Assembly: GCF_964204865.1 (NCBI RefSeq) | Contig: NC_135255.1 | Span: 11,532,001 to 11,596,000 of the forward strand | Source: Styela clava | Taxonomy: Eukaryota | DNA length: 64,000 nucleotides | Direction of reading: 5' to 3' | Part shown: positions 1-64,000 of the stretch, in pieces | Position numbering within the stretch: the stretch's first letter is position 1 | Layout of the letters: each line of letters starts with the position of its first letter | Program-made: the position numbers and the translations under genes | Notes under the pieces: model-generated | The model's database searches: none | What the model was told of the DNA's origin: nothing | What the model saw: only the letters and a program-made list of their open reading frames with translations

Positions 1-3000
1 TATAAGGAGATCAAAATCATGTGACAGCGGCTTAACGCTTTCTGTCCAGGTCGGATTCGAAACGATTATAATGAGCAATGAGTGGTAAATTAAATGGGAA
101 AATTTGGTAAATGTTAAACAGAACGAGGTTTTCGTACCATACATATCATATAGCTTGATTTCAATTCAATGACACTGGCATTTTAGTAACAAGAATCATT
201 TTTATGACAGTATAGCAACCAATCTTACTTATATGAATAGCGATGAATTTGTTTTTAATCTGCAGTGGTTGTTATTAATTATCATGTTTAATTACTTGGA
301 AGATTTATCTGGATAATGTCTAATTATAAAGACGTCATAGCCTCGACCAATATGGTCAAAAGATCAATTGATGTTTATTTGTGTGTTTGCATTGAAATAT
401 ACAATATAATCCAAAGCTTAGTAAAAAAAAGCGCTAACGCAGATTCGTCAAATCTTTACAACTTTCCCGGTGGTATGGAATCGCGTATACAGAAGGACTA
501 ATACGACGTTCGCGCTATTACCCTTTTCAATGTTTCATATCATTATCGAAAGCCGTGTTTAATGATGCAAAATTTCACCATAGTCTAAAAATTCTCAGGT
601 GGGAAGGCGCTGTCGTTCAATCTTCAAAAAGTTTGGTAATCTACTGCCACCAATACAAATAAGTGAAGTTATTTCTTACAATAATACACCTGGGATGACG
701 ATAAAAAGAACTAAAAAATACACACCATGGTTAACGTTCGGTATCATTTTTCTGATACATCACCTGAAGAATAATTGGATTTCTAAAACAGCATTCCCTC
801 AAATATCGTAGACATTGAAAACCTGTAAAAAATATTTCCCATATTCTTTCCATGAAGCGCAATTTTAAAAAAAATTACCATTTTTTCGCAGTGCAAACTT
901 CACATATCATTGCTAAATTGCCATCATGCCCATGTCTTACGTTCCATAAGATTTCTTGTCGGTATGCTACACAGACGCTACATGATGTAAACAAAATTGA
1001 AAAAAAAGTCAAAAGCTTTATTGCTTTATTGGAAAATGGCTTATAAACGGCTATTAATATATCAAAAGAAATTTTGCTTTCTATGTTAACAATATTTGTA
1101 CAGATACCAAGCAAATTCTGCGATAACTAAGGCTGTGATGAATGACTGTACATCACACTTACACAATGATTACCGTGGTTTTATAGCAATAAAATCTGTA
1201 GTCAATAGAATATACTGTAAAGTGTTCTTTTCAAGTACTTTCTCTACTTCATTTCGTATCTACAACATTGGTATACGTGCGCAAATATGGGAAGTTGATG
1301 TTTCGCCAGAATTGTACATTCAATATTGAGTAATTAAGTTTCATTGATGAATATTTTCTTGTATCAGTCAAATTTTCCCACAATCTAAAATTCATTGAAA
1401 TCGAATAGGCTAATAACAAAATTTCGATTGAATTTTTATGGCGTCATATGCAACGAAATGACGTCACAAATTCCACCAATATCTAGTTTGGTCCAATGAA
1501 ATATCGATTGTATTGTATAACACATCATTGAATCGACGGTGTATATTGACTTACAATAATTGTGTACCATTTGGGTTTAATTAGTCGCTTTGGGCGGTCG
1601 ATTTGTTCAATTTATTTTGGTACGTTCTACTAGGAGGCCTATTTATATATTCTCTCCATGAATGTCTGATATACGAGGTTTCCTGACATTGTGTTTGTTA
1701 CTTGACCAAAATTGTCGGTGGCCCAAATTAGTAACAAGCTTTAAATACGGTTCAACTAATTTCACAGTTAAAAATATTTCAAAAATCATTACAATATTTA
1801 GTACACTCAGTATACTCACTTAATAACAGTGTGTTAATCTTATATATATCATGTTTTTTTTTTTATTAGGTGAACGATATACCGGATGACCATAAAAAAC
1901 AGAACCCAGGCCATTTGGAACATATTATAAAATTTTGTGCTTAGCGTTCAAGATTACCGAATTTTTTAGGTACAATCATTCGCAAACACAAGTTCAAGTG
2001 TTAAATAAATGTTTTTCATTTTCAAGTAATCAGGCAATTTAAATTGTTTGTTTTGGCGTCACCCTGAACAATAATTAAGATCGAATTCAGAGAAAAATGA
2101 AAATTAATATTTTAACAGAAAAATTTGAACAATTTTTTGATTCTTCAACAAATCACATTATAGCAAGTAACTGTGGGTGTTGTACTAATGATAATACGAC
2201 AAAGCAAACCAAACACCTTGGACAATACCGCCAATATTATATAGATATTGCCCGTTGGGCAATTCAATCTGGCCGTCTAATGCTGCCACAACTGAACTAA
2301 AATCAATTTTTGATGTCTTAGCTATTGAATAGCACAAGAATTTCTTAAGATTGTGATTAAATTTAGTTATGGCACGAGGTCTATTGTTTTCCATTTAAGC
2401 TTTTGCAACACTGTAAAATATTGTTCATAAAATGTAACTTTTTACCTCTCACTTACATGGCCCGGCAGTCTAGGTGGGCCAAATTTTTTGGCCCCTGGTT
2501 CAAAAACCTCGACCACCCTGAGTCGAATATACACAAACTCTGTCACAATTCTTTTTTGTATTCAAAATCTTAGTACTATTCCATGCTTCAACAAAATCAA
2601 GTATTGAAATTAACAAGTTAAAAATGGCTACCGTGACTTACGTATGTATACCTTAACAGTGACTCACATTTTTTCGACAATAACCAGGAAACCATTTAAT
2701 ACAGAAAGTATAGTGAATCAAAAATACTAATTATTATTAATTTGAACTGGGTGTGAGGTCGAAATTGTTGATTTGTTTCAATTGCATCTGAATTTGCAAT
2801 TAAAAAGCTTTTATTGATTTCTTGATTCGCGAATTTTGTTGAAAAAAACTAGGAATACGGAAAAGTACAAGTTTTTTTCATAAATATTGCATCAGAAAAC
2901 TATCAAAAACCAAATTTGGGATGGGATACGTTATTTAAATGTGGTAGAGAATAATAGGAATCGGGATTTTTATCACTATATTGCATTGACGAGATTAGCG

Positions 3001-3950
3001 TCTGAATTCAATTGCATATACGAAAAACTAAATATATGAGCACGAATGTCGCGATTTATAGAGCCTCTTTAATCAAAAAAACAGAAAAAGTTTGGGTGGT
3101 ACATCGGAATCCGGGGAAAATTGAAAAGAAATAACAGTAATCGCATTTTGGTGACTTGTTTCATCTTAGATTACTGAAAAATTTAACCAATTCGTCTCTT
3201 TCCAACACCGACCCTTTGAATGTACATGTACACTGTAAGACTATAAGAGGCGTTATTAAATACAGCGGAATTTCATGACCGCATGACTAAAGTACGCCAA
3301 ACCAGTTTATTGACCTCGAGTTTGGGGTTCATTCGTGATTCTGAAATGACAGATCACTTATTGTCAGTTTCAATTTTCTGGTGATTAATAACACCAGGTT
3401 ACATGCAAAGGTGTCTTAATTCGTTACCCACGTTAACAATGAAGATCGTTTCTTTTTTTATTTATGTGTTGTTGTAAACAAATTTGCTTGAAGATTAATC
3501 GGTCAATATCGTTTTAACAATTTCGATCTCCCAAGTTGTCTAACTATAAGCAGTGTCGAGTATAATTACTAGAATTTAACTGTAATTCAACTTAGCGAAC
3601 ACGTTACGTAATCTGATAATTAGTGACGCTGTTGGGTGGTGTTGATAGGGGGCAGCTAAGGGCGAAAATGAAACTGTTATAGGTTTTATGCATAAACAAT
3701 ATAATACCGTGTAATTGAACTCAATGGAATTGTAATTCACCCATTTTCTGTTCAATATATAGCAATTCTTTGTGGGAATCATTTTGAGCAAATAACTAAC
3801 TGATACGATGATTGGTACATAGAAGTTTTAATATAAAATATTTAGGGAACAGGGTGACTAAAAAGAAGCCCAGGCCTTTTACTGAAACTTTTAGTTACAA
3901 TCATTCACAAATAAAAGTTCCAATTTTATAAATTCCCTTCATTTTTGTAG

Positions 3951-6900
3951 CTCTATGTTTTGGATTACCATGTATTATTGATAATTATGAAGAACATCTC
4001 GCGCAAACAATATTAAACTGTCCAAATCGTGTTCAGGATTTTCAATTTTTAGTCATTCCCACAATCAACCGGGCCATCATTTATATAAATTCCTATTGCA
4101 AAAGCATCGTTCCGGTTGCATTTCTAACAAAACGTAACGTTATATTTAGATACCCGGTCTTGGCAATTGACTGCAGTGTCACTGGATTACCAAAACCAAG
4201 ACTGTGGTGGAAGCGAAACGACGAACAAGTTATACCTGGAGACAGAATACAAATATACAGACCTTCACAAGGAGTACTCCGACTCAAGCTCCAAAATGTG
4301 AGTGTAAAAAAAACCTATGAAATTTTTTCTGTTATATATATCCGAACATTTCCTCACCCACAGTGTTTCCCTGTACTGTAAAATACTACTTGCTATAGAT
4401 GTAGAGCTTATTATGAATGCTTTCATACCGCTTCAGTAAGAGCGTACACAACTTAACAATTTATATACTACTGGACATGAAATGAACTTATAAATGAATT
4501 TATTTATCCATATTGTTGTTGTAAAAAATCGACATTCTTCGCAAATAATCGACGATCTCAAATATTCGGTATACCTAGAGATGGAAAGAATGTTATTGCT
4601 TTTACTTTATTTTTTCAATTTTTCCTGAGTCCTATGTGAATTGCTACGACGATGGAGCTTGATTTTCAATTTTGCTTCGAGACTTTTGAAATACCAGATA
4701 GCTGCTTTCAGTATGAGCTATTAAGGTTACCGGTACTGTCTACTGTGGTTAGTCATTGAACTTTTGCGCCCATATATTTAACCATAGGTCTTTTGTTATT
4801 TGTGATTAGTACACTATTAGCAAGTCTTACAAATTAAAACCTTTGTCAATTGCCATTAAAATAAAACATCTTAGGGCGACTGATGATTCGATTAAGGTAA
4901 ACCTTTTCTGGAGCGATAAGACAATTTGACAGTAATCACCAGATCACAGATCAACTGAATAGTTAGTCAAAATGCCAGTAATATAATTGTTTTTGACAAG
5001 CATAACGAAATAGACAAAATACATCTTAATTAGCCATTTTTCAGATGAATATAGAAGTGCATATTTGTCCGGTTTATGTGTTAAATCACGTACCCGAGTA
5101 ATTAAATTAAAACTACCGTCGACCGTAAAATTGTTTGTCAAATTTAACATACATACTGTACTAGACATATTCGGGTCGAATTCTAAACTATACCTGTTAC
5201 TCATGTTTCATGCTTGCTTTAGTGAGAATTCTTCAAAGTCAATTCTCGACATTCTTCTTGTCACAATGAGTCGAGACGTTAGTCACGATTTTATCGAAAG
5301 TTTCAAAACAGAAGCGTTAATCGCCACCACACCTCACATTCTAATGCAAATTTAGTCTCAATGATGAGTTAATATAAAAAATATATATAAAATGCTGTAC
5401 GAAAGAGTCTATAAACAGAGTAAGACAAGTCTTTTTCAAACCCCGAGATGGTGGACATGGGATTTGCACTCAAGATTTTCCCTGCGATGGCATCATAGTT
5501 AAGACTAACCATTTAAACCAGTAAGCCACGCGCCAACGAATAATACTTATAGGCTGTCATTGACATGTGATGTGTGGCAGGAAGCACAGATTATCACCAT
5601 AGATTAGTTGTTCAAACGTTTATATTGGAGACGCTATTGTCGAGCATTACTTCCGACTATAGGGATTGGATTCACATGCGGGGATTCTATTGAACGACCG
5701 AGATTCGCACATATTTAAACATATTTAATTGAAGAAATTGTTTGCCTTAAAAGATTCTCTCTTGCCTTGCCTTAAAAAATTTCTGCGCTACTAACTGCTT
5801 TGAAGCATGTTATAGGTAACTTGATTCAAAAGTTCGGGTTTAGAATTCAGATTTGATTTATTTAGCCACAGGGGTCACTGCCCGATAATCAGCTTTGGTT
5901 TCCCGCGGCTTCAATTCCTCGAGAAAACTGTATGCTTACTTTTTTTACTCGCATTTTGCATACGACTAACTTTTATTGGTTGGAAAAAATAAACTTAACT
6001 TGACTTAAAATTGTTGGTCGCAGAATAAGCACCGACACATTAAGGTGGACTTACAGTTCGAATGCACAACCGTTGATTCAGGAAAATCCCATTCTAAATA
6101 GTTGGATTTCATATAATTTGTATAATATCTTTTAATTATATTGTATCAAATTAATTTAGTTTTATTGTTTTAGCGTTTTACCCATTGTTATGATATTTCG
6201 AAATTTCAATCGAGTCAGCCCCATTTTACCAAAGTTTTAATTCTTTTTCCCGCATCACTAATTTAACGATCATCACATACGATTCATTCGAAACCGAATT
6301 GTTCTAGAAAATTTTCTCACATACAAAATAACTGAAGAGTTAACGGCTTCTTGAACTTATTTATTTTCAGGTTCAAGTCGCAGACGCAGGGGAATGGGCA
6401 TGTCATGCTCGTAACGCCGCAGGATATACGCGTCGCGCTGTAAGAATCTTAGTCCGTCTGCCGGAACCAAACAGCATGGCTTTTTACCGGAAACCAGTGG
6501 ACCAGTATGTCAAAAGAGGACATACAGCTATTTTTAACTGCGAGGTATTTTAATTTTTTATTACAATTTATTTTAAGAAGATAATATGTTATTTGTCGTG
6601 TTCTTCACACTTCTATTCAAATGGAAAATTGATTTACATGAGGTGGTATTCATGATCAAATAAACAATCGTGCTAGATTGCATTTGATAAAGCTATAATA
6701 GACGATTCTTTTGCGGTCAGTATTCATTTTAATACAACTGACAAAAATACGGCACACAATGAGAATGTATGATTTTAAAACGTACTATACCAATTCTGTG
6801 ACGTCGGATCTCGTGGCGAATAGAAAAGGAAAGTATGACGTCATAGACACTTCGATATGACGTCATAATACCATTTTCAACGGATTAACGGAGGAAAATA

Positions 6901-9900
6901 TATTTCAATCTCACTCTCCTCCATACTCTTGTGCACTAAGCTTGATTGCCAATTTTATCAAACAATCCATGTATGTAGGCATGTATAGGTAAACGGGCTA
7001 ACATAGCAGATTCTGGAAAAAAACTGTTGAACGCATGTAAAAAAATCATACCAATGAAAGATACGATTTTTCATTTACAACCGAGAGATAGAGTAAAGCT
7101 TATAAAACTTATAATAAGCTTATCAAGCAAAAGGCACGGCTTTTTCTTTAGGATTTCAATGGAATGCTGTCATGGAAATATGTGACCATTGCACTTTGCA
7201 GATTTATATATCTGTTTCGTGACGGCATCTATGGCCACCACCACGCCCACCAGCATTCAGTTACTTGACTAATGCCATTGAGTCTATTGCTGGCATACAC
7301 CGTATTTCACGGACCATAAGACGTATCCAAAAAAAATATTTTTTCAAAAGTCGATCGTGTGCCTTAAAAGTCGGTGGGTCTAAAAAGTTTGGATTAGGTA
7401 GTGCTTTGTGTTTTATTGGTTCTCCCTTAGTATGTGTACCAGGTTAGGGTTAGACCATAATTTTATTCCAATTTTCCCTATTTAAGTGCTATTACGAGTC
7501 GGGGAATGTTTATGTTAGCCAAGTGAATATATATACCTCCTGACGATCGGCTTGCCTCCCTTTACACAACAAATTCGTATCTTCAATTTGGTACACATAC
7601 TTCTGGATCGCCTTTCATTTGCTACTCTGAAAACCAGTAATTGTACCAGTTGCGTCTTATTGGCCACTGGAGCAATTCATTGGACAAAACAACAATCTTA
7701 GTAATTTGTTGACTGTGCGCCCTATATGCGCCTTACGGTCTGTAATATACTGTAGTGTAGACAATAGACATCATCTCAAGATCGAACAAACACAAAAATA
7801 CTTTCATTTTGTACAAGATGATATTTATTTTCAAGTAATTACAAACCACATGTATAAATATATGATCCATTTGTAAGGCTTCTAAGTTTTATGCCTGGTT
7901 CATCTTGTTCATAGATAGCACCTTAAAGAGACAATCGACAATCTATTACATCTTTTCAGCAAAGATAGTTTATTTTGATACTATTTCGCACGCGAATACA
8001 AGGTTTTTCATGTTTTGTATGAAGTTTCTGAAAGACTATAATAACATAATTTGACAAGAGTGGACACGCTGACTTTGCTTGATTGAATTTTGCTCAAAAT
8101 GAAAGAGACGTATTCCAAGCTATCTCACGGTGTGGTAAATTAATCTCCTTCAAAATTGTGGAAATTTACCCCCTAACAATTACCGTAAAGTTTATTCCGT
8201 TATAAAAGAAGTAATCAAAACATTCACTATATCCCTATAAAAATTCTGATTGTTCACTAATATTTTTTGTATTACTTTATAAGTAGTAATGTCCCAGCTG
8301 TTGTTGCTTTGTGGAAAAAAATATCGGAAAATATTTGCATTATTCAAACTCTTGTGGATTCTGTAACTTGCTATATTGAGACTTACACTAATGCTACGTT
8401 TCCCAACTGGGAATAGACTCTTTCCAGGGGCGAATTTTGTTTTAAATTTGCTGTAGTGTTAGTAATATTCTTTAGTTGTTTATTATTACCATAATACTTA
8501 TTTGTGCTATCGATTGGGTTTCTACAAGACCAACTACTTTTCCGTTTTCTATGCTTTTGCGTCGGTGGATCCGTATGCATATAATGCAAGGATGCTGTAG
8601 CAAGAGTGAAGATAACTATCCTGAGTAATTCAATAAATAGATAGGCTAGTCAGAGCCAAATTAAAGCCAAAATCACCTGTCAGCAACAATCCAGGTTTTT
8701 TTAAATGTGGAAGACAGTCATGCAGTACCTGCGAACATTCTGATGAAACGAAAGTAGCGACAAACAAACAAAAAACTATTCAACTAAAAATTACTCAAAA
8801 AATAACGTGCAATACGGAAAACGTCGTCTACTTGATAAGCTGTAAAAAATGTGGCATGCAGTACATTGGCGAAACAGGGAGGCATCTGAAATATCGTATT
8901 TCAGAACACATTAGAAGTATAAAATCAAAAAACAGAGACCTGGTCGTCGGTGCTCACTTCAACCAACCTGGACATTCACTGAAAGACTTTAATGTAATTG
9001 GAATTGAAAAACTGTTTCAAGACCATATTTACCGAAAAACTAAAGAATCATATTTCATTCACCTACTTGGAACGCATGAACCATTGGGAATGAACATTAA
9101 AGAAGTTTAGGGCATTTAGGAACATTTTATACACCGTATATTTTCGTAATTTTACCGAATTTTGTATTATTATATTTTTTTTTTATTTACTTTTTATTTT
9201 CCCCCATGTATTTTTTTAGTGCAGGTAATTAAAATACAATCACCAATTTATTTATCTTTCAAATCCCATTGTTGTGATTTGTTATGTTGCCATGACACCC
9301 ATTTTATGAATGTGCATGAAACTTTCATGTGTTTTTTAATTTTAAATATTTATACTTAGTGTTGTTAATTAAATTTTCAATCACCACCTACATGAGTTCG
9401 TTAACTCACATTGTTATGATATTGTTTTGTTGCCATGGCACCCATTGTATAAATATGCTTGCAATTGCTGTTCTTGCTTTAGTTGAAATATGTATGTCTG
9501 AGGAAGTTTGACCGTGGTCAGACGAAACGTTACAGAAATATATTTGTGTTAGTGTGCAGCAAGACTATTTATTGAAATACTTATTTGTGCACGCATTAAA
9601 AACTACTTAAACTGTATAAAAACCACAGGCCGAGTTGCGCATAACACTAGCGAAGGAGGAATAAAGGCTGCTACTGTTAAATTTAGATAGAATTTAGGAC
9701 ACGCCTTTCCAGCCCCGCCCCGTTTTGTAGTAGAAAACAATTTATTTGACAAACTAAACTTTCGTTTAGATACTGGAACATCATTCTATGAATCTTAATA
9801 TTACCTGGTTGAAGGACGGCGTTCGTGTTGATATCGGTGAAAAACGAAAAGTTGTAAAACGTTATCGTCTTGTTATTCGTCAAGTTCGAGATGAAGATGC

Positions 9901-12900
9901 AGGAGTGTATATGTGTATTGTAACAGTGCGAAGAGGTGGAAGAGAACTCAAAGCAAAAGCTGAACTAATGATAAAAGGTATGTACACGTTTTTCGTAGAA
10001 CTACATCAATATACCGGAATAAGATTCTGAACTTACAGTCAGTCTTTGTTGGAAGCTTCGCTACAATGCTCAAAATCGTTCCTACTATGCTACCCCCTGA
10101 ATGTAGGGCTGGGCATTTCGAATCAAATTTTTGAGTCGAATAGTGAGTTATTCGAATCGGTTCGGACGGGAATTTAAGTCGCCGCCATCTTGTTTTTTTT
10201 TTGTCCGCCCGCAGGTCGAGATGAATCTCTCATTTTTTTATTTATTTATGTCGAATTTTTAAAATTAAATTCCAACTTTACCTTTTTTCTTCCGAGTGAG
10301 TTATTGTTGAAATTAAGTTCCTTATTGTTTGTGAACACTCAGCGAACTGCCTGAATGATAGATTACGTGTTTTGACTTATTTTTGTGTCTGAAAACCCCA
10401 ATAAAACAGTCAATACAACTACATATCGTCGAGGTATTCGAGATTCGATTCGAAAATAATATTCAGTTTGATTCTGAAATCATCTGATATTCGAAAATGT
10501 CGATCCTGATGGCTAAATGAGATGATTCGTGAGTTTGGCTCGACCTTGAGATTCGTCGGAATATAAATACTACGTCCATACTATATGGTGTTATGGTTAT
10601 AGCTATACAGAACACAAAAGAAAAAATATTTTAGTACGAGTTTACCTTACCCTAAACTGTTCATTTAATGAAGCGTTCTCAGGAATTGACAGGAATTACC
10701 GTAACGTCTTCTGTTGAAATTTGAAAAAAAACGAACCCCCATATTACTAGAAAAATAGTTAGATAGTCAATCCCCATCATCATGTACTGGACATTTGAAA
10801 ACGATGTAGTAGTTGACGGGAAATGTAGTTGTTGTTGTCTCAACTACATCAGAACTAATAATGCAGATAGAACTAATAAACAATGCTAACGACAACAACA
10901 AGCTTTAAGCACTGAAAATTTCCAAGCGATTGATCCAGTAGTTCAAGAGAAAAGCGAATTTTTTCACGGCAACAACATAATAACAAAACTGTCCATAGAT
11001 CCACTTCGTGACCATTGATGTAAATGGAACGGAATGAGAATACATTGGAGGATGGACTTTTGTCATCAGTCGTGGTTAAATGTTAATAAAAACAGTTTTA
11101 TTATAAAACATTTGGAAATTTGTTGCCAATGATTGTAAAAATTGGGTTAGACATGTCGAATGCATTACGAAAAGAGATTGATGGTAACGTTAGAATACAT
11201 GTAAATATACTACTTCTTCATCTGGGCATAAGCTATTGAATTAAATTTTTGGAAAGTATCAAACTGTATTTAAGTATCAAAATATTATATAGTTTCTATT
11301 TACATCAGGCAATTTTTGGTCGTAGATTACAGAAATTGGTCGTTTGACTAGACTGTTTACTATTTCTGAACTTGGGTAAAAAGTAAATAAAAACTTACAG
11401 TAATTTTTTTAATAATTTTTTGCGCGTGTGTGCCTTGCTTTTTAAAAAGCGTCGTTAGTTACCTCAAACAACAATGAAAAACAAATATTCTGTCTGGCTG
11501 TCAGACAAACACATTAAACAATGAATGTTATCTTTATACCACAATAGATTAAGATTATCGCAAATTTTTTCCACAACAATAAAGCCATCGTCTTATGATG
11601 CGTAATTGCTATTTATAATACAGAATGTCATGCATATGCGGCAAGAATGATAATCTGGCGTAAAGAAATGCCTAGAAAAGAAAGTTACGATTTTTGGCGT
11701 ACAATATATTTCTTGTTTTCTATTATCCAATTAACTATGGTTGTAGCGTGGTTTTATGTGAACATGCATAAGCCATTAAAGACGACATGTGGTTCAAAAA
11801 TTTTTAATCATGGCTTAATAATTAAAATATCTTCAAAAAACAATGAATTTTTTTGTCTTTTTTCACAATAATGTATTCAAATCTTCTTCGGAACAGGACA
11901 AACTAGTATAACCACAATCTGATTTGACTACAAGGATTGGAATATTAAAAAAATAGACAAGGATGATATACAAGAATAAGTTCAGATTAACAGGTTTTAC
12001 AGTGATCCTACCAATACCACAACACTTCCAAAACACAAGTCTTTTTGTTTCCATACATACAGGAATAGTTGTGCTAAGGTTATTTTTGAGATATAAAAAG
12101 GTGTTTGTTTAAAATGTTGATTGACGTTAAAATGTTGTTGGTGTTCCTATGGTGAGCGTAATGTACTTTGAAATGGTTGTGAAAGTTTCTTGAATGAAAC
12201 TAGAATATTGTCATGGTTTTATTATTAATATTATTAAGTGTTATTTATTATTGTGAGCGACAAAAAACAGTATAGTTCGATTATTTTAGGATTATTAGCT
12301 TTGTTGGATTAACTTTTTTAAAAAATATTTTATGAGCAAAAAATAAATCAAATATACAAAGCGCAACAAAAAATAGAGAAAAAGAATCCCCGTACGTCAG
12401 AACATAACAATTTTCTTTTATTATTCTAATTTATTATGGCATTACGGAATATTACAAAATAATAAATTTGTTTAAAAATAATTTTTGAAGAAAAGAATTA
12501 TTTTCCCTAGAAAGACATGACTAAATAGTTATCAAGTTGTATATTTTCTTAGAAAAGACAAGATATTAAATTGAATACACAGGTATATAAAATCTTAAGT
12601 TTCTCTTAATTAGAAGTATACTTGCGATTTTATGACGCGCTGATACCTATTTATCACCCTGATACTATCTCCTTCAAATATTATTTTAACTGTTGCACGC
12701 TGATACAAAGCAATATTAAAACAAAGAAAAGTGTTTATCAGACGATGTCATAGGAATTGGTATTAAATACTGGGAACATCTTAAAATGTAAAAATATATA
12801 AAAATTCGAAAAAATCAAAGTTATCAAAAATGCATCAGACTAGAAAACTTTGTTGGAAGATCACGTGAAGAAGTATTATCTAGATTCTAGAGATTCATAT

Positions 12901-15900
12901 CAGGTGATAAACTACAATTGTGGCGGACTCATTTGTATCACAATAAGTTAATTTATAGGTCAGCTTTCAAAATGGAGAAAATTTAGATGAAACCGTCAAT
13001 TCTTCACACTTGTGTACAATCCGGGTTACAAATGAATCATTTGATTAAAAACCACAAAGCATATAATAACGAAAGTTCGACTCGCTCCAATATTTTTCTT
13101 TGTCTAATTTTGTGGCATTCGAATATGTAGTGAGTTTTTGCACCCTGAAACCTGCTCGTATTTAAACTCAAAAATTTTGATTTTGAGTTCCAAACTCTGT
13201 TGGTATGATGTACCACAACTAATATTTTTATTATTCAAACTGTTGGTAAGTTGCATCCTATTAGTCATAATAATCGCCATCATCCTATCTTACTAGAAAA
13301 TAGATATATTTCTATATTATCTTCGACAAACTATGGAGAACGAATGAGTCTCTGAAGAAGCCCTTTACACATTTACCACGGTGAAAATGATGTTTCTTGT
13401 CCATACTAATTTTGTGGGGAATGTTGGGAGAACTGTGTAATTTGAGCTTTCTTCGCGAGCAAGCCTTTTTCCTATAATGCCACTCATAATCATATTATAG
13501 AGTGTAATAATGTTCAAAAATCTATTTTGAGCATAGATATTATTTATTGGATGGTATAAGTAAAGCAAGATAATTGTTAAAGCAACATATTTCTGAATGA
13601 TTGGCAATACAAATGGGTTGCACAATTACTATACTCAAATAAAAGTATTTTTTTTATTTTGAAACTGCTTAGCTTCCCCCATTTTTGTATCACATTTTTA
13701 CAATGTAATTTCTCATATGGCAAATACCATTTTACCTTATAAATAATAAGCAATGCTATTTATCACTCTAAAAGTGAAAATTGTTCTGATCAAAAATGGG
13801 CAATTATAATAAACTTGTTGACATTAGTCGAAGTCACTAAATTTGATACTATTTTTTTAATATGTGCTTTATTTATACTCTTTATATACTATATTATATA
13901 CACTTTATTTATTTTTAACGAAACATTTGCTGCATTTCTATCTGTTACCTCCCAATCGATATTCCGTATACTTAATTATTATAACACGTTATTTGGGCAA
14001 AATATCACAGCTAATTCTGTTATTAATCTCGTTATGGTAAAAATGTGGGTTGCACATATAATAGACCGTTTCATGTTGATACCATAACATGAACTTGGGT
14101 GATGAAGCAGTGTGCAAACAATTAGTCAGTCTATAAAATGTCATTTGGTAAGATGTATGGCAATATTTAAAGTGTCAAATTTCACAAGAACGTTTTTTCT
14201 CTTTTAAAAACATGTCGAATATTTTAAGCCATACTTAATCCAAATCAATTTAATTTTGCTGAAAAATAATCCGCAGAAAATGAAATAACAAACTCAATTT
14301 CTGGTATAGAATACTGTTCAAAATAATATACAATTTTTATTTGATTTCATAGTGATTAAACCGATGTCTAAATTTGCTAAAACCAGAATTCAAAATGTAC
14401 AAAAAAAAAAAACCAACTGTAAAAAACTAATTGTATAATGGGGGTATAATAAATACCTGCTGTATTGTAAATGAAATCAGCTGGTAAAATTGCAGAATGT
14501 CTTATCAAGATAATACCTATTTACGACAGCGCAATTATACTATAAATTGTTAGAGCGTATTACGAAATATACTTTTATTATTAAATTGCAAATAACGAGC
14601 TTCCAGAGTGTGTAATATTTCATGGCTGAACTTATAACATTTGAATGGTGATATACTGTGTAGTTGGTGATAAATATATTTAAATGTACTGCACCAATGT
14701 ACTCATCCGTACCATCGTCCCTATGGTTTTAGGCTAATGGCAGCCCTGTCTATCGGTAAGCCGTCTTTTAATTGCGCGGCAAAGTCGTGGCCCATGAAAG
14801 GGGGTATGTAAGAGACATTCTCTCATGAAGCATCCAATATCAGATACTGGATCTCACCTGATACAGTCAAGTAGGGTAAAGTGCTCGTATAGAATCATCT
14901 GTCAAACGATTAAATTTTTATCTAGTAGTTCATGAACTTTTAAAAACATAACATTGACGAATTTTAATCCTTTAAAAACACATTAACGTGTTTCAATTCT
15001 CACACACGAAGCTTTGTTTTTAAATTGTAGAAATTTCGACTCTGAGTAATATGATAGATTATAACCATACTTCGGATAGTAAATGACATAATAAGCACTA
15101 TTCAAATAGGTTCAAAATTTAAAATCATTAAAAGAGTTTACATGGATTTTCAAAATTGTCAAGAAGTGATCAATGTCTAACAATATCAAGTTAAATATAC
15201 TTTAAACAGCAACATACCGTCTGTTAAATAATTTCCATACGTAAGGAGAAATTCGTATTTGACTATACGTTATACTTATACAAACTACATAATCTTACGA
15301 ACAGTTTGAGCTTGAAAACTTTGTGTTAATGGACTTTGATGACTTCCAACGTATCGTTACCACCCTGATAAGATTTCGTCAACCAAACTCGCCTTTTCTA
15401 TTTCAAGAACCAATTTTGTTGTGCTATTTCAGAATGTTCTTGAAAATCGTGCAATCTTAGTATGAATTCAATTAATAATAGTTGGGCTAAAATAAGAGAA
15501 ATTTTTATGTAAAAACCGTTTTGACTGTCAAAGGGTTTAACACAGCAGATGAGAGTGAGACTCAACTTTGTATGGAATTGTTAGGTTGAACCTTTTCTAA
15601 AAATGGTCGTTCGTTCCACTCATCTTCAACGTGACTTATAACTTTAGGCTAAAAAATCTGAAAAACAAAGCGGGATCATTCGTGAATGGTACGTGTGCTG
15701 TCAAGATATATTTCCTATTATTCTCGTACAATTGTATACGTCTTATTTTGGTCTTTTAATTTACTTATATTATTATAATACTCAAGGTCAAATGTTGCCG
15801 TGGTCAGACTGGTCTTCGTGCAGTGCGTCGTGCAATGAAGGATTCATGTTCAAAAAACGAACATGCACAGGAATTCCTGCAAACGATAGAACATGCCACG

Positions 15901-18900
15901 GAAAACTTGTGCATATCAAGAAATGCAGCACTCAAGTTTGTCCAGGTAATTTTGTTTGAGGTATATAACAAAATTTCAAAATTTTTCAGCAACTCCATTA
16001 AATAAAAATTGCATGATGCATTCTATCTTAGTAAAACATTTTTTGCATATTTCTATTTTTCGTTGAATGACCGATGGACAATTCTCACTCCATGCCCGTC
16101 TCTTGAAATCTAAACTACTTTTCAGTTAGCGGAAGAAGAATTCGGCTCGTCCATCTTTCCAAAGTGCAAATTTACATAAGTTTACCTCCAATATGATGAC
16201 TGTTTGTTTAAAATAGATATAAAAAAAAATGAGAAAACTCACCACAAACTTCTAATGTGAGCTTGTTATTTGAAGATCATTAGAAATGTGAAGAAAAGTT
16301 CCGTTTTGAGACTCTATATCCTAAAAGGCTCTTGTTTGAAATATATTCACTGAAAGCGTCCTTTCTTAAAGGGATTTCCCCAAGTAAGGCGTATGAAAAA
16401 AATAAGCATAGGTTCTCTGGGATAAAAATGTGAACTCGAATTGCAATGCGAAAATGACGTATTATCGCAAACTTTAGTAATATGAATTATGTTGTAAAAT
16501 TAACGTTGACAAAATTTACTTTTTTGTATTTTGAAGTGACTCGTGACTTTTTCATACGCGCCTTGCCACGCGATTTAAATTGTTTCAAATGAATAAATTT
16601 TATGCATTTATTCTTCAAGCTCTTTTATAATACTCAGGTATATGCTCAGCAGTAGGGGATCCACATTATACTACATTTGACGGAAGACGATTCAATTTTC
16701 ATGGAGATTGTGGATATGTTTTATCACATGATGCAAGCGGAAACGAATTCAAAGTAAGCCAGGCATAATAGCACTGCTGTTAGGTTGAAATAACAGTCCA
16801 CCATATTGAATAAATAGCCGATCGGGTACCAAGATACAATCTTCAATCTGGAGCAGGATTCTGAGGAAAACATGATATTTTCCTTTACATTTCATAATAT
16901 GAAATCAAAATAGCAAAATAAAACTATTCGTCATTGTGATCTAGTCTAGTGTGCAAAAGACAACAAAACAAGCTCGACTTTTTAAACCATGTTACATGCA
17001 TAGCATAATATGTTGTTCATATGGACAAATCATATTATTTACCGTACTTCGAAGAATTAGGTTATCAGTTGATCAAATCTAATAGAACGTTTGACACTGT
17101 TATTCGGTCGTATCTCACAGAGGTTTTACAAAGGCCACGTCCTATAAATCTTTAAATTCAAGGTTCCTTCATCCATATTAGACAGCGTCCAAGCTGAGAC
17201 CACTCGTAAATACCAAAATTGGCAGGCTTAACTCGAAGGCGTACACAAATTCTAGTCAAACCATCAGAACGGTAAAGGATTTTACAATCACAATTATTAT
17301 AGGTCCTTCTCTACAACGGAAGATGTGGACCTCGTTTAAGCTGCCTCAACAGTGTGACCATAATTTTATCTCTAACGGGATTAGCAGCTGTTGTCGATAT
17401 CCAACGTGGTGGATCGGTGACTGTGAACAGTGCTCATGTCACTCTGCCGTATACAATTGCTGGCGATTCACTTACTATTGACAAGGTAAACTGAAAGGTA
17501 AAATATGTAGAAATATAAGTGATGTGAGATCGGTTAAACGGAAATAAAAAAAAATAACAGTAACTTTATTGCCCGATATCTCATGTATGACGGTATAGGA
17601 TTGTACATTGCATATTAGATCATTTCCGCCGTAGGATGTAGCCTACTGGTATACAGCAAAACACTTTAAGACATAAGAGCAATGCCCAATTATACGGACA
17701 CGCAAGACAAAACAAATCTTCTAGATTACCGGTAGCCTACCTCCAGCTCAACAAAAAACTCCCGTCTTCGAGTTCTTTACATTTCACAATAACTCACCGT
17801 ACCTAGTCTACATCAATCTACTTATCGGTATCAAATAATTTCCGACTCTCGCGTAGCACATGTTTTCAAAATTAGAACGGAAGATAGCCGTTACGTTGCT
17901 CATAAAAACGTGTTCCAACGAATGAAAAATAAAACAGCGTATTTTAGATATAAATATTTTAGAAATATATATCAGATCTCATGGGGTTCTTAGGAAATTC
18001 AGAAACGAAGAAAAGTAATAGTCCCCTACCGACAACAACAATCTTTAACCACTGGAAATGTCAAATAAATTGGTCCAGAAAGTGAAGAGAAAATCGATTT
18101 ATTCATAACAACAATAATATAACGAGAATATCGGTCGGAGACCGAAGATTTATCGATCGAAGGTCAGAGGATCCCCAAAACAGCGCTCTTACTTCATAGT
18201 GACACTGTGTGTCCCATCACTAATTAATTATTAACTCGCTAATTATACGACATAATTCATCGAAAATCAATAGGCTTCTGATTCGAGCTATGATTAATGC
18301 ACATGCAAAATTAGGAGCAGATTCAACCTCGTTTTCGTGAGATATCGCGTGCATCTAACAGACAGACAGACATACAGCCAGACAGACAAATACCTATCAA
18401 CATACTTACCGATTGAAATCGATAAGTAAAAAGTACTACATCCGACAAGATCACCAGCAACAATACGAAAACGATCCGTATATATGTACACTTTAAGTCC
18501 AAAAAACAGTATAGTACTTTACGGCTCCACCGCGACATCCGGAGGTTGAGCATTTTCATATCTTCGATTGATGCGAAAATCATCTGCTAACTATAATGCA
18601 ATATGAGAATTAGACAATTTTGGGAGATTCGTTTATTTATTTGTGTTACTATACTTTAAAAAACATTCTCGCCTACCGTGTACTGTATATCGTCAACTTT
18701 TTCGTATCTTCATAAATCTCCCGTTCTGTTACACAATTCAGCTAAATAAATAAATTGTTTACTGCGTTATATAACAAATGTTCAAATTCAGTTTCTAAAT
18801 TGTTTTTCAAATTACTTGAATTCTGAGTTTTTTCGAAAACTGTTTGAAAACAATTCACATATCTTTAACCGTTTAAATATTTTCACACAGATTGGTTTGT

Positions 18901-21900
18901 ACATTGTTTTAACTGCTGGGAATGATTTTGAGTTAAAATGGGCTCTACCGCATCGCCTCTACCTCACGATAGGTCCCAAATACTTCGGTCGCACACAAGG
19001 ATTTTGCGGGAATTACAATGGGGATCCAACGGACGATAATATTTTAAGATCCGGTCGACCTGTGAGTTCAGATCTCGAATTTGGACTCAATTGGTCTCTG
19101 TCCGAAGGCACAATTGATTACAGGTTGGCGAATTTAATGTTTTCCATTTTTATTATTTCCTATGTGCATGTTAAGACTACTAATACATCCATATAATGAA
19201 CACTACCATCTAGAAGCAGCATAGATTCATTTTATTGTATTTTTATGGGATGTATCAAGTAATCAGAGTCCAGTGTGTCCTTAGGAACAAGATGGCGCAC
19301 AACCTCAACCCTAACCTGATAAACATACTATTTTCAGGTTGTGCGCCATCTTGGTGCACATACTCCAGAAGCTCCCAAAAAAAGTACATAGATAATCAGT
19401 TGAATGCCCTTGTTCATCAAAATAGGCCAAAATTATTAGGCTTCAGTTGCGACACCGAGTCATGCCTCAACAAAATACCAGAAGTACGACGCTGAGGCTT
19501 ATATGAAATATTGCTATCCTTAACTACACTGCCTTATTTAAACAAGGAGCAATACCCAAATATTGGGCACGAAGACAAAAGATCATATATAAAAAAAAAA
19601 ACTATAAATTACAATAGAAACGTAAAATTTTAGGTAAAATATCAGACAGTTTTGCAAAATAGTCCATGTACACGCTTCGTGTCAACAAAATTATATTTTA
19701 TTTTTTTTATTTTGGATTCCTGAACAAAATATAACATTACAACTCAATTTCAATTGTAACTAAATTTTTCTGTTGTATATTTCACAGCTGCTCTGTATTT
19801 CGACAACTTTCTCGTCCGTGCGACCGGGATAAATACTTGAGGGAAACAGCAATTGGAGCTTGTAGCTTTCTATTAGACCAGTCTTCATTTGGTCCTTGTC
19901 ATAAAAAAGTGCTACCGGGACCATACATAGAATCATGCAAGTTCGACGTGTGTAGCACTTCAATTAAAGTTAGTCTCCTTTTACAGAATAATTTACCAAG
20001 CATGGATCAGAGATGAAGCGTGTCGTCGAGGTACGCTTCATCTCTAGCCCATGCTTGGCAAAGTACTATAAAATTCGACTTCAGTTTACATTTTTTTTTA
20101 TTTCTAACAGAGAACGAGTATATATTTCTGTGTTGCATTATCAGCATACGCAGACGAATGCCTTAGAAAAGGAGTTATATTGAATTGGAGAACGGAAGAT
20201 ATTTGCAGTAAGTGTAATTTGCTATTATATTTACAGTTCTTTGTCACAATGGTCGGATATCTAGCTTGTAACAGTTTATTTTACGACTAATTGGCCAATC
20301 TAAATCTGAGAGAAAAAGTATTCAGCACATATAGTGGATTTCAAGACAAAATGACGGATGTTAAAATTTGAAAAAAAAAATTATTTGAAGCTGGTTTACT
20401 AATCAAAGTTTGAAGCAATTTATAGTACCAGAGTATTTTAATAAAAAGTTGAGAAGGTATTTGAAAATATACAGTATGTTATCTTCATTTTTCAAACAAA
20501 TCATTTTTTTCTTGTTCCGTCTTTTTGGGTATATTCCTCGTTATTACATAATCACTGTTCCGCATTTGATTTGGCCCACCGAAGTGTTTTGTCCGACCCA
20601 CTTATGTCTACTGAAATTACGACTATAGTTTTATGGGTATAAATTCCCGTTGAAAATTTCCAAAAAACACGTCATAATGACCCCGATTGTTACATTGTGC
20701 TTATTATTATACAAACGTTAGCTGCTGGACTAGCTTTATTTTTAAGCCTCCGGCCCAGTAACCAAGTCTATTACCTGCTGTAACTTGCCCACTCAGAAAA
20801 GTAATTGCACATCCCTCCTATACTCGAATACCAGCCTATTCTACCTCCCAAACCTCTTAATTAAAACAATTAATTCTTCTTACAGAGGAGCATTGTTCAT
20901 CCGGCAACGTTTACAAAGAATGTGGGCCGAGATGTGTTCGATATTGTCCCGGCGTTATAAACGATTCCGGAAAAATATGCGCCTCTAATGAGAGATGTGT
21001 AAGCGGATGCCACTGTCCCGACGAGATGGTTTTACACGAAGGAAAATGTATAAACTTTGAACAATGCCCGTGTGTTGACGCTGGTACACAATTTGCAAAC
21101 GGTACAAGTCACAACAGAAATTGCGAGAAATGGTATGAAAATACTAATAATTATGTAGAATTGTAGATACTAAATAGGCTATTCAGTATTGTTGGAATTC
21201 ATGTATTCAACATAGCTCTAAAAAAGACTCTAGACAAGGGTTTAGATAGGATTACCGAAACATAGTACGAAAAAATGTAGATAGGCTATGATTCAGTATT
21301 GTTCAAATTTGTGTCTTTAACATGGCTCCGAACAAGTTTTCAGACAAGAAGTCTAGGAAATCAGTTCATAGAGAACTGCTGTATTTTTGAGACGAATTGA
21401 ATCTTGCGGTTTGGAATATAACCTGCTTTTTCATTACATCCTGTTTAAGATGTACAAAAAGAAAATTTAAAATATAAAATTAACTATTGAAAATGAGACA
21501 ACGTAATGCAATTTACTTTACTATGTTGCTGTATTTTGTTTGACTGCACTTATCTGAATCAAGCAAAATATCTATACGATCGTAATTCTGAGGTAATGTA
21601 TATCAGGAGTGTGCAACAGGCAATCAGCGGGTCACAACCTGGCCAGCCAAGCCTTTTAATGTGTCCCTCAGATTTTTCCACATCAAGCATAAAATCCTAA
21701 TTCGACAGTTTATGTTTGCTTACGCCTTACATGGATAAAATACATAATTTTTTTGCGCTTGTCGTTAAATCTTCCGCTATTTTGCCCGGTGCATTTATTA
21801 CTGCGAGCCTAAGTATGTTCTCTTCTCTTGCCTTTCGCGCTAAATTTTTTGTGTGGCCCTGCTAAATGTCTGAATTTGGTTATATGGCCACCGACAAAAA

Positions 21901-24900
21901 ATGTTTCACAACCTGATTTAGATATTGCTTTTCATTTTTTGGGTGACAAAAGAGCCGCTGTTGAATATTTTTTTACAATACAATACAATACTAAATTTTC
22001 TCTTAATCGTAAGCTTTTATTTTCCAGCATTTGCTACAATGGACAATGGAAATGTTCTTTCAATAAAGATTTATGTGAATTTCCCTCCTCGCTCATTCGT
22101 ACACCAGTATCGCAGGTAAAAAAAATATTTTACGATCCATATTTATTCTTCAGTGTACATTATCAACTATAACTTCCATTATTTTCCTGCAGATTGTACC
22201 ATCGGGGTACTCTGTGTCATTTTGTTGTGAAGCTGCTGGGATACCAACCCCAACTGTTGAGTGGTTCAGAGATGGACGTTTAATACCTCCTCAAACTGAG
22301 TCCGAAGATGACCCAAAATCTAGCGGCCCTGTCATATACGGACACTCAAAGGCTTATTTGACGATGAAAAATATAAGCAAAATAGAGGAAGGGATTTATA
22401 CTTGCAAGGCTTCTAATTTATTAGGATCACAAATGTCGGATCCGGCTGTATTGAGAGTAGTAGGTAAGTGGAACTTATCAGTGGCCGTGATGGCAAGCAA
22501 ACTTCTGTAACAGTTCTTCAAAAGCAAAAACGCAAAACAAGCATATACCCTTTTTGGCGCTCCAGAAGTTTGTGTACCAATATGGTACTAGGTAACTAAT
22601 TTTGAACTCGTAAAAGAACTAAAATACGGTAAAAAGGAAAAAGTTATGCTCTAACCCTAACCTGGTACACACGATAGTACCCCTTTTTTGCATGAACTAT
22701 CGAAGATTAATTTTTTTATGAGACGTTCTCAAGTCCCCAGTTTGAACAAAATGTTGTAAAGCTGCCACTAATACATAAGATTTTTTTTTTTTTTTGCATT
22801 CAAAAATACTCATATATTTTACAGAACCATGGACTGCGACATGCAATCCAATACCCAGCAGAAGAACCCTGAATTTGCCAGATGGGTGCTATGTAGCCAG
22901 ATCCCGAGGTATTAAAATTATTTCTTCTTCTCGTGATATGATAGAAACGTTTTATTTAATTAAAGCCGATATTAGAATTCTTTTTACAATTCAGGCTAGG
23001 TCTTATTTTCGGGGAAACACGGTACTTCTTGTATTACCAAGCCTCCTCTTGTCTCATAATATGTAAGTAGGAAATGAGGAAATTAATTAATTCTCTGTTA
23101 TTAAAATTTTAGAAGACACACTCAACGTTGGGCAATGCATTGGTCTTCCCTGCTTTTACGATAATCCAGAATTAGAAGACAGCCACAGAAGATCATCAAG
23201 AAAATGCGGAAGAACAAGACAATGTTGTCGCCCCTCTGTGACGTCACCAGTAACAGTCAACTGTAGTCATATGTTGTATTCCGCTTCATTTGTCGTCACT
23301 ACAGTACAGAAGTGTGCCTGCTCGTCATGTGAAGACAGGGTTACCGTTGTAGAGGGGGCATTGAAAACTGCTATAACGGGTATATTCTTTTTTATGGCGT
23401 TTCATCTTCGCTTTGAGCTATGCTTTGGGAAAGCAGCGCTTTTTTCAATTTATTTTTAGAGTTTCAATGAATCCGATGTAATTTGACGTGGGAGATATAT
23501 TGTGTAAATTCTAGTACTCCCGTAGTATGTGTGCCAGGTTAGGGTTAGGCCATAATTTTATTCCGATTTTCCTTATACTAGTTCTATTACGAGTTTGGCG
23601 ATTGTCTGTGATAGCCAAGTGAATACACCCCCTGGTGATCAGTCCCGTTACACAACTTTATGTAAAGTAGGCGAACAAAATCAGTTACCTACATATTGGT
23701 ACACATACATTATGGGCGCCTAAAATTTTTCTTTTCCCGTTTCATTGCTATTTTAATCTGAACAGAAAAAGGATATTTTAAGCGTTTTGACTATTATGCT
23801 AACATAGGAAGATATATATACATAGATAAAAACGAAAACACGGTGAATGCAATAAAAGATGTGCTTCTGTAGCGAGTAATCCGTTATTGTGAATTCACTC
23901 CAAAATGACGCTTGCGAGCATAGGATATCGAATACATAGGATAAAGTTTAATAAATAACAAATAGAAGTTTTTATAACATTTCAACCTTCATCCCTTTAT
24001 TTTCAGGCGAACTACTTCGACACGTCAAAATCATGCACCAACTCAGAGTAGTAGGTTACACATCAAGTACTGGATCGTTTCGTATATCATTTGCCTCTTT
24101 GCCTGAAGATATTCGTTACGTAACTCTTACCTTTGATGACGTCATATTTAAAAGATTTCCTTCTACAGTCAAAAATTTACCCGTTATTTTTGGTGACGTC
24201 ACAATCCACACCGTCCAAGTGAATGGAAGATCGTACAGAAAACGGTTTGACGCTAGTTTGGGACTTAAATATATGTTCAGGTACGGGGAAATTATTAAAG
24301 ACATGAAACATTATTTTAGAGGCTAAGACCCCAAGAAGTGAATGTCTATTATTTTTTTCGAGTACAAGGAGGTTTGGTCCAGTCTAACCCTGACATGGGC
24401 AAAATAAGGCCCGCGGACTAAACCCGGCCCGTTGGCTAATTCAATTTTGCCCGCCTGATGCTGCCACAACCAAACTAAAACCAAATTTTGATGTTTTAGC
24501 TAAAAAAAAATAGCTCAAGGAATTAGTTGACATTGTGATTAAATTTAGTTTTGCCACGAGGCCTTGTTTTCCAGCTCGCATAAAACGATAAGTCTAGGCT
24601 AGCTTTATAAACCAGGCCACGGTATAACACAAGACATTCAATTGTTTTACTCACTTCAAAAAATTATTCATGGCGGTCATAAACGTAGGGAACCGCTAAG
24701 TTAGATAGTCTATCACTCTATCATAATAAAATCTTCCAATCGGCCTCAAAATATCCTGTTGATCTCTGCCGCGTAACATGTTCTTCATGCACACATATTA
24801 CATATATATACTTAAAATTGTACCCACTCCCAGATACACTGTATGGATCATTTGTGCGATCCATCGTGTCATGTTCTTTTTAATGGAAAATGAAACCAAC

Positions 24901-27900
24901 CATCTAATTTCAGCAGTGCAAATCTACTTTACGATTAGTGTAGGCTAGGATTCACATATTTATACCGAAGGAGAGAAAGCCGATAAAACGACTTAATCGT
25001 ATGGCGTACCACGGCCTTTCGCTGGTTACCAGTACATGTTGTGTATGGGATTGGTTATCAAAGTATTTGTTACAGATGCACGAACTCGTGATGTGAACGA
25101 AGACGTAACCGACCAGCGGTAACGTGAACAAATCCGGTCCGAGTCCGGTAATCCTATTGCACATATTTATCCCCAACGGGATTCAAACATGCGAACCCAG
25201 GTAGCGTAATCTGAGATGCTGCGTCTATTCCTACGCTTACCACGATGCGCCACACCTCCGGGTAGTAACTAGTTTGCGCATTTTCAACCCACTTATTTAA
25301 TACTAAACTAAGTATGTTCATGTTTATTAGCAGAAGTCCGTCATCCAGTAAAAGCGAAAGACTACGTCTCATTATTCCACCGAGTTCCTTGATATTACAA
25401 CGAGCTCAAGACCCGTTTATCGGACAAGTAGATGCTGTTATCAGTATCGTACGAAGAGATTATAAAATTGACGAACGAAAACTTCATACCGTTCCAGGAA
25501 ATTTTGTTGGATTGAATCTGCAAGGATCGAAAAAGATTATACTACCTTCGTGTAAGTGCATTTGTAATGGCTCCCTTTTATCCCGTCTTTACTATTCAAC
25601 ATTGTATTTAGTGTAGGACTTCATATATTAGTCTATGAAAGCCTATGGAATGATTCATTCATATGCCAATCGCGACCTACCAGTCAGTTATTTGATATGT
25701 GTATAGAAGTCGTTAACCAGTTATCATGTCGTCGGAGTAAAGGTTCAAATTTGTTTGATGAGGTTGGTCTGGCTTGCAGTGAGTAGCTAAAACTGCCATA
25801 CAAACTTGTCAAATCAAATATATATCAAAACATATGCAGGAATCTTGCTCCTCTAACTATTGACCCGCACTTGTACCGCGCTGGTTTACACTCCATTCTT
25901 CATTTTTATAGTTATACATTAAAAATATTACAGATATATTATCGGTTTCTTTGTACAATCGATTTGGACGAGCATTGGAACTTCTACCAAAAAAGCCAGC
26001 CACCTTCCTTGTAAATACGATTGCTTTTGGAGAGAGAATTGAACCCTGGAAATTAGACGATTTGACTGGTCTATGGAGAGAAAGAGACACAAAAGTTGAA
26101 ATTGAACCTGCTTTCAACAAGCGAGGAGAAAAAGTGGGTACCACATACTATTACTAACCGTATCCTACAGAATTGCAGTTCTAGTTAGCGGGAGTACGTC
26201 TTTGCGTAGCCTATTTTAAGGAATGAAGTTCCATTCCAATACAGTATCCTACTTACAATATGACTAAGGATAGAAGAAAGCAAATTTTCGTGTGATATTT
26301 ATCTCCTTTTAAACTGTCTTAATGTTGAATGAACTGATTTAGTAGATGCAAAGTTAAAATAGGAATATATATATATGACCTATCGACATTAGAATGGTCT
26401 TTCCCAAAACTATATTGGACCTGACAAGATAGGATTTCCATATTTATTCAGTGGTAGTGGAAGGCCGATATGACGGTTAATCATATGGCGTACCACGGCC
26501 TCCCATCCGGTTACCAGGCCATATCGAGAATGAGACTAGTTATTCAGTTATTTGTTTTCAGATGCGTGGGCTTGGTGGTAGAGAAAGCCGTAAGCCGTCG
26601 GTTACGTTAACCGCCCCACGGCAGCGAAAAGCCTAGCAATCATTATACGGGATTCGTATCACGGGTGGGATAGCAAGCGTATTCCTAACGATTAACACGG
26701 TACGCCATACCGCCGAGCCACTGTCATACATATACCATACGTAGTTTATGATTTTTCTAGCAGATAGCTATTACGCTTTGGTGTGAATAAACAACACCCA
26801 AAATAGTATGAAAAGTTGTAACTAGTTTAATGGATTGGGACTGGGCTAAACGGGATTGAATTTTTCAAATTGAAATTATATTTATCATAATGCGTTACAG
26901 GTCCTGCAACTTTCAGCAAAAATTCCACGACTGGATACTCCATGGGCTTTGAGCGACAGTGAGCCGCCATGTTTTGTGCGAGTACGCGTGCTCGATAACA
27001 ACAACAACACCGTTTCTGGAGTTCGTGTCATCATGAAGACGACGGACGAACTTCCTGAGAGTTTTCGAAACGGACGGCGGTCGCTGGATGGAGGTATAGC
27101 GCAAATGCAAACTCTGGTTGAGGGTCTGACCAGAGCAACAGACACAAATGGAATATGCTTGCCTGTTGGTTGCAAGAAAATTGGTTATATTACGGCCTGG
27201 AAGCAGGGAAACGATTTGTCGATGCTTGCACCAGATGTTCCACACAGAGAAATGGGCCGCGTCACAAGCTCTTTGCCACATTTATATGGGATTTCAAGTG
27301 TTGTGGTACAAACCTCTGATCATTTTAGTCTCAATTATTTAGCCGAGTTTGACCAAGAACGTGAACCGCCATCCGCATTATATTTTCGTCAAGAAGAAGA
27401 TTGTAGAAACACCGCTCCTGACAAACGAACTTACGTCTTTCGCGATAGAGACATGTTACGAGAGAGTGATTTTCGAGCCGCTTCTAGAGCCGGGGACAGA
27501 ATCAAAGCTGTTGCCCCTGGAGACGGACGTTTACGTCACAGTTCCTCCAAAACAAGAACTTTTTGTCATGTTAAAGTATCTGTGACAATTTCTGATCAAG
27601 CAACACTTTATCGGGCTGTTCCTATGGTAGTGGAGGCAGTTGCGTTTCGTCATCAAAATGGCTCACGAGAAATGACTATTTTAGGCTGGAGTAAAGCAAA
27701 TTTCAGAACTCCGACATTCAGGTGAGCTTGTAGTGTAATAATCAAAAGAAAGGACTCTTGTTCGGCCTCCGGGGCTGTTTTAAAATATGTTGACATATTT
27801 TTTATAAAAATTTCAAAGTCTTCGAAAATATAAATGCCCAATTGCATTTTTTTCACATTTATGACAGACAAGGAAAATCATGCATGTAAGAACGCGTACT

Positions 27901-29026
27901 TCACAAGGGGATGCGTCTTCTCGTTCAGTTGTAAAGTGGTGTATATGCACGCACAACTATATTGCTGTCACAGACTTGATTAAGTTTCCAGATATAAACA
28001 GTAACAGTCATTGACACTTTTATATAACACTATAACAGAGTGACATAGACGTATTTGTTCTGTATTTTACCCTAAATTGCACAATAAATGTTGCCGTATA
28101 CTCTTTATCAAAGCGTTACATCATTCATATTCTCGAAAAACGTCTTTATATTTATTATTTATTTTTGACGTGTTACTCCTGAGAAACCCTGAAGTACTAA
28201 AACCCCCACAGTAGGAGAAATTCATTTTACAATAAATACTATTTACTTTCCTAACTATCGAAATTACGCCTGTTATGTAGTTTACCATAAATTAAGCTAT
28301 AAGTATCGCAGGGCACTCTTTATCAAAACCTAGGGGTTTCGAGGAGCAATATATCTGATCAATTAAGCTCCCAATAACACCAAATCACTTGTACCTCATC
28401 ATATATGTTCGGAATTGCAATACACAAACTCATGCGAGTTGAATATATTGGTTTCGTTGCATTTTCGGCACCATTTTGCGTATAATGACCGTTGGGTCAA
28501 ATTGCAGAATTTGAATAATCACGTTCGTGTCAAACGAGGTAAATAATAACGCTTTACCTTTTCCAGGAGACCGACATATGGATATGCGGGAGGCCGGAGA
28601 AGATATCGCGCAAGAGCAAGGAAAGCAACCGAAGAAATTTGCGTCGAATATTTATGCGGAGAGGAAGAACCAACTGATTTTGTTTACATTACCGTAAAGC
28701 CTGAACCTGACAAAAACACGGGTAGGCGGGAAAGTCGTCATCGACCAATTGCGTGCGAGTTTATAAAGGGCGTAAACTTTTCTGATTTAACTAGCGGAGT
28801 TAGACTGCAAGTTCGTCCAGATAAAGACAGTACAACTCGAATGTCTTTTCCTAAGGGAGGGTATATTTCGTTACCTCCTCGAAAAGCAAGTCGAAGAAAA
28901 ACTACTTCATCAATATCTTCCATGCCCGAAATAGCCTTTCCTGCAAAATCATTCATAGAATCAAAAAATAAATGTGAGGCTTCGCGGGGCGACCGATTTC
29001 TATCTGCATGGGTAAAATGTTCGTAG
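3951..29026 (+). CDS. Multi-exon CILP-like extracellular matrix protein (Ig-Ig-TSP1-VWD-C8-TIL-VWC/E-Ig-CILP C-terminal region), about 1540 aa visible, 5' end unresolved
   Basis: Phase-consistent GT-AG exons: 3951(or 4150)-4297, 6371-6544, 9770-9977, 15787-15945, 16638-16753, 17303-17485, 18891-19123, 19788-19968, 20111-20207, 20886-21132, 22028-22115, 22193-22463, 22825-22908, 23113-23379, 24007-24280, 25331-25551, 25934-26133, 26901-27721, 28567-29026 (TAG). Motifs: Ig ([13 protein letters not shown]...DAGEWAC; DAGVYMC; EEGIYTC), TSP1 ([11 protein letters not shown]), VWD ([14 protein letters not shown]...[13 protein letters not shown]), C8 ([10 protein letters not shown]...[12 protein letters not shown]), TIL ([10 protein letters not shown]...GCHCP), CILP-like ([49 protein letters not shown]). 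No start codon or signal exon was identified. Confidence 0.85.
7300..7752. mobile_element. Tc2/pogo-like non-autonomous DNA transposon remnant with a nested repeat
   Basis: Left end CCGTATTTCACGGACCATAAGACG is an imperfect reverse complement of the right end CGCCTTACGGTCTGTAATATACTG, which is followed by TA. Confidence 0.55.
7419..7611 (+). repeat. Dispersed ~200-bp repeat with AGTATGTGTACCA subterminal inverted repeats and a GGTTAGGGTTAG core (Helentron/MITE-like)
   Basis: Near full-length homolog at 23516-23720; opposite-strand partial copies near 19300-19375 and 22555-22672. Confidence 0.65.
8643..9110 (+). pseudogene. C-terminal fragment of PLE ORF: Cys-rich linker plus GIY-YIG endonuclease
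   Basis: Open frame RLVRAKL...CGRQSCSTC...[34 protein letters not shown]...HF...GMN. VVY-YIG motif with R, H, E and N conserved; the upstream RT domain is missing. Confidence 0.9.
9495..9534 (+). ncRNA. Minimal type I hammerhead ribozyme motif (PLE-associated), copy 1
   Basis: TGT-CTGAGGA-A-GTTTGACC-GT-GGTCAGAC-GAAAC-GTT-ACA: CUGANGA and GAAA core boxes, stem II, palindromic minimal stem III (AACGTT) and short stem I (TGT/ACA), located just after the PLE 3' UTR. Confidence 0.75.
10104..10509. mobile_element. Degenerate hAT-like MITE (TAGGGCTGGGC end)
   Basis: Left end TAGGGCTGGGCATTTCGAAT, internal ATTCGA/TCGAAT repeats, degenerate right end ATTCGAAAATGTCGATCCTGA; no clear TSD. Confidence 0.4.
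18132..18429. mobile_element. Helentron/DINE-like non-autonomous repeat with (CAGA)n microsatellite
   Basis: Short hairpin TCGGTCGGAGACCGA, inverted TTATCGAT/ATCGATAA near the ends and an internal ACAGACAGACAGACATACAGCCAGACAGACA tract. Confidence 0.45.
21604..21915. mobile_element. Old hAT-Charlie-like MITE
   Basis: Ends CAGGAGTGTGCAAC / TTTCACAACCTG; flanks ATGTATAT and ATTTAGAT (6/8 identical, central TA); internal GGCC motifs. Confidence 0.5.
23516..23720 (+). repeat. Copy of the GGTTAGGGTTAG-core dispersed repeat
   Basis: Aligns by eye with 7419-7611; subterminal inverted repeats TAGTATGTGTGCCA / TGGTACACATACATTA. Confidence 0.65.
24388..24572 (+). mobile_element. hAT-Charlie-like MITE fragment; homologous fragment at about 2250-2520
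   Basis: Shared CCCGTTGG..AATTCAAT...ATGCTGCCACAAC..AACTAAAA..AATTTTGATG...ATTGTGATTAAATTTAGTT with 2251-2392. Confidence 0.6.
24941..25263 (-). mobile_element. tRNA-derived SINE, minus-strand copy
   Basis: Reverse complement starts GGAGGTGTGGCGCATCGTGGTAAGCG (A box), has a B-box-like GTTTGAATCCC and ends in an ATCCT-type tail; homologous to 35785-35980 and 26428-26716. Confidence 0.75.
26428..26716 (-). mobile_element. tRNA-derived SINE, minus-strand copy
   Basis: Shares TATGGCGTACCACGGCCT, GGTTACCAG and GTATTCCTAACG blocks and the ATAGGAT tail with the other copies. Confidence 0.75.
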
Positions 29027-31117
29027 CTTATAAATATCACGGTGAAATAGAGCAAAGTCATCGTGCGAAAGAGAGGCATGCAAAAGAAATGGTGACCGCA
29101 AGATGGTGTAAGAGAGAACAAAGATTCTATGGCGAGAGGTTTTTACGAAGGATCTGGTGGTCATGGCAAGAGCAAAAACTCGGCCTGTATTTACCCGGTG
29201 TTGCTAAAGTAACTACAACAAAACAGTGAACCAAAGATCTGAAATGTCGCTCGCGAACGAAAGCGTGATTAAAAATGTTTATTAGCGGTACTTGCCTAAC
29301 GCAACCAGTGTTATATTGTGCTTTTCTTATTATATTTTTTAAGCTATCGCATTTCCAATCGCTTTTGATTTTCTGGGAGTGCGGGGTTGCTTCTTTTGCT
29401 GGCTGTTTTTCGTTTTTGTATCAAGTAAATTTTATTTAAATTTCTCTCCTTCTTGAGGATCATCGGTAGATGTAACAAACATCATTCTGCATACACAATA
29501 TCTATACATATAAGAAATCGAGAGCCTCTCCTTCTATGTACACTACGCTAGAAAACAGTAAATTATGTTATTCATGAAATTACTTTGACAAAACGTTCAG
29601 CATACATGCCTGAAGTTGAGCCAATAATGCATGCGCACAGTAATGTGTAGAATTTAGATTTCATAACTGTAAGAAAGTTTGTTTTGCATTTTGTAAAATC
29701 AAAAGTCAGGAAGAGAGCATTATAGCCGAATTTTTAACGAATATATGTGTTCCGAAACTTGCAAAAATTAGGCTTTCTGCTGCAATTACAAAACTGTAGT
29801 ACAACACCATAAGCTATTCTTATTTACTTTCAAACTCCCTGAAACGTCTATCGTTCGAAAAATAGTCCCTCAAACAACTAGTCTCCTCATTCAACATTCG
29901 AGCTAAACTGCTGTAACAACACGCTATGATTCAGCTTTTAGCTTTAAAAGTCCAAAGTTGTCTTTCCTGCCTAATTATACCCAACAGTCGTAAAATTCTC
30001 TACCCATACCACAAATTCTATAAAATGAATCATATCGAACCGACTTAAACAGTATTACACTCTTTGTAAAGACATTTACCACTGCTTTCAAACCTTTCCA
30101 TTATTTCTTTAGTGTATTTTTGATCCGACATTCCTCGAATTACTGCATTACTGCCCGAATTTTTATTATACATCTTTTTTACTTTATATCATTGTTCTCC
30201 AGTTCACTTTCCTATTCTTTAAATTGTATAACTATTTGTTGTTAGCATATGTATGTTTTACAGCTTGTTCTATTGCAAAACAAAGTTATTGTGGCAGTAT
30301 TTTTGTGTATTTTGATAGCAAAAGATGAAGACATAGTACTTCTGTAATATGCATGTAATAGTACAGTACCACTGAGGCATATGGATTTCTATCTAGCAAA
30401 TTGCAAATAGAAGTTTCAAACATAACTAGACATCCTGGGATAGCACATGAACCGCAGTACTGAATTTTGAATACGGAACAAAACTGAATTTGTCTCACTG
30501 TTCAAGGCAAAAGATTTCACTAATAAGTACAATGAATGTAGGTAGTAACATATATCCCAAAATCCACTCCTTCCTTACCGAGGAAGTATATCATCAGCAA
30601 ACAATTTAAAAAAATCAGTTCTCCAAGGCAACATTAAAATATACTTCAACTACACCAACAACAAATGTTATGTTTTCTTTCTTTCCAAGAAGATTTGAAC
30701 TGCAGCATACAAAAACTTACTTCTTTTCTGTGTATATATTTCAATAGCTTTGGATGGAAAATAGGGCTGTGCTTATGATAGCGAAATTCATGAGAAAGGT
30801 GATTAGAAACCACGCCCACAAAACCTAATTTGGAAACCCTGCGGAGTATGCAAGCGCCAAGTGGCATACCTGTGATTTAATGGCCTGTTTGCGAACAAAA
30901 CCATACAAAAATGTTAGATTCTTTCTCAGGTAATTTTCATTCCAATCAGTAAATATCACATGGTCGTGCTAATCCTTGGCAATTCCCAATTGGCAATTTG
31001 TTTATTACATCAACAAAGCATGTTATCAAAATAAGAGTCTGGTGCTACACCTCAAGTCCATCAGCCGCAAGTTCAGTGAACTACCATTACATCAAAAGAC
31101 ATAGGATTTCCTTGAAG

Positions 31118-34100
31118 TCAATTCTGGGAATCCTCTGTTTCTGATTTCTGTTCAGTTGGTTTCTCTTCTGAATCCTTTTCCGATTTCTCTTCAGCTTCGG
31201 ATTGGTCAGCTTTTTCTGTTGTACTTTTAGGTTCGGTGTCAGGTTCCTCATCTTCATTTGTTTCAGCTTTATTATCGGCCTTTGAAAAACGAGAAACTCA
31301 ATTTTCAACCATGAACCAAATTAGTCGCGATAATTCAGACCCAAAATGGCGATGCTCAAATATCCCTGAAGGTTAGATGGCTAATATGGCCACCATAACG
31401 TCATCAAAATGCCAGGTTCTGAAAATTTGAATTACATTGGTCCATTGTATTCGAAGAAAAGCAACAACAACCCCAACTGGAATAACAATTTTGCGAAACG
31501 AACTAAACTGGTAGACCTGGTTTTTTAAACCAACAATAAAATATGTTTTAATCCATATTAGGAACTGTAAATTTTCCCCAACATCGTATCATGCTCTAAT
31601 ATGCCTACTGAATGGAATTCAGCATTTGATAAGGTGGATCGGAAATCTAATATTGATACAAATGCAAATGTAGGGAATAGTCAAGGACTAATTCCACAAA
31701 AGTTTGAAGGCGGAATTCTCTAAACTACCACAAAATCATGTCAGATTGAGAGACACAAACATAATATCACAGTAATCACCAATACATTGTTAGTATTATA
31801 CTCAGCTTAAGTGTATAAGATTAAAAACTTTAAAATGCAAACAACCTTCGATTCATTTGCAATTGATTCCTCAACTTCCATTGTTTCTTCCTCTTTATCT
31901 TTCTCCTCTTTTGTGATTGAAGATGATTCTGTTTTAGATTCTGATTCTTCGATCTGGATAAAAATTGAAATAATTCTGATTAACATGCCCTATGCATAGG
32001 TTCAAATCTTGTGGGGAAAAGTTACTGTATGTGGGAAAGAATTGTTGACTCCTCGTTGTCATAAGGTGGTTCACACTTCGGCTGGTTGGTTACTTTACCA
32101 CTTTCTCCCTACATAACTTATAAACTGTATATATATATATACTGCATCACACTGAAAACTGAATCACATTCATCTGTCTGTATAATGATATATGTGGTGA
32201 TATTCGAACCCTTGTTATACAAATTACTATTTCCGACATGCTGTTCTGATAAATGATGAAATACAATTTTTCTTGAACAAAGTGAAATTATAGTTATTTA
32301 TTTATAATATTTACATTAAACTTAAATTTACTTTTAATATTTACCTTGTCTGGTGTTTCCTTCTTATCAGTAGATTCTGTAATTTCCTCACTACTTTTTT
32401 TTTCCAGTTCCGTTGTACTTCCAGTTTTTTCCTTTTGTTCTTCTTTTTTCTAAAATTGAATTTGAATTAAAATTTTTCTACAATCAGTAAGCACTTTAGT
32501 AGAAGTACCCGAACAAGGCCCTGTAAGGTAGTCACTGTTATTTAATGATGAGTAAGGGGCTACTCTATTTTTGAAAGTTTCAGAGTATTCCTGGTTGAGC
32601 ATCGCCTATCAAATTCATTACCGTGGGTGAGGTGAGGGCATGGGAGATTTCTGTTTCCAGGGAAAGCACTTCCGAAATAAAACTTACAGATTCCTCTGCT
32701 TTTTCTTTTGCGATTTTCTCTTTTCTAGCTTCTTCTAATTGTTTTTGTTGGGCAGCAGCATTTTGTTGTTTTTGTTTGTATTCTTTATAGTATTCTTGTG
32801 GTGTAATTCCACGTAACTGTAAATTAATATTAACAACTAGTAAAATATAATTATTATCTTAAAGACAAATGATGAAACGACCCGTGGAGAAGTGCCAATT
32901 TTGAAGTGTGTACAGCATGTGAAACAAGTTTTCAATTTAACTTAACCTGGTACGCGCGAGTAATTCATATCCCCCTGCATTGCAAAGCCTAAACCTGGGT
33001 CCTATTCAGTGTTCCCTCTGAGGTGTGCGCGTGTGCGCGCGCACACAGCTTTCAGAGGCTGCGCACACGCATAGATTTACTGCGCACAGACGTATTTCGA
33101 TGTAATGTAACAATGTGCTCGGTTAGCAGGTTGAGAAAGTTTGTTGTTGGCCCACTTATTACCCGGTTAGAACGCCAAAATTTCTTCCTTGGTTTTTGCA
33201 CAAATATTAGTCATTTCCAAAAAGTGCGCACACACCCAAATTTCTGCGCACACATACTACAAAAAATTAGAGGGAACATTGGTCCTATTTATTATCTATG
33301 CCTATGACGTTACAATGCCCTAACAGCTAGCTTGTGCAAAGCAAACAATGCATTCCATAGTAACCAAATTTTTTGTGCCGAATTATCCGATTCCACCCAG
33401 TTATTTGTATCTGGCTCTCCTGCATTGACAGTTGCACACCCCTGGTTTAATATAATCTAACGAAGCATAATTCGAAGATACCGGTGTGCAAACAAATATG
33501 TGAATATAACCGAAAAACAGAAATCAAGTCAGCATAACAAGATTTTTTCATATTTACTATCAAAAATATTTTACATAACAATCATCTCAACATGCCGTCA
33601 AGTTACATTGTGATGAAACAGAAACACGGCCTCACTAACTCCATCCATTGGAAGCAAAGAGATCATTCAAACTTACCCTTTTCATTTCCTTGCCAAATTC
33701 TTTAGCTTGATCAATCCACTTTCTCTTCTTTATGATGTGTGATTCTTCAAGATGAACAAGTTCAGTCTCAAGTTTTTTCTACAAAAATGAGAAAGTTCCG
33801 ATAAAAAATATCCCCCAAAAACCGCAAAAACAAAATGTCAAATTAAACAGGACACATAAAAAACAGGGATGGCAAAAACTCCAAAAATTAAGAATGTAGA
33901 ACATTGAATATGATTAATTAATTCAGATTAGATTCGTATATTCGATTCACATCTGTGGTAGAAAAATACAATTTTTATTGTCCTACAAAAATATAAATAA
34001 ATCTGATTACAGGAATATAGGCAGGCAAATCATAGGCTTAATGATTATTTTTCTTTTTTTAATGTTTGCTGTAACATGATCAGATCCTTATCTATTTGAG

Positions 34101-37100
34101 CTATTATGATTTTTCATCAGTGTACCACAAAGGCAAGGGTCGACAATATTCTGAATAAAATATTCCAAGAATGTTCAAGAGTTTTGCTGCACACTAACAC
34201 AGAAGTATTCTGTATCGTTTCAACCGTTATATAGTTCAAGGGTTATAGTTAAATAATCATTATTAAAATATAAATATTGAACTTGATAATGCAGAATATT
34301 TATCCCATCATTGTGTCAATGTTTAATATAGTTGGGACGAACATTGTTTCATTAATTTTCTATTTTCACAGCATCAATCTGAAATGCTGAAAACGACAAA
34401 CTTTTCCAAATTATCCCCAAAACCAAGAATTTCCTATACCGATATAACCAATTTCTAATGGATTCGAAATCTTTAAACCACACTTTTTTTATATGACTAT
34501 TATTTCACGCCTTTATTACTAATCAACATACTTGATGTAGCTCTAATGATTGCACTTGATTTTTCAAAACATTTAGTCTTTGTGATGTCACCACAACGCA
34601 AGTACTAGGTACATGTACTGCTTCACCCAATATATCGTTGACTAATCGATGGTTACGTTGGAATCTAGCAGCTGCAACATGCTTCACAGAGTAGCACATA
34701 TCTGAATCCTCTGCAATGAAAAGTAGTATTTGCTAGGTTACTAATGGGTGGATAGCTCTTGTTAATAAGGAAAAAAACAGCGCTGCGCTTAGGAGGTTCT
34801 GGGGACATTGGGGACAGTTATAGATCTTATGACACACGCTGTTTGTTTGCACAAACTAGCTAATAGGATGTTGGTATGAGCTTTGTAATGCAAAGGAATT
34901 GTAATTACTCGTACATTAAATTAAAAACTCGTTACGCATTCAAAATTGGCACTTCTCCGCAAGCGGCACAATTTTTCCTTGTGGGCCGCATATGATCTAT
35001 GGGCCACAGGTTGCACACTCTTAGCGTACACCAAAACTTTGATCTAAATTTAATTTTCCATAGAGTTTATCGCTGACTTAGTTTGAATTTTTTTCCCCAA
35101 TCAAACCATAATTCCATAAATAAACCTTCATCACTGATCCAAGTAATTGTATTTGACATAAAAATAATTCTTACTTACCAACAGTTTCATCAATAGGTTC
35201 AATGCTCATATAAGCATCGTCTTTGTCTGCTAATCCTTCAGTAGCAGCCATGATTGCTTCAGCTGAAAATTTGAAAAATCAGACAAATATTAAATTTTTG
35301 AGAGGTGATGTGCATAAGATTTGTATTTATATAGAGAAGAGAAAGGCGGTGCATAAGATTTGTATTTATATAGAGAAGAGAAAGGCGATATGACACTGAC
35401 AACTTAATCAAACGGTGAAAAATGACCTATCGTCGGGAAATCAGTCTATGTTGGGTAGGGTAATAGGGTGATTATGGCACCAGATTTGGCTCTTAATGCT
35501 CCATCCAGACATGAGTGATATTTAATAACAGCAATTGCGGTTATTGAAACTATGAAAAATGGAAAACGGGCCATGTTTTATATCTCATAGGACTTATATA
35601 GTTGGTCTGAACTAAAGTAGCATATCTAGTTACGACATTATAATAATTGAATGAAATACTTCACACAAACCTCTAGATTTAGCTTGTAGATATGTTTGAT
35701 ATTCTGGTGATAATTGATATGCCTTCAACAGTTCAACATGTTCCACCTGTAATTGAAACATTTATTTAAAATGCATTATAGTTAGGTGGTATGGCTCATC
35801 GTGCTAAGCGTTAGGAATACGCTCGCCACCGCACCTCTGATTACTCTGCGTGGATTCGCAGGTTCGAATCCCATGCGGTGATGGCTATGTGCGAGAGGAT
35901 TGCTGGACTCCTCACCGCCGTAGGGTGGTTCACGTAACCGCATCAAGTCCATTCTTCTGAAAATAAATAAATAACTGATCCCATGACTAGTGAGGGAGGA
36001 ATAAAAAGTTCCAAAATAGGCAAAGGGAGGAATTTAAAGGAAAAAGGTTGGGAACTATTGAATTCTGAATACCATGAAACTGCATTTGAGCTACCAAAAA
36101 CTTCAGAGGTCAAAGGTTAGAGCTCAGAGTAAAAAAAATAAAGCGACAAAGTCCCTGTGGTTTCGAATCAGCTTTCTGGCCTTGCATTTCCAGTTTATAT
36201 AAAGAACCAACTTTTGCAATTTCATATTCATCCATATATTGTTGTCGCTCAGTTGCTGGTAATTCTCTCCACATTTGTCCAATTATTTTTCCAACCTCCC
36301 ACAATTTTAAATCTTGATTTTTATTCTGATTTGCTCTCACATCATCCCACACCTGAATTGTAAAAATGAGAAGTAAAATAGATTGAAATTCAATGTTAGT
36401 GTTCATATAAATAAAAATGAAATTTCTGTATGCTTTAAGAGTTATATGGAGCTTTGTCCCCAATGATTTGAGAGTTCACTCAAGAACTAAATGAGTAATA
36501 ATCTACTACCTTTCTGCTATATCTCATGTAAGGCATCAACGGCTTTTCAGGTGCTTTTGGTGGCTTCGGCAATGCACGCTAACAATAAAAAAATTAACAC
36601 AATTAATATAAATTTTGATACGAAGACCGATATAATAGTATTTCTCAAAACCATAAAAATGGATAAAACTTCCAATGAGTCACAAAAATATTACTGTAAA
36701 ATTAAGATTACTACAATACCTACGAAGCAATTTAAAATACACTAAATAAGTGTAAGTCCAGTTTTTTTGTAGTAAAACGATAGGTGTTCAACATATCACA
36801 GTAAACAACATACCCCAACAGATCCATGTCTCTTTCCCCCAGTTTGTGACAGATTTCCAATCAATAGTCTAGTATTAGCAGGATGGCTGTAGTAGTTTTG
36901 AAAATATTGATTCGAACCAGCAGTCTGAAAAGTACACAAATATTGTTATAAAATATAAATCTACTTAACAGATACATTTTATACTCAGTTGAAAATGCGG
37001 TAGGCTTTGATTGCAACGAAATGGTGTCTTTCATACTTGAAAACAAAATATATTGCCAATATCCAAAACTATATTTCAAGCATTGTATGAAATTTTCTGA

Positions 37101-37960
37101 TTTATCCGTAGGAGTGAAGCAAGTAAATAAGACAGCTTCATTATATGGCAATTCACTATAATTTTTCGACCTGTTATGCATTTAATTGGATGACGGAGAA
37201 AATTAAGTACTTTAGCAACTCTATTATACATGCCTATTCTCAAACATGATTTCAACCTATGAACCACCACAGGGAAATCAATAATCATGTAGCAACTGAC
37301 ATGTACCACTTTTCTTGCACTCTGTACAATGCACTAATCACAGAACGCTCATGGTACATAGTTTGGGAGGAAAGCAGGGAAAACAAGTACTGTGGTATAA
37401 CCCTATCTTATTTGTCCTATGTGAAATGGTAATCAATCATATACGGTAGTAACCAGGGATCTATTAAAAACTGCATGCTAAGAGCAACTTGTTTCTTACA
37501 CAAACGGTCAAGCAGTAGACAAGGGTTGACACTGATCAACACAACAAAAAGTAATGTTAAAAAAATAAGAAAACAACAATACTATGCTTACAGCTGCTGC
37601 AATGTTAGGTAAGATGTGACTTTGTGCTGATGGCATTCCTATATTTTCACTTGAAGCAGCAGTAGTGATTCTTGTGCTTCTTCCTGCAAATAGATAATAT
37701 AGTTGAGGTTCAAAGCTGTACAAGACAAAAATCATCAACCAATACATATCGTGGTAGATCAGCCAACTCTCAATCAGGTGACACACCATGGAAATCAGTC
37801 TGAATCTATTTCAAATCTTCTTATTAGAGTAGAATAATTTTTGAAATAAATAACATTATCTTAATCTAACATATATGTAACATTTTTTTTTCATTTCATA
37901 TATTTACAATTGCATATAAGGCTTTCAAAACATGATCACCATGTTTAACTTACTTGACAT
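31118..37960 (-). CDS. SMARCE1: SWI/SNF subunit BAF57 (HMG box, NHRL coiled coil, acidic tail), 13 coding exons, about 454 aa
   Basis: Exons (-): 37960-37954, 37683-37592, 36924-36814, 36578-36510, 36352-36212, 35746-35671, 35262-35179, 34710-34532, 33778-33677, 32816-32688, 32449-32345, 31953-31846, 31279-31118. Peptides [49 protein letters not shown] and [16 protein letters not shown] are diagnostic. Confidence 0.95.
33007..33281. mobile_element. hAT-family MITE with perfect 8-bp TSD
   Basis: TIRs CAGTGTTCCCTCT / AGAGGGAACATTG; TSD GTCCTATT at 32999-33006 and 33282-33289; internal TGCGCAC repeats. Confidence 0.9.
34181..34222 (-). mobile_element. Short remnant of the PLE terminal region (3' half of the hammerhead plus tail)
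   Basis: Reverse complement GAAACGATACAGAATACTTCTGTGTTAGTGTGCAGCAAAAC matches 9524-9565 and 60878-60914. Confidence 0.7.
35310..35387. repeat. Perfect 39-bp tandem duplication in a SMARCE1 intron
   Basis: GTGCATAAGATTTGTATTTATATAGAGAAGAGAAAGGCG occurs twice, adjacent. Confidence 0.9.
35785..35980 (+). mobile_element. tRNA-derived SINE, plus-strand copy with intact Pol III boxes
   Basis: A box TGGCTCATCGTG and B box GGTTCGAATCCC (35861-35872); body is shared with the 24941-25263 and 26428-26716 copies and a fragment near 41220-41270. Confidence 0.8.
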
Positions 37961-39085
37961 TGTAAATGGTTGAGAGATGACACAATTCAATTAAATATTA
38001 CCTATTATCAGATAGCAGAAAAATTTATCTACAAAAATAAAATGTGCATATGAAAGTTTATATTACTAAGAATACCCACAACGTAGATATATTAGAAATC
38101 TATCATGAAAGAAGTATTCTGTTTACCAATAATTATGGATAAACATACCAATGCCAACTACCAATAGTCAGAATTCAAAATTCAAAAACTGCTATTATTT
38201 CGGATTATTGAACACCAAAATTTACATATCTATTTACATATACCAGAAGTATAGATGGCATGACATATATTGTTGATGTTTTGGAATTCGGGGTGTCCGT
38301 AGTATCAATTTCAAAGATAGGATAAAACCAACTGGATTACAGACAAAAACTTATGTGCCCATGGAAATACAAAATATCAAAATATAAGCAGCTTTTCAAT
38401 CAAAATAAATACAACATTGAGAAAAAAAGCATTATTCTGAATGTTGACAAGTATGAAGAAAACAAGCAAAACACTTTGCGAATTTTCAGCCATGTCACGT
38501 TATTGAATATAAAAGTCAAATTCATTTATTAACCTATTTCAGAAATCAAGGTTTCCTTATGTTTCCAAAAAGTATTAGTTAATGTGAAAATGTCAATTCA
38601 AAAATATATAAAATTTTAAATCTCAAATACTTTTCCCCATGTAGCTCACAAATTGTGCAATGCAAGAAAGCAGAATTTAGTGTTTCATAATAAAGCATAA
38701 ACTCGAGCCGAAATGCTTTGATAATACAAAAATTGGATTTAAAAATCAACTGAAAACAATGATGTTTATCACAGCAATTCGTTAGAATACAAGAAAAGAC
38801 CTCCTTCATTAAATTTTATTACATCAACAATACATTGTACACAATTGTCATAAATTTATACCCTTGGTGAATAGACATAAATTAGAGAGAACTTCATACA
38901 AATATTTACACTTGATAGGAACGTGAACATTTTTAATAGAATAGTATTTGTTTTGACTAATGACAAGATTCATAATTTCAGGATTTTATATTAATTGCAT
39001 CATTCTGAACTCATTCTAAAACAAAATGGACTTCTGATTATCTTTTTGCCATGATATGCCTCTGTAAAATTTATACAATAATATT

Positions 39086-40063
39086 TCAATTTACAACTCT
39101 TTTGAATGGTCTAGCACCCGGAGTTCGCACTCTTGCGATTGGTTTCTGAGATTCTTTAGCAGAATTAGTCCGACTTCTAGGATTTGTATTTCCGATTCTT
39201 TTACCACTAGGTGGATGTGGAGATATTTTTCTTATAGGACTTTTAATACTTGGTAAATCTGCACGAGTAATTCGAGTATCTTTCTCCAACTGACGAATTT
39301 CTTGCTCAGAAAAACCAACATTTTTATCTGGAATTGGGCTTTCTGGTATAGAAGTAAAATAATCAAAATCATCTTTAAGTTTCACTTCTCCGTTACCTAT
39401 AGCAGTCGAAAATTTATGCAGCGATTCGGTTATTTCTGTGGTAAGTTTATCATAAAAAGCCGGTTTATTATGAGTGTCTTCATCAATATTTTTAGGTTTT
39501 TCATTTTGAGATTCCTCCTCATCGTCACTCAATTCTTCTTCGTCGTCACTCTCATCTTCATCCGAGCTGATGGAGCAATCAACCGATTTTTCATTGAGAA
39601 ATTTTAAATTTGGCAGTTTGTCACAGATGCTTCCAACATGATGAGATGCTTCTATACATCTATTTCCAGTCAAATTTAATATTATCAAACTATTTGGCAA
39701 TTGTTCAGTAACTAAATTTTCGATACAATTATCGCTTAAATCAAGAAATCCCAAATTTGCCAAGTCTTTTACTCCTTTCACTTCATTGATCCGATTCTCA
39801 GCCAGAGTTAAAAATCGCAAATTAATTAAAATGGAAAAGTTAACCATTTCCTGTATGTGATTACATTGTAAATAAAGATTGGTAATGCAAGGCAGAAAGT
39901 CCAGCAAAGGAACAGAAGTCAATCTTTCTCTATCTAATCTAACATGAGTAAGATCAGACAGCTTTTCAACTAATGCATCGACATCAGTGTCGTTTTCTAT
40001 TTTCAGAGTTTTCAAATTTCTTCGCACTACCAGGCCAACAATATCCAACGTATGATTTGACAT
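39086..40063 (-). CDS. LRRC46: Leucine-rich repeat protein 46, intronless, 325 aa
   Basis: VRLDRE..LYLQCNHI..LRFLTLAENRI..LDLSDNCIE..LPNSLIILNLTGN pattern followed by an acidic tract, as in LRRC46. Confidence 0.85.
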   Translation of the reverse strand: MSNHTLDIVGLVVRRNLKTLKIENDTDVDALVEKLSDLTHVRLDRERLTSVPLLDFLPCITNLYLQCNHIQEMVNFSILINLRFLTLAENRINEVKGVKDLANLGFLDLSDNCIENLVTEQLPNSLIILNLTGNRCIEASHHVGSICDKLPNLKFLNEKSVDCSISSDEDESDDEEELSDDEEESQNEKPKNIDEDTHNKPAFYDKLTTEITESLHKFSTAIGNGEVKLKDDFDYFTSIPESPIPDKNVGFSEQEIRQLEKDTRITRADLPSIKSPIRKISPHPPSGKRIGNTNPRSRTNSAKESQKPIARVRTPGARPFKRVVN

Positions 40064-40680
40064 TGTAGATTTTGATGTTCAATTATCATCCATTATAATG
40101 TCAAAGATATAAATCCTGTTCACAAAACATTTCAATCTTGAAAAATCTCATCTTCGTCAAATGTGTAGTATTTTAACTGAATCATTCTATTTTGTAATCT
40201 TAAACAATAGACACAAAAAATTAGACAACATAGCGCAAAATATACTGGTATATCATATCTGGTTCAATATTTTGATAGCTTTTGTTTGATCAAAAGTTTG
40301 GATTTATATTTCCAAAATACATTAAATCCCATTTATATGATACTAGAAACAACATTCGAATATGCTATTAAGTATACCGGTACATATGGCATATTTGTCT
40401 ATAAGAGAAACAAGACAAAAATGAGCCTAACTTACGAGGATAAATTTCACACTTGATACAACTAAAATCAAACAAAACTTGGTCATACATTGAAAAGAAT
40501 TGTAATACCAAAAATTGGAGGAACATTTTTGAAAAGGTTTGTTGTTCGTTTTAAATCCTTTTAATTACAATATAATCTTAATATAACAATATGAAATTCC
40601 TCAGTTCAGCATTAATAAGTTGGACCAGAGTTATACAAATATTTTCAGTCAACAAAAAAAATATATTTCAAGAGATTAGG

Positions 40681-40971
40681 CTAGCTTGATGGTGTCAAAA
40701 GTGAGCTAATTGTGTTTTCAACTTCTTTAGACGATTGGTTTGCCAGCGATGCACTATATTCCACTCCAAATGGATGACGAGCATAGACTTTCGGTTCTAT
40801 GTTGCTACATTCTCGGATAAGGATTGGGAAACCAGGATTTTCTTTCTTGATTGCGACATATCTATTCTCTACAAAATCTCGAACTCCTTGACTGGATGAT
40901 GACTTCTGACATAAATGTATTCGAAGTTCACGAATGTGCTTTGACAAATTAACAAGTTGCTTTGCCGCCAT
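40681..40971 (-). CDS. NDUFA2: NADH:ubiquinone oxidoreductase subunit A2 (CI-B8), intronless, 96 aa
   Basis: RELRIHLCQKSSSSQGVRDFVE..Y..IKKENPGFPILIRECS..EPKVYAR..FG.E. Confidence 0.97.
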   Translation of the reverse strand: MAAKQLVNLSKHIRELRIHLCQKSSSSQGVRDFVENRYVAIKKENPGFPILIRECSNIEPKVYARHPFGVEYSASLANQSSKEVENTISSLLTPSS

Positions 40972-41384
40972 CTTTTATTCTTCTTTGGATCCCCTTGAAC
41001 CTGCTCGTATATATTACTGTATTAGTATTGCAGAAGCAATAATAAAAAATAAATATAAAAAAATGACAGTTTTTTATATGATATTTCCACACTATTCACA
41101 CCGAACAAGGCCCTGCATAAGCAGCTATTGCAGTATTGATAGGTCTGTAGGTGGGAAGCTGCTATTTTCAGAAAACAAAACGAACTAGCCTCTTAGCTAG
41201 TCTATGTATGAGTAGGACTCTGCCGTGAACCACGCTATGGCATTGAGGAGCCCCGCAATCTCCTTGCACATAATAAAATGAATTTACGGCTGCAGGGTGC
41301 TTTATCAAAAAACATTCGTCTGTCTGTCTGGAGTTGTGCACTCGCGCATCTTTACTCGCGCAGCGTTACTGGACTGGCGTTACC

Positions 41385-41420
41385 CAAAGTGACTATAACT
41401 AACTATTTATAGTCACTTTG
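41385..41420. mobile_element. 36-bp palindromic transposon footprint with perfect 8-bp TSD
   Basis: GCGTTACC [CAAAGTGACTATAA CTAACTAT TTATAGTCACTTTG] GCGTTACC. Confidence 0.8.
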
Positions 41421-42861
41421 GCGTTACCGTGCCGGTAGTGCTCTGACTCAAATCAAACTCCAAATAAATACTATATAATATATCTGAATAAATATATAAA
41501 TCTGACAAAAATATCTGAATATTCGAGAAAACATTTTGCGATACAGCTTTGTCTGAAAGAAAATATGCGAACGCTTTGCGCAAACTGATTCATGTGTGAA
41601 TGCAGTTTCTCGAGAACAGCATTTGCGAGAACAAATTTTCGCGTAAACGTATTTTTCAAAAATGTAATTTTGTGACAAAATATTGAAATCTCGGACAACC
41701 TACTTTTCCGAGACTGTAAATTTATGCAAACGAATTTTGCAGAATTGCAGTTCCGACATCGTGACACTGGACAGAAGTTTGTTCTCGCAAAGCTAGGTTC
41801 TCCACATCCTTTTTTTCGTGCATCATACAGTGAAAGAAGATCTCTGAATAAACTAGAAAAATAACCGAAAATAGAGATGAATTAACGATATATAGTATGA
41901 TCAAAATTTATCTAATAATTATCTTGCCTGCAGCAAACATCAATAACAAAACCAAGAAGCGTGTTGCAAATGTCGTGTTCAGAAATTTTACTTGAAACAA
42001 AATGCGATCAGAATTATTACATTCCAACTCTCTATATTCAATACGCCAGCTCATTAAATACCGTAGGAGATGAGATTTTAAAAAATTGGTAATTATAGAT
42101 ATTAAGAGAAAACGACACCTCTCCTGTTTCTACTAAAGTAGGATAGGACCTATCTCATTTGACTCTGAAATTTAATTTGAAAAAGTGGTGCGGGTGCGTG
42201 AGCATGACCATGTGCTTTAGCGGGAAGGTTTTGCCGATAAGAAATGATAAATGTTCGATATTCATTATGGAATTTATTATGTCTTATCTGTATGTAATGA
42301 TTTATATTATTATAAATAAAATTACATTTATTATAAAAAAATGGTATTGCAGCGTTACGGTACGGTATTGGTTATCTCCAAACAGTTAGGTACGGTACAG
42401 GTAGCATGTGTCGGCTGTCGCATTGTATTTCTGTACCGGTATTTTGGATATAAGATGCGATAGGTTAGGTACAACAGTACAATGCAAGGGTATATGACAT
42501 TTGAGTTGTGTTATAGAAAAAATCACGGTATCTTACTAGCATATTCATATATTTGAATATCATGATAATGGTACGGTACATTTTATAGTTTCAGCAGTTT
42601 TGTTCTGTATTTTCAAAGCATCCATTGGGTTTCACAATGCGATATAAACAGTAAGTCAGTAACACAGTAATAGCGTTTTATATTCACCCATTGTTTACAC
42701 TGTTATGACATTGAATTTGTGAAAATTCATTCAAAATAAATTTTTGAATTAAAAAACAATTGGAATATTTTTATGATCATATATATTTATATAGCTTCAA
42801 TACTTAAAATATATCGAAAATATAAAAAGTGAAACATTGCATACAGATATATGTTGTAGGT

Positions 42862-43305
42862 CGGGGGTCGGCAACCTTTTGTCGCTCGCGGGCCAAAATT
42901 AAAGGTTGCAAGTCATTGGTGGGCCGCACATATTTTTAGAAAGTTAATATCCGAACGGATAGCCGATTAATCACATTTTTCACACAGATCAAGAGTTAAA
43001 GTTTGAGCAGCGCACAAAGACTGATCATTTGAATATTTTCTGCGCCAATGAACCATTCGCACTCAGCATCAACTTTACTGCGTTTTGTTGCCATTTGTCT
43101 GATTATAATTAAATTGTAGGCTCATCAAACGAGTAATCGTGAATTATATATTTGTTAGGATATAATATAATTTAGTCTCAAAATAAATTATGTTAGGTAA
43201 AGAATATAATCGTCAAAACAGCTGTTTTGTTACTATAAATATAATTTAGTGAAGCGTCGCGGGCCGGATTATATTGCCTCGCGGGCCGTAGGTTGCCGAC
43301 CCCTG
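42862..43305. mobile_element. hAT-Charlie-type MITE
   Basis: TIRs CGGGGGTCGGCAACCT / AGGTTGCCGACCCCTG; TSD TTGTAGGT / TTGTAGGC (7/8, central TA); GCGGGCC subterminal motifs. Confidence 0.88.
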
Positions 43306-43723
43306 TTGTAGGCTATCTCATTCAATTCATTGATAGTAATGCTATGGCCATTTACTTTTTTCATATGTATTCAGTACTTCGGTCCTCGAGTGTAATGATT
43401 GAGAGAAATATTGTTTCTGTGGAAAAATAGGTTGGCATCATGTTATTAGTTATAATAAAACCCAACGAAAACATTTAAAACCTCAATAACTACTCGATCT
43501 TCGTTTAATAAGCTATAAATTAATCCACTGGTTTCCGTGTAGTTCACAAGTCAGGTACCGGTACTTGAATGTGAATCATGGGAAAATCTTTTACTACTGG
43601 AAAGTACATTAACCATCATACTGCCATAAGATGTGGCAAGGTTCAGTAACATGATTGCATGCTCATAAACTCTTTCACTCAGAAATAAGCTGAGTGATAA
43701 CAATTGTCAGTTTGTGTTGTTGC

Positions 43724-43902
43724 TAGTAGTGGGATTCAGCCGGTTTGCACCTGTTCTATAGAACCGTCTCACAGAATTTTATGAGTTCAGCGAACCGGTT
43801 AGCATTACTGAAAAAAAACATGACTTTTTGTAACAGAACCGGCTGATAATATGACATTTGTGTGATGGAACCGGCTGACAAAAAATTTGAATTCCACTAC
43901 TG
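43724..43902. mobile_element. hAT-family MITE with perfect 8-bp TSD
   Basis: TIRs TAGTAGTGGGATTCA / TGAATTCCACTACTG; TSD GTTGTTGC at 43716-43723 and 43903-43910; repeated GAACCGG. Confidence 0.88.
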
Positions 43903-44175
43903 GTTGTTGCCTAATCTTGAATCTAGGTATTAATCTAATTTTGTGGATTTTTTAATTAATGCATTGCTATTGCTAATTAATTCGACTTTCATCTTGACAC
44001 CTGGCAGCATGATCACCACCAATCACAGAATCAACTGATCAATTTTTCAGTGAACAATTGAATAAATACCGAAAATTCCCGATTGTCTGCTTGTGTCTAT
44101 AATACTTTTTAATTCTGTCTCTATAAAAACAGTTTATAGTAAATTGATAGATGAATTTTCATAAGGACTGCCACC

Positions 44176-45333
44176 ATGAACAGTTTCTTCAAATTAGGGA
44201 GAAGGCTAACTAACTGTTCTCGTGAAATTAGTGTATTTTCAACCTCACAACCAAATGGAACAAATCATGCTTGGCATAAAGCCGTCTCAGAAGCTGAGAA
44301 AATTGTTGGATTTCCGACGTCTTTTCTAAGTTTAAGAGCTTTATTGAGTGACGAGTTTGGTGGACTTGCATTACACCTAAGAAAACTGATAAGCACCAAA
44401 CATCCTTTACTAAATACAGCAAGAGGCATCATGTTCGATTCTAAAAATTATTTACAAACAAGAGGATTGGTTGTGTTACTTATTTCAAAAGCAGCTGGAA
44501 TCACAGATATAGAAAGTGATTTTACCTCAACAGAGATTTACGAAAAACAACGTGCTTTGGCTGAAGTTACTGAACTAATTCATGTTGCATTCCTCGTCCA
44601 TAGAGGCATTGTGGATGTGAATCAGATTGTTGGGAATGTAAGTAAAACAGATATTGACTTTGGTAACAAACTTGCAGTATTAGGAGGTGATTTCTTACTT
44701 GCTAATGCATGTACTGGCTTAGCAAAACTGCAAAACACTCAAGTTGTAGATCTCATGTCAACATCGATTAAAGATATATCAAGTTCACTTGTAATTCTAC
44801 CAGAAAGTGATTCAGTTTGTGATGTCGAAATGCTTTCGGGACTTCCTATGAACGAAAATAGCTGGAAAGAGACAGTTCACCTTTCAGCTGGAAGTTTATT
44901 ATCGAATGCCTGTCGCTCAGCGATGTTGCTTGCATCGTCAGATGTTAAACTTCTCGAATCTGCGGAAAAGTTTGCGCATCATCTTGTACTCGCTCAACAA
45001 GCTCGACACGATTCTTTGAGATTTGATACATTAGAAGCCTTGGAACAAAAACCTAATTTTTGTTGCCTTTGTTCACTGCCTGTAGTATTACTAGCAGAAC
45101 AAAATGGTGGACTCGAATGGATAAAAAAATTTACTATTGATGAAGGTTTAAAGAATGTTAAAATAGATGTTGAAAAATTATTCCACACTGTAAAAAATGA
45201 TCCAAATGCTTTGCAACAATCACATAAATTGTGCGCAAATCATGTTGATAAGGCTTTAAATTATTTGCATGTATTTCCCCAAAGCGAGTCTAAGGATGCT
45301 TTAGTCAATATACTATTTTCTGTTAAGGAATAG
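44176..45333 (+). CDS. PDSS2: Polyprenyl (decaprenyl) diphosphate synthase subunit 2, intronless, 385 aa
   Basis: W..AVSEAEKIVGFPTSFLSLR.LLSDE, HPLL.TARG, RGLVVLLISKAAG, GNKLAVLGGDFLLANAC; HRGIV in place of DDxxD marks the non-catalytic subunit. GCCACCATG start. Confidence 0.96.
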   Translation: MNSFFKLGRRLTNCSREISVFSTSQPNGTNHAWHKAVSEAEKIVGFPTSFLSLRALLSDEFGGLALHLRKLISTKHPLLNTARGIMFDSKNYLQTRGLVVLLISKAAGITDIESDFTSTEIYEKQRALAEVTELIHVAFLVHRGIVDVNQIVGNVSKTDIDFGNKLAVLGGDFLLANACTGLAKLQNTQVVDLMSTSIKDISSSLVILPESDSVCDVEMLSGLPMNENSWKETVHLSAGSLLSNACRSAMLLASSDVKLLESAEKFAHHLVLAQQARHDSLRFDTLEALEQKPNFCCLCSLPVVLLAEQNGGLEWIKKFTIDEGLKNVKIDVEKLFHTVKNDPNALQQSHKLCANHVDKALNYLHVFPQSESKDALVNILFSVKE

Positions 45334-45363
45334 AATAAAACTGTATAGAATATAAGCATTGGT
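45334..45363 (+). promoter_or_regulatory. 30-bp PDSS2-COQ3 spacer: poly(A) signal followed by candidate trans-splice acceptor
   Basis: TAG-AATAAA(45334-45339)-ACTGTA-TAG(AG 45347-48)-AATATA-AG(45355-56)-CATTGGT-ATG; too short to hold a promoter. Confidence 0.55.
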
Positions 45364-46284
45364 ATGAAGCGATTGTTTGAATTATGTCATCGTTATTCCT
45401 TTCTTATACGGAAATCACACCAGACGATTGTGATAAGAAGCGATAATATTTTCACGACAATATGGCAAAATAATTCTGATTATCACCAAAACGAAAGTTC
45501 CACAAATGACACAAACACCCATGACCATGAAGAAACAAAAAAGTTTTCGGATTTATCTACCAATTGGTGGGATATAAACGGTCCAATGAGAGCACTGCAT
45601 TCAATGAATAAAGTACGAGTACCTTTCATAAGAGATTGTTTGATCTATGAAGGATATGGAAATGGAGAAATATATACAGACAAACCTTTGAAAGGTATTG
45701 ATATACTTGATGTTGGATGTGGCGGTGGTATTCTTACTGAGCCTTTAGCAAGATTAGGAGCCGACGTTGTAGGAATAGATGCATCAGAAGAACTGATTGA
45801 AATTGCGAAAAAACATAGGCTTCCAGAACTAGAAAACTTGCAATATCTCAATGCATTGGTGGAGGATATAGCTTTAGTGGGATCTTTAAAATTTGATGCT
45901 GTTGTGGCGTCAGAAGTTATCGAACATGTTTCAAATCCACATTCATTCATACAAACTTGCTCGAGTGTACTCAAACCAAAAGGGTCCATGGTGATCAGTA
46001 CTATAAATAAAACTTTACAATCATATCTTCTTGCCGTCAACTTCGCTGAGCGAGTTTTGCAAGTTGTACCCCGAGGTGCTCATGACTGGAATAAATTCAT
46101 AGCGCCAGAAGAAGTTATCGAATATTTAGATCATTGTGATTGCTCTTTTAGAAAAATTCATGGTATGCTATATAACCCGTTTTGTGATGATTGGTCGTTT
46201 GTTAGTAGTACCAATATGAATTATATTATTCATGCTGTTAAAAGACAAGATATTGACAATGACCAAGATAATGATATAGATTGA
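45364..46284 (+). CDS. COQ3: Ubiquinone biosynthesis O-methyltransferase, intronless, 306 aa
   Basis: WWD.NGP.RALHSMN.VRVPFIRD, ILDVGCGGGILTEPLARLGA, FDAVVASEVIEHV, STINKT, G.HDWNKFI.PEE. Confidence 0.97.
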   Translation: MKRLFELCHRYSFLIRKSHQTIVIRSDNIFTTIWQNNSDYHQNESSTNDTNTHDHEETKKFSDLSTNWWDINGPMRALHSMNKVRVPFIRDCLIYEGYGNGEIYTDKPLKGIDILDVGCGGGILTEPLARLGADVVGIDASEELIEIAKKHRLPELENLQYLNALVEDIALVGSLKFDAVVASEVIEHVSNPHSFIQTCSSVLKPKGSMVISTINKTLQSYLLAVNFAERVLQVVPRGAHDWNKFIAPEEVIEYLDHCDCSFRKIHGMLYNPFCDDWSFVSSTNMNYIIHAVKRQDIDNDQDNDID

Positions 46285-47656
46285 GTAAAATAAATTTCTT
46301 GGTCTTACAATAATGATTAATAATTCTGGTTTTTCGTTGTTCATTTTCTTTTATATCAAATGATTTGATATACTTTTGGTAAAAAATGGAAATGAATCGT
46401 ACACTATTTCATCACAGTGGAACCAAATGAGAGCTTGTCACATTTCAAGATTTTGGGAAATCACATTTTCGTAAATTATAGATCTATGCAGCCAAACCCA
46501 AAAAGGATGTGAAACATTCACTAAAACTAAAACAGGTAGAGCTTTAATACCCAGACCAAAAACATGGACCATGGTCCATAATGACAGAATCCCAAAAAGG
46601 CAATTTGTAAAAAATGTGATATAAGCTACTTTGGTTTTACAGTGGTGAATTTTTCTAATGTCTAACTTAATAAGGCCTAATTTTACTTCAAAGTTCAAAA
46701 TGGTATATTTCTGTGTACTACCTTCTATTAATAACAAGCTATGTAATGTTCTGAAATAGAGAATTCAGAGTTGATATACAAGCATGATTGTATGTAACAT
46801 ATCTGTTATTAAAAAGTAGAATCATAAAATTTTATTTTCGCATTCACAAATACTCAATATTCTTTGGCTTAATCTGCATCTTGAACAAAATGTCATGGCA
46901 TCCAATTTCTATTGTTTTTTACAGATAATTATCACCACCTTATTAATAGTTTATATACTATTGTGAATATATGCTTCTATAGTAGGAAGAATTTTTATCA
47001 TTTCAAAGAAGATCAACCTCATACATATTCAGCCAGAATTCAAAGGATTGTATCTTGATAATTCAGTTGTATCGAAGTAGACTCTTATCAGCCAAGAAAA
47101 AAACGTATGACTTTTTTGACTGATCCAATTTTGGCAGAAACAAAATCAGAAATTTTATCTATTAACTCTACACTCCTACATAGATGCTGATAGAAAAGGC
47201 CGATAGAAATCATATTTTAGTAAATGACTATAATCATGGGTTGAAATACAGTCATTCTGGGACAATTTTAAGACCCCGATGGATGCCATAATATAAGCGT
47301 CCGTTCAGTCGAGGGCAATCAATAAACTGATTTAGTCACTTAGACTCATTTTTTTCAAAAACCATCTCAACTCAATTTAAAGAATGATTCAATAGGGTGG
47401 TTTGACCACACAGATGAAGTCCTACTCAGTATCTCAACTTGAGTGGTAGCAAAATGATATCTATTCCAGTTAATTAAGATAGGTAAAATGTTACCCTAAG
47501 AAGCATATGTTATCCTTTCATAAGATATTTATCCAACCAATATGAAATGATTTTTCTCGGTAAAGATTGAGAAATCATGTTTGTAAAGTAGACTGTGTTT
47601 TTATTTCAGTACTTGAGTGTCAAATCCTGATTGCGTTTACTCAGTGTTATTGAAAA

Positions 47657-48547
47657 ATGTTGCGATCTTGGATAGGACTCTTAGGTAGGCCTAAGGTGAT
47701 CACATCTCAACTGTTGAAAAAGTCAAGATACTTATCAACGGCAGCAAATGATGAACTTGTTGTCCAACAACTTGATGGTGATGACGAAGGAATTGTTGTT
47801 CTCGGTTTAAATCGACCTAAAGCAAAGAATTCATTCAGCAAAAGTTTGAGTCAAAAACTGACTCAAGCGATCGAGGACTTACAGTACGAGGAAAAATTGA
47901 GAGTGCTTATCATTAGAAGCATGATCCCTGGCATATTCTGCGCTGGAGCTGATTTAAAAGAGAGGGCGACAATGCCACAAAGTGAAGTTGGTCCATTTGT
48001 ATCTCGTCTTCGAAGATTATTATTCGACATGCAGAACTTTGCAACACCAACCATTGCTGCAATAGATGGCGCTGCTCTCGGAGGTGGTTTAGAAATGAGC
48101 TTAGGATTCGACATGCGTATTGCTTCTAATAATGCTTCATTGGGTCTTGTGGAGACCAAACTTGCTATCATTCCAGGAGCTGGTGGAACGCAAAATCTCA
48201 CACGACTTATCGGAGCGAGTATGGCAAAGGAAATGATTTTTACAGGAAGAGTCGTAAAGGGAGAAGAAGCAAAAACCCTTGGTATTGTGAATCATGTTGT
48301 CAAGCAAAATGAAAACGGTGATGCTGCGTACTTGAAATCCCTTGATTTAGCTCGTGAAATTCTTCCTCAAGGACCAGTAGCATTGCGTATGGCAAAACGA
48401 GCAATAAATTGTGGCTCGGAAATAGATATTTCTAATGCACTTGCCTTTGAGCAAGCTTGTTATGCACAAGTGATCCCAACCAAAGACAGAATTGAAGGGC
48501 TCACAGCGTTTAGAGAAAAAAGGAAGCCAAAATATACAGGAAGTTAA
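47657..48547 (+). CDS. AUH: Methylglutaconyl-CoA hydratase (AU-binding crotonase family), intronless, 296 aa
   Basis: GIVVLGLNRPKAKNS, IRS..PGIFCAGADLKERA, PTIAAIDG.ALGGGLE, LVETKLAIIPGAGGTQ, NENGDAAY, EQACYAQVIPTKDRIEGL.AF.EKRKP.Y; upstream acceptor TTTATTTCAG (AG 47608-09). Confidence 0.93.
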   Translation: MLRSWIGLLGRPKVITSQLLKKSRYLSTAANDELVVQQLDGDDEGIVVLGLNRPKAKNSFSKSLSQKLTQAIEDLQYEEKLRVLIIRSMIPGIFCAGADLKERATMPQSEVGPFVSRLRRLLFDMQNFATPTIAAIDGAALGGGLEMSLGFDMRIASNNASLGLVETKLAIIPGAGGTQNLTRLIGASMAKEMIFTGRVVKGEEAKTLGIVNHVVKQNENGDAAYLKSLDLAREILPQGPVALRMAKRAINCGSEIDISNALAFEQACYAQVIPTKDRIEGLTAFREKRKPKYTGS

Positions 48548-49667
48548 AAAATTCTCGTAATCACCACATTTATTATTTTATTTAATTATTCGATCAATAT
48601 CCTATTGTTTGATTGCCATGCATGTGCCATAGGTGTGCATTCCACCACACTTTGCCAGCAGCAAGTTTTGACTTGTTACTCTTACTTTTTGCCAAACCAT
48701 TCTAGTCTAAAATCATTATTAGATTAATGTTGTACTTGATGCTGAAAACATGCAATTCGCCATAATAGGAGTCCTCACATTGAAAGTTCATTGTAATCAT
48801 GTCATTTTTATTACCCCTCGTTTTTGAAGCGCATTTGACTGAAATTGTTATCTCAAGCATAGACTTCTATTGTTGACATTTTGACTCCAGCCCAGTAAAA
48901 TTCCAAGGTATTCACCAGCTGTATTTTGTTAAGATTGTCTTAATTAAGAAATCTTACTTACTTCATGCTTTATGATTTTCTTTTAGAAATTTTACTTTGA
49001 TTATCACTGTTTAACTGAAGGTTTAAGCTTCAGACTCTCAATTCCGTAGAATTAAAAATTTCAACTCCAACTGACATGAATAAAATCTTGCACTATCTGA
49101 CTCCACAGTCGACCACATATTGAATTAGAAAAGTCCTGATACCGGGGACAATTTTTGTGTTAAAATTTTGAGATAGATTTTATATGAATCTTGTTAGAAG
49201 TGGAATGGTTCTGCTATCCTAATTTATTGTTTTGAAGCATAGATTATGTGTATTAGAGGTGAAGTTTGTACTGTCAAATTTCATTCCATTTGAGTATATA
49301 TTTTTTTTCTGATTGCTCATGACAAAATGAAAATCGTGACACTTTGTTGAAAACTAGGTATGCGTTTGTCAGAAATTACTGTTGTCATAATAAATATTAT
49401 TATTATTGGCAAACTAGTTTCCGCCTTTGAAAAATTATTTTGAATATTTATTCAATTTTAAAGCTTGAGCATTACTAAATCAATATTTAATAAATAATGA
49501 TATGTACTAAATCATTATGTAACCATGTGTTTTCTATATGATGCTGTGAATTTAAATATTATATTATTTACAAATTCGAACAATATTTTTAAATGACTGA
49601 GAAAAATTGATAATTTTGGTTGATTAATTTACTCATCTTAAATTATTCTCTATGATTTAGCAGAATT

Positions 49668-50894
49668 ATGTGGCGCCTAGTTTACCGTTTAAAAATAAGC
49701 AAAAGTGAAAATTATTTGGGCAGAGTTCTACCTTCTGGATCAGGTGTTTTACAATCAGTAAATCAAGATAGATATTATCATGGAAATAGGAAATTCATGA
49801 AAGTGAGATCAAAGCATAAATCAAGGAATCTTTTTGCACCCGTGGAAAACGTTCACGCCGTTCGCAGGGGTGAAAGATTCAATAGAAGATACACTGATAA
49901 ATATGGAGTCAGATCTGATAAATTTGTCCCACCTCATAAATTACCTGCCCCACGCTGGAATTGGGATTATGACTTGACCAAAAAATCTGCATCAACATTG
50001 CACGGTGTTCACTCTGATAATGTTGTTAAATTCAATCAAGATATTGTAGATAATAACCCACTCAAAGATAAACAATGGGAATTGGGAACGTGGGAACCCT
50101 GGTCGAAAAGATGTGGTGCTGTTGGGATTAAGCTAGGCGTACAATACATGTGGCTAAAAAATGGTACCTGTGTTTCTTCAACGCTCATTCAAATATTAGA
50201 TTGTCATGTTATTAAATATTTTTCAAAAGAAGAATACAATGGAAGAATTGCTGCTGCACTTATTGGTGCAAAAAATGCTAGTCCATTCTACAGAGGAGAG
50301 AAATATCACCAATTCTGTTTAGACGCTGGTGTACCAGTCAAGGAAAAATGTTTTCGCTTTCTCATTACTGAAAATGCCCGTCTAAAACCAGGAACACCTA
50401 TTTATGCAACTCATTTTAGAGTTGGCCAAAGTGTAGATCTTTTAGCTAAGTCTATTGGTTATGGTTTTGCGGGAGTTATGCAACGTTGGCATATGAAAGG
50501 AGGCCCTGCGTCACATGGAGCTACAAAATGGCATAGAAGAATAGGATCACTTGCAGATCGTTCTGGACGCGTTGTGAAAGGCAGGAGAATGCCAGGGCAA
50601 CTTGGTGGCACATATGAAACAGCGTATGGTCGAAGAATTTTCAGAATCAACACAAGATATAATGTTCTTTATGTGAAAGGAAGAATCCCAGGGCATATTA
50701 ATACATTTGTTAAAATTTCGGACACTTGTAATAAAAAATTACAACCTCGAAATGAAGATGAAGTGTTAAAACATATTGGTCCATTTCCAACTTATCAACC
50801 TGAATTAGTTGATGAAGAATTACCAGAAAACATTTATGATGATTCTGTTTTTGATTTTGATAATCCATCTATCGTGTTAAGGGAAGATTCTTGA
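49668..50894 (+). CDS. MRPL3: Mitochondrial ribosomal protein uL3m, intronless, 408 aa
   Basis: R.G.VGIKLG, DCHVIKY, KPGTPIYATHFRVGQ.VD..AKSIGYGFAGVMQRW.MKGGPASHGATKWHRRIG, KG.RMPG, RINT.YNVLYVKG.IPGH, PFPTY; upstream TAG/CAG acceptor 49659-49663. Confidence 0.95.
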   Translation: MWRLVYRLKISKSENYLGRVLPSGSGVLQSVNQDRYYHGNRKFMKVRSKHKSRNLFAPVENVHAVRRGERFNRRYTDKYGVRSDKFVPPHKLPAPRWNWDYDLTKKSASTLHGVHSDNVVKFNQDIVDNNPLKDKQWELGTWEPWSKRCGAVGIKLGVQYMWLKNGTCVSSTLIQILDCHVIKYFSKEEYNGRIAAALIGAKNASPFYRGEKYHQFCLDAGVPVKEKCFRFLITENARLKPGTPIYATHFRVGQSVDLLAKSIGYGFAGVMQRWHMKGGPASHGATKWHRRIGSLADRSGRVVKGRRMPGQLGGTYETAYGRRIFRINTRYNVLYVKGRIPGHINTFVKISDTCNKKLQPRNEDEVLKHIGPFPTYQPELVDEELPENIYDDSVFDFDNPSIVLREDS

Positions 50895-51549
50895 TTGTGA
50901 TTTATTTGCTTTATTATCGATATCACAGAAAAATTGAATCGCTTTTACTTGGTAATTTTTGGTAAAAAAGTTTTATCCCCCTGATAAGATTTTTCTGTAA
51001 TGTTATACAAATTTATCTTCGAAGAATTTGATGTTGCGAACAGTAGAAAGTAATTTTCAAAATTGCATTTAAATTTGATCACTTCATTTCAAATTTGAAA
51101 AAAGCAAATAATTCGAGTATGCGACTCATTTTCCCATCATAAGTAGCAATTTGTAATAAAAATCATAAGCTGTTTTGTGTAATGGTACGCTTCTCTTTTT
51201 TTGGCCTAATGTTATATTTAAAAATCGTACATTGAATTGTATAGCTCAATCGCTTGACAGACAAGGTCCAAACGTTTTGATAAATATTATTGTGGGCATG
51301 TGATTCGTAATTTTAACCTATAACTTTTTATAAGATAGGGGCCCAATTCAATTTTAACACTATCAAAATCTATTTCAAAAACATTTAAAACTCTAAAATT
51401 CAAATTTGTCGCTCCCAGTTTTGCAGTGAGACTTATTAACAATGATTAGGCATTACCATAAAACAATCATCTTGTGAATGACAATAATTTTGCGTCGCTT
51501 CATTTTTCTTTTCAAACTTTGAACCTTTTTTGTATTTCAGCTCTGCATC

Positions 51550-54500
51550 ATGTCAGTAATCATAGAAACAACGATAGGTGATATTACTGTTGACTTATTT
51601 CTTAAAGAGCGTCCCCGAACTTGCCTCAATTTTCTGAAACTATGCAAAACAAAATATTATAACTACTGCGTATTTCATTCTGTACAAAGGAATTTTGTTG
51701 CACAGACTGGAGATCCAACAGGTACAGAATATTAATAGCAAAGGTTTGCTACCAGGCTTATAGTACCGTAATATGTGTCGTGCACAATTGGTAAAAAGCA
51801 GTGGAATTGCCTAAACTATATCCGGTAGTTTGCTTCTTAACAGTTATGCATGTATCACAAGATATGTTGATGATTTCTCTGTTATTGTTTGTTTCCCCTC
51901 ATCTGTTATTTTACATTTATATATTAAGAATAAGGGCTGTTGTATTGAAGTAAGCCTAGTTTCACTGGATACACATTTTCAAATTTTTTAAGAGTCGAAA
52001 ATCTGAATTCGTCGGAATTGCAGGCTTTCAGAGGTGCTAGAATAAATCAAACTTCCAAGCTTGCATACGCCAAAGTTTTTGTTAAAATATTTGGCTCTGC
52101 TAAGAATGCTGTTTTACGATTTGAATTGTATCATTATTGATTAGAATACCTGTACTTCCTGAATGAAAGTGATGTGGTAGCCACGTTTACGATCTAAAAA
52201 ATAAATGTGTCATATTTTCAAAATATTTGCAGGTGCTGGTAGAGGAGGAGAATCTATATTTCAGTCACTTTATGGAGATCAAGCAAGATATTTTGATGCT
52301 GAAGTAACTCCCAAGATAAAACACCGAAATATTGGTATGAAGTAGACAATATAAATAAACAAAGTTAATTCGTTGGAATATGATTTTTTGTTAATAATTG
52401 ATTGATGTTAGGGAAAAAATTTTCTAATTAGTTATTTAAAATCCATTTCATTTTTAAAGAGTAACGGCATAAATACTTTGTATTGCAGGTACAATTTCAA
52501 TGGTCAATGATGGAAATGGACAACACGGTTCACAGTTTCTAATAACTCTTGGTGAAAATCTGGATTATTTAGATGGTGTCCATACTGTGTTTGGAGAAGT
52601 TGCTGAAGGTAGATATGACAAGCAATAAAGTATATCAGAATTTACTTTTCATTCGAAAATGTCTTTCTAAGTATTTTTTATTTTATGATAGACCAAAAAT
52701 TAGTTGGGGAACATTTGACAGAATAATGTTTATCTAAATTAGTATGAATTAATAAATTTAGTTTCTACGTATTCACAATTGTCTTGAAGAATTTTGTTTG
52801 TGGAACAGACCCATTTTATAATTGAAAAGAATATTTTGGAATGTATTCGGAATACTAAATTATTCTGCCCGACTTGTTTCTAGAATTTGATGTAATGGGT
52901 GTTTTCCAGTTTTAGAAGCTTCAAGCAAACTTTTCATTATATAATAACGTAATTATTGTAAGATTATGAATAATGTTTGTTACCTTGTTTTTATACAGGA
53001 TTTGATGTTTTAACTAAACTAAATGAAGCATTTTGTGACAAAGAAAATCGTCCCTATAAAGATATACGAATCACACATACAGTTATATTAGACGATCCGC
53101 TGGATGACCCGCCTGGTAATGATTTATTGCATCGCTACTATTGATTTTACTACACCCCTAATTCATTATAAATACTAATAAACGTATCATTTTTGATAGA
53201 AAATATGGTACCTAAATGAAAGTTTTATTTACGAAATTATAACTTTCTCAAATCATCCGCTTCTCAATTTTATAGACAAAAAATTTTGTTTCAATTTCAA
53301 AGGGATTTTGTTGAAATTTATATTAAATATAAGATTAATAAGTAATAGGGACGTCTGAATTCTCTCACATATAATTAGATATCAGTGGCTGCTTGTACAG
53401 TGCCTTGTTCAGAGTGGAAGGCAGAATAGGTATCGTATAATAAAATTCATGCAGTCAAGTCCTACATTTTGGTGTGAGGGCATAAATTTTTTTAATAATT
53501 TTTATTTTGAATTGAATTGTTTATTGTTATCTACACTTAACTACAACCTCATAGTAGCCTAGTGGTTTTTAATCAGGGACCTGTGAGTTTACTTTCCAAT
53601 CCGAGAGACTATATTATTACATATGTATATTGTTTCAATATACCAAATCAAACACATGGTATAATATAATCTTATAATAAGTGTTTTACTAGTGTTCACT
53701 GGCATATTTTATGTTAACGAAGATAACATATCGATCGTATCATATAATATATGTATAATCAGTTGCAGAGGGGTTACTTGAGCCTCTGGAGTCGTGAATT
53801 TTTATTGGGGTTTCGCTTCACCAAAATAGTTGAAAACCACTGCCAACCAGTTACAGTGTTCGTAAAGTTTCTTGGATTGAGAAAAAGTTTTTATTTTTAA
53901 TTTTCTCACAGGTTTGATTATTCCTGATCGTTCCCCTGAGCCGACGAAAGAACAACTTGAGAGTTTGTTGAGGATCGGAGCAGATGAAGAAATTGATGAT
54001 ACAAAAGGATTGACTGAAGGGGAATTAGCGGAACGCGAGGGAAAAGTTGAGGCAGAACATCAAGCACAGGTCACAAGAACTATTTTATTTCCATCATGTT
54101 TATGATAGAAATTTCAGTATCGAGGAAGGATATTAAGACAGTTCCTGTCGTCACAATCACATATTCGCGTGTAGTTGGTATTGGAACAGCTGGCTTGTTA
54201 TTTTTCCTCATGCGCAGTCTCTAAATTATATGAACATAGAAAAAAATGACATCCATGCAAGTACTTGGTTAGGCAACATTCAACATTGTAGAATTTGCTT
54301 TATCTGTAACGTAGAAATGGTATCGTCAATTCTAAATTACTTCACTAAGGACTAATTTTTATGCCCTCCCTTATCCAAAATAAAATATGTTTCTGATGTT
54401 TTGATATTTTTGTATTTTTGAAGGTTTTAGAAATCATAGGAGATTTACCAGACAAAGATGTCAAACCTCCAGATAATGTTTTATTTATTTGTAAACTCAA

Positions 54501-56550
54501 TCCTGTTACAACAGATGAAGATTTAGAAATAATATTCTCAAGGTATAATATTCAGCAATAGTGAACTATCTTTTCAAATTAAAGAAAAAAACAATCCCAT
54601 GAATATTCCTGTGAAAATATCTGTTGACTCTTTTCAAAGTAAAAGTTTTTAGTATAAAATTAGGCAGTGTTACATGGAGTTATAAATTTTTTAATCCAAA
54701 AGGTGACTGGCGACACCAATCAATTTTTATAGCTGTAATGGTTGCCTTTGGCATCATGGACTACTATTGTGTTCTTAAATTTAATTAACGATATTCCCAT
54801 GCATTAGACTATTTTATAGGTTATTTATTAAGTTTAATTCTTTAATCTACTATAGCTCACATGTGTGGCTCCTCCAGAGGTTCTGCAAGTTTACACTCAA
54901 ATCCGAGAGTCGATATGAATATTGTTTAAAAATGTAATCAAATGCCCATTATCTTTGCCGCCATTATCAAACTTTTGAGACCATCTTATTACGCTTGCTC
55001 GTACATTTCTACTTACAGCCTTGCAAGTTTTGGCCATGAAAACCACTGGCCAGAGCCTCATTCAAAGTTTGCAAATTCTTTTATCCACTGTGTTCTGTTT
55101 TGATATGATCATTATACCGATTAAATCTTTACGGTAATCTGTTTTTAGATTTGGTAAAATTCTGTCTTGTGAAATAATAAGAGATTTCAAGACAAGTGAA
55201 TCACTACAATATGCTTTTATTGAATTCGACAAACCTGATGAATGTGAGAAAGCTTACCTGAAAATGGATAATGTATTAATTGACGATCGAAGAATCCATG
55301 TCGATTTCAGTCAGTCAGTTTCAAAGATACAATACAGAAGAAGTGTAAGTTTTATTCATCACATATTTAACGAAACCAACACTTTTGTGACCAGGGGTGT
55401 GGATTCTAAGTGAAAACTTCATACTTTTACTGGTGATCACAAAACGCATTTCTTTTGTATCATACATACAACCTTCGTAGCTTGAGGCACTTTTTGGAGA
55501 CCCTCAACGGCCTCAAGACTCATCATGAAAACCATGATTTCCGGCCTCTGGCATGACCCCCTAGCTCTTACTCGGCAATCAGCAATTTTGGAACCCCCAT
55601 TTGAAAATTCATGATCAAGTTCACTAAGCGATTTTAAGGGTCTATTAAGGAAAGGTTGCATAAGCCAAAGTTTTTGTCACAAAAATTTGAGCTGGAGTCT
55701 TTAAGTCGAACATTTTTACGCCGGGAGTCGTGAGTAGGAATCAATTTTTCTTAATTGTGAATTAATTTTTTTAATTTCAATTATGAATTTTCCTGGATTC
55801 CGCAGCCCTGTTCGTAACAAGATTATTTCATTTCATGCCAATCAAAAATCATGCAGTACTTCTGAACCCTACATTATTTATTGTCATATACTCAAAGAAG
55901 ATTATGTATAGTTTATGGAGTATGATATGTGATCATTTCTTTCTAGGCTATTTATAATGCACAAGGTAAAACCTTTATTAATGTGAACTGTCTGTAAGTA
56001 CTTGCCTGATATTTATATGTCCTCGGTAGCCAGTTTAGTTGATTACCCAGAAATACATTGGGCTGTTGTTTCTTCATAAGTACCTTTGAAACTGGATTTG
56101 CAATTGTATGTCAGGCCCAAAAAGATGCATTGCCAAAATAACACATTATCTTAATAATAACCTCAAATATTGTTTTAGAATGATCCAAAACTTGACACAA
56201 ATGCAAAGAGAGATAAGGTATCGCATGAAAATTCATCACCAGAGCGAAAACACAAAAAGGAACATAAGAAAAGAGAACGAATTGAAAAGCAACGTGGACA
56301 AAATAAAAACTATAGATCGGATGGAAGTTCTGATAATGAAGTTCGATGCGGAAAGCATCGCAAACGGCGATCACATAGTCCACATACAAAATCATCCAAG
56401 TCTGTGAAGAAACATACCAGGTCACCTTCACCCAGAAAGAGTGAAAAACATTCAAAATATGAAAAAGATAATTATTCAAGACATCGGCATGATGATTCAG
56501 GTTATAAAAAGTCAAAACATAGGAAAAAGCACAGCAGCAAATACGATTGA
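51550..56550 (+). CDS. PPIL4: Cyclophilin-RRM protein PPIL4, 8 exons, about 451 aa
   Basis: Exons 51550-51721, 52233-52334, 52489-52608, 52999-53115, 53912-54069, 54424-54542, 55149-55344, 56179-56550. [72 protein letters not shown]-rich tail. Confidence 0.96.
55392..55810. mobile_element. Old hAT-like MITE in a PPIL4 intron
   Basis: Ends CAGGGGTGTGGATTC / GATTCCGCAGCCCTG; flanks TTTGTGAC and TTCGTAAC (6/8). Confidence 0.5.
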
Positions 56551-57604
56551 CATATTATTGAATCTGGGTAATTACCTCTCTTACTTGGCAGATTACAATG
56601 CCCAATGCAATCAGATGAAGGATATAGGCAGATAAAGTCATTGGGTCCATGTTTTGGATAGCATAGCATAAATAATTGAATTGTGGAGTAAATTATATAT
56701 TGGAAATTTTGGAATCTAGGGTAGAGCTGGGTATGAAATATGAAGCATTTTGTGGAATGAACCTATTATTATGTCGGGTTAGTAAAGTTGGGCATCCCAT
56801 TGTTAAAGCAATTTTTGCAATATGTTTTACCTCGTTCCATGATATTTTTACAAGCATTCAATAAAGTTTATCACTTACGGGAATATGGTAATAACTAACT
56901 ACTGAGGCAGCATTCCATGTAAGGGATATCTTGTGTGCTTGAAGAAAAACGGGAATGCTTAAAGATGATAGGAACTTTTTTATTTGACGAAGAGAGCGTA
57001 TTGGATCCGTATATCGTCTTTTAAAATAGCACGGCCGAATGCGTTACTGCACAATCTTGGAGAGTAACAATAATGTCTATTTTCATGTCAAACTTCCATA
57101 GGGTACATTTTAGGAAATGACACCTTTCACCTTCAGACCATACTATTCAACAGTAAAACGTCATAGGCTTGAGAAGCAATTTATTGCAGTGACAGAAGTA
57201 AAAATTGAAGAATGAAAAAGAGAATACTGTACAATAGGTAGTGCTTTCATGGTTGACTGGTGCAGCATTACTTGTGATATACGATTAAAATTCTGGTGTA
57301 AATAAATTTTATAAGAAAGATATAACATACACATTGTCCCGCTTGCGAGATTGGTGAGAAATAATATTAACAATTATATTATGGTGTAATGTCAGTTAAC
57401 TATTGAAGCTTCATAGAATTATAATATTCCTACAAAAAGCCAACAATAACAGAATAGAATTAGTGACTTAACATTTTTTGAACCACAAACGACACAAAAT
57501 ATAATATAAACCAAACTATTCAATCATCTATGAAAAATATGTTTCCAACAGATCATTGCACACTATGTGACATGTGGAGTTTCGTATTTTTCAAAGAAAT
57601 ATTG

Positions 57605-58869
57605 TTATCTATCGAATCTCGCAAGTCTTCTCCTGCGAAGTTCTTCTTGATGCGAGTCTTCTGACTGAATATTCCACCCATAAGGTGGAGCAGTTGATTC
57701 AAAATGATCAGGTGGGGCTGTTGGATGCACATACCCAGGACCGTCTAAATCTGGATATATCCGGTTGTGTCCAGTTCGCATGCTTTCCTCCATTGCTTTT
57801 CTAATTTGTTCACTCTCATCCATACCACCTGTATATCTGTCATAGTCATTATCATCGGCCCCACGTGTTGTCCCTGAATGATACCTGTATGTAGGCTGGC
57901 GACTCCTATTTGATATCATACGAAATGGACTAACTGGCAGTTCCATGATCCATTTCAATGGTCCTTTTACATATGCAAGTCCAACAAGAATACCAGCAAG
58001 ATGGCCAGTAAATGAGGCATTGGGTACAATTAACTGAATCAGTACCAGCTCAAACCAGCATGCATATCTAGAATTAACTGGAATGAAACCCATGAGTCGT
58101 TCCGTGCCAGTTGGCGCCATGTAAGTAGTGACAACTTTGACAGCAAAAACTACTCCAGAAAATCCAATAGCACATTGATGAAGATATGACATGTCGCTAA
58201 GAAGATATGCCAACGCATAATTCAAATAGAGCAATATCAAATTTGTACATATAGTAAATACTCCGATCATGTATAAAAACCAAGCAGAACCAACAATGCG
58301 TTCCAAGTATAATCCTTTATATAAAAATGATATCATGTTGAAATACAAATGCCAGTCATCACCATGGAAAAATGCACCTTTCAGCAGTCTAGAATAGTCA
58401 CGAGCATACCAGACTTCTCTCACACTGATACAAACACTTTGCCATGTGAAATCTGGTATGTACATCAAATGAATGATAACATTTAGTGCAACGGTTGCGA
58501 GAGTTGTTGGAGGAATTCTGAATGAGAAAGAAGGTATTTTAGCCAATAAAAAAAATATTATTCTTTTAAATAATTTCACTAAGTATAGAAAATTACAAAT
58601 ATGGAGGATGTAATTTCCAATATTTAGCTTATGCTGTAAATATTATATTATGTCCAGTCGAGAAATTGACATATATTCAAAGAAAGAGGTATAATATCAC
58701 CAGGCAAACTAATATCTGGATATTCTCCAATAAACATGTCGCCAAGTTTGAAAAGACAATTATTATGTAAAAACAGTATTTATTACCTGTCCATTCCAAT
58801 TTGAAATAACTGGAAAATCAATAGTAACACGCCCATTTGAGAACGTCCATGTGATCTTCTACCAAACAT
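57605..58869 (-). CDS. RHBDD1: Rhomboid protease RHBDL4, 2 coding exons
   Basis: Exon 1 58869-58787 (MFGRRSHGRSQMGVLLLIFQLFQIGMD), exon 2 58517-57605. HGDDWHLYFNM, catalytic GFSG and GHLAG, UIM-like EQIRKAMEES, C-terminal p97-binding ELRRRRLARF. Confidence 0.95.
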
Positions 58870-60325
58870 GTTTAATCCTAATGTCAGATGGTGAAATGAT
58901 AAAAGTCTACGATAGAGTTTTCTATTTTTCAGGTGATGTACACTAATCTTTCAATCTTTGATAAATCCGTAGCACTGTACCCGGTACTTGAAGCAGTTCT
59001 TTCTCGAGTACTTTGATCCGTCAGCTCTGTATGTAGCAACACGAATTCAGTTCTGTTCTGTATATTCGAACTTATAGCTCAATTTATACCAATAGTAATC
59101 CACTTCTCAACCCTCTGGTGCAATGCATTAAACTTTAATTTGAGAGACGTGTCCTTACGATTTTGATGAAGTTTGTTCCACTCACAGTGACTTTGGTTCC
59201 ACTTTATTTGTTTTTCAATTAGGGGAATTCCCGGGAATGTTCTGCACGGAGTCAATATAAAATTAAAATATATTGAAATACGACTTGTTTTGCACTGATC
59301 AAACGGGTTTACCTAGTATGTATTTACGGTTTACCATACAACAAACTAATTTTTTATTCAGATAAACTGTAAATAAATACTAATACAGGCACATGGATTT
59401 GAATGAAAAAAGGCATTAAGAGGCATTAACTCTAGACTCGTGCAAGTTTGTAAAAAAAACGACACCAGGAGATTAGATTATTTTTAAAGTCTCTGACAGC
59501 AGTCTTTAAGTGCTACTCATTTAGAATAGGATAAAAACTCCCTATTTATCCCGGAGAGTGGGAAGTCGATAAAATGGTTTATTTATAGGGCGACTCTATC
59601 TGACGTCTCGTTTGGTATCTGCATGTCGGGTGTTGAATAGTTAAACAGTTGTTTAAGATGCATAACTTTGCGAACAAGAGTGACGACAGAGTAGCCATTA
59701 CTGTACCAATATTCATGACCTTTTACCGATGATGCCAGCGGCCCAGCACTGTTTTTCTGCTGTTTGAGGGGACGCTCGTTGCGCTTTGTACTTGCTTTTG
59801 ACCGTTTGAATAGTTCGGTGTGTGTTAGCGCTTCCTTAAGTCTTTTTTTAATTATAGATTGAATACAGACTAGCTTGTGTATCTTTTGTACATACTTGAG
59901 CTGCTTTGATATACAGAATATTTTCACAAAAATCTACTTTAACGGTGATGATACTGGATGCATAGGTAATGCATTTTCTCATTGCACTAGAGTACGCCAA
60001 AGCACCATCTGCCTGATATTTGGGAGGTAAACTTGTCACAGGAGACGGGTTACTTACCTCGGAGCTAAGAAATGAAGTACTTTGCAGGGTAAGCGTAATA
60101 AACTACAAAAGAATAGAATTATATGGAGGGTGAAAGCAGCTTTGTGGAAAAGGAAATTTCACTCTTGAATAAATACCAATCATATCTTAACAAGAATGTT
60201 ACAGTTGGAAATTAGGAAAAAGAATGAGCCGCCTAGTGTTTGGGACTCTGCAAAAATATTCATTTATTATTATGAATTATTAGTATATTTTAACACTATT
60301 TAAGATCAAAATTCAGCAATAACTT

Positions 60326-60471
60326 TCAATCAATCAATCATCATTTATTCGTCAACACAATTTAAACATGGTATGATTTATGAAAAAATATTACAAATAC
60401 AAGTGGAAACTAACTTAAATTGTGTGACAGGAGTCGCGAGGGACCTCAAGAGGTCTTCAGGCAGCGACACC
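60326..60471 (-). mobile_element. 3' end of a non-LTR retrotransposon (CR1/L2-type)
   Basis: Minus strand shows a hairpin (GTCGC..GACCTC/GAGGTC..GCGAC), then AATAAA and a (TTGA)n tail. Confidence 0.5.
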
Positions 60472-60847
60472 TAAAACGCTTGTTGATTCAGGTTAATAGC
60501 TTAAAAAGTTAATGAAACACCAAAACATTTCAAAATAAATATTTTTCAACCTTATTTTATTTTAAAATTGGTCCTCACCAAACTAAGCATTGATTTATGG
60601 TTTACTTCCTAAGTGCCCTTAATCTTAATTTTAATTACATTTATTTAACCATCATTTTCGTAGATGCAATGATAACTTTTTTAAATCACATCTGAAATGA
60701 GCCTCACTGATATTTGTGGTTCTAATTTTTCCATCATTACTTCTACGGCTAAATGCAAATTAAATGTTTAGGCATTTTTACGTCATACTTGATTTGAGAT
60801 TTCAAATTTATTTATCAAATTTATTTCTTGCCATTGTTGTAAACTGC

Positions 60848-60889
60848 TTGTCTGAAGAAGTCTGACTCTGGTCGGACGAAACGGTACAA
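60848..60889 (+). ncRNA. Minimal hammerhead ribozyme motif (PLE-associated), copy 2
   Basis: TTGT-CTGAAGA-A-GTCTGACT-CT-GGTCGGAC-GAAAC-GGT-ACAA, followed by the same TTTGTGTTAGTGTGCAGC tail as copy 1. Confidence 0.72.
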
Positions 60890-61045
60890 AAATACATTTG
60901 TGTTAGTGTGCAGCTGGACTCTTTAATAGGATAGAATAGTCATGTTTATTCCAGCTGCAGTATCTTTGCAGCCCTATACGCATACGGATCCACTAGCATA
61001 AAGGCATAGAGAAAAGATAGGAAGTTAGTCTCGCGCAACCCAACT
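60848..61045 (+). mobile_element. PLE terminal-repeat (pLTR) remnant
   Basis: Homologous to 9495-9575 and, continuing, to the reverse complement of 8640-8511 (GCATACGGATCCAC...GCATAGA...ACCCAA). Confidence 0.75.
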
Positions 61046-61485
61046 CACTTCTAAACGGAAATATATTACGCCACGCATATCTCATTATGACACTGGGACA
61101 CATTATTCCGGTTACCAGTATAGTCTGGATAATTTCCCTCTGTGTATATATTTGGTTTTCTAATAAATGCTTGTGATAAATTTCATATGATTTGGTGGAA
61201 AGTAATACATATGGTGGAAACAGATTAAAATGTGAACTAAAAGGAACCACAATTGAAAAACGGGATATCATATTCTCAGCACAAAGATTCAACGATATTA
61301 AGGCAACACACACATTCAATAGCCAAGCTACGAGGACCATAGTCCCGGGTGCCGAGCGGCTTCGATTCAGGCATAAATACGCGTTCTGCGAACCAATGGG
61401 ACAGGTTGTTGTGAGTAATTAGTCGCCAAAGCGTTGTTGAAAATCTGTTGATTAAGTACGAATTTAATCCTCACAGTTTTCGTCA

Positions 61486-63020
61486 GTTACCGTGGCGCAA
61501 ACGTAGCGTAGGCATATGGTAATACATAGTTCTGAGGTTCGAATCCCCCAGGTAGGTGTAAGGAAATGTAGTAGATGAACGCAAGTGGGAAATGTAGATA
61601 ATAGTAGAAAGAAAATAGCAAAAGGGATCCAGGAAGCCAAGCATCAGACAGATGACCAGGCCTGAATGATAGAGGAACATGATATGAACGAAGTAGTGAG
61701 AATCCAGAGAGCCTGTGGCAAGCATAGATCGAAGGTTCCCAATCCCCCAAGGTAGGTGCAAGGAGATGTAGTAAGATGAACGCGGGTGGGAAATAGATAA
61801 TACTAAGAAGAGGCCAGAAGAGAGCAAGATCGACAGATGGAAGGTAATATGGATAATAATAATAGATGGACGCGAGACCATGCCTGAATGATAGAGGAAC
61901 ATGATATGAGCGATGGACGGAGCTCATAGGGAAAACAACCAAATAAATCAAAGAGCGAGAGCGCTCCAGAAGGTTGGGACAAAGGACAACCGGGCCTGGA
62001 AAACAACCAAATCAAAGAGCTTCAGAAGGTTGGCACAGAAGACAACCGGCTCTGCTGGATACTATTAAAAGGAGCCAGGAATGGAGGGAATGAGTAAGAA
62101 ACAACAAGGGATTCGAAGAGCAGGATGTAAAATAGGGGAAGCAGGTTATATGAACGAATGAAGTGAGTGGGCGGGCCTCTGGATAGGGAAGAAAAAGAGT
62201 CCACAAAATAAGAGAAAATCTCTGGATAGGGAAGAAAAAGAGTCCACAAAATAAGAGAAAATTATTTATTATACGAGAACAAAAGAGAGGAAAAAAACAC
62301 AAATGAGCAGGAAGGAAAATGTGACAATTAGATGAACAAATGAGACAAAAATCGAGTCAGAGAGCGCGATCTGGGGGCAAGGAAAATGTGACAATTAGAT
62401 GAACAAATGAGACAAAAATCGAGTCAGAGAGCGCGATCTGGGGGCAAGGAAAATGTGATAATTATTATATGAACAAATGAGTAGCGAGTGAGCCTGGAAG
62501 TAAAACGAAACAACGGGTACGAAATTGTCTCCAGGAGAGAGGAAATATGAGTAAGAAACAACGAGGATTCTTCTAAAGAGCAATTAAGGGAAAAAGCTGA
62601 ACAAAAGAGAGAAAGGCCGGAAAGCCCTGCAGAAGAGCAGTTAAGGGAGGGGGGAAGGAGGAAGAAGAAACACAAATGAGCGGGCGAAAGAAAAAGGTAA
62701 GGCCGGGCACCGCAGGAGGACAGTAAGAGGTCAGAAACACAAATGAACGGGCGGAAAAAAAGAGAGTTAGAGGGCCCGGGGGCAAGGAAAATGTGCCAAA
62801 AGCCATCCTGTGGCTGAGAAGCGTGTTCTGCAAAAAAGCAGAGGATATATCATCGCGGATGAAGAGTGACGAACACTCCGGCGAGATTGTGAAGGATTTG
62901 AATCGTAGGCCAAGAGGATCTGGAGAATACAAAAAGGAAGAAGTTATAAAAGAAGTTGAAACAACATGCGCGCACGTTCAGCCAACACAAGCCTTCAAAA
63001 ATGACATGGTGAGGCGCTAG
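61486..63020 (+). repeat. Purine-rich composite repeat with tRNA-like head and internal tandem duplications
   Basis: A-box-like TGGCGCAAACG and B box GGTTCGAATCCC (61536-61547); ~200-bp duplication (61535-61700 vs 61735-61910); 43-bp x2 (62177-62262); 67-bp x2+ (62312-62458). Confidence 0.7.
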
Positions 63021-63937
63021 CTAATTCAACTCATTTTTAAGCTTGTTATGTTTAAGAAGTTCAAATATTTTTTTGTGAGAGGTTTCTTCAGTTTGAATAC
63101 GATACCGGGATGAACAACAACAATCGGGTGTGGAGTCTACGGCGGTGGCGAGTCCAGCAATTCTCTGGCACATACTTATCGCTCGAATAGATGCCGGCCC
63201 ACGAATGGTAATCGTAGGTGCGATATGTCATGTGACATTTTCTATGCAATGTCAGCTTAAATACGCCATTAAAATATATAATTGTCCATAATTTATACAT
63301 CATTTTGTGAAAATTAAATTTCTCTATCATCATTTGGATAAAACATTGATACATACGTGGTGAGTGGGAAATCCCAAAACACCCACTTTGATCTTTTTAT
63401 GTCCAATCTTTGTATTTAAGAATAAAAGCAATGTCGTCAAGCGCATTCATAACCATCAGCTCCAGCACGATTCACCACTCCCGTACAAATTATTCAAGAA
63501 TACATATCGATGTCTTTTTATACAGATACCTATTTCATAAATTTTCGGAATGGAAAAAATATGGGATATCACGAGAGTGCGGGCGGGAGTCTGAGCCAGT
63601 CTAGTTCGGAGCGAATGACGAATTGAATTTGAAAATGAATCTTGTAAGCCAAGTCCGTCGAGACGAATGACAACTCCGGCGAATACGCCTCAATTGTCTT
63701 ATGGATGTATGGCCAAGACATGCACGGTTAATTGATTTTGAATGTAAAGTTAAATTTGTAGACAGCTAGGCTACCGGTACGGTAATTTTTGAAATAATGC
63801 AGTGAATGGAAAACGAATAAAAGTAAAACGTTTAGAAAACCGCCAGACAGGCGGTAACGGAGACGACATTCAGACGCTTTAACTTCACAAAACTGGAAAA
63901 GGAAGACAGGCAAGATAATTACAAATTAGACAATAAC

Positions 63938-64000
63938 GGTAGGATAGGATAGGATTTACATATTTATCCTTGGGGAGAGGAAAGCCGATAAGACGGCTTA
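63938..64000 (-). mobile_element. 3' tail of the tRNA-SINE family, cut by the window edge
   Basis: GGTAGGATAGGATAGGATTTACATATTTAT...GAAAGCCGATAAGACGGCTTA matches the tails at 24941-25000 and 26428-26480. Confidence 0.7.

What the first reader, a model, noticed from the sequence alone, without database searches (positions are those of the whole stretch)
9495..9534. Hammerhead ribozyme motif on the sense strand of a host intron, with covariation against a second copy 51 kb away
Seen: copy 1 stem II GTTTGACC/GGTCAGAC versus copy 2 (60848-60889) GTCTGACT/GGTCGGAC. Every stem substitution keeps pairing (U-G to C-G, U-A to U-G, C-G to U-G), and the CUGANGA/GAAAC core is retained. Known: PLEs carry minimal hammerheads with short palindromic stem III that cleave as dimers. 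Copy 1 lies on the transcribed strand about 235 nt upstream of the acceptor at 9770, so it could affect the host pre-mRNA.
Basis: partly seen in the sequence, partly recalled or inferred. Interest (0 to 1): 0.7.

Follow-up and report, generated by a model that had tools for sequence, protein, structure and literature searches.

The report
Penelope retrotransposon stump with minimal hammerhead
The hammerhead motif is real but ordinary: it is one of about a thousand copies carried by Penelope-type jumping genes in this genome, here in a young broken insertion inside an intron, where it likely cannot cut the host RNA, and the only less familiar feature is a pair of folded RNA modules next to it that likely mark where the element starts copying itself.

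Summary
The motif is real: a minimal type I hammerhead (cut site 9531/9532) in the pseudo-LTR of a young, 5'-truncated, inverted Penelope-like insertion (8493-9590, 15-bp target duplication, 99% identical to intact RT/GIY-YIG elements flanked by the same ribozyme). The genome holds 968 such motifs (control 1). The claimed covariation is overstated: the three stem changes are one-sided differences between two families, and copy 2 has U16.1 changed to G. True two-sided changes appear only in distant families. An effect on the host pre-mRNA is unlikely: there is no helix III, no same-strand partner in the gene as far as read, the active dimer is disfavoured, and the intron is spliced in 4 of 4 RNA-type runs (carrier status unknown). 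Copies do not end at the cut. They end about 50 or about 170 nt downstream, each about 27 nt before one of two AUCC/GGAU stems, the first inside a conserved three-way junction. That tail (about 120 nt) is longer than the published 30-40 bp. The scan has noted such hammerheads (71 findings) and twin start hairpins before, in other genomes.

The parts
6545..9769 (+). Host intron (3225 nt, GT..AG) of a secreted-type Ig/TSP1/VWD-domain gene
   Evidence: joint 6542>9768 in 4 of 4 RNA-type contig runs; ends; Pfam domains of exons
8493..8507 (+). Left copy of 15-bp target-site duplication; its last 6 nt also match the element RNA at the outer end
   Evidence: sequence
8502..8640 (-). Inverted arm: element 5' UTR from about +34 to +172 downstream of the ribozyme cut (the tail); holds the first AUCC/GGAU stem, no hammerhead
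   Evidence: 99% to L032; models R1/R2 match 8545-8664 and 8546-8635
8639..9110 (+). 5'-truncated ORF end: Cx4CxxC linker plus GIY-YIG endonuclease with CCHH residues, 157 aa open frame
   Evidence: Pfam GIY-YIG E 7e-7; 99-100% identical to intact copies
9111..9494 (+). Element 3' UTR / pLTR, with two 75%-identical 110-nt direct repeats (9216-9321, 9356-9464)
9495..9534 (+). Minimal type I hammerhead, family A; predicted cut GUU|A at 9531/9532; palindromic ACGU in place of helix III; extra A between A9 and G10.1
   Evidence: sequence, numbering, identical in 99% copies
9532..9581 (+). Start of next unit's 5' UTR up to the inner element end (about +45 to +50)
9576..9590 (+). Right copy of target-site duplication; first 6 nt match the element at 5 of 6
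60529..61047 (+). Separate fragment of family B (3' UTR, hammerhead, tail ending at the outer end, about +159); no TSD found
60848..60889 (+). Copy 2 hammerhead, family B, with U16.1 to G at 60884 (predicted dead) and N7 G to A
60893..61013 (+). Complete predicted three-way junction of the family B 5' UTR
   Evidence: model R1 113.7 bits; a close family B copy was in the training set
34174..34221 (-). Third, decayed remnant: GAAAC and downstream 40 nt only, no CUGANGA or stem II

Best explanation
The motif is the standard minimal hammerhead in the terminal repeat of a young Penelope-like retrotransposon copy that landed in a host intron; it likely serves the intact parent elements and is likely a silent passenger here. 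Shown: intact 3.4-kb units encode a 928-aa RT plus GIY-YIG protein between two identical hammerheads; the intron copy is an inverted 140-nt arm plus a 940-nt forward arm inside a 15-bp duplication; genomic copies end about +50 or about +170 nt past the cut site, not at it. Inferred: a staggered nick left two 3' overhangs that primed reverse transcription on uncut (or circular) element RNA at the two internal start sites, one cDNA stopping after 140 nt and the other after 940 nt, which put the ribozyme on the host's sense strand by accident. Inferred: cleavage needs a second ribozyme (palindromic ACGU helix III) and probably the element's protein, neither supplied by the host pre-mRNA. Inferred: each start site sits in a hairpin loop about 27 nt upstream of an AUCC/GGAU stem that the protein would bind.
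For: Intact ORFs flanked by the motif in families A, B, C; Pfam GIY-YIG, and RVT_1 for family B, which is 61% identical to A. Copy 1 is 99.3% identical to L032 over 942 nt. 968 motifs vs 1 control. Family-level pairing 89 of 91 cells, 4 pairs changed on both sides including the helix III palindrome ACGU to AGCU. Ends: 82 of 129 loci at +30-59 and 32 at +150-179; strict family sets. 30 of 30 loci chosen by a pattern that stops at the cut run on past it. Only two genuine cores in 84 kb, 51 kb and many genes apart. Active dimer -14.3 kcal/mol vs -18.8 for two monomers and -32.0 for a misfolded dimer. Papers: single minimal motif inactive, dimers weak (PMC4209133); ribozyme cuts only with the PLE protein, cleavage not needed for insertion, two internal RT starts define the tail (PMC11167929).
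Against: No cleavage or RNA-end data here. The spliced RNA contigs come from other samples that may lack the insertion, and the runs are only guessed to be RNA. With about 1000 motifs in the genome, pairing in trans between transcripts is conceivable. The host gene may extend more than 10 kb upstream of the window, which was not read. All two-sided changes come from one distant lineage (family F), and only the score and percent-paired measures beat all shuffles (pairs with two-sided change: 39 of 500 shuffles as high). Folding z-scores of the three-way junction are weak in 4 of 7 (z -0.6 to -1.8). GUU is a usable triplet (PMC9217987), so the motif is not dead by sequence.
Confidence: 0.9

Rival explanations
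1. The intronic copy cuts the host pre-mRNA (in trans with another element RNA, or helped by element protein) and so lowers or alters host mRNA.
For: Sense orientation in a confirmed intron, 236 nt from the acceptor; core identical to the active family; many potential partners genome-wide; protein-assisted cleavage shown for an Anolis element (PMC11167929).
Against: No same-strand partner within the 84 kb read; predicted monomer fold pairs the CUGA core with the cut site region; active dimer disfavoured; the forward arm stops at +50 and lacks the downstream modules that the protein would bind; insertion is 99% identical to mobile copies, so no sign of host selection.
Confidence: 0.06
2. The hammerhead no longer cleaves in any copy of this clade and is kept as a structural or protein-binding part of the pLTR RNA.
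For: U at position 17 in 745 of 783 matches to the downstream 29-mer, where GUC/AUC are reported best (PMC9217987); no pile-up of copy 5' ends at the cut; no 3' ends at the cut.
Against: Catalytic core and helix III palindrome are kept across families whose proteins differ by 24-50%, with a two-sided palindrome change in family F, and families E and F carry C17; a tandem 588-nt ORF-less unit (family D) would suit dimer cleavage.
Confidence: 0.2
3. Chance match to a short motif.
For: The 40-mer folds no better than shuffles (z -0.06); no Rfam hit.
Against: 968 vs 1 control; fixed position behind the EN ORF in every family examined with a motif.
Confidence: 0.01

Closest known systems
Minimal type I hammerheads in pLTRs of metazoan Penelope-like elements (Cervera and de la Pena 2014, PMC4209133; read parts 1-2 of 4 of the text)
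   Same: 7-8 bp helix II, short helix I, extra nucleotide between 9 and 10.1, G10.1-C11.1, palindromic 15.2-16.2, thousands of mostly single copies in several families, a few flanking full ORFs about 3 kb apart; a U3 variant also occurs (family F).
   Different: Dominant clade here has U17 (the paper's figures were not visible, so whether that is usual is unknown); family F has U3 with G8 rather than the U3-A8 pair reported.
EN+ PLE insertion units with inverted 5'-truncated copy and one-sided tail (PMC8557442 and PMC3846280, passages seen)
   Same: Partial tandems, inverted arm, tail at one end only, TSD of about 10-15 bp, Cx2-5CxxC linker as in Neptune/Nematis.
   Different: Tail is about 115-120 nt here against 30-40 bp in those passages.
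Poseidon of Anolis carolinensis, internal RT initiation (Frangieh et al. 2024, PMC11167929; read parts 1-2 of 4; supplementary figures not visible)
   Same: Two internal start sites downstream of the hammerhead that match genomic ends; both strands primed; AT-rich target; ends not at the ribozyme cut.
   Different: Here both sites lie in the 5' UTR, about 120 nt apart, each in its own hairpin loop and each followed by an AUCC/GGAU stem; copy 1 shows 5-6 nt of target-RNA match at both ends, whereas that paper reports no homology.
Conserved intronic hammerheads of amniotes, RECK and C10orf118 (seen only as passages in PMC10761166 and PMC7229834)
   Same: Hammerhead on the sense strand of an intron.
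   Different: Those are single-copy, conserved and active alone; this is a multi-copy, young transposon part without helix III.
Non-LTR retrozymes (PMC7229834 passages; bioRxiv 10.64898/2026.07.22.740005 part 1 of 5)
   Same: Type I hammerhead related to PLE pLTRs; family D tandem units resemble them.
   Different: Copy 1 is single and attached to an ORF fragment, not a tandem array.

Membership tests
Minimal PLE hammerhead | CUGANGA and GAAA boxes, U16.1, H17 | tested here: met
   copy 1, (copy 2 fails: G at 16.1)
Minimal PLE hammerhead | 7-8 bp helix II with G10.1-C11.1 and an extra nucleotide after A9 | tested here: met
Minimal PLE hammerhead | No helix III hairpin; palindromic 15.2-16.2 | tested here: met
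   ACGU; CG in 61 and GC in 6 of 67 rows, though the collecting pattern required CG or GC
Minimal PLE hammerhead | Located in the pLTR on both sides of a PLE ORF | tested here: met
   L031, L032, L134, L135, L147
Minimal PLE hammerhead | Self-cleavage as dimer or with protein | not testable with these tools
   needs bench assay; genomic footprint test showed no pile-up
EN+ Penelope-like element | Single ORF with RT and C-terminal GIY-YIG with CCHH | tested here: met
   928-aa ORF, GIY-YIG E 2.8e-5; RVT_1 passes for family B (E 1.4e-9) but not for family A at 0.001; A and B 61% identical
EN+ Penelope-like element | Partial tandem or inverted insertion, one-sided tail, TSD | tested here: met
Neptune/Nematis clades | Cx2-5CxxC linker between RT and EN | tested here: met
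   Cx4CxxC in families A, B, C; motif as given in PMC8557442
Neptune (as against Nematis) | Phylogenetic placement with reference RTs | not tested
   no reference sequences at hand
Host-domesticated intronic hammerhead (RECK type) | Single-copy, conserved at the orthologous position | tested here: not met
   28 family A motifs among the loci fetched, many identical; orthologous position in other species not testable
Host-domesticated intronic hammerhead (RECK type) | Stable helix III allowing monomer activity | tested here: not met
   zero-nucleotide loop III
Non-LTR retrozyme | ORF-less tandem repeat with a ribozyme in each unit | tested here: not met
   copy 1 single, with ORF fragment

The most novel reading that the evidence does not exclude
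The 200 nt between the hammerhead and the start codon are a conserved RNA launch pad: two parallel modules (hairpin whose loop holds an RT start, then an AUCC/GGAU stem about 27 nt on), about 116 nt apart, the first set in a three-way junction kept at 55-60% sequence identity. A dimer of the telomerase-like protein would bind one stem each and prime both DNA strands, which explains the inverted insertions with one long-tailed end. The junction could be a functional parallel of the TERT-binding three-way junction of telomerase RNA (that parallel is recalled and speculative, about 0.1).
Probability: 0.45. Interest if true: 0.55.

Novelty: new member of a known kind. Interest (0 to 1): 0.25.

Why it matters
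As reported, it matters little: such motifs are common transposon parts and about a thousand lie in this genome. The useful by-product is a young family with intact 928-aa ORFs and a sharply mapped pair of start sites tied to conserved RNA stems, which makes the open question of how Penelope-like reverse transcriptases choose internal start sites directly testable in a second clade, with a tail three to four times longer than published.

Tried and rejected
Rfam scans of the window and of six element loci: no hammerhead, nothing at gathering score. Footprint of in vivo cleavage: copies whose 5' boundary is exactly at the cut were 12 of 38, against 10 of 19 at -4 (five of them one duplicated block, so 6 independent), 9 of 30 examined of 71 at +5 and 5 of 30 examined of 48 at -7; scaled about 12 vs 6-10, 21 and 8: no pile-up; the test is coarse. 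Empty site: DNA runs showed no joint that skips the insertion among 15 joints shown (20 not shown); X1 contigs cross both junctions but may be the source sample; X15 had no depth on the unique flanks: inconclusive. No run was on record as RNA; contigs give no strand or ends. Metagenome scan for hammerhead plus AUCC/GGAU stem: 0 hits, uninformative for animals. An off-state pairing of CUG with downstream CAG is predicted for copy 1 but is not kept in families E and F2, so not pursued. One search used an out-of-frame query; its identities were discarded and redone. One search did not remove duplicate loci; redone. The alignment included a truncated copy and was redone. Twelve of 79 distinct motifs (eleven 52-nt rows, mostly family E, and one 51-nt row) were left out of alignment A1 because of length. 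Paper searches (listings only beyond the papers named) showed no description of a 120-nt tail or a three-way junction in PLEs; supplementary figures of PMC11167929 (its Fig. S2C fold) could not be seen and may bear on this.

Full report
Observation. Copy 1 has a complete minimal hammerhead core with the cut predicted between 9531 and 9532. It lies on the + strand of an intron 6545-9769 of an Ig/TSP1/VWD-domain gene; contigs of 4 of 4 RNA-type runs from 3 studies join the flanking exons with GT..AG ends. Rfam does not detect it and the 40-mer folds no better than shuffles, but a pattern for the core finds 968 matches in the genome against 1 for the reversed control.

Covariation. The three stem II differences between the two copies each change one side only and end or start in a G-U pair; they are fixed differences between families A and B. 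Copy 2 also has G at position 16.1, which breaks two of four helix III pairs in a dimer. Real two-sided changes appear across families. In 7 family representatives 89 of 91 cells pair and 4 pairs change on both sides (one in stem I, two in stem II, and the palindrome ACGU to AGCU); 0 of 500 shuffles reach the score, 39 of 500 reach the pair count, and all four changes come from the distant family F. In 67 of 79 distinct motifs 90.8% of cells pair against 26-40% for slid controls (12 rows left out for length). Family E, read directly, changes all three stem I pairs on both sides but has two U-U mismatches in stem II.

What it is part of. Upstream of copy 1 lies a 157-aa frame with a Cx4CxxC linker and a GIY-YIG domain. 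The stretch 8639-9580 is 99.3% identical to the end of intact elements, in which a 928-aa ORF lies between two identical hammerheads 3.4 kb apart. Families B and C (61% and 76% protein identity) are built the same way; family B passes Pfam RVT_1, family A does not at 0.001. The linker points to the Neptune/Nematis group (PMC8557442, passages); no tree was made. The insertion is an inverted arm (8502-8640, element positions about +34 to +172 from the cut) followed by a forward arm ending near +50, within a 15-bp duplication at 8493-8507 and 9576-9590. This layout is described for PLEs (PMC8557442, PMC3846280, passages). The ribozyme is on the host's sense strand because of that layout. Copy 2 belongs to a separate family B fragment (60529-61047), with many other genes on both strands between it and the host gene.

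Effect on the host. A minimal hammerhead has no helix III of its own. PMC4209133 (parts 1-2 of 4 read) reports no activity for a single motif and low activity for dimers; PMC11167929 (parts 1-2 of 4 read) reports cleavage only with the element's protein, no need for it in insertion, and no RNA reads ending at the site. In the window plus 10 kb on each side only the two copies have a genuine core; the host gene may reach further upstream. The active dimer is predicted at -14.3 kcal/mol, two monomers at -18.8 and a misfolded dimer at -32.0. The spliced contigs show the intron is removed, but those animals may lack the insertion, and the test for an empty site was inconclusive. I put a host effect at about 0.06.

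Does it cut in the element's own cycle? No copy ended at the cut: 30 of 30 loci picked by a pattern that stops there continue past it. Copy 5' boundaries were no more frequent at the cut than at three control positions. Position 17 is U in 745 of 783 matches. So templates were uncut at this site or rejoined. The conserved core and the compensated palindrome still argue for occasional cleavage under selection.

What lies next to it. Element ends are bimodal: of 129 distinct loci anchored just behind the cut, 82 end at +30-59, 32 at +150-179, 11 between, 2 earlier and 2 run on (only four references, so divergent families may look short). With strict assignment, inner/outer/other counts are 14/12/2 (A), 22/21/8 (B), 28/5/1 (C), 12/3/7 (D), medians +48 to +50 and +157 to +172 (part of these loci came from similarity searches that favour long matches). 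This matches the two internal RT starts of PMC11167929, but the tail is about 120 nt rather than 30-40. The region +6 to +125 folds into the same three-way junction in the 7 family sequences folded (F is 54-62% identical to the rest; z-scores -0.6 to -3.7, weak in four). A structure model trained without F finds 4 of the 9 F-type loci searched at E below 0.001 and 2 weakly; a sequence-only model finds none (E-values rough). Its invariant AUCC-UUG...CAUAC-GGAUCC stem has 767 genome matches against 0 controls. In 4 of 4 full 5' UTRs a second AUCC/GGAU stem follows 115-117 nt later (chance 0.03 per 225 nt), and each end lies about 25-31 nt upstream of one stem (family C outer end, n=5, is further), inside a hairpin loop. 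Caveats: the second GGAU overlaps the Met-Asp codons, and the families are related, so these are not independent cases. The idea of looking for a twin stem came from earlier scan notes and was then tested. My paper searches did not show this domain.

Verdict. A new member of a known kind. The scan holds 71 findings with these words in at least 28 genomes and one in this genome. Interest 0.25, most of it from the twin start modules rather than from the intronic ribozyme.

Noticed in passing
L153 (G000:C1:6694200-6697100): Family D: 588-nt units with hammerhead and full 5' UTR but no ORF match, three on one strand and two on the other; looks like a non-autonomous, retrozyme-like derivative that supplies same-strand partners.
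   Followed up: partly
L077, L092, L095, L098 and others on C1: Family E minimal hammerheads (C17, UGCC/GGCA stem I, two U-U mismatches in stem II); no link to the family A protein found within 1.5 kb and no match to the junction model.
   Followed up: partly
L136, L138, L141, L145, L146, L151: Family F has U at core position 3 with G8 and an AGCU palindrome; such copies are missed by CUGANGA patterns.
   Followed up: partly
window 39086-50894 and 57605-58642: Run of apparently intronless genes (LRR protein, CI-B8 domain, polyprenyl synthase, methyltransferase, enoyl-CoA hydratase, ribosomal L3, rhomboid); two frames are only 15 nt apart (45333/45349), as in operon-like clusters.
   Followed up: no
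window 7419-7499, 22640-22671, 23514-23594: Very abundant small repeat containing telomere-like GGTTAGGG units, with high depth in RNA-type contigs.
   Followed up: no
run X14 laid on window 8639-9530: A run labelled as another organism holds a 99% identical family A piece but not the unique flanks; low-level mixed DNA is as likely as sharing between species.
   Followed up: no
L031, L032, L037: Other inverted family A insertions also have one outer and one inner end and 11-14 bp duplications with 1-4 nt match to the element, read by eye; L031 carries a more-than-unit-length arm.
   Followed up: partly
window 61500-62900: Strongly purine-skewed repetitive stretch with several short direct repeats.
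   Followed up: no

What the first reader, a model, noticed from the sequence alone, without database searches (positions are those of the whole stretch)
44176..46284. PDSS2 and COQ3, two steps of ubiquinone synthesis, fused into a 30-bp-spaced dicistron
Seen: two intronless CoQ-pathway ORFs lie head to tail, 30 nt apart. The spacer is almost entirely AATAAA followed 8-16 nt later by AG dinucleotides, leaving no room for a promoter. Known: ascidian operons are resolved by SL trans-splicing, with upstream polyadenylation essentially adjacent to the downstream acceptor, and animal operons usually group functionally unrelated genes. Inference: a pathway-coherent animal operon coupling isoprenoid-tail synthesis to ring O-methylation.
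Basis: partly seen in the sequence, partly recalled or inferred. Interest (0 to 1): 0.85.

Follow-up and report, generated by a model that had tools for sequence, protein, structure and literature searches.

The report
Probable sea-squirt PDSS2-COQ3 operon
Two coenzyme-Q synthesis genes lie 30 bases apart on one strand in the sea squirt Styela clava, most likely as one of the trans-spliced operons sea squirts are known for: an old, tidy pairing, but not a new kind of system.

Summary
Window 44176-45333 (+) is an intronless, single-copy PDSS2 whose two Asp-rich catalytic motifs are lost. Window 45364-46284 (+) is an intronless, single-copy COQ3. They are 30 nt apart. AATAAA abuts the PDSS2 stop, and four AG dinucleotides lie within 37 nt of the COQ3 start.

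The genome is Styela clava or a very near relative: the proteins are 98.7-99% identical to RefSeq.

Four unnamed tunicate assemblies in the query's protein clade carry both homologues on contigs of exactly equal length (2545, 3189, 5274 and 7107 nt). In Ciona intestinalis the two genes share a 9.9-Mb chromosome record and have near-consecutive RefSeq numbers. Linkage may therefore date to the Ciona/styelid split of about 390 Myr.

The layout meets the published working definition of an ascidian operon. Trans-splicing of COQ3 is inferred, not shown (confidence about 0.7).

Pathway coherence is real but weak as a statistic. COQ9 in the same genome sits 73 nt behind an unrelated ATG10-like gene, and Ciona already has functionally related operons.

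Earlier notes from this scan record similar tight pairs elsewhere in this genome, but not this pair. Verdict: new member of a known kind, modest interest.

The parts
44122..44128 (+). TATAAAA 48 nt upstream of the PDSS2 start; a candidate core promoter element, or chance in AT-rich DNA
   Evidence: not tested
44131..44165 (+). Four AG dinucleotides (44131-32, 44138-39, 44149-50, 44164-65) upstream of the PDSS2 ATG. The first follows a pyrimidine-rich run. They are possible trans-splice acceptors for the first cistron.
   Evidence: inference only
44176..45333 (+). PDSS2 (non-catalytic subunit of decaprenyl-diphosphate synthase): one exon, 385 aa, start in a GCCACCATG context
   Evidence: 98.96% identical to S. 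clava XP_039254979.1
45313..45327 (+). Pyrimidine tract plus AG (CTATTTTCTGTTAAG) inside the last PDSS2 codons; the best-looking acceptor for COQ3
   Evidence: use not tested
45334..45339 (+). AATAAA directly after the PDSS2 stop codon; the presumed poly(A) signal of PDSS2
45334..45363 (+). 30-nt spacer between the two coding sequences. It holds AG at 45347-48 (part of a second in-frame TAG) and at 45355-56.
45364..46284 (+). COQ3 (ubiquinone O-methyltransferase): one exon, 306 aa, basic N-terminus of the mitochondrial-presequence type
   Evidence: 98.7% identical to S. clava XP_039254981.1
46289..46294 (+). AATAAA 5 nt after the COQ3 stop; the presumed end of the unit

Best explanation
PDSS2 and COQ3 form a two-gene, Ciona-type operon in Styela clava.

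Proposed mechanism:
- One promoter upstream of 44176 drives a transcript through both genes.
- PDSS2 mRNA is cut and polyadenylated some 10-30 nt after the AATAAA at 45334.
- COQ3 mRNA is made by adding the spliced leader at one of the AGs between 45326 and 45356.
- These acceptors lie at or before the expected PDSS2 cleavage site. A given primary transcript therefore probably yields one mRNA or the other, not both, as has been argued for Ciona operons that lack intercistronic DNA.

Shown here: gene identities, spacing, sequence signals, single-copy status, and old conserved linkage. Inferred: co-transcription, SL addition, which site is used, and mutual exclusivity.
For: 1. The coding sequences are 30 nt apart on one strand, so there is no space for a promoter and at most 30 nt for both UTRs.
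2. The pair meets the working definition used for 1,310 Ciona operons: same strand and under 100 bp apart. In Ciona, 72% of downstream operon genes had 5'-full-length ESTs, which the authors read as consistent with SL resolution, and 60% of 5'-most operon genes are single-exon.
3. Poly(A) signal and AG acceptors are interleaved within 37 nt of the COQ3 ATG. The chance of AATAAA followed by AG in a random 30-mer is about 1.4%.
4. Both genes are the only copies in the genome, so COQ3 must be expressed from this position.
5. Linkage is conserved. Homologue pairs lie on Logan contigs of identical length: 2545, 3189, 5274 and 7107 nt. About 0.006 such coincidences are expected by chance. The two protein trees agree for these pairs.
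6. In Ciona intestinalis, PDSS2-like and COQ3 are XP_026695230.1 and XP_026695233.1. In a later annotation they are XP_078493350.1 and XP_078493375.1, both on one 9,879,317-nt record. In S. clava, XP_039254979.1, XP_039254981.1 and XP_039254982.1 run in the same order as the window's PDSS2, COQ3 and AUH, which validates accession order as a proxy for gene order.
7. The same genome has a second tight pair of this design: an ATG10-like gene followed by COQ9, 73 nt apart, with a pyrimidine tract and AG right after the upstream stop.
Against:
- Most Ciona upstream cistrons lack AATAAA (16 of 18); this one has it.
- Pattern searches with the Ciona SL found no SL RNA gene in this assembly. I did not establish the species' own leader; earlier scan notes say SL gene arrays exist, which I did not check.
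- The Logan contigs could not be read, so spacing and orientation in the other species are inferred from ORF and contig lengths only.
- Strict adjacency in Ciona is not proven.
Confidence: 0.7

Rival explanations
1. The genes are independent. COQ3 has its own promoter and start site inside the 3' part of the PDSS2 coding sequence, its mRNA is not trans-spliced, and the two transcripts merely overlap in a locally compact region.
For: Nothing excludes it, because no RNA was seen. Both genes carry their own AATAAA just after the stop, as separate units would.
Against: - S. clava is not a compact genome overall. The neighbouring same-strand genes are 1.1-1.4 kb apart.
- A promoter buried in a conserved coding sequence is unusual, whereas operons account for about a fifth of Ciona genes.
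- Linkage appears to have been kept for hundreds of millions of years. This fits a downstream gene that depends on the upstream one, although it does not exclude an embedded promoter that would also tie the genes together.
Confidence: 0.12
2. The pair is one promoter with alternative cis-splicing. COQ3 mRNAs start at the PDSS2 promoter and splice from a donor in the 5' leader or in PDSS2 to the acceptor in front of COQ3, skipping most of PDSS2.
For: - A consensus donor GTAAGT lies at 44638 in the PDSS2 ORF. It is in phase with the AG at 45347-48, and the two ORFs share a reading frame.
- Earlier scan notes on this genome describe gene pairs that share exons (unchecked).
Against: - About 0.4 GTAAGT sites are expected by chance in a 1.16-kb ORF of this composition (my calculation frequencies).
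- COQ3 has its own start codon and a presequence-like N-terminus, so it needs no donated exon.
- Homologues in five assemblies are called as complete separate ORFs.
Confidence: 0.08
3. A stable dicistronic mRNA is the functional product, and COQ3 is translated from it by reinitiation, leaky scanning or internal entry.
For: The contigs that hold both ORFs in four assemblies might be dicistronic RNAs, if they come from RNA runs. Many Logan proteins in these searches must be RNA-derived, for example full-length fish PDSS2 on 1.4-1.7 kb contigs.
Against: - Reinitiation after a 385-codon ORF is not expected under established scanning rules.
- The AATAAA directly after the PDSS2 stop argues for cleavage there.
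- Tunicates have a standard way of resolving such transcripts.
Confidence: 0.05

Closest known systems
Ciona intestinalis SL-resolved operons (Satou et al. 2006, PMC1488885; 2008, PMC2760879)
   Same: Same-strand genes less than 100 bp apart, a single-exon 5' gene, mostly two genes per operon, and an acceptor AG at or next to the upstream gene's 3' end.
   Different: This upstream cistron has a canonical AATAAA, which 16 of 18 characterised Ciona operons lack. SL addition and abutting mRNA ends are not shown here. The species is a stolidobranch, and no operon study of it is in the held library.
C. elegans SL1-type operons without intercistronic sequence
   Same: The upstream poly(A) signal AATAAA is present, and the acceptor is essentially at the cleavage site. 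A single general leader would be used, and production of the two mRNAs is possibly mutually exclusive (as discussed in PMC1488885).
   Different: A different phylum and leader. This is analogy only; nothing was tested.
Ciona myosin light-chain / heavy-chain operon
   Same: An ascidian operon whose two genes work in one complex or pathway.
   Different: Different genes. That case has EST proof of abutting mRNAs; this one does not.
ATG10-like / COQ9 pair in the same genome (G000 C4, locus L046 2495-3956)
   Same: Intronless same-strand ORFs 73 nt apart, the downstream gene is a CoQ gene, and an acceptor-like pyrimidine tract plus AG follows the upstream stop.
   Different: The partners are functionally unrelated, and there is no AATAAA in the spacer.

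Membership tests
Ascidian (Ciona-type) SL-resolved operon | Neighbouring genes on the same strand separated by less than 100 bp (working definition of Satou 2006/2008) | tested here: met
   30 nt between the coding sequences; definition
Ascidian (Ciona-type) SL-resolved operon | The downstream mRNA carries the spliced leader, joined at an AG at the gene boundary | not testable with these tools
Four candidate AGs exist.
Ascidian (Ciona-type) SL-resolved operon | The upstream mRNA's poly(A) site abuts the acceptor (no intercistronic DNA) | not testable with these tools
   AATAAA at 45334-39 predicts cleavage at roughly 45349-45369, at or beyond the AGs. This is inference only.
Ascidian (Ciona-type) SL-resolved operon | A polycistronic precursor transcript exists | tested here: inconclusive
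   Four related assemblies hold both ORFs on one contig of 2.5-7.1 kb. Whether those contigs are RNA or DNA could not be learned.
Ascidian (Ciona-type) SL-resolved operon | The organism has SL RNA genes and SL trans-splicing | tested here: inconclusive
   SL trans-splicing has been shown in the tunicates Ciona and Oikopleura. The Ciona leader pattern found no convincing SL gene in this assembly. Earlier scan notes report SL gene arrays in this genome (unchecked).
PDSS2 (non-catalytic subunit of trans-prenyl diphosphate synthase) | Polyprenyl synthase fold with both Asp-rich DDxxD motifs degenerate, and orthology to animal PDSS2 | tested here: met
   PF00348 at 3.8e-18. The motifs read RGxxD and HDxxR against DDxxD in 3apz. 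The best named hits are PDSS2 of tunicates and vertebrates, and the sequence falls in the tunicate clade.
COQ3 / UbiG O-methyltransferase | Class I SAM methyltransferase with the glycine-rich motif, closest to COQ3/UbiG, with a mitochondrial presequence | tested here: met
   4kdc UbiG at 2e-49. COQ3 of Ciona and Phallusia at 57-58% identity. The DVGCGGG motif is present and the N-terminus is basic. The presequence was judged by composition only.

The most novel reading that the evidence does not exclude
The PDSS2-COQ3 unit is not a frozen accident. It would be an operon kept by selection since before the Ciona/Styela split (about 390 Myr) because it ties the supply of the isoprenoid-tail synthase subunit to a ring-modifying enzyme of the CoQ complex. 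Competition between polyadenylation at 45334+ and trans-splicing at 45326-45356 would set the ratio of the two mRNAs from each transcript. That would make it a conserved, metabolically meaningful operon in a chordate.
Probability: 0.15. Interest if true: 0.55.

Novelty: new member of a known kind. Interest (0 to 1): 0.33.

Why it matters
Ascidian operons are usually described as mixtures of unrelated genes, and it is unclear whether any are kept for co-regulation. A two-gene unit from a single pathway, apparently linked across lineages that split some 350-390 million years ago, is a convenient test case. It has clear assays: CoQ levels, the ratio of the two mRNAs, and a reporter with the junction mutated. 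It is also a warning for annotation. The two UTRs must share at most 30 nt, so gene predictors can fuse or truncate the models. It does not change what is known about how tunicate operons work.

Tried and rejected
- Metagenome scan with COQ3: it returned only bacterial UbiG loci at 25-49% identity and no tunicate DNA.
- Spliced leader of this species. The Ciona leader plus GT(A), with 0-3 mismatches, and the leader tail plus the Ciona Sm site gave no SL gene. A recurrent 19-mer two mismatches away has 11 dispersed copies in a repeat-like context with no obvious Sm site.
- Promoter motif. A triple GAACCGGCTGA cluster at 43736-43878 looked like a regulatory element, but it belongs to an interspersed repeat with at least 175 genomic copies. 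Rejected as gene-specific.
- Larger operon. AUH lies 1,372 nt after COQ3 and MRPL3 1,120 nt after AUH. Both have good acceptors near their ATG, but no AUH homologue sits on a contig of the lengths that hold the PDSS2-COQ3 pairs. There is no support for extending the tight unit beyond two genes.
- General clustering of CoQ genes. Two other polyprenyl-synthase loci (one presumably PDSS1), COQ4, COQ7 and COQ9 lie on other chromosomes.
- Retrocopy idea. There is no second, intron-bearing copy of either gene and no poly(A) tract after COQ3.
- Readthrough fusion. The ORFs share a frame, but two in-frame TAGs separate them.
- Rfam and the local repeat scan: nothing relevant.
- Literature. No held paper mentions operon together with COQ3 and PDSS2. 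The supplement of Satou 2006 is not held, and Matsumoto 2010 is not held.

Full report
WHAT IS THERE

They are separated by 30 nt.

The first ORF is a polyprenyl synthase (PF00348, 3.8e-18). Its best named relatives are PDSS2 of Phallusia, Ciona, Clavelina and vertebrates at 44-47% identity. In an alignment with a catalytic plant homologue, both Asp-rich motifs are replaced: DDxxD becomes RGxxD, and DDxxD becomes HDxxR. This is the hallmark of the non-catalytic PDSS2 subunit.

The second ORF is COQ3. It matches E. coli UbiG at 2e-49 and COQ3 of Ciona and Phallusia at 57-58% identity. It has the glycine-rich SAM motif and a basic N-terminus.

Each gene is the only copy in the 377-Mb assembly.

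The COQ3 start can only be 45364. An in-frame TAG lies at 45346-48, and the next Met falls inside the conserved core. The PDSS2 stop is where its homologues end. The 30-nt spacing is therefore real.

WHOSE GENOME

The three proteins PDSS2, COQ3 and the next gene downstream, AUH, each differ at 4 residues from Styela clava RefSeq entries XP_039254979.1, XP_039254981.1 and XP_039254982.1. The window is therefore S. clava or something very close to it, as earlier notes of this scan had said. The order of those accession numbers matches the gene order in the window. This gives a control for using accession order as a proxy for gene order.

THE JUNCTION

The stop TAG (45331-33) is followed at once by AATAAA (45334-39). 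There are two more: at 45332-33, and at 45326-27, directly after the only good pyrimidine tract (45313-24), which sits inside the last PDSS2 codons.

By the usual rule of 10-30 nt, cleavage after AATAAA would fall at about 45349-45369. That is at or beyond all four AGs.

The two ORFs share a reading frame, but two in-frame TAGs separate them.

AATAAA followed by AG is expected in about 1.4% of random 30-mers of local composition. COQ3 also has AATAAA 5 nt after its stop. Four neighbouring intronless genes have none within 150 nt of theirs.

FIT TO WHAT IS KNOWN

In Ciona, operons are defined operationally as same-strand pairs less than 100 bp apart. Under that definition:
- 1,310 operons hold about a fifth of the genes.
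- The mRNAs abut without intercistronic DNA.
- 72% of downstream genes had 5'-full-length ESTs, which the authors read as consistent with SL resolution.
- 60% of 5'-most genes are single-exon.

The present pair fits all the structural points.

One difference is that 16 of 18 characterised Ciona upstream cistrons lack AATAAA. Its presence here is more like the SL1-type operons of C. elegans that are discussed in the same paper.

Satou et al. also argue that, without intercistronic DNA, a given transcript can give either the upstream or the downstream mRNA but not both. The geometry here suggests the same. This is inference.

CONSERVATION

The protein searches do report contig lengths, however. 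PDSS2 and COQ3 homologues occur on Logan contigs of exactly the same length four times:

| Contig length (nt) | PDSS2 homologue | COQ3 homologue |
|---|---|---|
| 2545 | P0125 | P0006 |
| 3189 | P0124 | P0004 |
| 5274 | P0126 | P0003 |
| 7107 | P0123 | P0241 |

With about 30 comparisons among lengths of a few thousand, roughly 0.006 coincidences are expected by chance. The two protein trees agree on these pairs: 2545 is sister to 3189 plus 5274 in both. On the 2545-nt contig the two ORFs leave only 463 nt for all flanks and the spacer, so the genes are tightly packed there too.

In the PDSS2 tree these sequences and the query form one well-supported clade. It is separate from the clade holding Ciona, Phallusia and Clavelina. 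Stolidobranchia is the likely identity of this clade, and that is inferred.

In Ciona intestinalis the two proteins are XP_026695230.1 and XP_026695233.1. In a later annotation they are XP_078493350.1 and XP_078493375.1, both on one 9,879,317-nt record. This shows close linkage. Strict adjacency is not proven.

By the published timescale, Ciona and styelids split about 389 Myr ago, and molgulids split from styelids plus pyurids about 350 Myr ago.

AUH is not on any contig of those four lengths in the relatives. It lies 1,372 nt downstream of COQ3 here. The tight unit therefore has two genes. The five-gene operon suggested in another note gains no support.

HOW SPECIAL IS THE PATHWAY MATCH

Other CoQ genes are scattered:
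- Two other polyprenyl-synthase loci, on C3 and C16; one is presumably PDSS1.
- COQ4 on C8.
- COQ7 on C18.
- COQ9 on C4.

COQ9 is itself the downstream member of a 73-nt pair. Its partner is an ATG10-like gene, and a textbook pyrimidine tract plus AG follows the upstream stop. This has two consequences:
- Tight pairs with acceptor-like junctions recur in this genome, which supports the operon reading.
- CoQ genes also pair with unrelated genes, which weakens any claim of design.

My rough estimate is that random pairing would give a CoQ-CoQ operon in about 0.3% of genomes. Summed over a few hundred pathways of similar size, one coherent pair per genome is unremarkable. Ciona already has a myosin light-chain/heavy-chain operon. 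Once a downstream gene lacks its own promoter, linkage is expected to persist whether or not co-regulation is useful.

WHAT COULD NOT BE DONE

- The metagenome scan gave only bacterial UbiG.
- I could not identify the species' spliced leader.
- SL addition to COQ3, the PDSS2 poly(A) site and a spanning precursor therefore all remain untested.

VERDICT

| Explanation | Estimated probability |
|---|---|
| SL-resolved two-gene operon | about 0.7 |
| Promoter embedded in PDSS2 | 0.12 |
| Cis-splicing from a shared 5' exon | 0.08 |
| Functional dicistronic mRNA | 0.05 |

No held paper links operon, COQ3 and PDSS2, and the S. clava genome paper does not mention operons or trans-splicing. The case is therefore undescribed in the library I could search. 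It is a new member of a well-known kind and of modest interest.

Noticed in passing
window 40681-50894: Five intronless genes for mitochondrial proteins lie together: NDUFA2 (40681-40971, minus strand), PDSS2, COQ3, AUH/methylglutaconyl-CoA hydratase (47657-48547; 3.8e-107 to human AUH, 1hzd) and MRPL3 (49668-50894). AUH and MRPL3 each have a pyrimidine tract plus AG 48 and 8 nt before the ATG, but they lie 1.1-1.4 kb from the preceding gene.
   Followed up: partly
window 43736-43878: There are three copies of (G/A)AACCGGCTGA, about 300-440 nt upstream of PDSS2. They belong to an interspersed repeat with a roughly 32-nt internal tandem unit and at least 175 copies genome-wide. This is probably a small non-autonomous transposon, not a gene-specific control element.
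   Followed up: partly
L046 2495-3956 (G000 C4:436994-438455): An intronless ATG10-like ORF (PF03987, 1.9e-31) is followed 73 nt later by COQ9. A long pyrimidine tract and AG lie immediately after the upstream stop, and there is no AATAAA. This is a second operon-like pair involving a CoQ gene.
   Followed up: partly
L045 519-4437 (G000 C18): COQ7 is intronless and lies 1,020 nt downstream of an intronless PSMD5-like gene on the same strand. A 126-aa ORF of unknown family lies further upstream. This is another run of co-oriented single-exon genes.
   Followed up: no
window 44638-44643: A consensus splice donor GTAAGT sits inside the PDSS2 ORF at a codon boundary, in phase with the AG at 45347-48. 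If used, it would join PDSS2 residues 1-154 in frame to COQ3. About 0.4 such sites are expected by chance, and there is no evidence that it is used.
   Followed up: no
proteins P0097 and P0141: In the frog Gastrophryne carolinensis, COQ3 and PDSS2 lie on the same 489,283,037-nt chromosome record. From memory, human COQ3 (6q16.2) and PDSS2 (6q21) are also on one chromosome arm. The tunicate adjacency may be a tightening of an old chordate linkage.
   Followed up: no
G000, 11 dispersed sites (e.g. L034 1501-1519, minus strand): A 19-mer that differs at two positions from the Ciona spliced leader plus GTA recurs exactly at 11 dispersed sites. The one site I inspected looked repeat-like and had no obvious Sm site. 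Its nature is unknown.
   Followed up: partly

What the first reader, a model, noticed from the sequence alone, without database searches (positions are those of the whole stretch)
44176..56550. Five-gene plus-strand operon candidate PDSS2-COQ3-AUH-MRPL3-PPIL4 enriched for mitochondrial functions
Seen: five same-strand genes with gaps of 30, 1372, 1120 and 655 bp. Each ATG has a nearby acceptor-like AG (44164-65, 45347-56, 47608-09, 49659-63, 51539-40) and I found no upstream coding exon for any. The first four encode mitochondrial proteins: CoQ tail, CoQ methylation, leucine-to-HMG-CoA catabolism (AUH also binds RNA) and the mitoribosome. Inference: a polycistronic mitochondrial biogenesis unit driven from the 41-44 kb interval.
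Basis: partly seen in the sequence, partly recalled or inferred. Interest (0 to 1): 0.75.

Follow-up and report, generated by a model that had tools for sequence, protein, structure and literature searches.

The report
Tunicate mitochondrial gene cluster, partly operon
Five real same-strand genes of a sea-squirt relative, four of them mitochondrial, sit in a row, but only the first two (two ubiquinone-synthesis genes 30 bases apart) look like a true operon of the kind already known in tunicates, and the rest probably have their own starts.

Summary
The five genes exist as described: PDSS2-like, COQ3, AUH, mitoribosomal uL3m (all intronless) and a multi-exon PPIL4. The host is a tunicate. One RNA-like contig joins the last 21 letters of a published chordate spliced leader (SL) to an AG at 44131-32, 43 nt before the PDSS2 ATG.

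PDSS2-COQ3 fits the known Ciona-type operon. The CDS gap is 30 bp, AATAAA directly follows the stop, and one contig bridges both genes in 3 of 3 RNA-like runs.

The rest does not fit a single polycistron:
- AUH has an upstream non-coding exon cis-spliced (47104 to 47610, GT..AG) into its acceptor.
- One run has no RNA over 46351-46750.
- RNA contigs after the AUH stop run to about 49600, 60 nt from the MRPL3 acceptors, so AUH-MRPL3 co-transcription stays open.
- MRPL3-PPIL4 has no RNA data.
- Known tunicate operons have spacers under 100 bp, and about half of Ciona genes are SL-spliced singly.

Verdict: partly supported, ordinary, a new member of a known kind. The scan's first-reader notes already flagged the PDSS2-COQ3 pair here and other candidate operons elsewhere in this genome.

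The parts
44131..44132 (+). SL trans-splice acceptor AG used for PDSS2; the exon starts at 44133, giving a 43-nt 5' UTR
   Evidence: table 7: the X9 contig has 21 loose letters before 44131. These letters are the 3' part of the 25-nt 'Chordata 1' SL in Table 1 of PMC3795323. The SL's final AG overlaps the genomic AG. The 21-mer is absent from the window.
44176..45333 (+). PDSS2-like CDS (385 aa, intronless): the non-catalytic subunit type of decaprenyl-diphosphate synthase
   Evidence: both DDxxD motifs replaced; named PDSS2 relatives.
45334..45363 (+). 30-bp PDSS2-COQ3 boundary: AATAAA at 45334-39 directly after the stop, and candidate acceptors AG at 45347-48 and 45355-56
   Evidence: Sequence. 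One contig bridges the boundary in each of X1, X3 and X9 (table 8). No SL-joined contig was seen here.
45364..46284 (+). COQ3 CDS (306 aa, intronless)
46290..46295 (+). AATAAA 6 nt after the COQ3 stop: candidate proximal poly(A) signal
   Evidence: Sequence. The X9 contig ends at 46299, and X3 has no depth from 46351.
46403..46659 (.). Dispersed repeat of about 250 bp in the COQ3-AUH spacer
   Evidence: 39 further places at 70-80% identity among 40 scored of 94 candidates. No Pfam, Rfam or tRNA hit.
46891..47104 (+). Upstream non-coding exon of AUH (5' limit approximate), ending at a GT donor at 47105
   Evidence: joint 47104 to 47610, GT..AG, in X1. Contigs X3 46891-47145 and X9 46924-47225.
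47105..47609 (+). Intron or outron part, ending in the AUH acceptor AG at 47608-09
   Evidence: the joint; X1 contig starts at 47610 and X9 contig at 47600. Strong pyrimidine tract.
47657..48547 (+). AUH (methylglutaconyl-CoA hydratase) CDS (296 aa, intronless)
48548..49602 (+). RNA-covered stretch after the AUH stop. It is read as a long AUH 3' UTR, with AATAAA at 49079, 49389 and 49489, or partly as the MRPL3 outron.
   Evidence: table 8: X3 contig 48014-49364 and 49342-49601; X1 contigs tile 48216-49395 and 49466-49602; X9 48911-49546. Sequence. The spacer is unique in the genome.
49659..49663 (+). Candidate MRPL3 acceptors (AG 49659-60 and 49662-63)
   Evidence: Sequence. No RNA contig shows their use: the listed RNA contigs start at 49675 and 49689 with adapter letters.
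49668..50894 (+). MRPL3 / uL3m CDS (408 aa, intronless)
51539..51540 (+). Candidate PPIL4 acceptor AG, 9 nt before the ATG
   Evidence: Sequence. It is the best-scoring of the five. There is no RNA data.
51550..56550 (+). PPIL4 gene, multi-exon. Exon-bearing open frames lie near 51550-51721, 52232-52339, 52494-52610, 52998-53117, 53914-54075, 54427-54546, 55150-55330 and 56179-56550. Splice sites were not fixed and the exons were not joined.
   Evidence: cyclophilin; RRM.

Best explanation
This is a housekeeping gene cluster in a tunicate that uses spliced-leader (SL) trans-splicing. It is not one transcription unit.

1. PDSS2 and COQ3 form a Ciona-type dicistronic operon. One primary transcript is made. 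PDSS2 receives the SL at 44132/44133. The PDSS2 3' end (AATAAA at 45334) and the COQ3 5' end are made within the same 30 bp. COQ3 trans-splicing at 45348 or 45356 is inferred, not shown.

2. AUH starts a new unit. Transcription begins near 46.8-46.9 kb. The roughly 0.7-kb leader (first exon to 47104 plus an intron) is either cis-spliced or, for most mRNAs, replaced by the SL at 47609/47610. The SL step is inferred.

3. AUH mRNA carries a 0.5-1.05 kb 3' UTR that ends 60-250 nt before the MRPL3 acceptors. MRPL3 may therefore be co-transcribed with AUH (about even odds) or start from a compact promoter there.

4. How PPIL4 is linked is unknown.

The mitochondrial theme reflects clustering of broadly expressed intronless genes, not a dedicated regulon.
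For: SL use in this organism and at PDSS2:
- An X9 contig joins 21 SL letters to AG 44131-32.
- The string equals the published chordate SL, is absent from the window, and is encoded elsewhere in the genome.

PDSS2-COQ3:
- The gap is 30 bp, with AATAAA abutting the stop.
- One contig bridges the boundary in 3 of 3 RNA-like runs from 3 studies (records 1, 17, 25).
- X1 and X3 have zero depth in the 43951-44150 bin, just upstream of the acceptor. X9 has 5.73 there, from the contig that starts at 44131. DNA run X10 has 56. DNA carry-over is therefore unlikely.
- Ciona operons are defined by under 100 bp and abutting genes, and are rich in single-exon genes.

Break before AUH:
- GT..AG joint 47104 to 47610 in X1, and an X1 contig starting exactly at 47610.
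- X3 has zero depth over 46351-46750, yet has contigs at 46891-47270.
- In Ciona, single trans-spliced genes have a first exon plus intron (outron) of median 458 bp upstream of the acceptor.

AUH to MRPL3:
- RNA contigs tile from the AUH CDS to 49601/49602 in X1 and X3, and to 49546 in X9.

Spacers:
- They are mostly unique DNA, not recent insertions.
Against: - X1 and X9 have no empty 200-nt bin anywhere between COQ3 and AUH. Read-through from COQ3 into AUH is therefore not excluded.
- The cis-spliced joint rests on one contig of low depth (4.8) with 30 letters on its shorter side, in 1 of 3 runs.
- Contigs cannot show RNA starts, ends or strand, and the tool warns that a hole proves nothing.
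- The RNA nature of X1, X3 and X9 is the tool's guess. I infer it from uneven coverage, the SL junction, the spliced joint and the run sizes.
- No SL-joined contig was seen for COQ3, AUH or MRPL3.
- 48 further contig pieces were not shown.
- There is no RNA evidence at all for 49951-56550.
Confidence: 0.6

Rival explanations
1. All five genes are cistrons of one polycistronic pre-mRNA that starts in the 41-44 kb interval and is resolved by SL trans-splicing at each near-ATG acceptor. This would be a 'loose' operon with intercistronic spacers of 0.65-1.4 kb between coding sequences, possibly with internal promoters added (a hybrid operon).
For: - Same strand, and four consecutive intronless genes.
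- SL trans-splicing is shown at the first gene.
- RNA is present in every 200-nt bin between COQ3 and AUH in X1 and X9, and nearly all the way from AUH to MRPL3 in 3 of 3 runs. The stretch just upstream of PDSS2 is empty in X1 and X3.
- Ciona operons reach 6-7 genes and are rich in single-exon genes.
Against: - X3 has no RNA over 46351-46750.
- AUH has its own upstream exon spliced into the same acceptor.
- Described tunicate operons have spacers under 100 bp, mostly 0-1 bp.
- Near-ATG acceptors are expected for single trans-spliced genes and are near chance by sequence alone.
- There is no data for PPIL4.
Confidence: 0.13
2. There are two operons: PDSS2-COQ3 and AUH-MRPL3(-PPIL4). They are separated by the AUH promoter and outron. 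In the second operon the upstream 3' UTRs run up to the next gene's acceptor, as in Ciona.
For: - RNA contigs run from the AUH CDS to 49601/49602, about 60 nt before the MRPL3 acceptors.
- At the mRNA level this meets the under-100-bp working definition used for Ciona.
- The AUH-MRPL3 and MRPL3-PPIL4 spacers are unique sequence.
Against: - Three AATAAA signals (49079, 49389, 49489) suggest that many AUH mRNAs end 150-580 nt before MRPL3.
- No listed RNA contig covers 49603-49674.
- An AATAAA at 51155 would end MRPL3 about 355 nt before the PPIL4 acceptor.
- There are no reads for the MRPL3-PPIL4 spacer.
Confidence: 0.3
3. There is no operon at all. All five genes are independent units, and the contigs bridging PDSS2-COQ3 are read-through or overlapping UTRs of two separately initiated genes, with the COQ3 promoter inside the PDSS2 CDS.
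For: - Contigs across two genes do not prove a single transcript (the tool's own caveat).
- No SL-COQ3 junction was seen.
- The two COQ3 acceptor candidates have weak pyrimidine tracts.
Against: - A 30-bp gap with the poly(A) signal in it leaves no room for a promoter outside the PDSS2 CDS.
- Bridging RNA is seen in 3 of 3 runs.
- This anatomy is exactly that of validated Ciona operons.
Confidence: 0.07

Closest known systems
Ciona intestinalis SL-resolved operons (Satou et al. 2006, PMC1488885; Satou et al. 2008, PMC2760879; passages read)
   Same: - Tunicate host with a single SL used for both operon and single genes.
- Same-strand genes abutted, with the upstream 3' end and the downstream acceptor within a few bases.
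- Mostly two genes per operon.
- Enriched in single-exon genes.
- PDSS2-COQ3 matches all of these.
   Different: - This host uses a different, longer SL: the 25-nt 'Chordata 1' consensus, not Ciona's 16-nt leader.
- A canonical AATAAA sits at the boundary.
- The other three boundaries have CDS gaps of 0.65-1.4 kb, outside the Ciona definition.
Oikopleura dioica operons (as summarised in PMC1488885 and PMC7986045; passages read)
   Same: Short intercistronic spacers of 23-31 nt, close to the 30-bp PDSS2-COQ3 gap. One SL serves both single and operon genes.
   Different: The genome is much more compact, and operons are much larger and more numerous. No kilobase spacers are described.
Single (non-operon) trans-spliced Ciona genes with an outron made of a first exon and first intron (PMC11155486; passages read)
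   Same: The AUH layout matches: an upstream non-coding exon, a 505-nt intron, and a first acceptor that can take either the exon or (inferred) the SL. The leader of about 0.7 kb compares with a median of 458 bp.
   Different: The AUH leader starts only tens of bases after RNA-covered sequence downstream of COQ3, so read-through input cannot be excluded.
Caenorhabditis elegans operons, including SL1-type operons without spacers (mentioned in PMC1488885; the enrichment of mitochondrial genes in nematode operons is recalled, no paper seen)
   Same: Polycistronic units resolved by SL trans-splicing, with housekeeping and mitochondrial genes over-represented (recalled). The spacer is about 100 nt.
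   Different: A separate evolutionary lineage. A dedicated SL2 serves downstream genes, and there is no such specialisation in tunicates.

Membership tests
Tunicate SL-resolved operon (Ciona working definition) | The host performs SL trans-splicing | tested here: met
   An X9 contig joins the published chordate SL to AG 44131-32. The SL is encoded elsewhere in the genome next to a GT donor.
Tunicate SL-resolved operon (Ciona working definition) | Same-strand neighbours under 100 bp apart at the mRNA level: PDSS2-COQ3 | tested here: met
   30 bp between the CDSs, holding AATAAA and two AGs.
Tunicate SL-resolved operon (Ciona working definition) | Same-strand neighbours under 100 bp apart at the mRNA level: COQ3-AUH | tested here: not met
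   The AUH acceptor lies 1.3 kb after the COQ3 stop. An AUH upstream exon and a 505-nt intron lie in between, and X3 has no RNA over 46351-46750.
Tunicate SL-resolved operon (Ciona working definition) | Same-strand neighbours under 100 bp apart at the mRNA level: AUH-MRPL3 | tested here: inconclusive
   RNA contigs reach 49601/49602, about 60 nt from the acceptors at 49659-63. Contigs cannot show true 3' ends, and three earlier AATAAA signals exist.
Tunicate SL-resolved operon (Ciona working definition) | Same-strand neighbours under 100 bp apart at the mRNA level: MRPL3-PPIL4 | not tested
   The single read-laying run covered 43951-49950 only. The CDS gap is 655 bp, with AATAAA at 51155.
Tunicate SL-resolved operon (Ciona working definition) | The downstream cistron is SL trans-spliced | tested here: inconclusive
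   No SL-joined contig was seen at COQ3, AUH or MRPL3. Short SL tips are easily lost from contigs, and raw reads were not available.
Tunicate SL-resolved operon (Ciona working definition) | Unresolved precursor RNA spans the cistron boundary | tested here: met
   For PDSS2-COQ3, one contig crosses 45334-45363 with far more than 31 letters on each side in X1, X3 and X9 (records 1, 17, 25).
PDSS2 (non-catalytic subunit of decaprenyl-diphosphate synthase) | Polyprenyl synthase fold with degenerate aspartate-rich motifs; orthology to named PDSS2 proteins | tested here: met
   PF00348. Both DDxxD positions of 3apz are replaced. Among the 120 proteins listed, those that carry a functional name are called PDSS2 or decaprenyl-diphosphate synthase subunit 2, except one row labelled as a zinc transporter; many rows are unnamed, 'hypothetical' or 'uncharacterized'.
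AUH (methylglutaconyl-CoA hydratase) | Closer to AUH than to other crotonase-fold hydratases | tested here: met
   1hzd E 3.8e-107 (361 bits), against 216 bits for the next hit.

The most novel reading that the evidence does not exclude
This tunicate may have 'loose' operons. A single primary transcript from upstream of PDSS2 would run through spacers of 0.65-1.4 kb and be resolved by SL trans-splicing into five mRNAs. That would couple ubiquinone synthesis, leucine catabolism and mitoribosome supply in one mitochondrial biogenesis unit. It might be an ancestral tight operon of intronless genes whose spacers later expanded and acquired internal starts. The evidence does not exclude this: RNA is present across the whole COQ3-AUH spacer in 2 of 3 runs and across nearly the whole AUH-MRPL3 spacer in 3 of 3 runs.
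Probability: 0.12. Interest if true: 0.6.

Novelty: new member of a known kind. Interest (0 to 1): 0.3.

Why it matters
- If PDSS2-COQ3 is confirmed as an operon, it would be a clear chordate case of two steps of one pathway (ubiquinone tail synthesis and ring O-methylation) sharing one promoter. Eukaryotic operons rarely group functionally related genes.
- The cluster is also a convenient test locus for a broader question: do tunicates outside Ciona and Oikopleura keep strictly abutted operons, or do they tolerate long spacers?
- As it stands, the five-gene 'mitochondrial operon' is mostly an ordinary run of trans-spliced housekeeping genes.
- A rough estimate, from recalled figures and no tool: if about 6-8% of genes are mitochondrial and genes were placed independently, about 0.2-0.6 runs of four would be expected per roughly 15,000-gene genome. 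The theme alone is therefore not significant.

Tried and rejected
- **SL versus cis exon or repeat.** I first asked whether the 21 loose letters at 44131 were a cis exon or a repeat.
  - They are absent from the window.
  - They occur 548 times in the genome, mostly inside LTR pairs.
  - I rejected 'LTR insertion next to PDSS2'. In every LTR copy the SL is followed by at least 160 nt more of LTR, whereas in the contig it is followed directly by window sequence at a genomic AG.
- **SL relics** in front of the intronless genes, as a sign of a retrogene origin: no hit better than chance (3 matches against 5.9 expected, none in 41-57 kb).
- **Spacers as recent transposon insertions**: rejected. 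Only about 250 bp of the COQ3-AUH spacer is repeat, and the other two spacers are unique.
- **Hidden genes or RNAs in the spacers**:
  - No Rfam hit at E up to 0.1.
  - No tRNA.
  - No Pfam hit for the 98-aa minus-strand frame at 46438-46734.
- **Rfam** on five SL-bearing loci: nothing.
- **Fold of a candidate SL RNA**: unremarkable, z -1.34.
- **Species name**: not obtained.
  - The paper that lists the SL names its seven chordate species only in a supplementary table.
  - Paper searches for stolidobranch SLs gave nothing useful (listings only).
  - That the SL belongs to stolidobranch ascidians is my recollection only.
- **Print searches** (listings only):
  - PDSS2 / COQ3 / operon / trans-splicing: 0 papers held at least three of the four terms.
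  - SL plus LTR retrotransposon plus tunicate: 4 papers, none on this topic by title or abstract.
  - I did not build or search a joined PPIL4 model.
  - The large representative-protein search, structure prediction and the atlas were not used, because the family scans left no protein open.


Full report
**What is there.**
- The window is a GC-poor (about 34%) stretch of a 377-Mb eukaryotic genome.
- Four are uninterrupted open frames of 385, 306, 296 and 408 aa. The fifth is a multi-exon gene.
- PDSS2:
  - It has a polyprenyl synthase domain.
  - Both aspartate-rich motifs of the catalytic enzymes are replaced in the alignment to 3apz.
  - Its best named relatives are 'decaprenyl-diphosphate synthase subunit 2 / PDSS2' of Phallusia, Ciona, Clavelina and vertebrates at 42-47% identity.
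- COQ3 matches the UbiG/COQ3 O-methyltransferase at E 2.2e-49.
- AUH matches human AUH (1hzd) at E 3.8e-107, well ahead of any other hydratase.
- MRPL3 matches uL3m at E 6.7e-84.
- PPIL4 has a cyclophilin first exon, an RRM exon and a basic tail ending at 56550. I searched its exons apart and did not join them.
- In-frame stops just upstream of the PDSS2, COQ3, AUH and PPIL4 ATGs and basic N-terminal extensions fit complete, mitochondrially targeted proteins. Targeting is inferred. For MRPL3 I found no such stop between the candidate acceptors and the ATG.
- The run is bounded by a divergent NDUFA2-type gene on the minus strand (40681-40971) and by a convergent rhomboid gene (57605-58579).

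**What organism, and is there a spliced leader.**
- One sequencing-run search gave nine transcriptome-sized runs from three studies that hold 54-61% of the sampled words, and four genome-sized runs that hold 83-94%.
- I laid X1, X3 and X9 (one per study) and the DNA run X10 on 43951-49950.
- The tool only guesses that X1, X3 and X9 are RNA. I infer that they are, for four reasons:
  - Their coverage is uneven while X10 is flat.
  - X1 and X3 have zero depth in the bin just upstream of PDSS2, where X10 has 56.
  - One contig carries a GT..AG joint.
  - One contig carries an SL.
- The X9 contig that starts at 44131 is preceded by 21 letters that lie nowhere in the window.
- Those letters are the 3' part of the 25-nt 'Chordata 1' spliced-leader consensus in Table 1 of PMC3795323 (passages read).
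- The SL's final AG coincides with the genomic AG at 44131-32, so PDSS2 mRNA is trans-spliced there, 43 nt before its ATG.
- The host is therefore a tunicate, and not Ciona, whose leader is a different 16-mer.
- In the genome the SL occurs in seven dispersed, near-identical units. Each has a conserved upstream region, a GT donor right after the SL and a T-run about 125 nt downstream. These are candidate SL RNA genes.
- The SL also occurs in hundreds of LTR copies (see the last section).

**The first pair.**
- The PDSS2 stop is followed at once by AATAAA (45334-39). Two AGs follow (45347-48, 45355-56) and then the COQ3 ATG at 45364.
- In each of the three RNA-like runs, one contig crosses this boundary with hundreds of letters on each side (records 1, 17, 25).
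- This is the anatomy of validated Ciona operons: abutted genes, bridging precursor RNA, and an excess of single-exon genes. The spacer length is close to that of Oikopleura operons.
- I did not see an SL-COQ3 junction. Contigs tend to lose such short tips, so that step is inferred.
- I put the PDSS2-COQ3 operon at about 85%.

**The other three boundaries.**
- Sequence alone says little. A near-ATG acceptor-like AG is matched by 60%, 42%, 11%, 11% and 3% of 5000 random positions for the five genes in order.
- In Ciona about half of all genes are SL-spliced as single units, with outrons of median 458 bp.
- COQ3 to AUH, evidence for a break:
  - X1 has a joint from 47104 to 47610 (GT..AG, 505 nt skipped) and a contig that begins exactly at 47610.
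  - X3 and X9 have contigs from 46891 and 46924 over the upstream exon.
  - X3 has zero depth over 46351-46750.
- COQ3 to AUH, evidence against a break:
  - X1 and X9 have RNA in every 200-nt bin of the spacer.
  - The joint is one low-depth contig in one run.
  - Contigs cannot show RNA starts.
- AUH to MRPL3:
  - RNA contigs tile from inside the AUH CDS to 49601/49602 (X1, X3) or 49546 (X9).
  - That leaves about 60-115 nt to the MRPL3 acceptors at 49659-63.
  - Three AATAAA signals lie at 49079, 49389 and 49489.
  - At the mRNA level this pair could therefore meet the under-100-bp criterion, or the last stretch could be an MRPL3 outron. I leave it at about even odds.
An AATAAA at 51155 would leave about 355 nt to the PPIL4 acceptor.
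- The spacers are mostly unique DNA and hold no recognisable RNA gene or protein domain.

**Comparison with the known, and novelty.**
- Tunicate operons are well described. In Ciona, 1,310 candidate operons hold about 20% of genes, and spacers have a median of 1 bp. In Oikopleura the median is about 31 bp.
- PDSS2-COQ3 is a new member of that kind, in a tunicate with a different SL. Its distinguishing feature is that the two genes belong to one pathway.
- A search of the held papers found none that holds at least three of the terms PDSS2, COQ3, operon and trans-splicing.
- The five-gene 'mitochondrial operon' is not supported as one unit.
- Its most novel surviving form, a loose operon with kilobase spacers, I rate at about 12%.
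- The scan's first-reader notes already list the PDSS2-COQ3 pair and the run of intronless genes on this window, and two other candidate operons elsewhere in this genome. I tested only the first of these.

**Seen in passing.**
- The SL 21-mer has 548 genomic matches at up to one mismatch.
- In 3 of 3 pairs examined it lies inside the 717-754-bp LTRs of young LTR retrotransposons. The LTRs of a pair are 99-100% identical, have TG..CA ends, and a polypurine tract precedes the 3' LTR.
- The SL sits about 160-180 nt before the LTR's 3' end.
- Two variants differ by nine letters ending in an acceptor-like 'cag' between the SL and the same downstream sequence. This looks like SL capture by reverse transcription of trans-spliced element RNA.
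- I only observed this and built no consensus.

Noticed in passing
G000 loci L005-L012 (for example L006/L005, L008/L007, L010/L009); not in the window: The host spliced-leader sequence is embedded in the LTRs of a young LTR retrotransposon family.
- The 21-mer has 548 genomic matches at up to 1 mismatch.
- In 3 of 3 pairs checked, the LTRs are 717-754 bp and the two LTRs of a pair are 99-100% identical.
- The SL lies about 160-180 nt before the LTR's 3' end.
- Two variants differ by 9 letters ending in 'cag', as if two trans-splice acceptors had been captured by reverse transcription.
- A paper search (listing only) showed nothing on this.
   Followed up: partly
G000 loci L013-L019 (7 dispersed places): Seven near-identical units are candidate SL RNA genes. 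Each has about 90 nt of conserved upstream sequence, the SL, a GT donor and a T-run about 125 nt downstream. There was no Rfam match and the fold was unremarkable.
   Followed up: partly
window 39086-40971, minus strand: Two further intronless open frames lie divergent to PDSS2: an NDUFA2-type protein (CI-B8 domain, 40681-40971) and an LRR protein (39086-40063), 617 bp apart. This is a fifth mitochondrial gene next to the cluster, and it extends the run of intronless genes.
   Followed up: partly
window 42852-43312: A high-copy dispersed repeat of about 450 bp lies in the interval upstream of PDSS2. The first look found 4559 candidates in the genome, and 39 of the 40 scored were full-length copies at 82-87% identity.
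   Followed up: no
window 46403-46659: A dispersed repeat of about 250 bp (70-80% identity to other copies; 94 candidates) lies in the COQ3-AUH spacer. RNA contigs of X1 and X9 cover it, so COQ3 may have a long 3' UTR isoform that runs through it.
   Followed up: partly
window 45366: In the DNA run X10, one contig matches from 45366 onward (2 nt into the COQ3 ATG) but is preceded by 131 unrelated letters. The assembly holds no second copy of 45200-45500. It may be a haplotype variant or a short shared word.
   Followed up: no
window 47414-47452 and many single sites in 44.4-49.5 kb: The RNA-like runs differ from the assembly by a 39-nt deletion in the AUH leader intron (X9) and by many transitions (contigs 95-99% alike). 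DNA run X10 is nearly identical to the assembly. The population is highly polymorphic.
   Followed up: no
window 57605-58579, minus strand: An intronless 324-aa rhomboid-domain open frame lies convergent to PPIL4 and closes the same-strand run.
   Followed up: no
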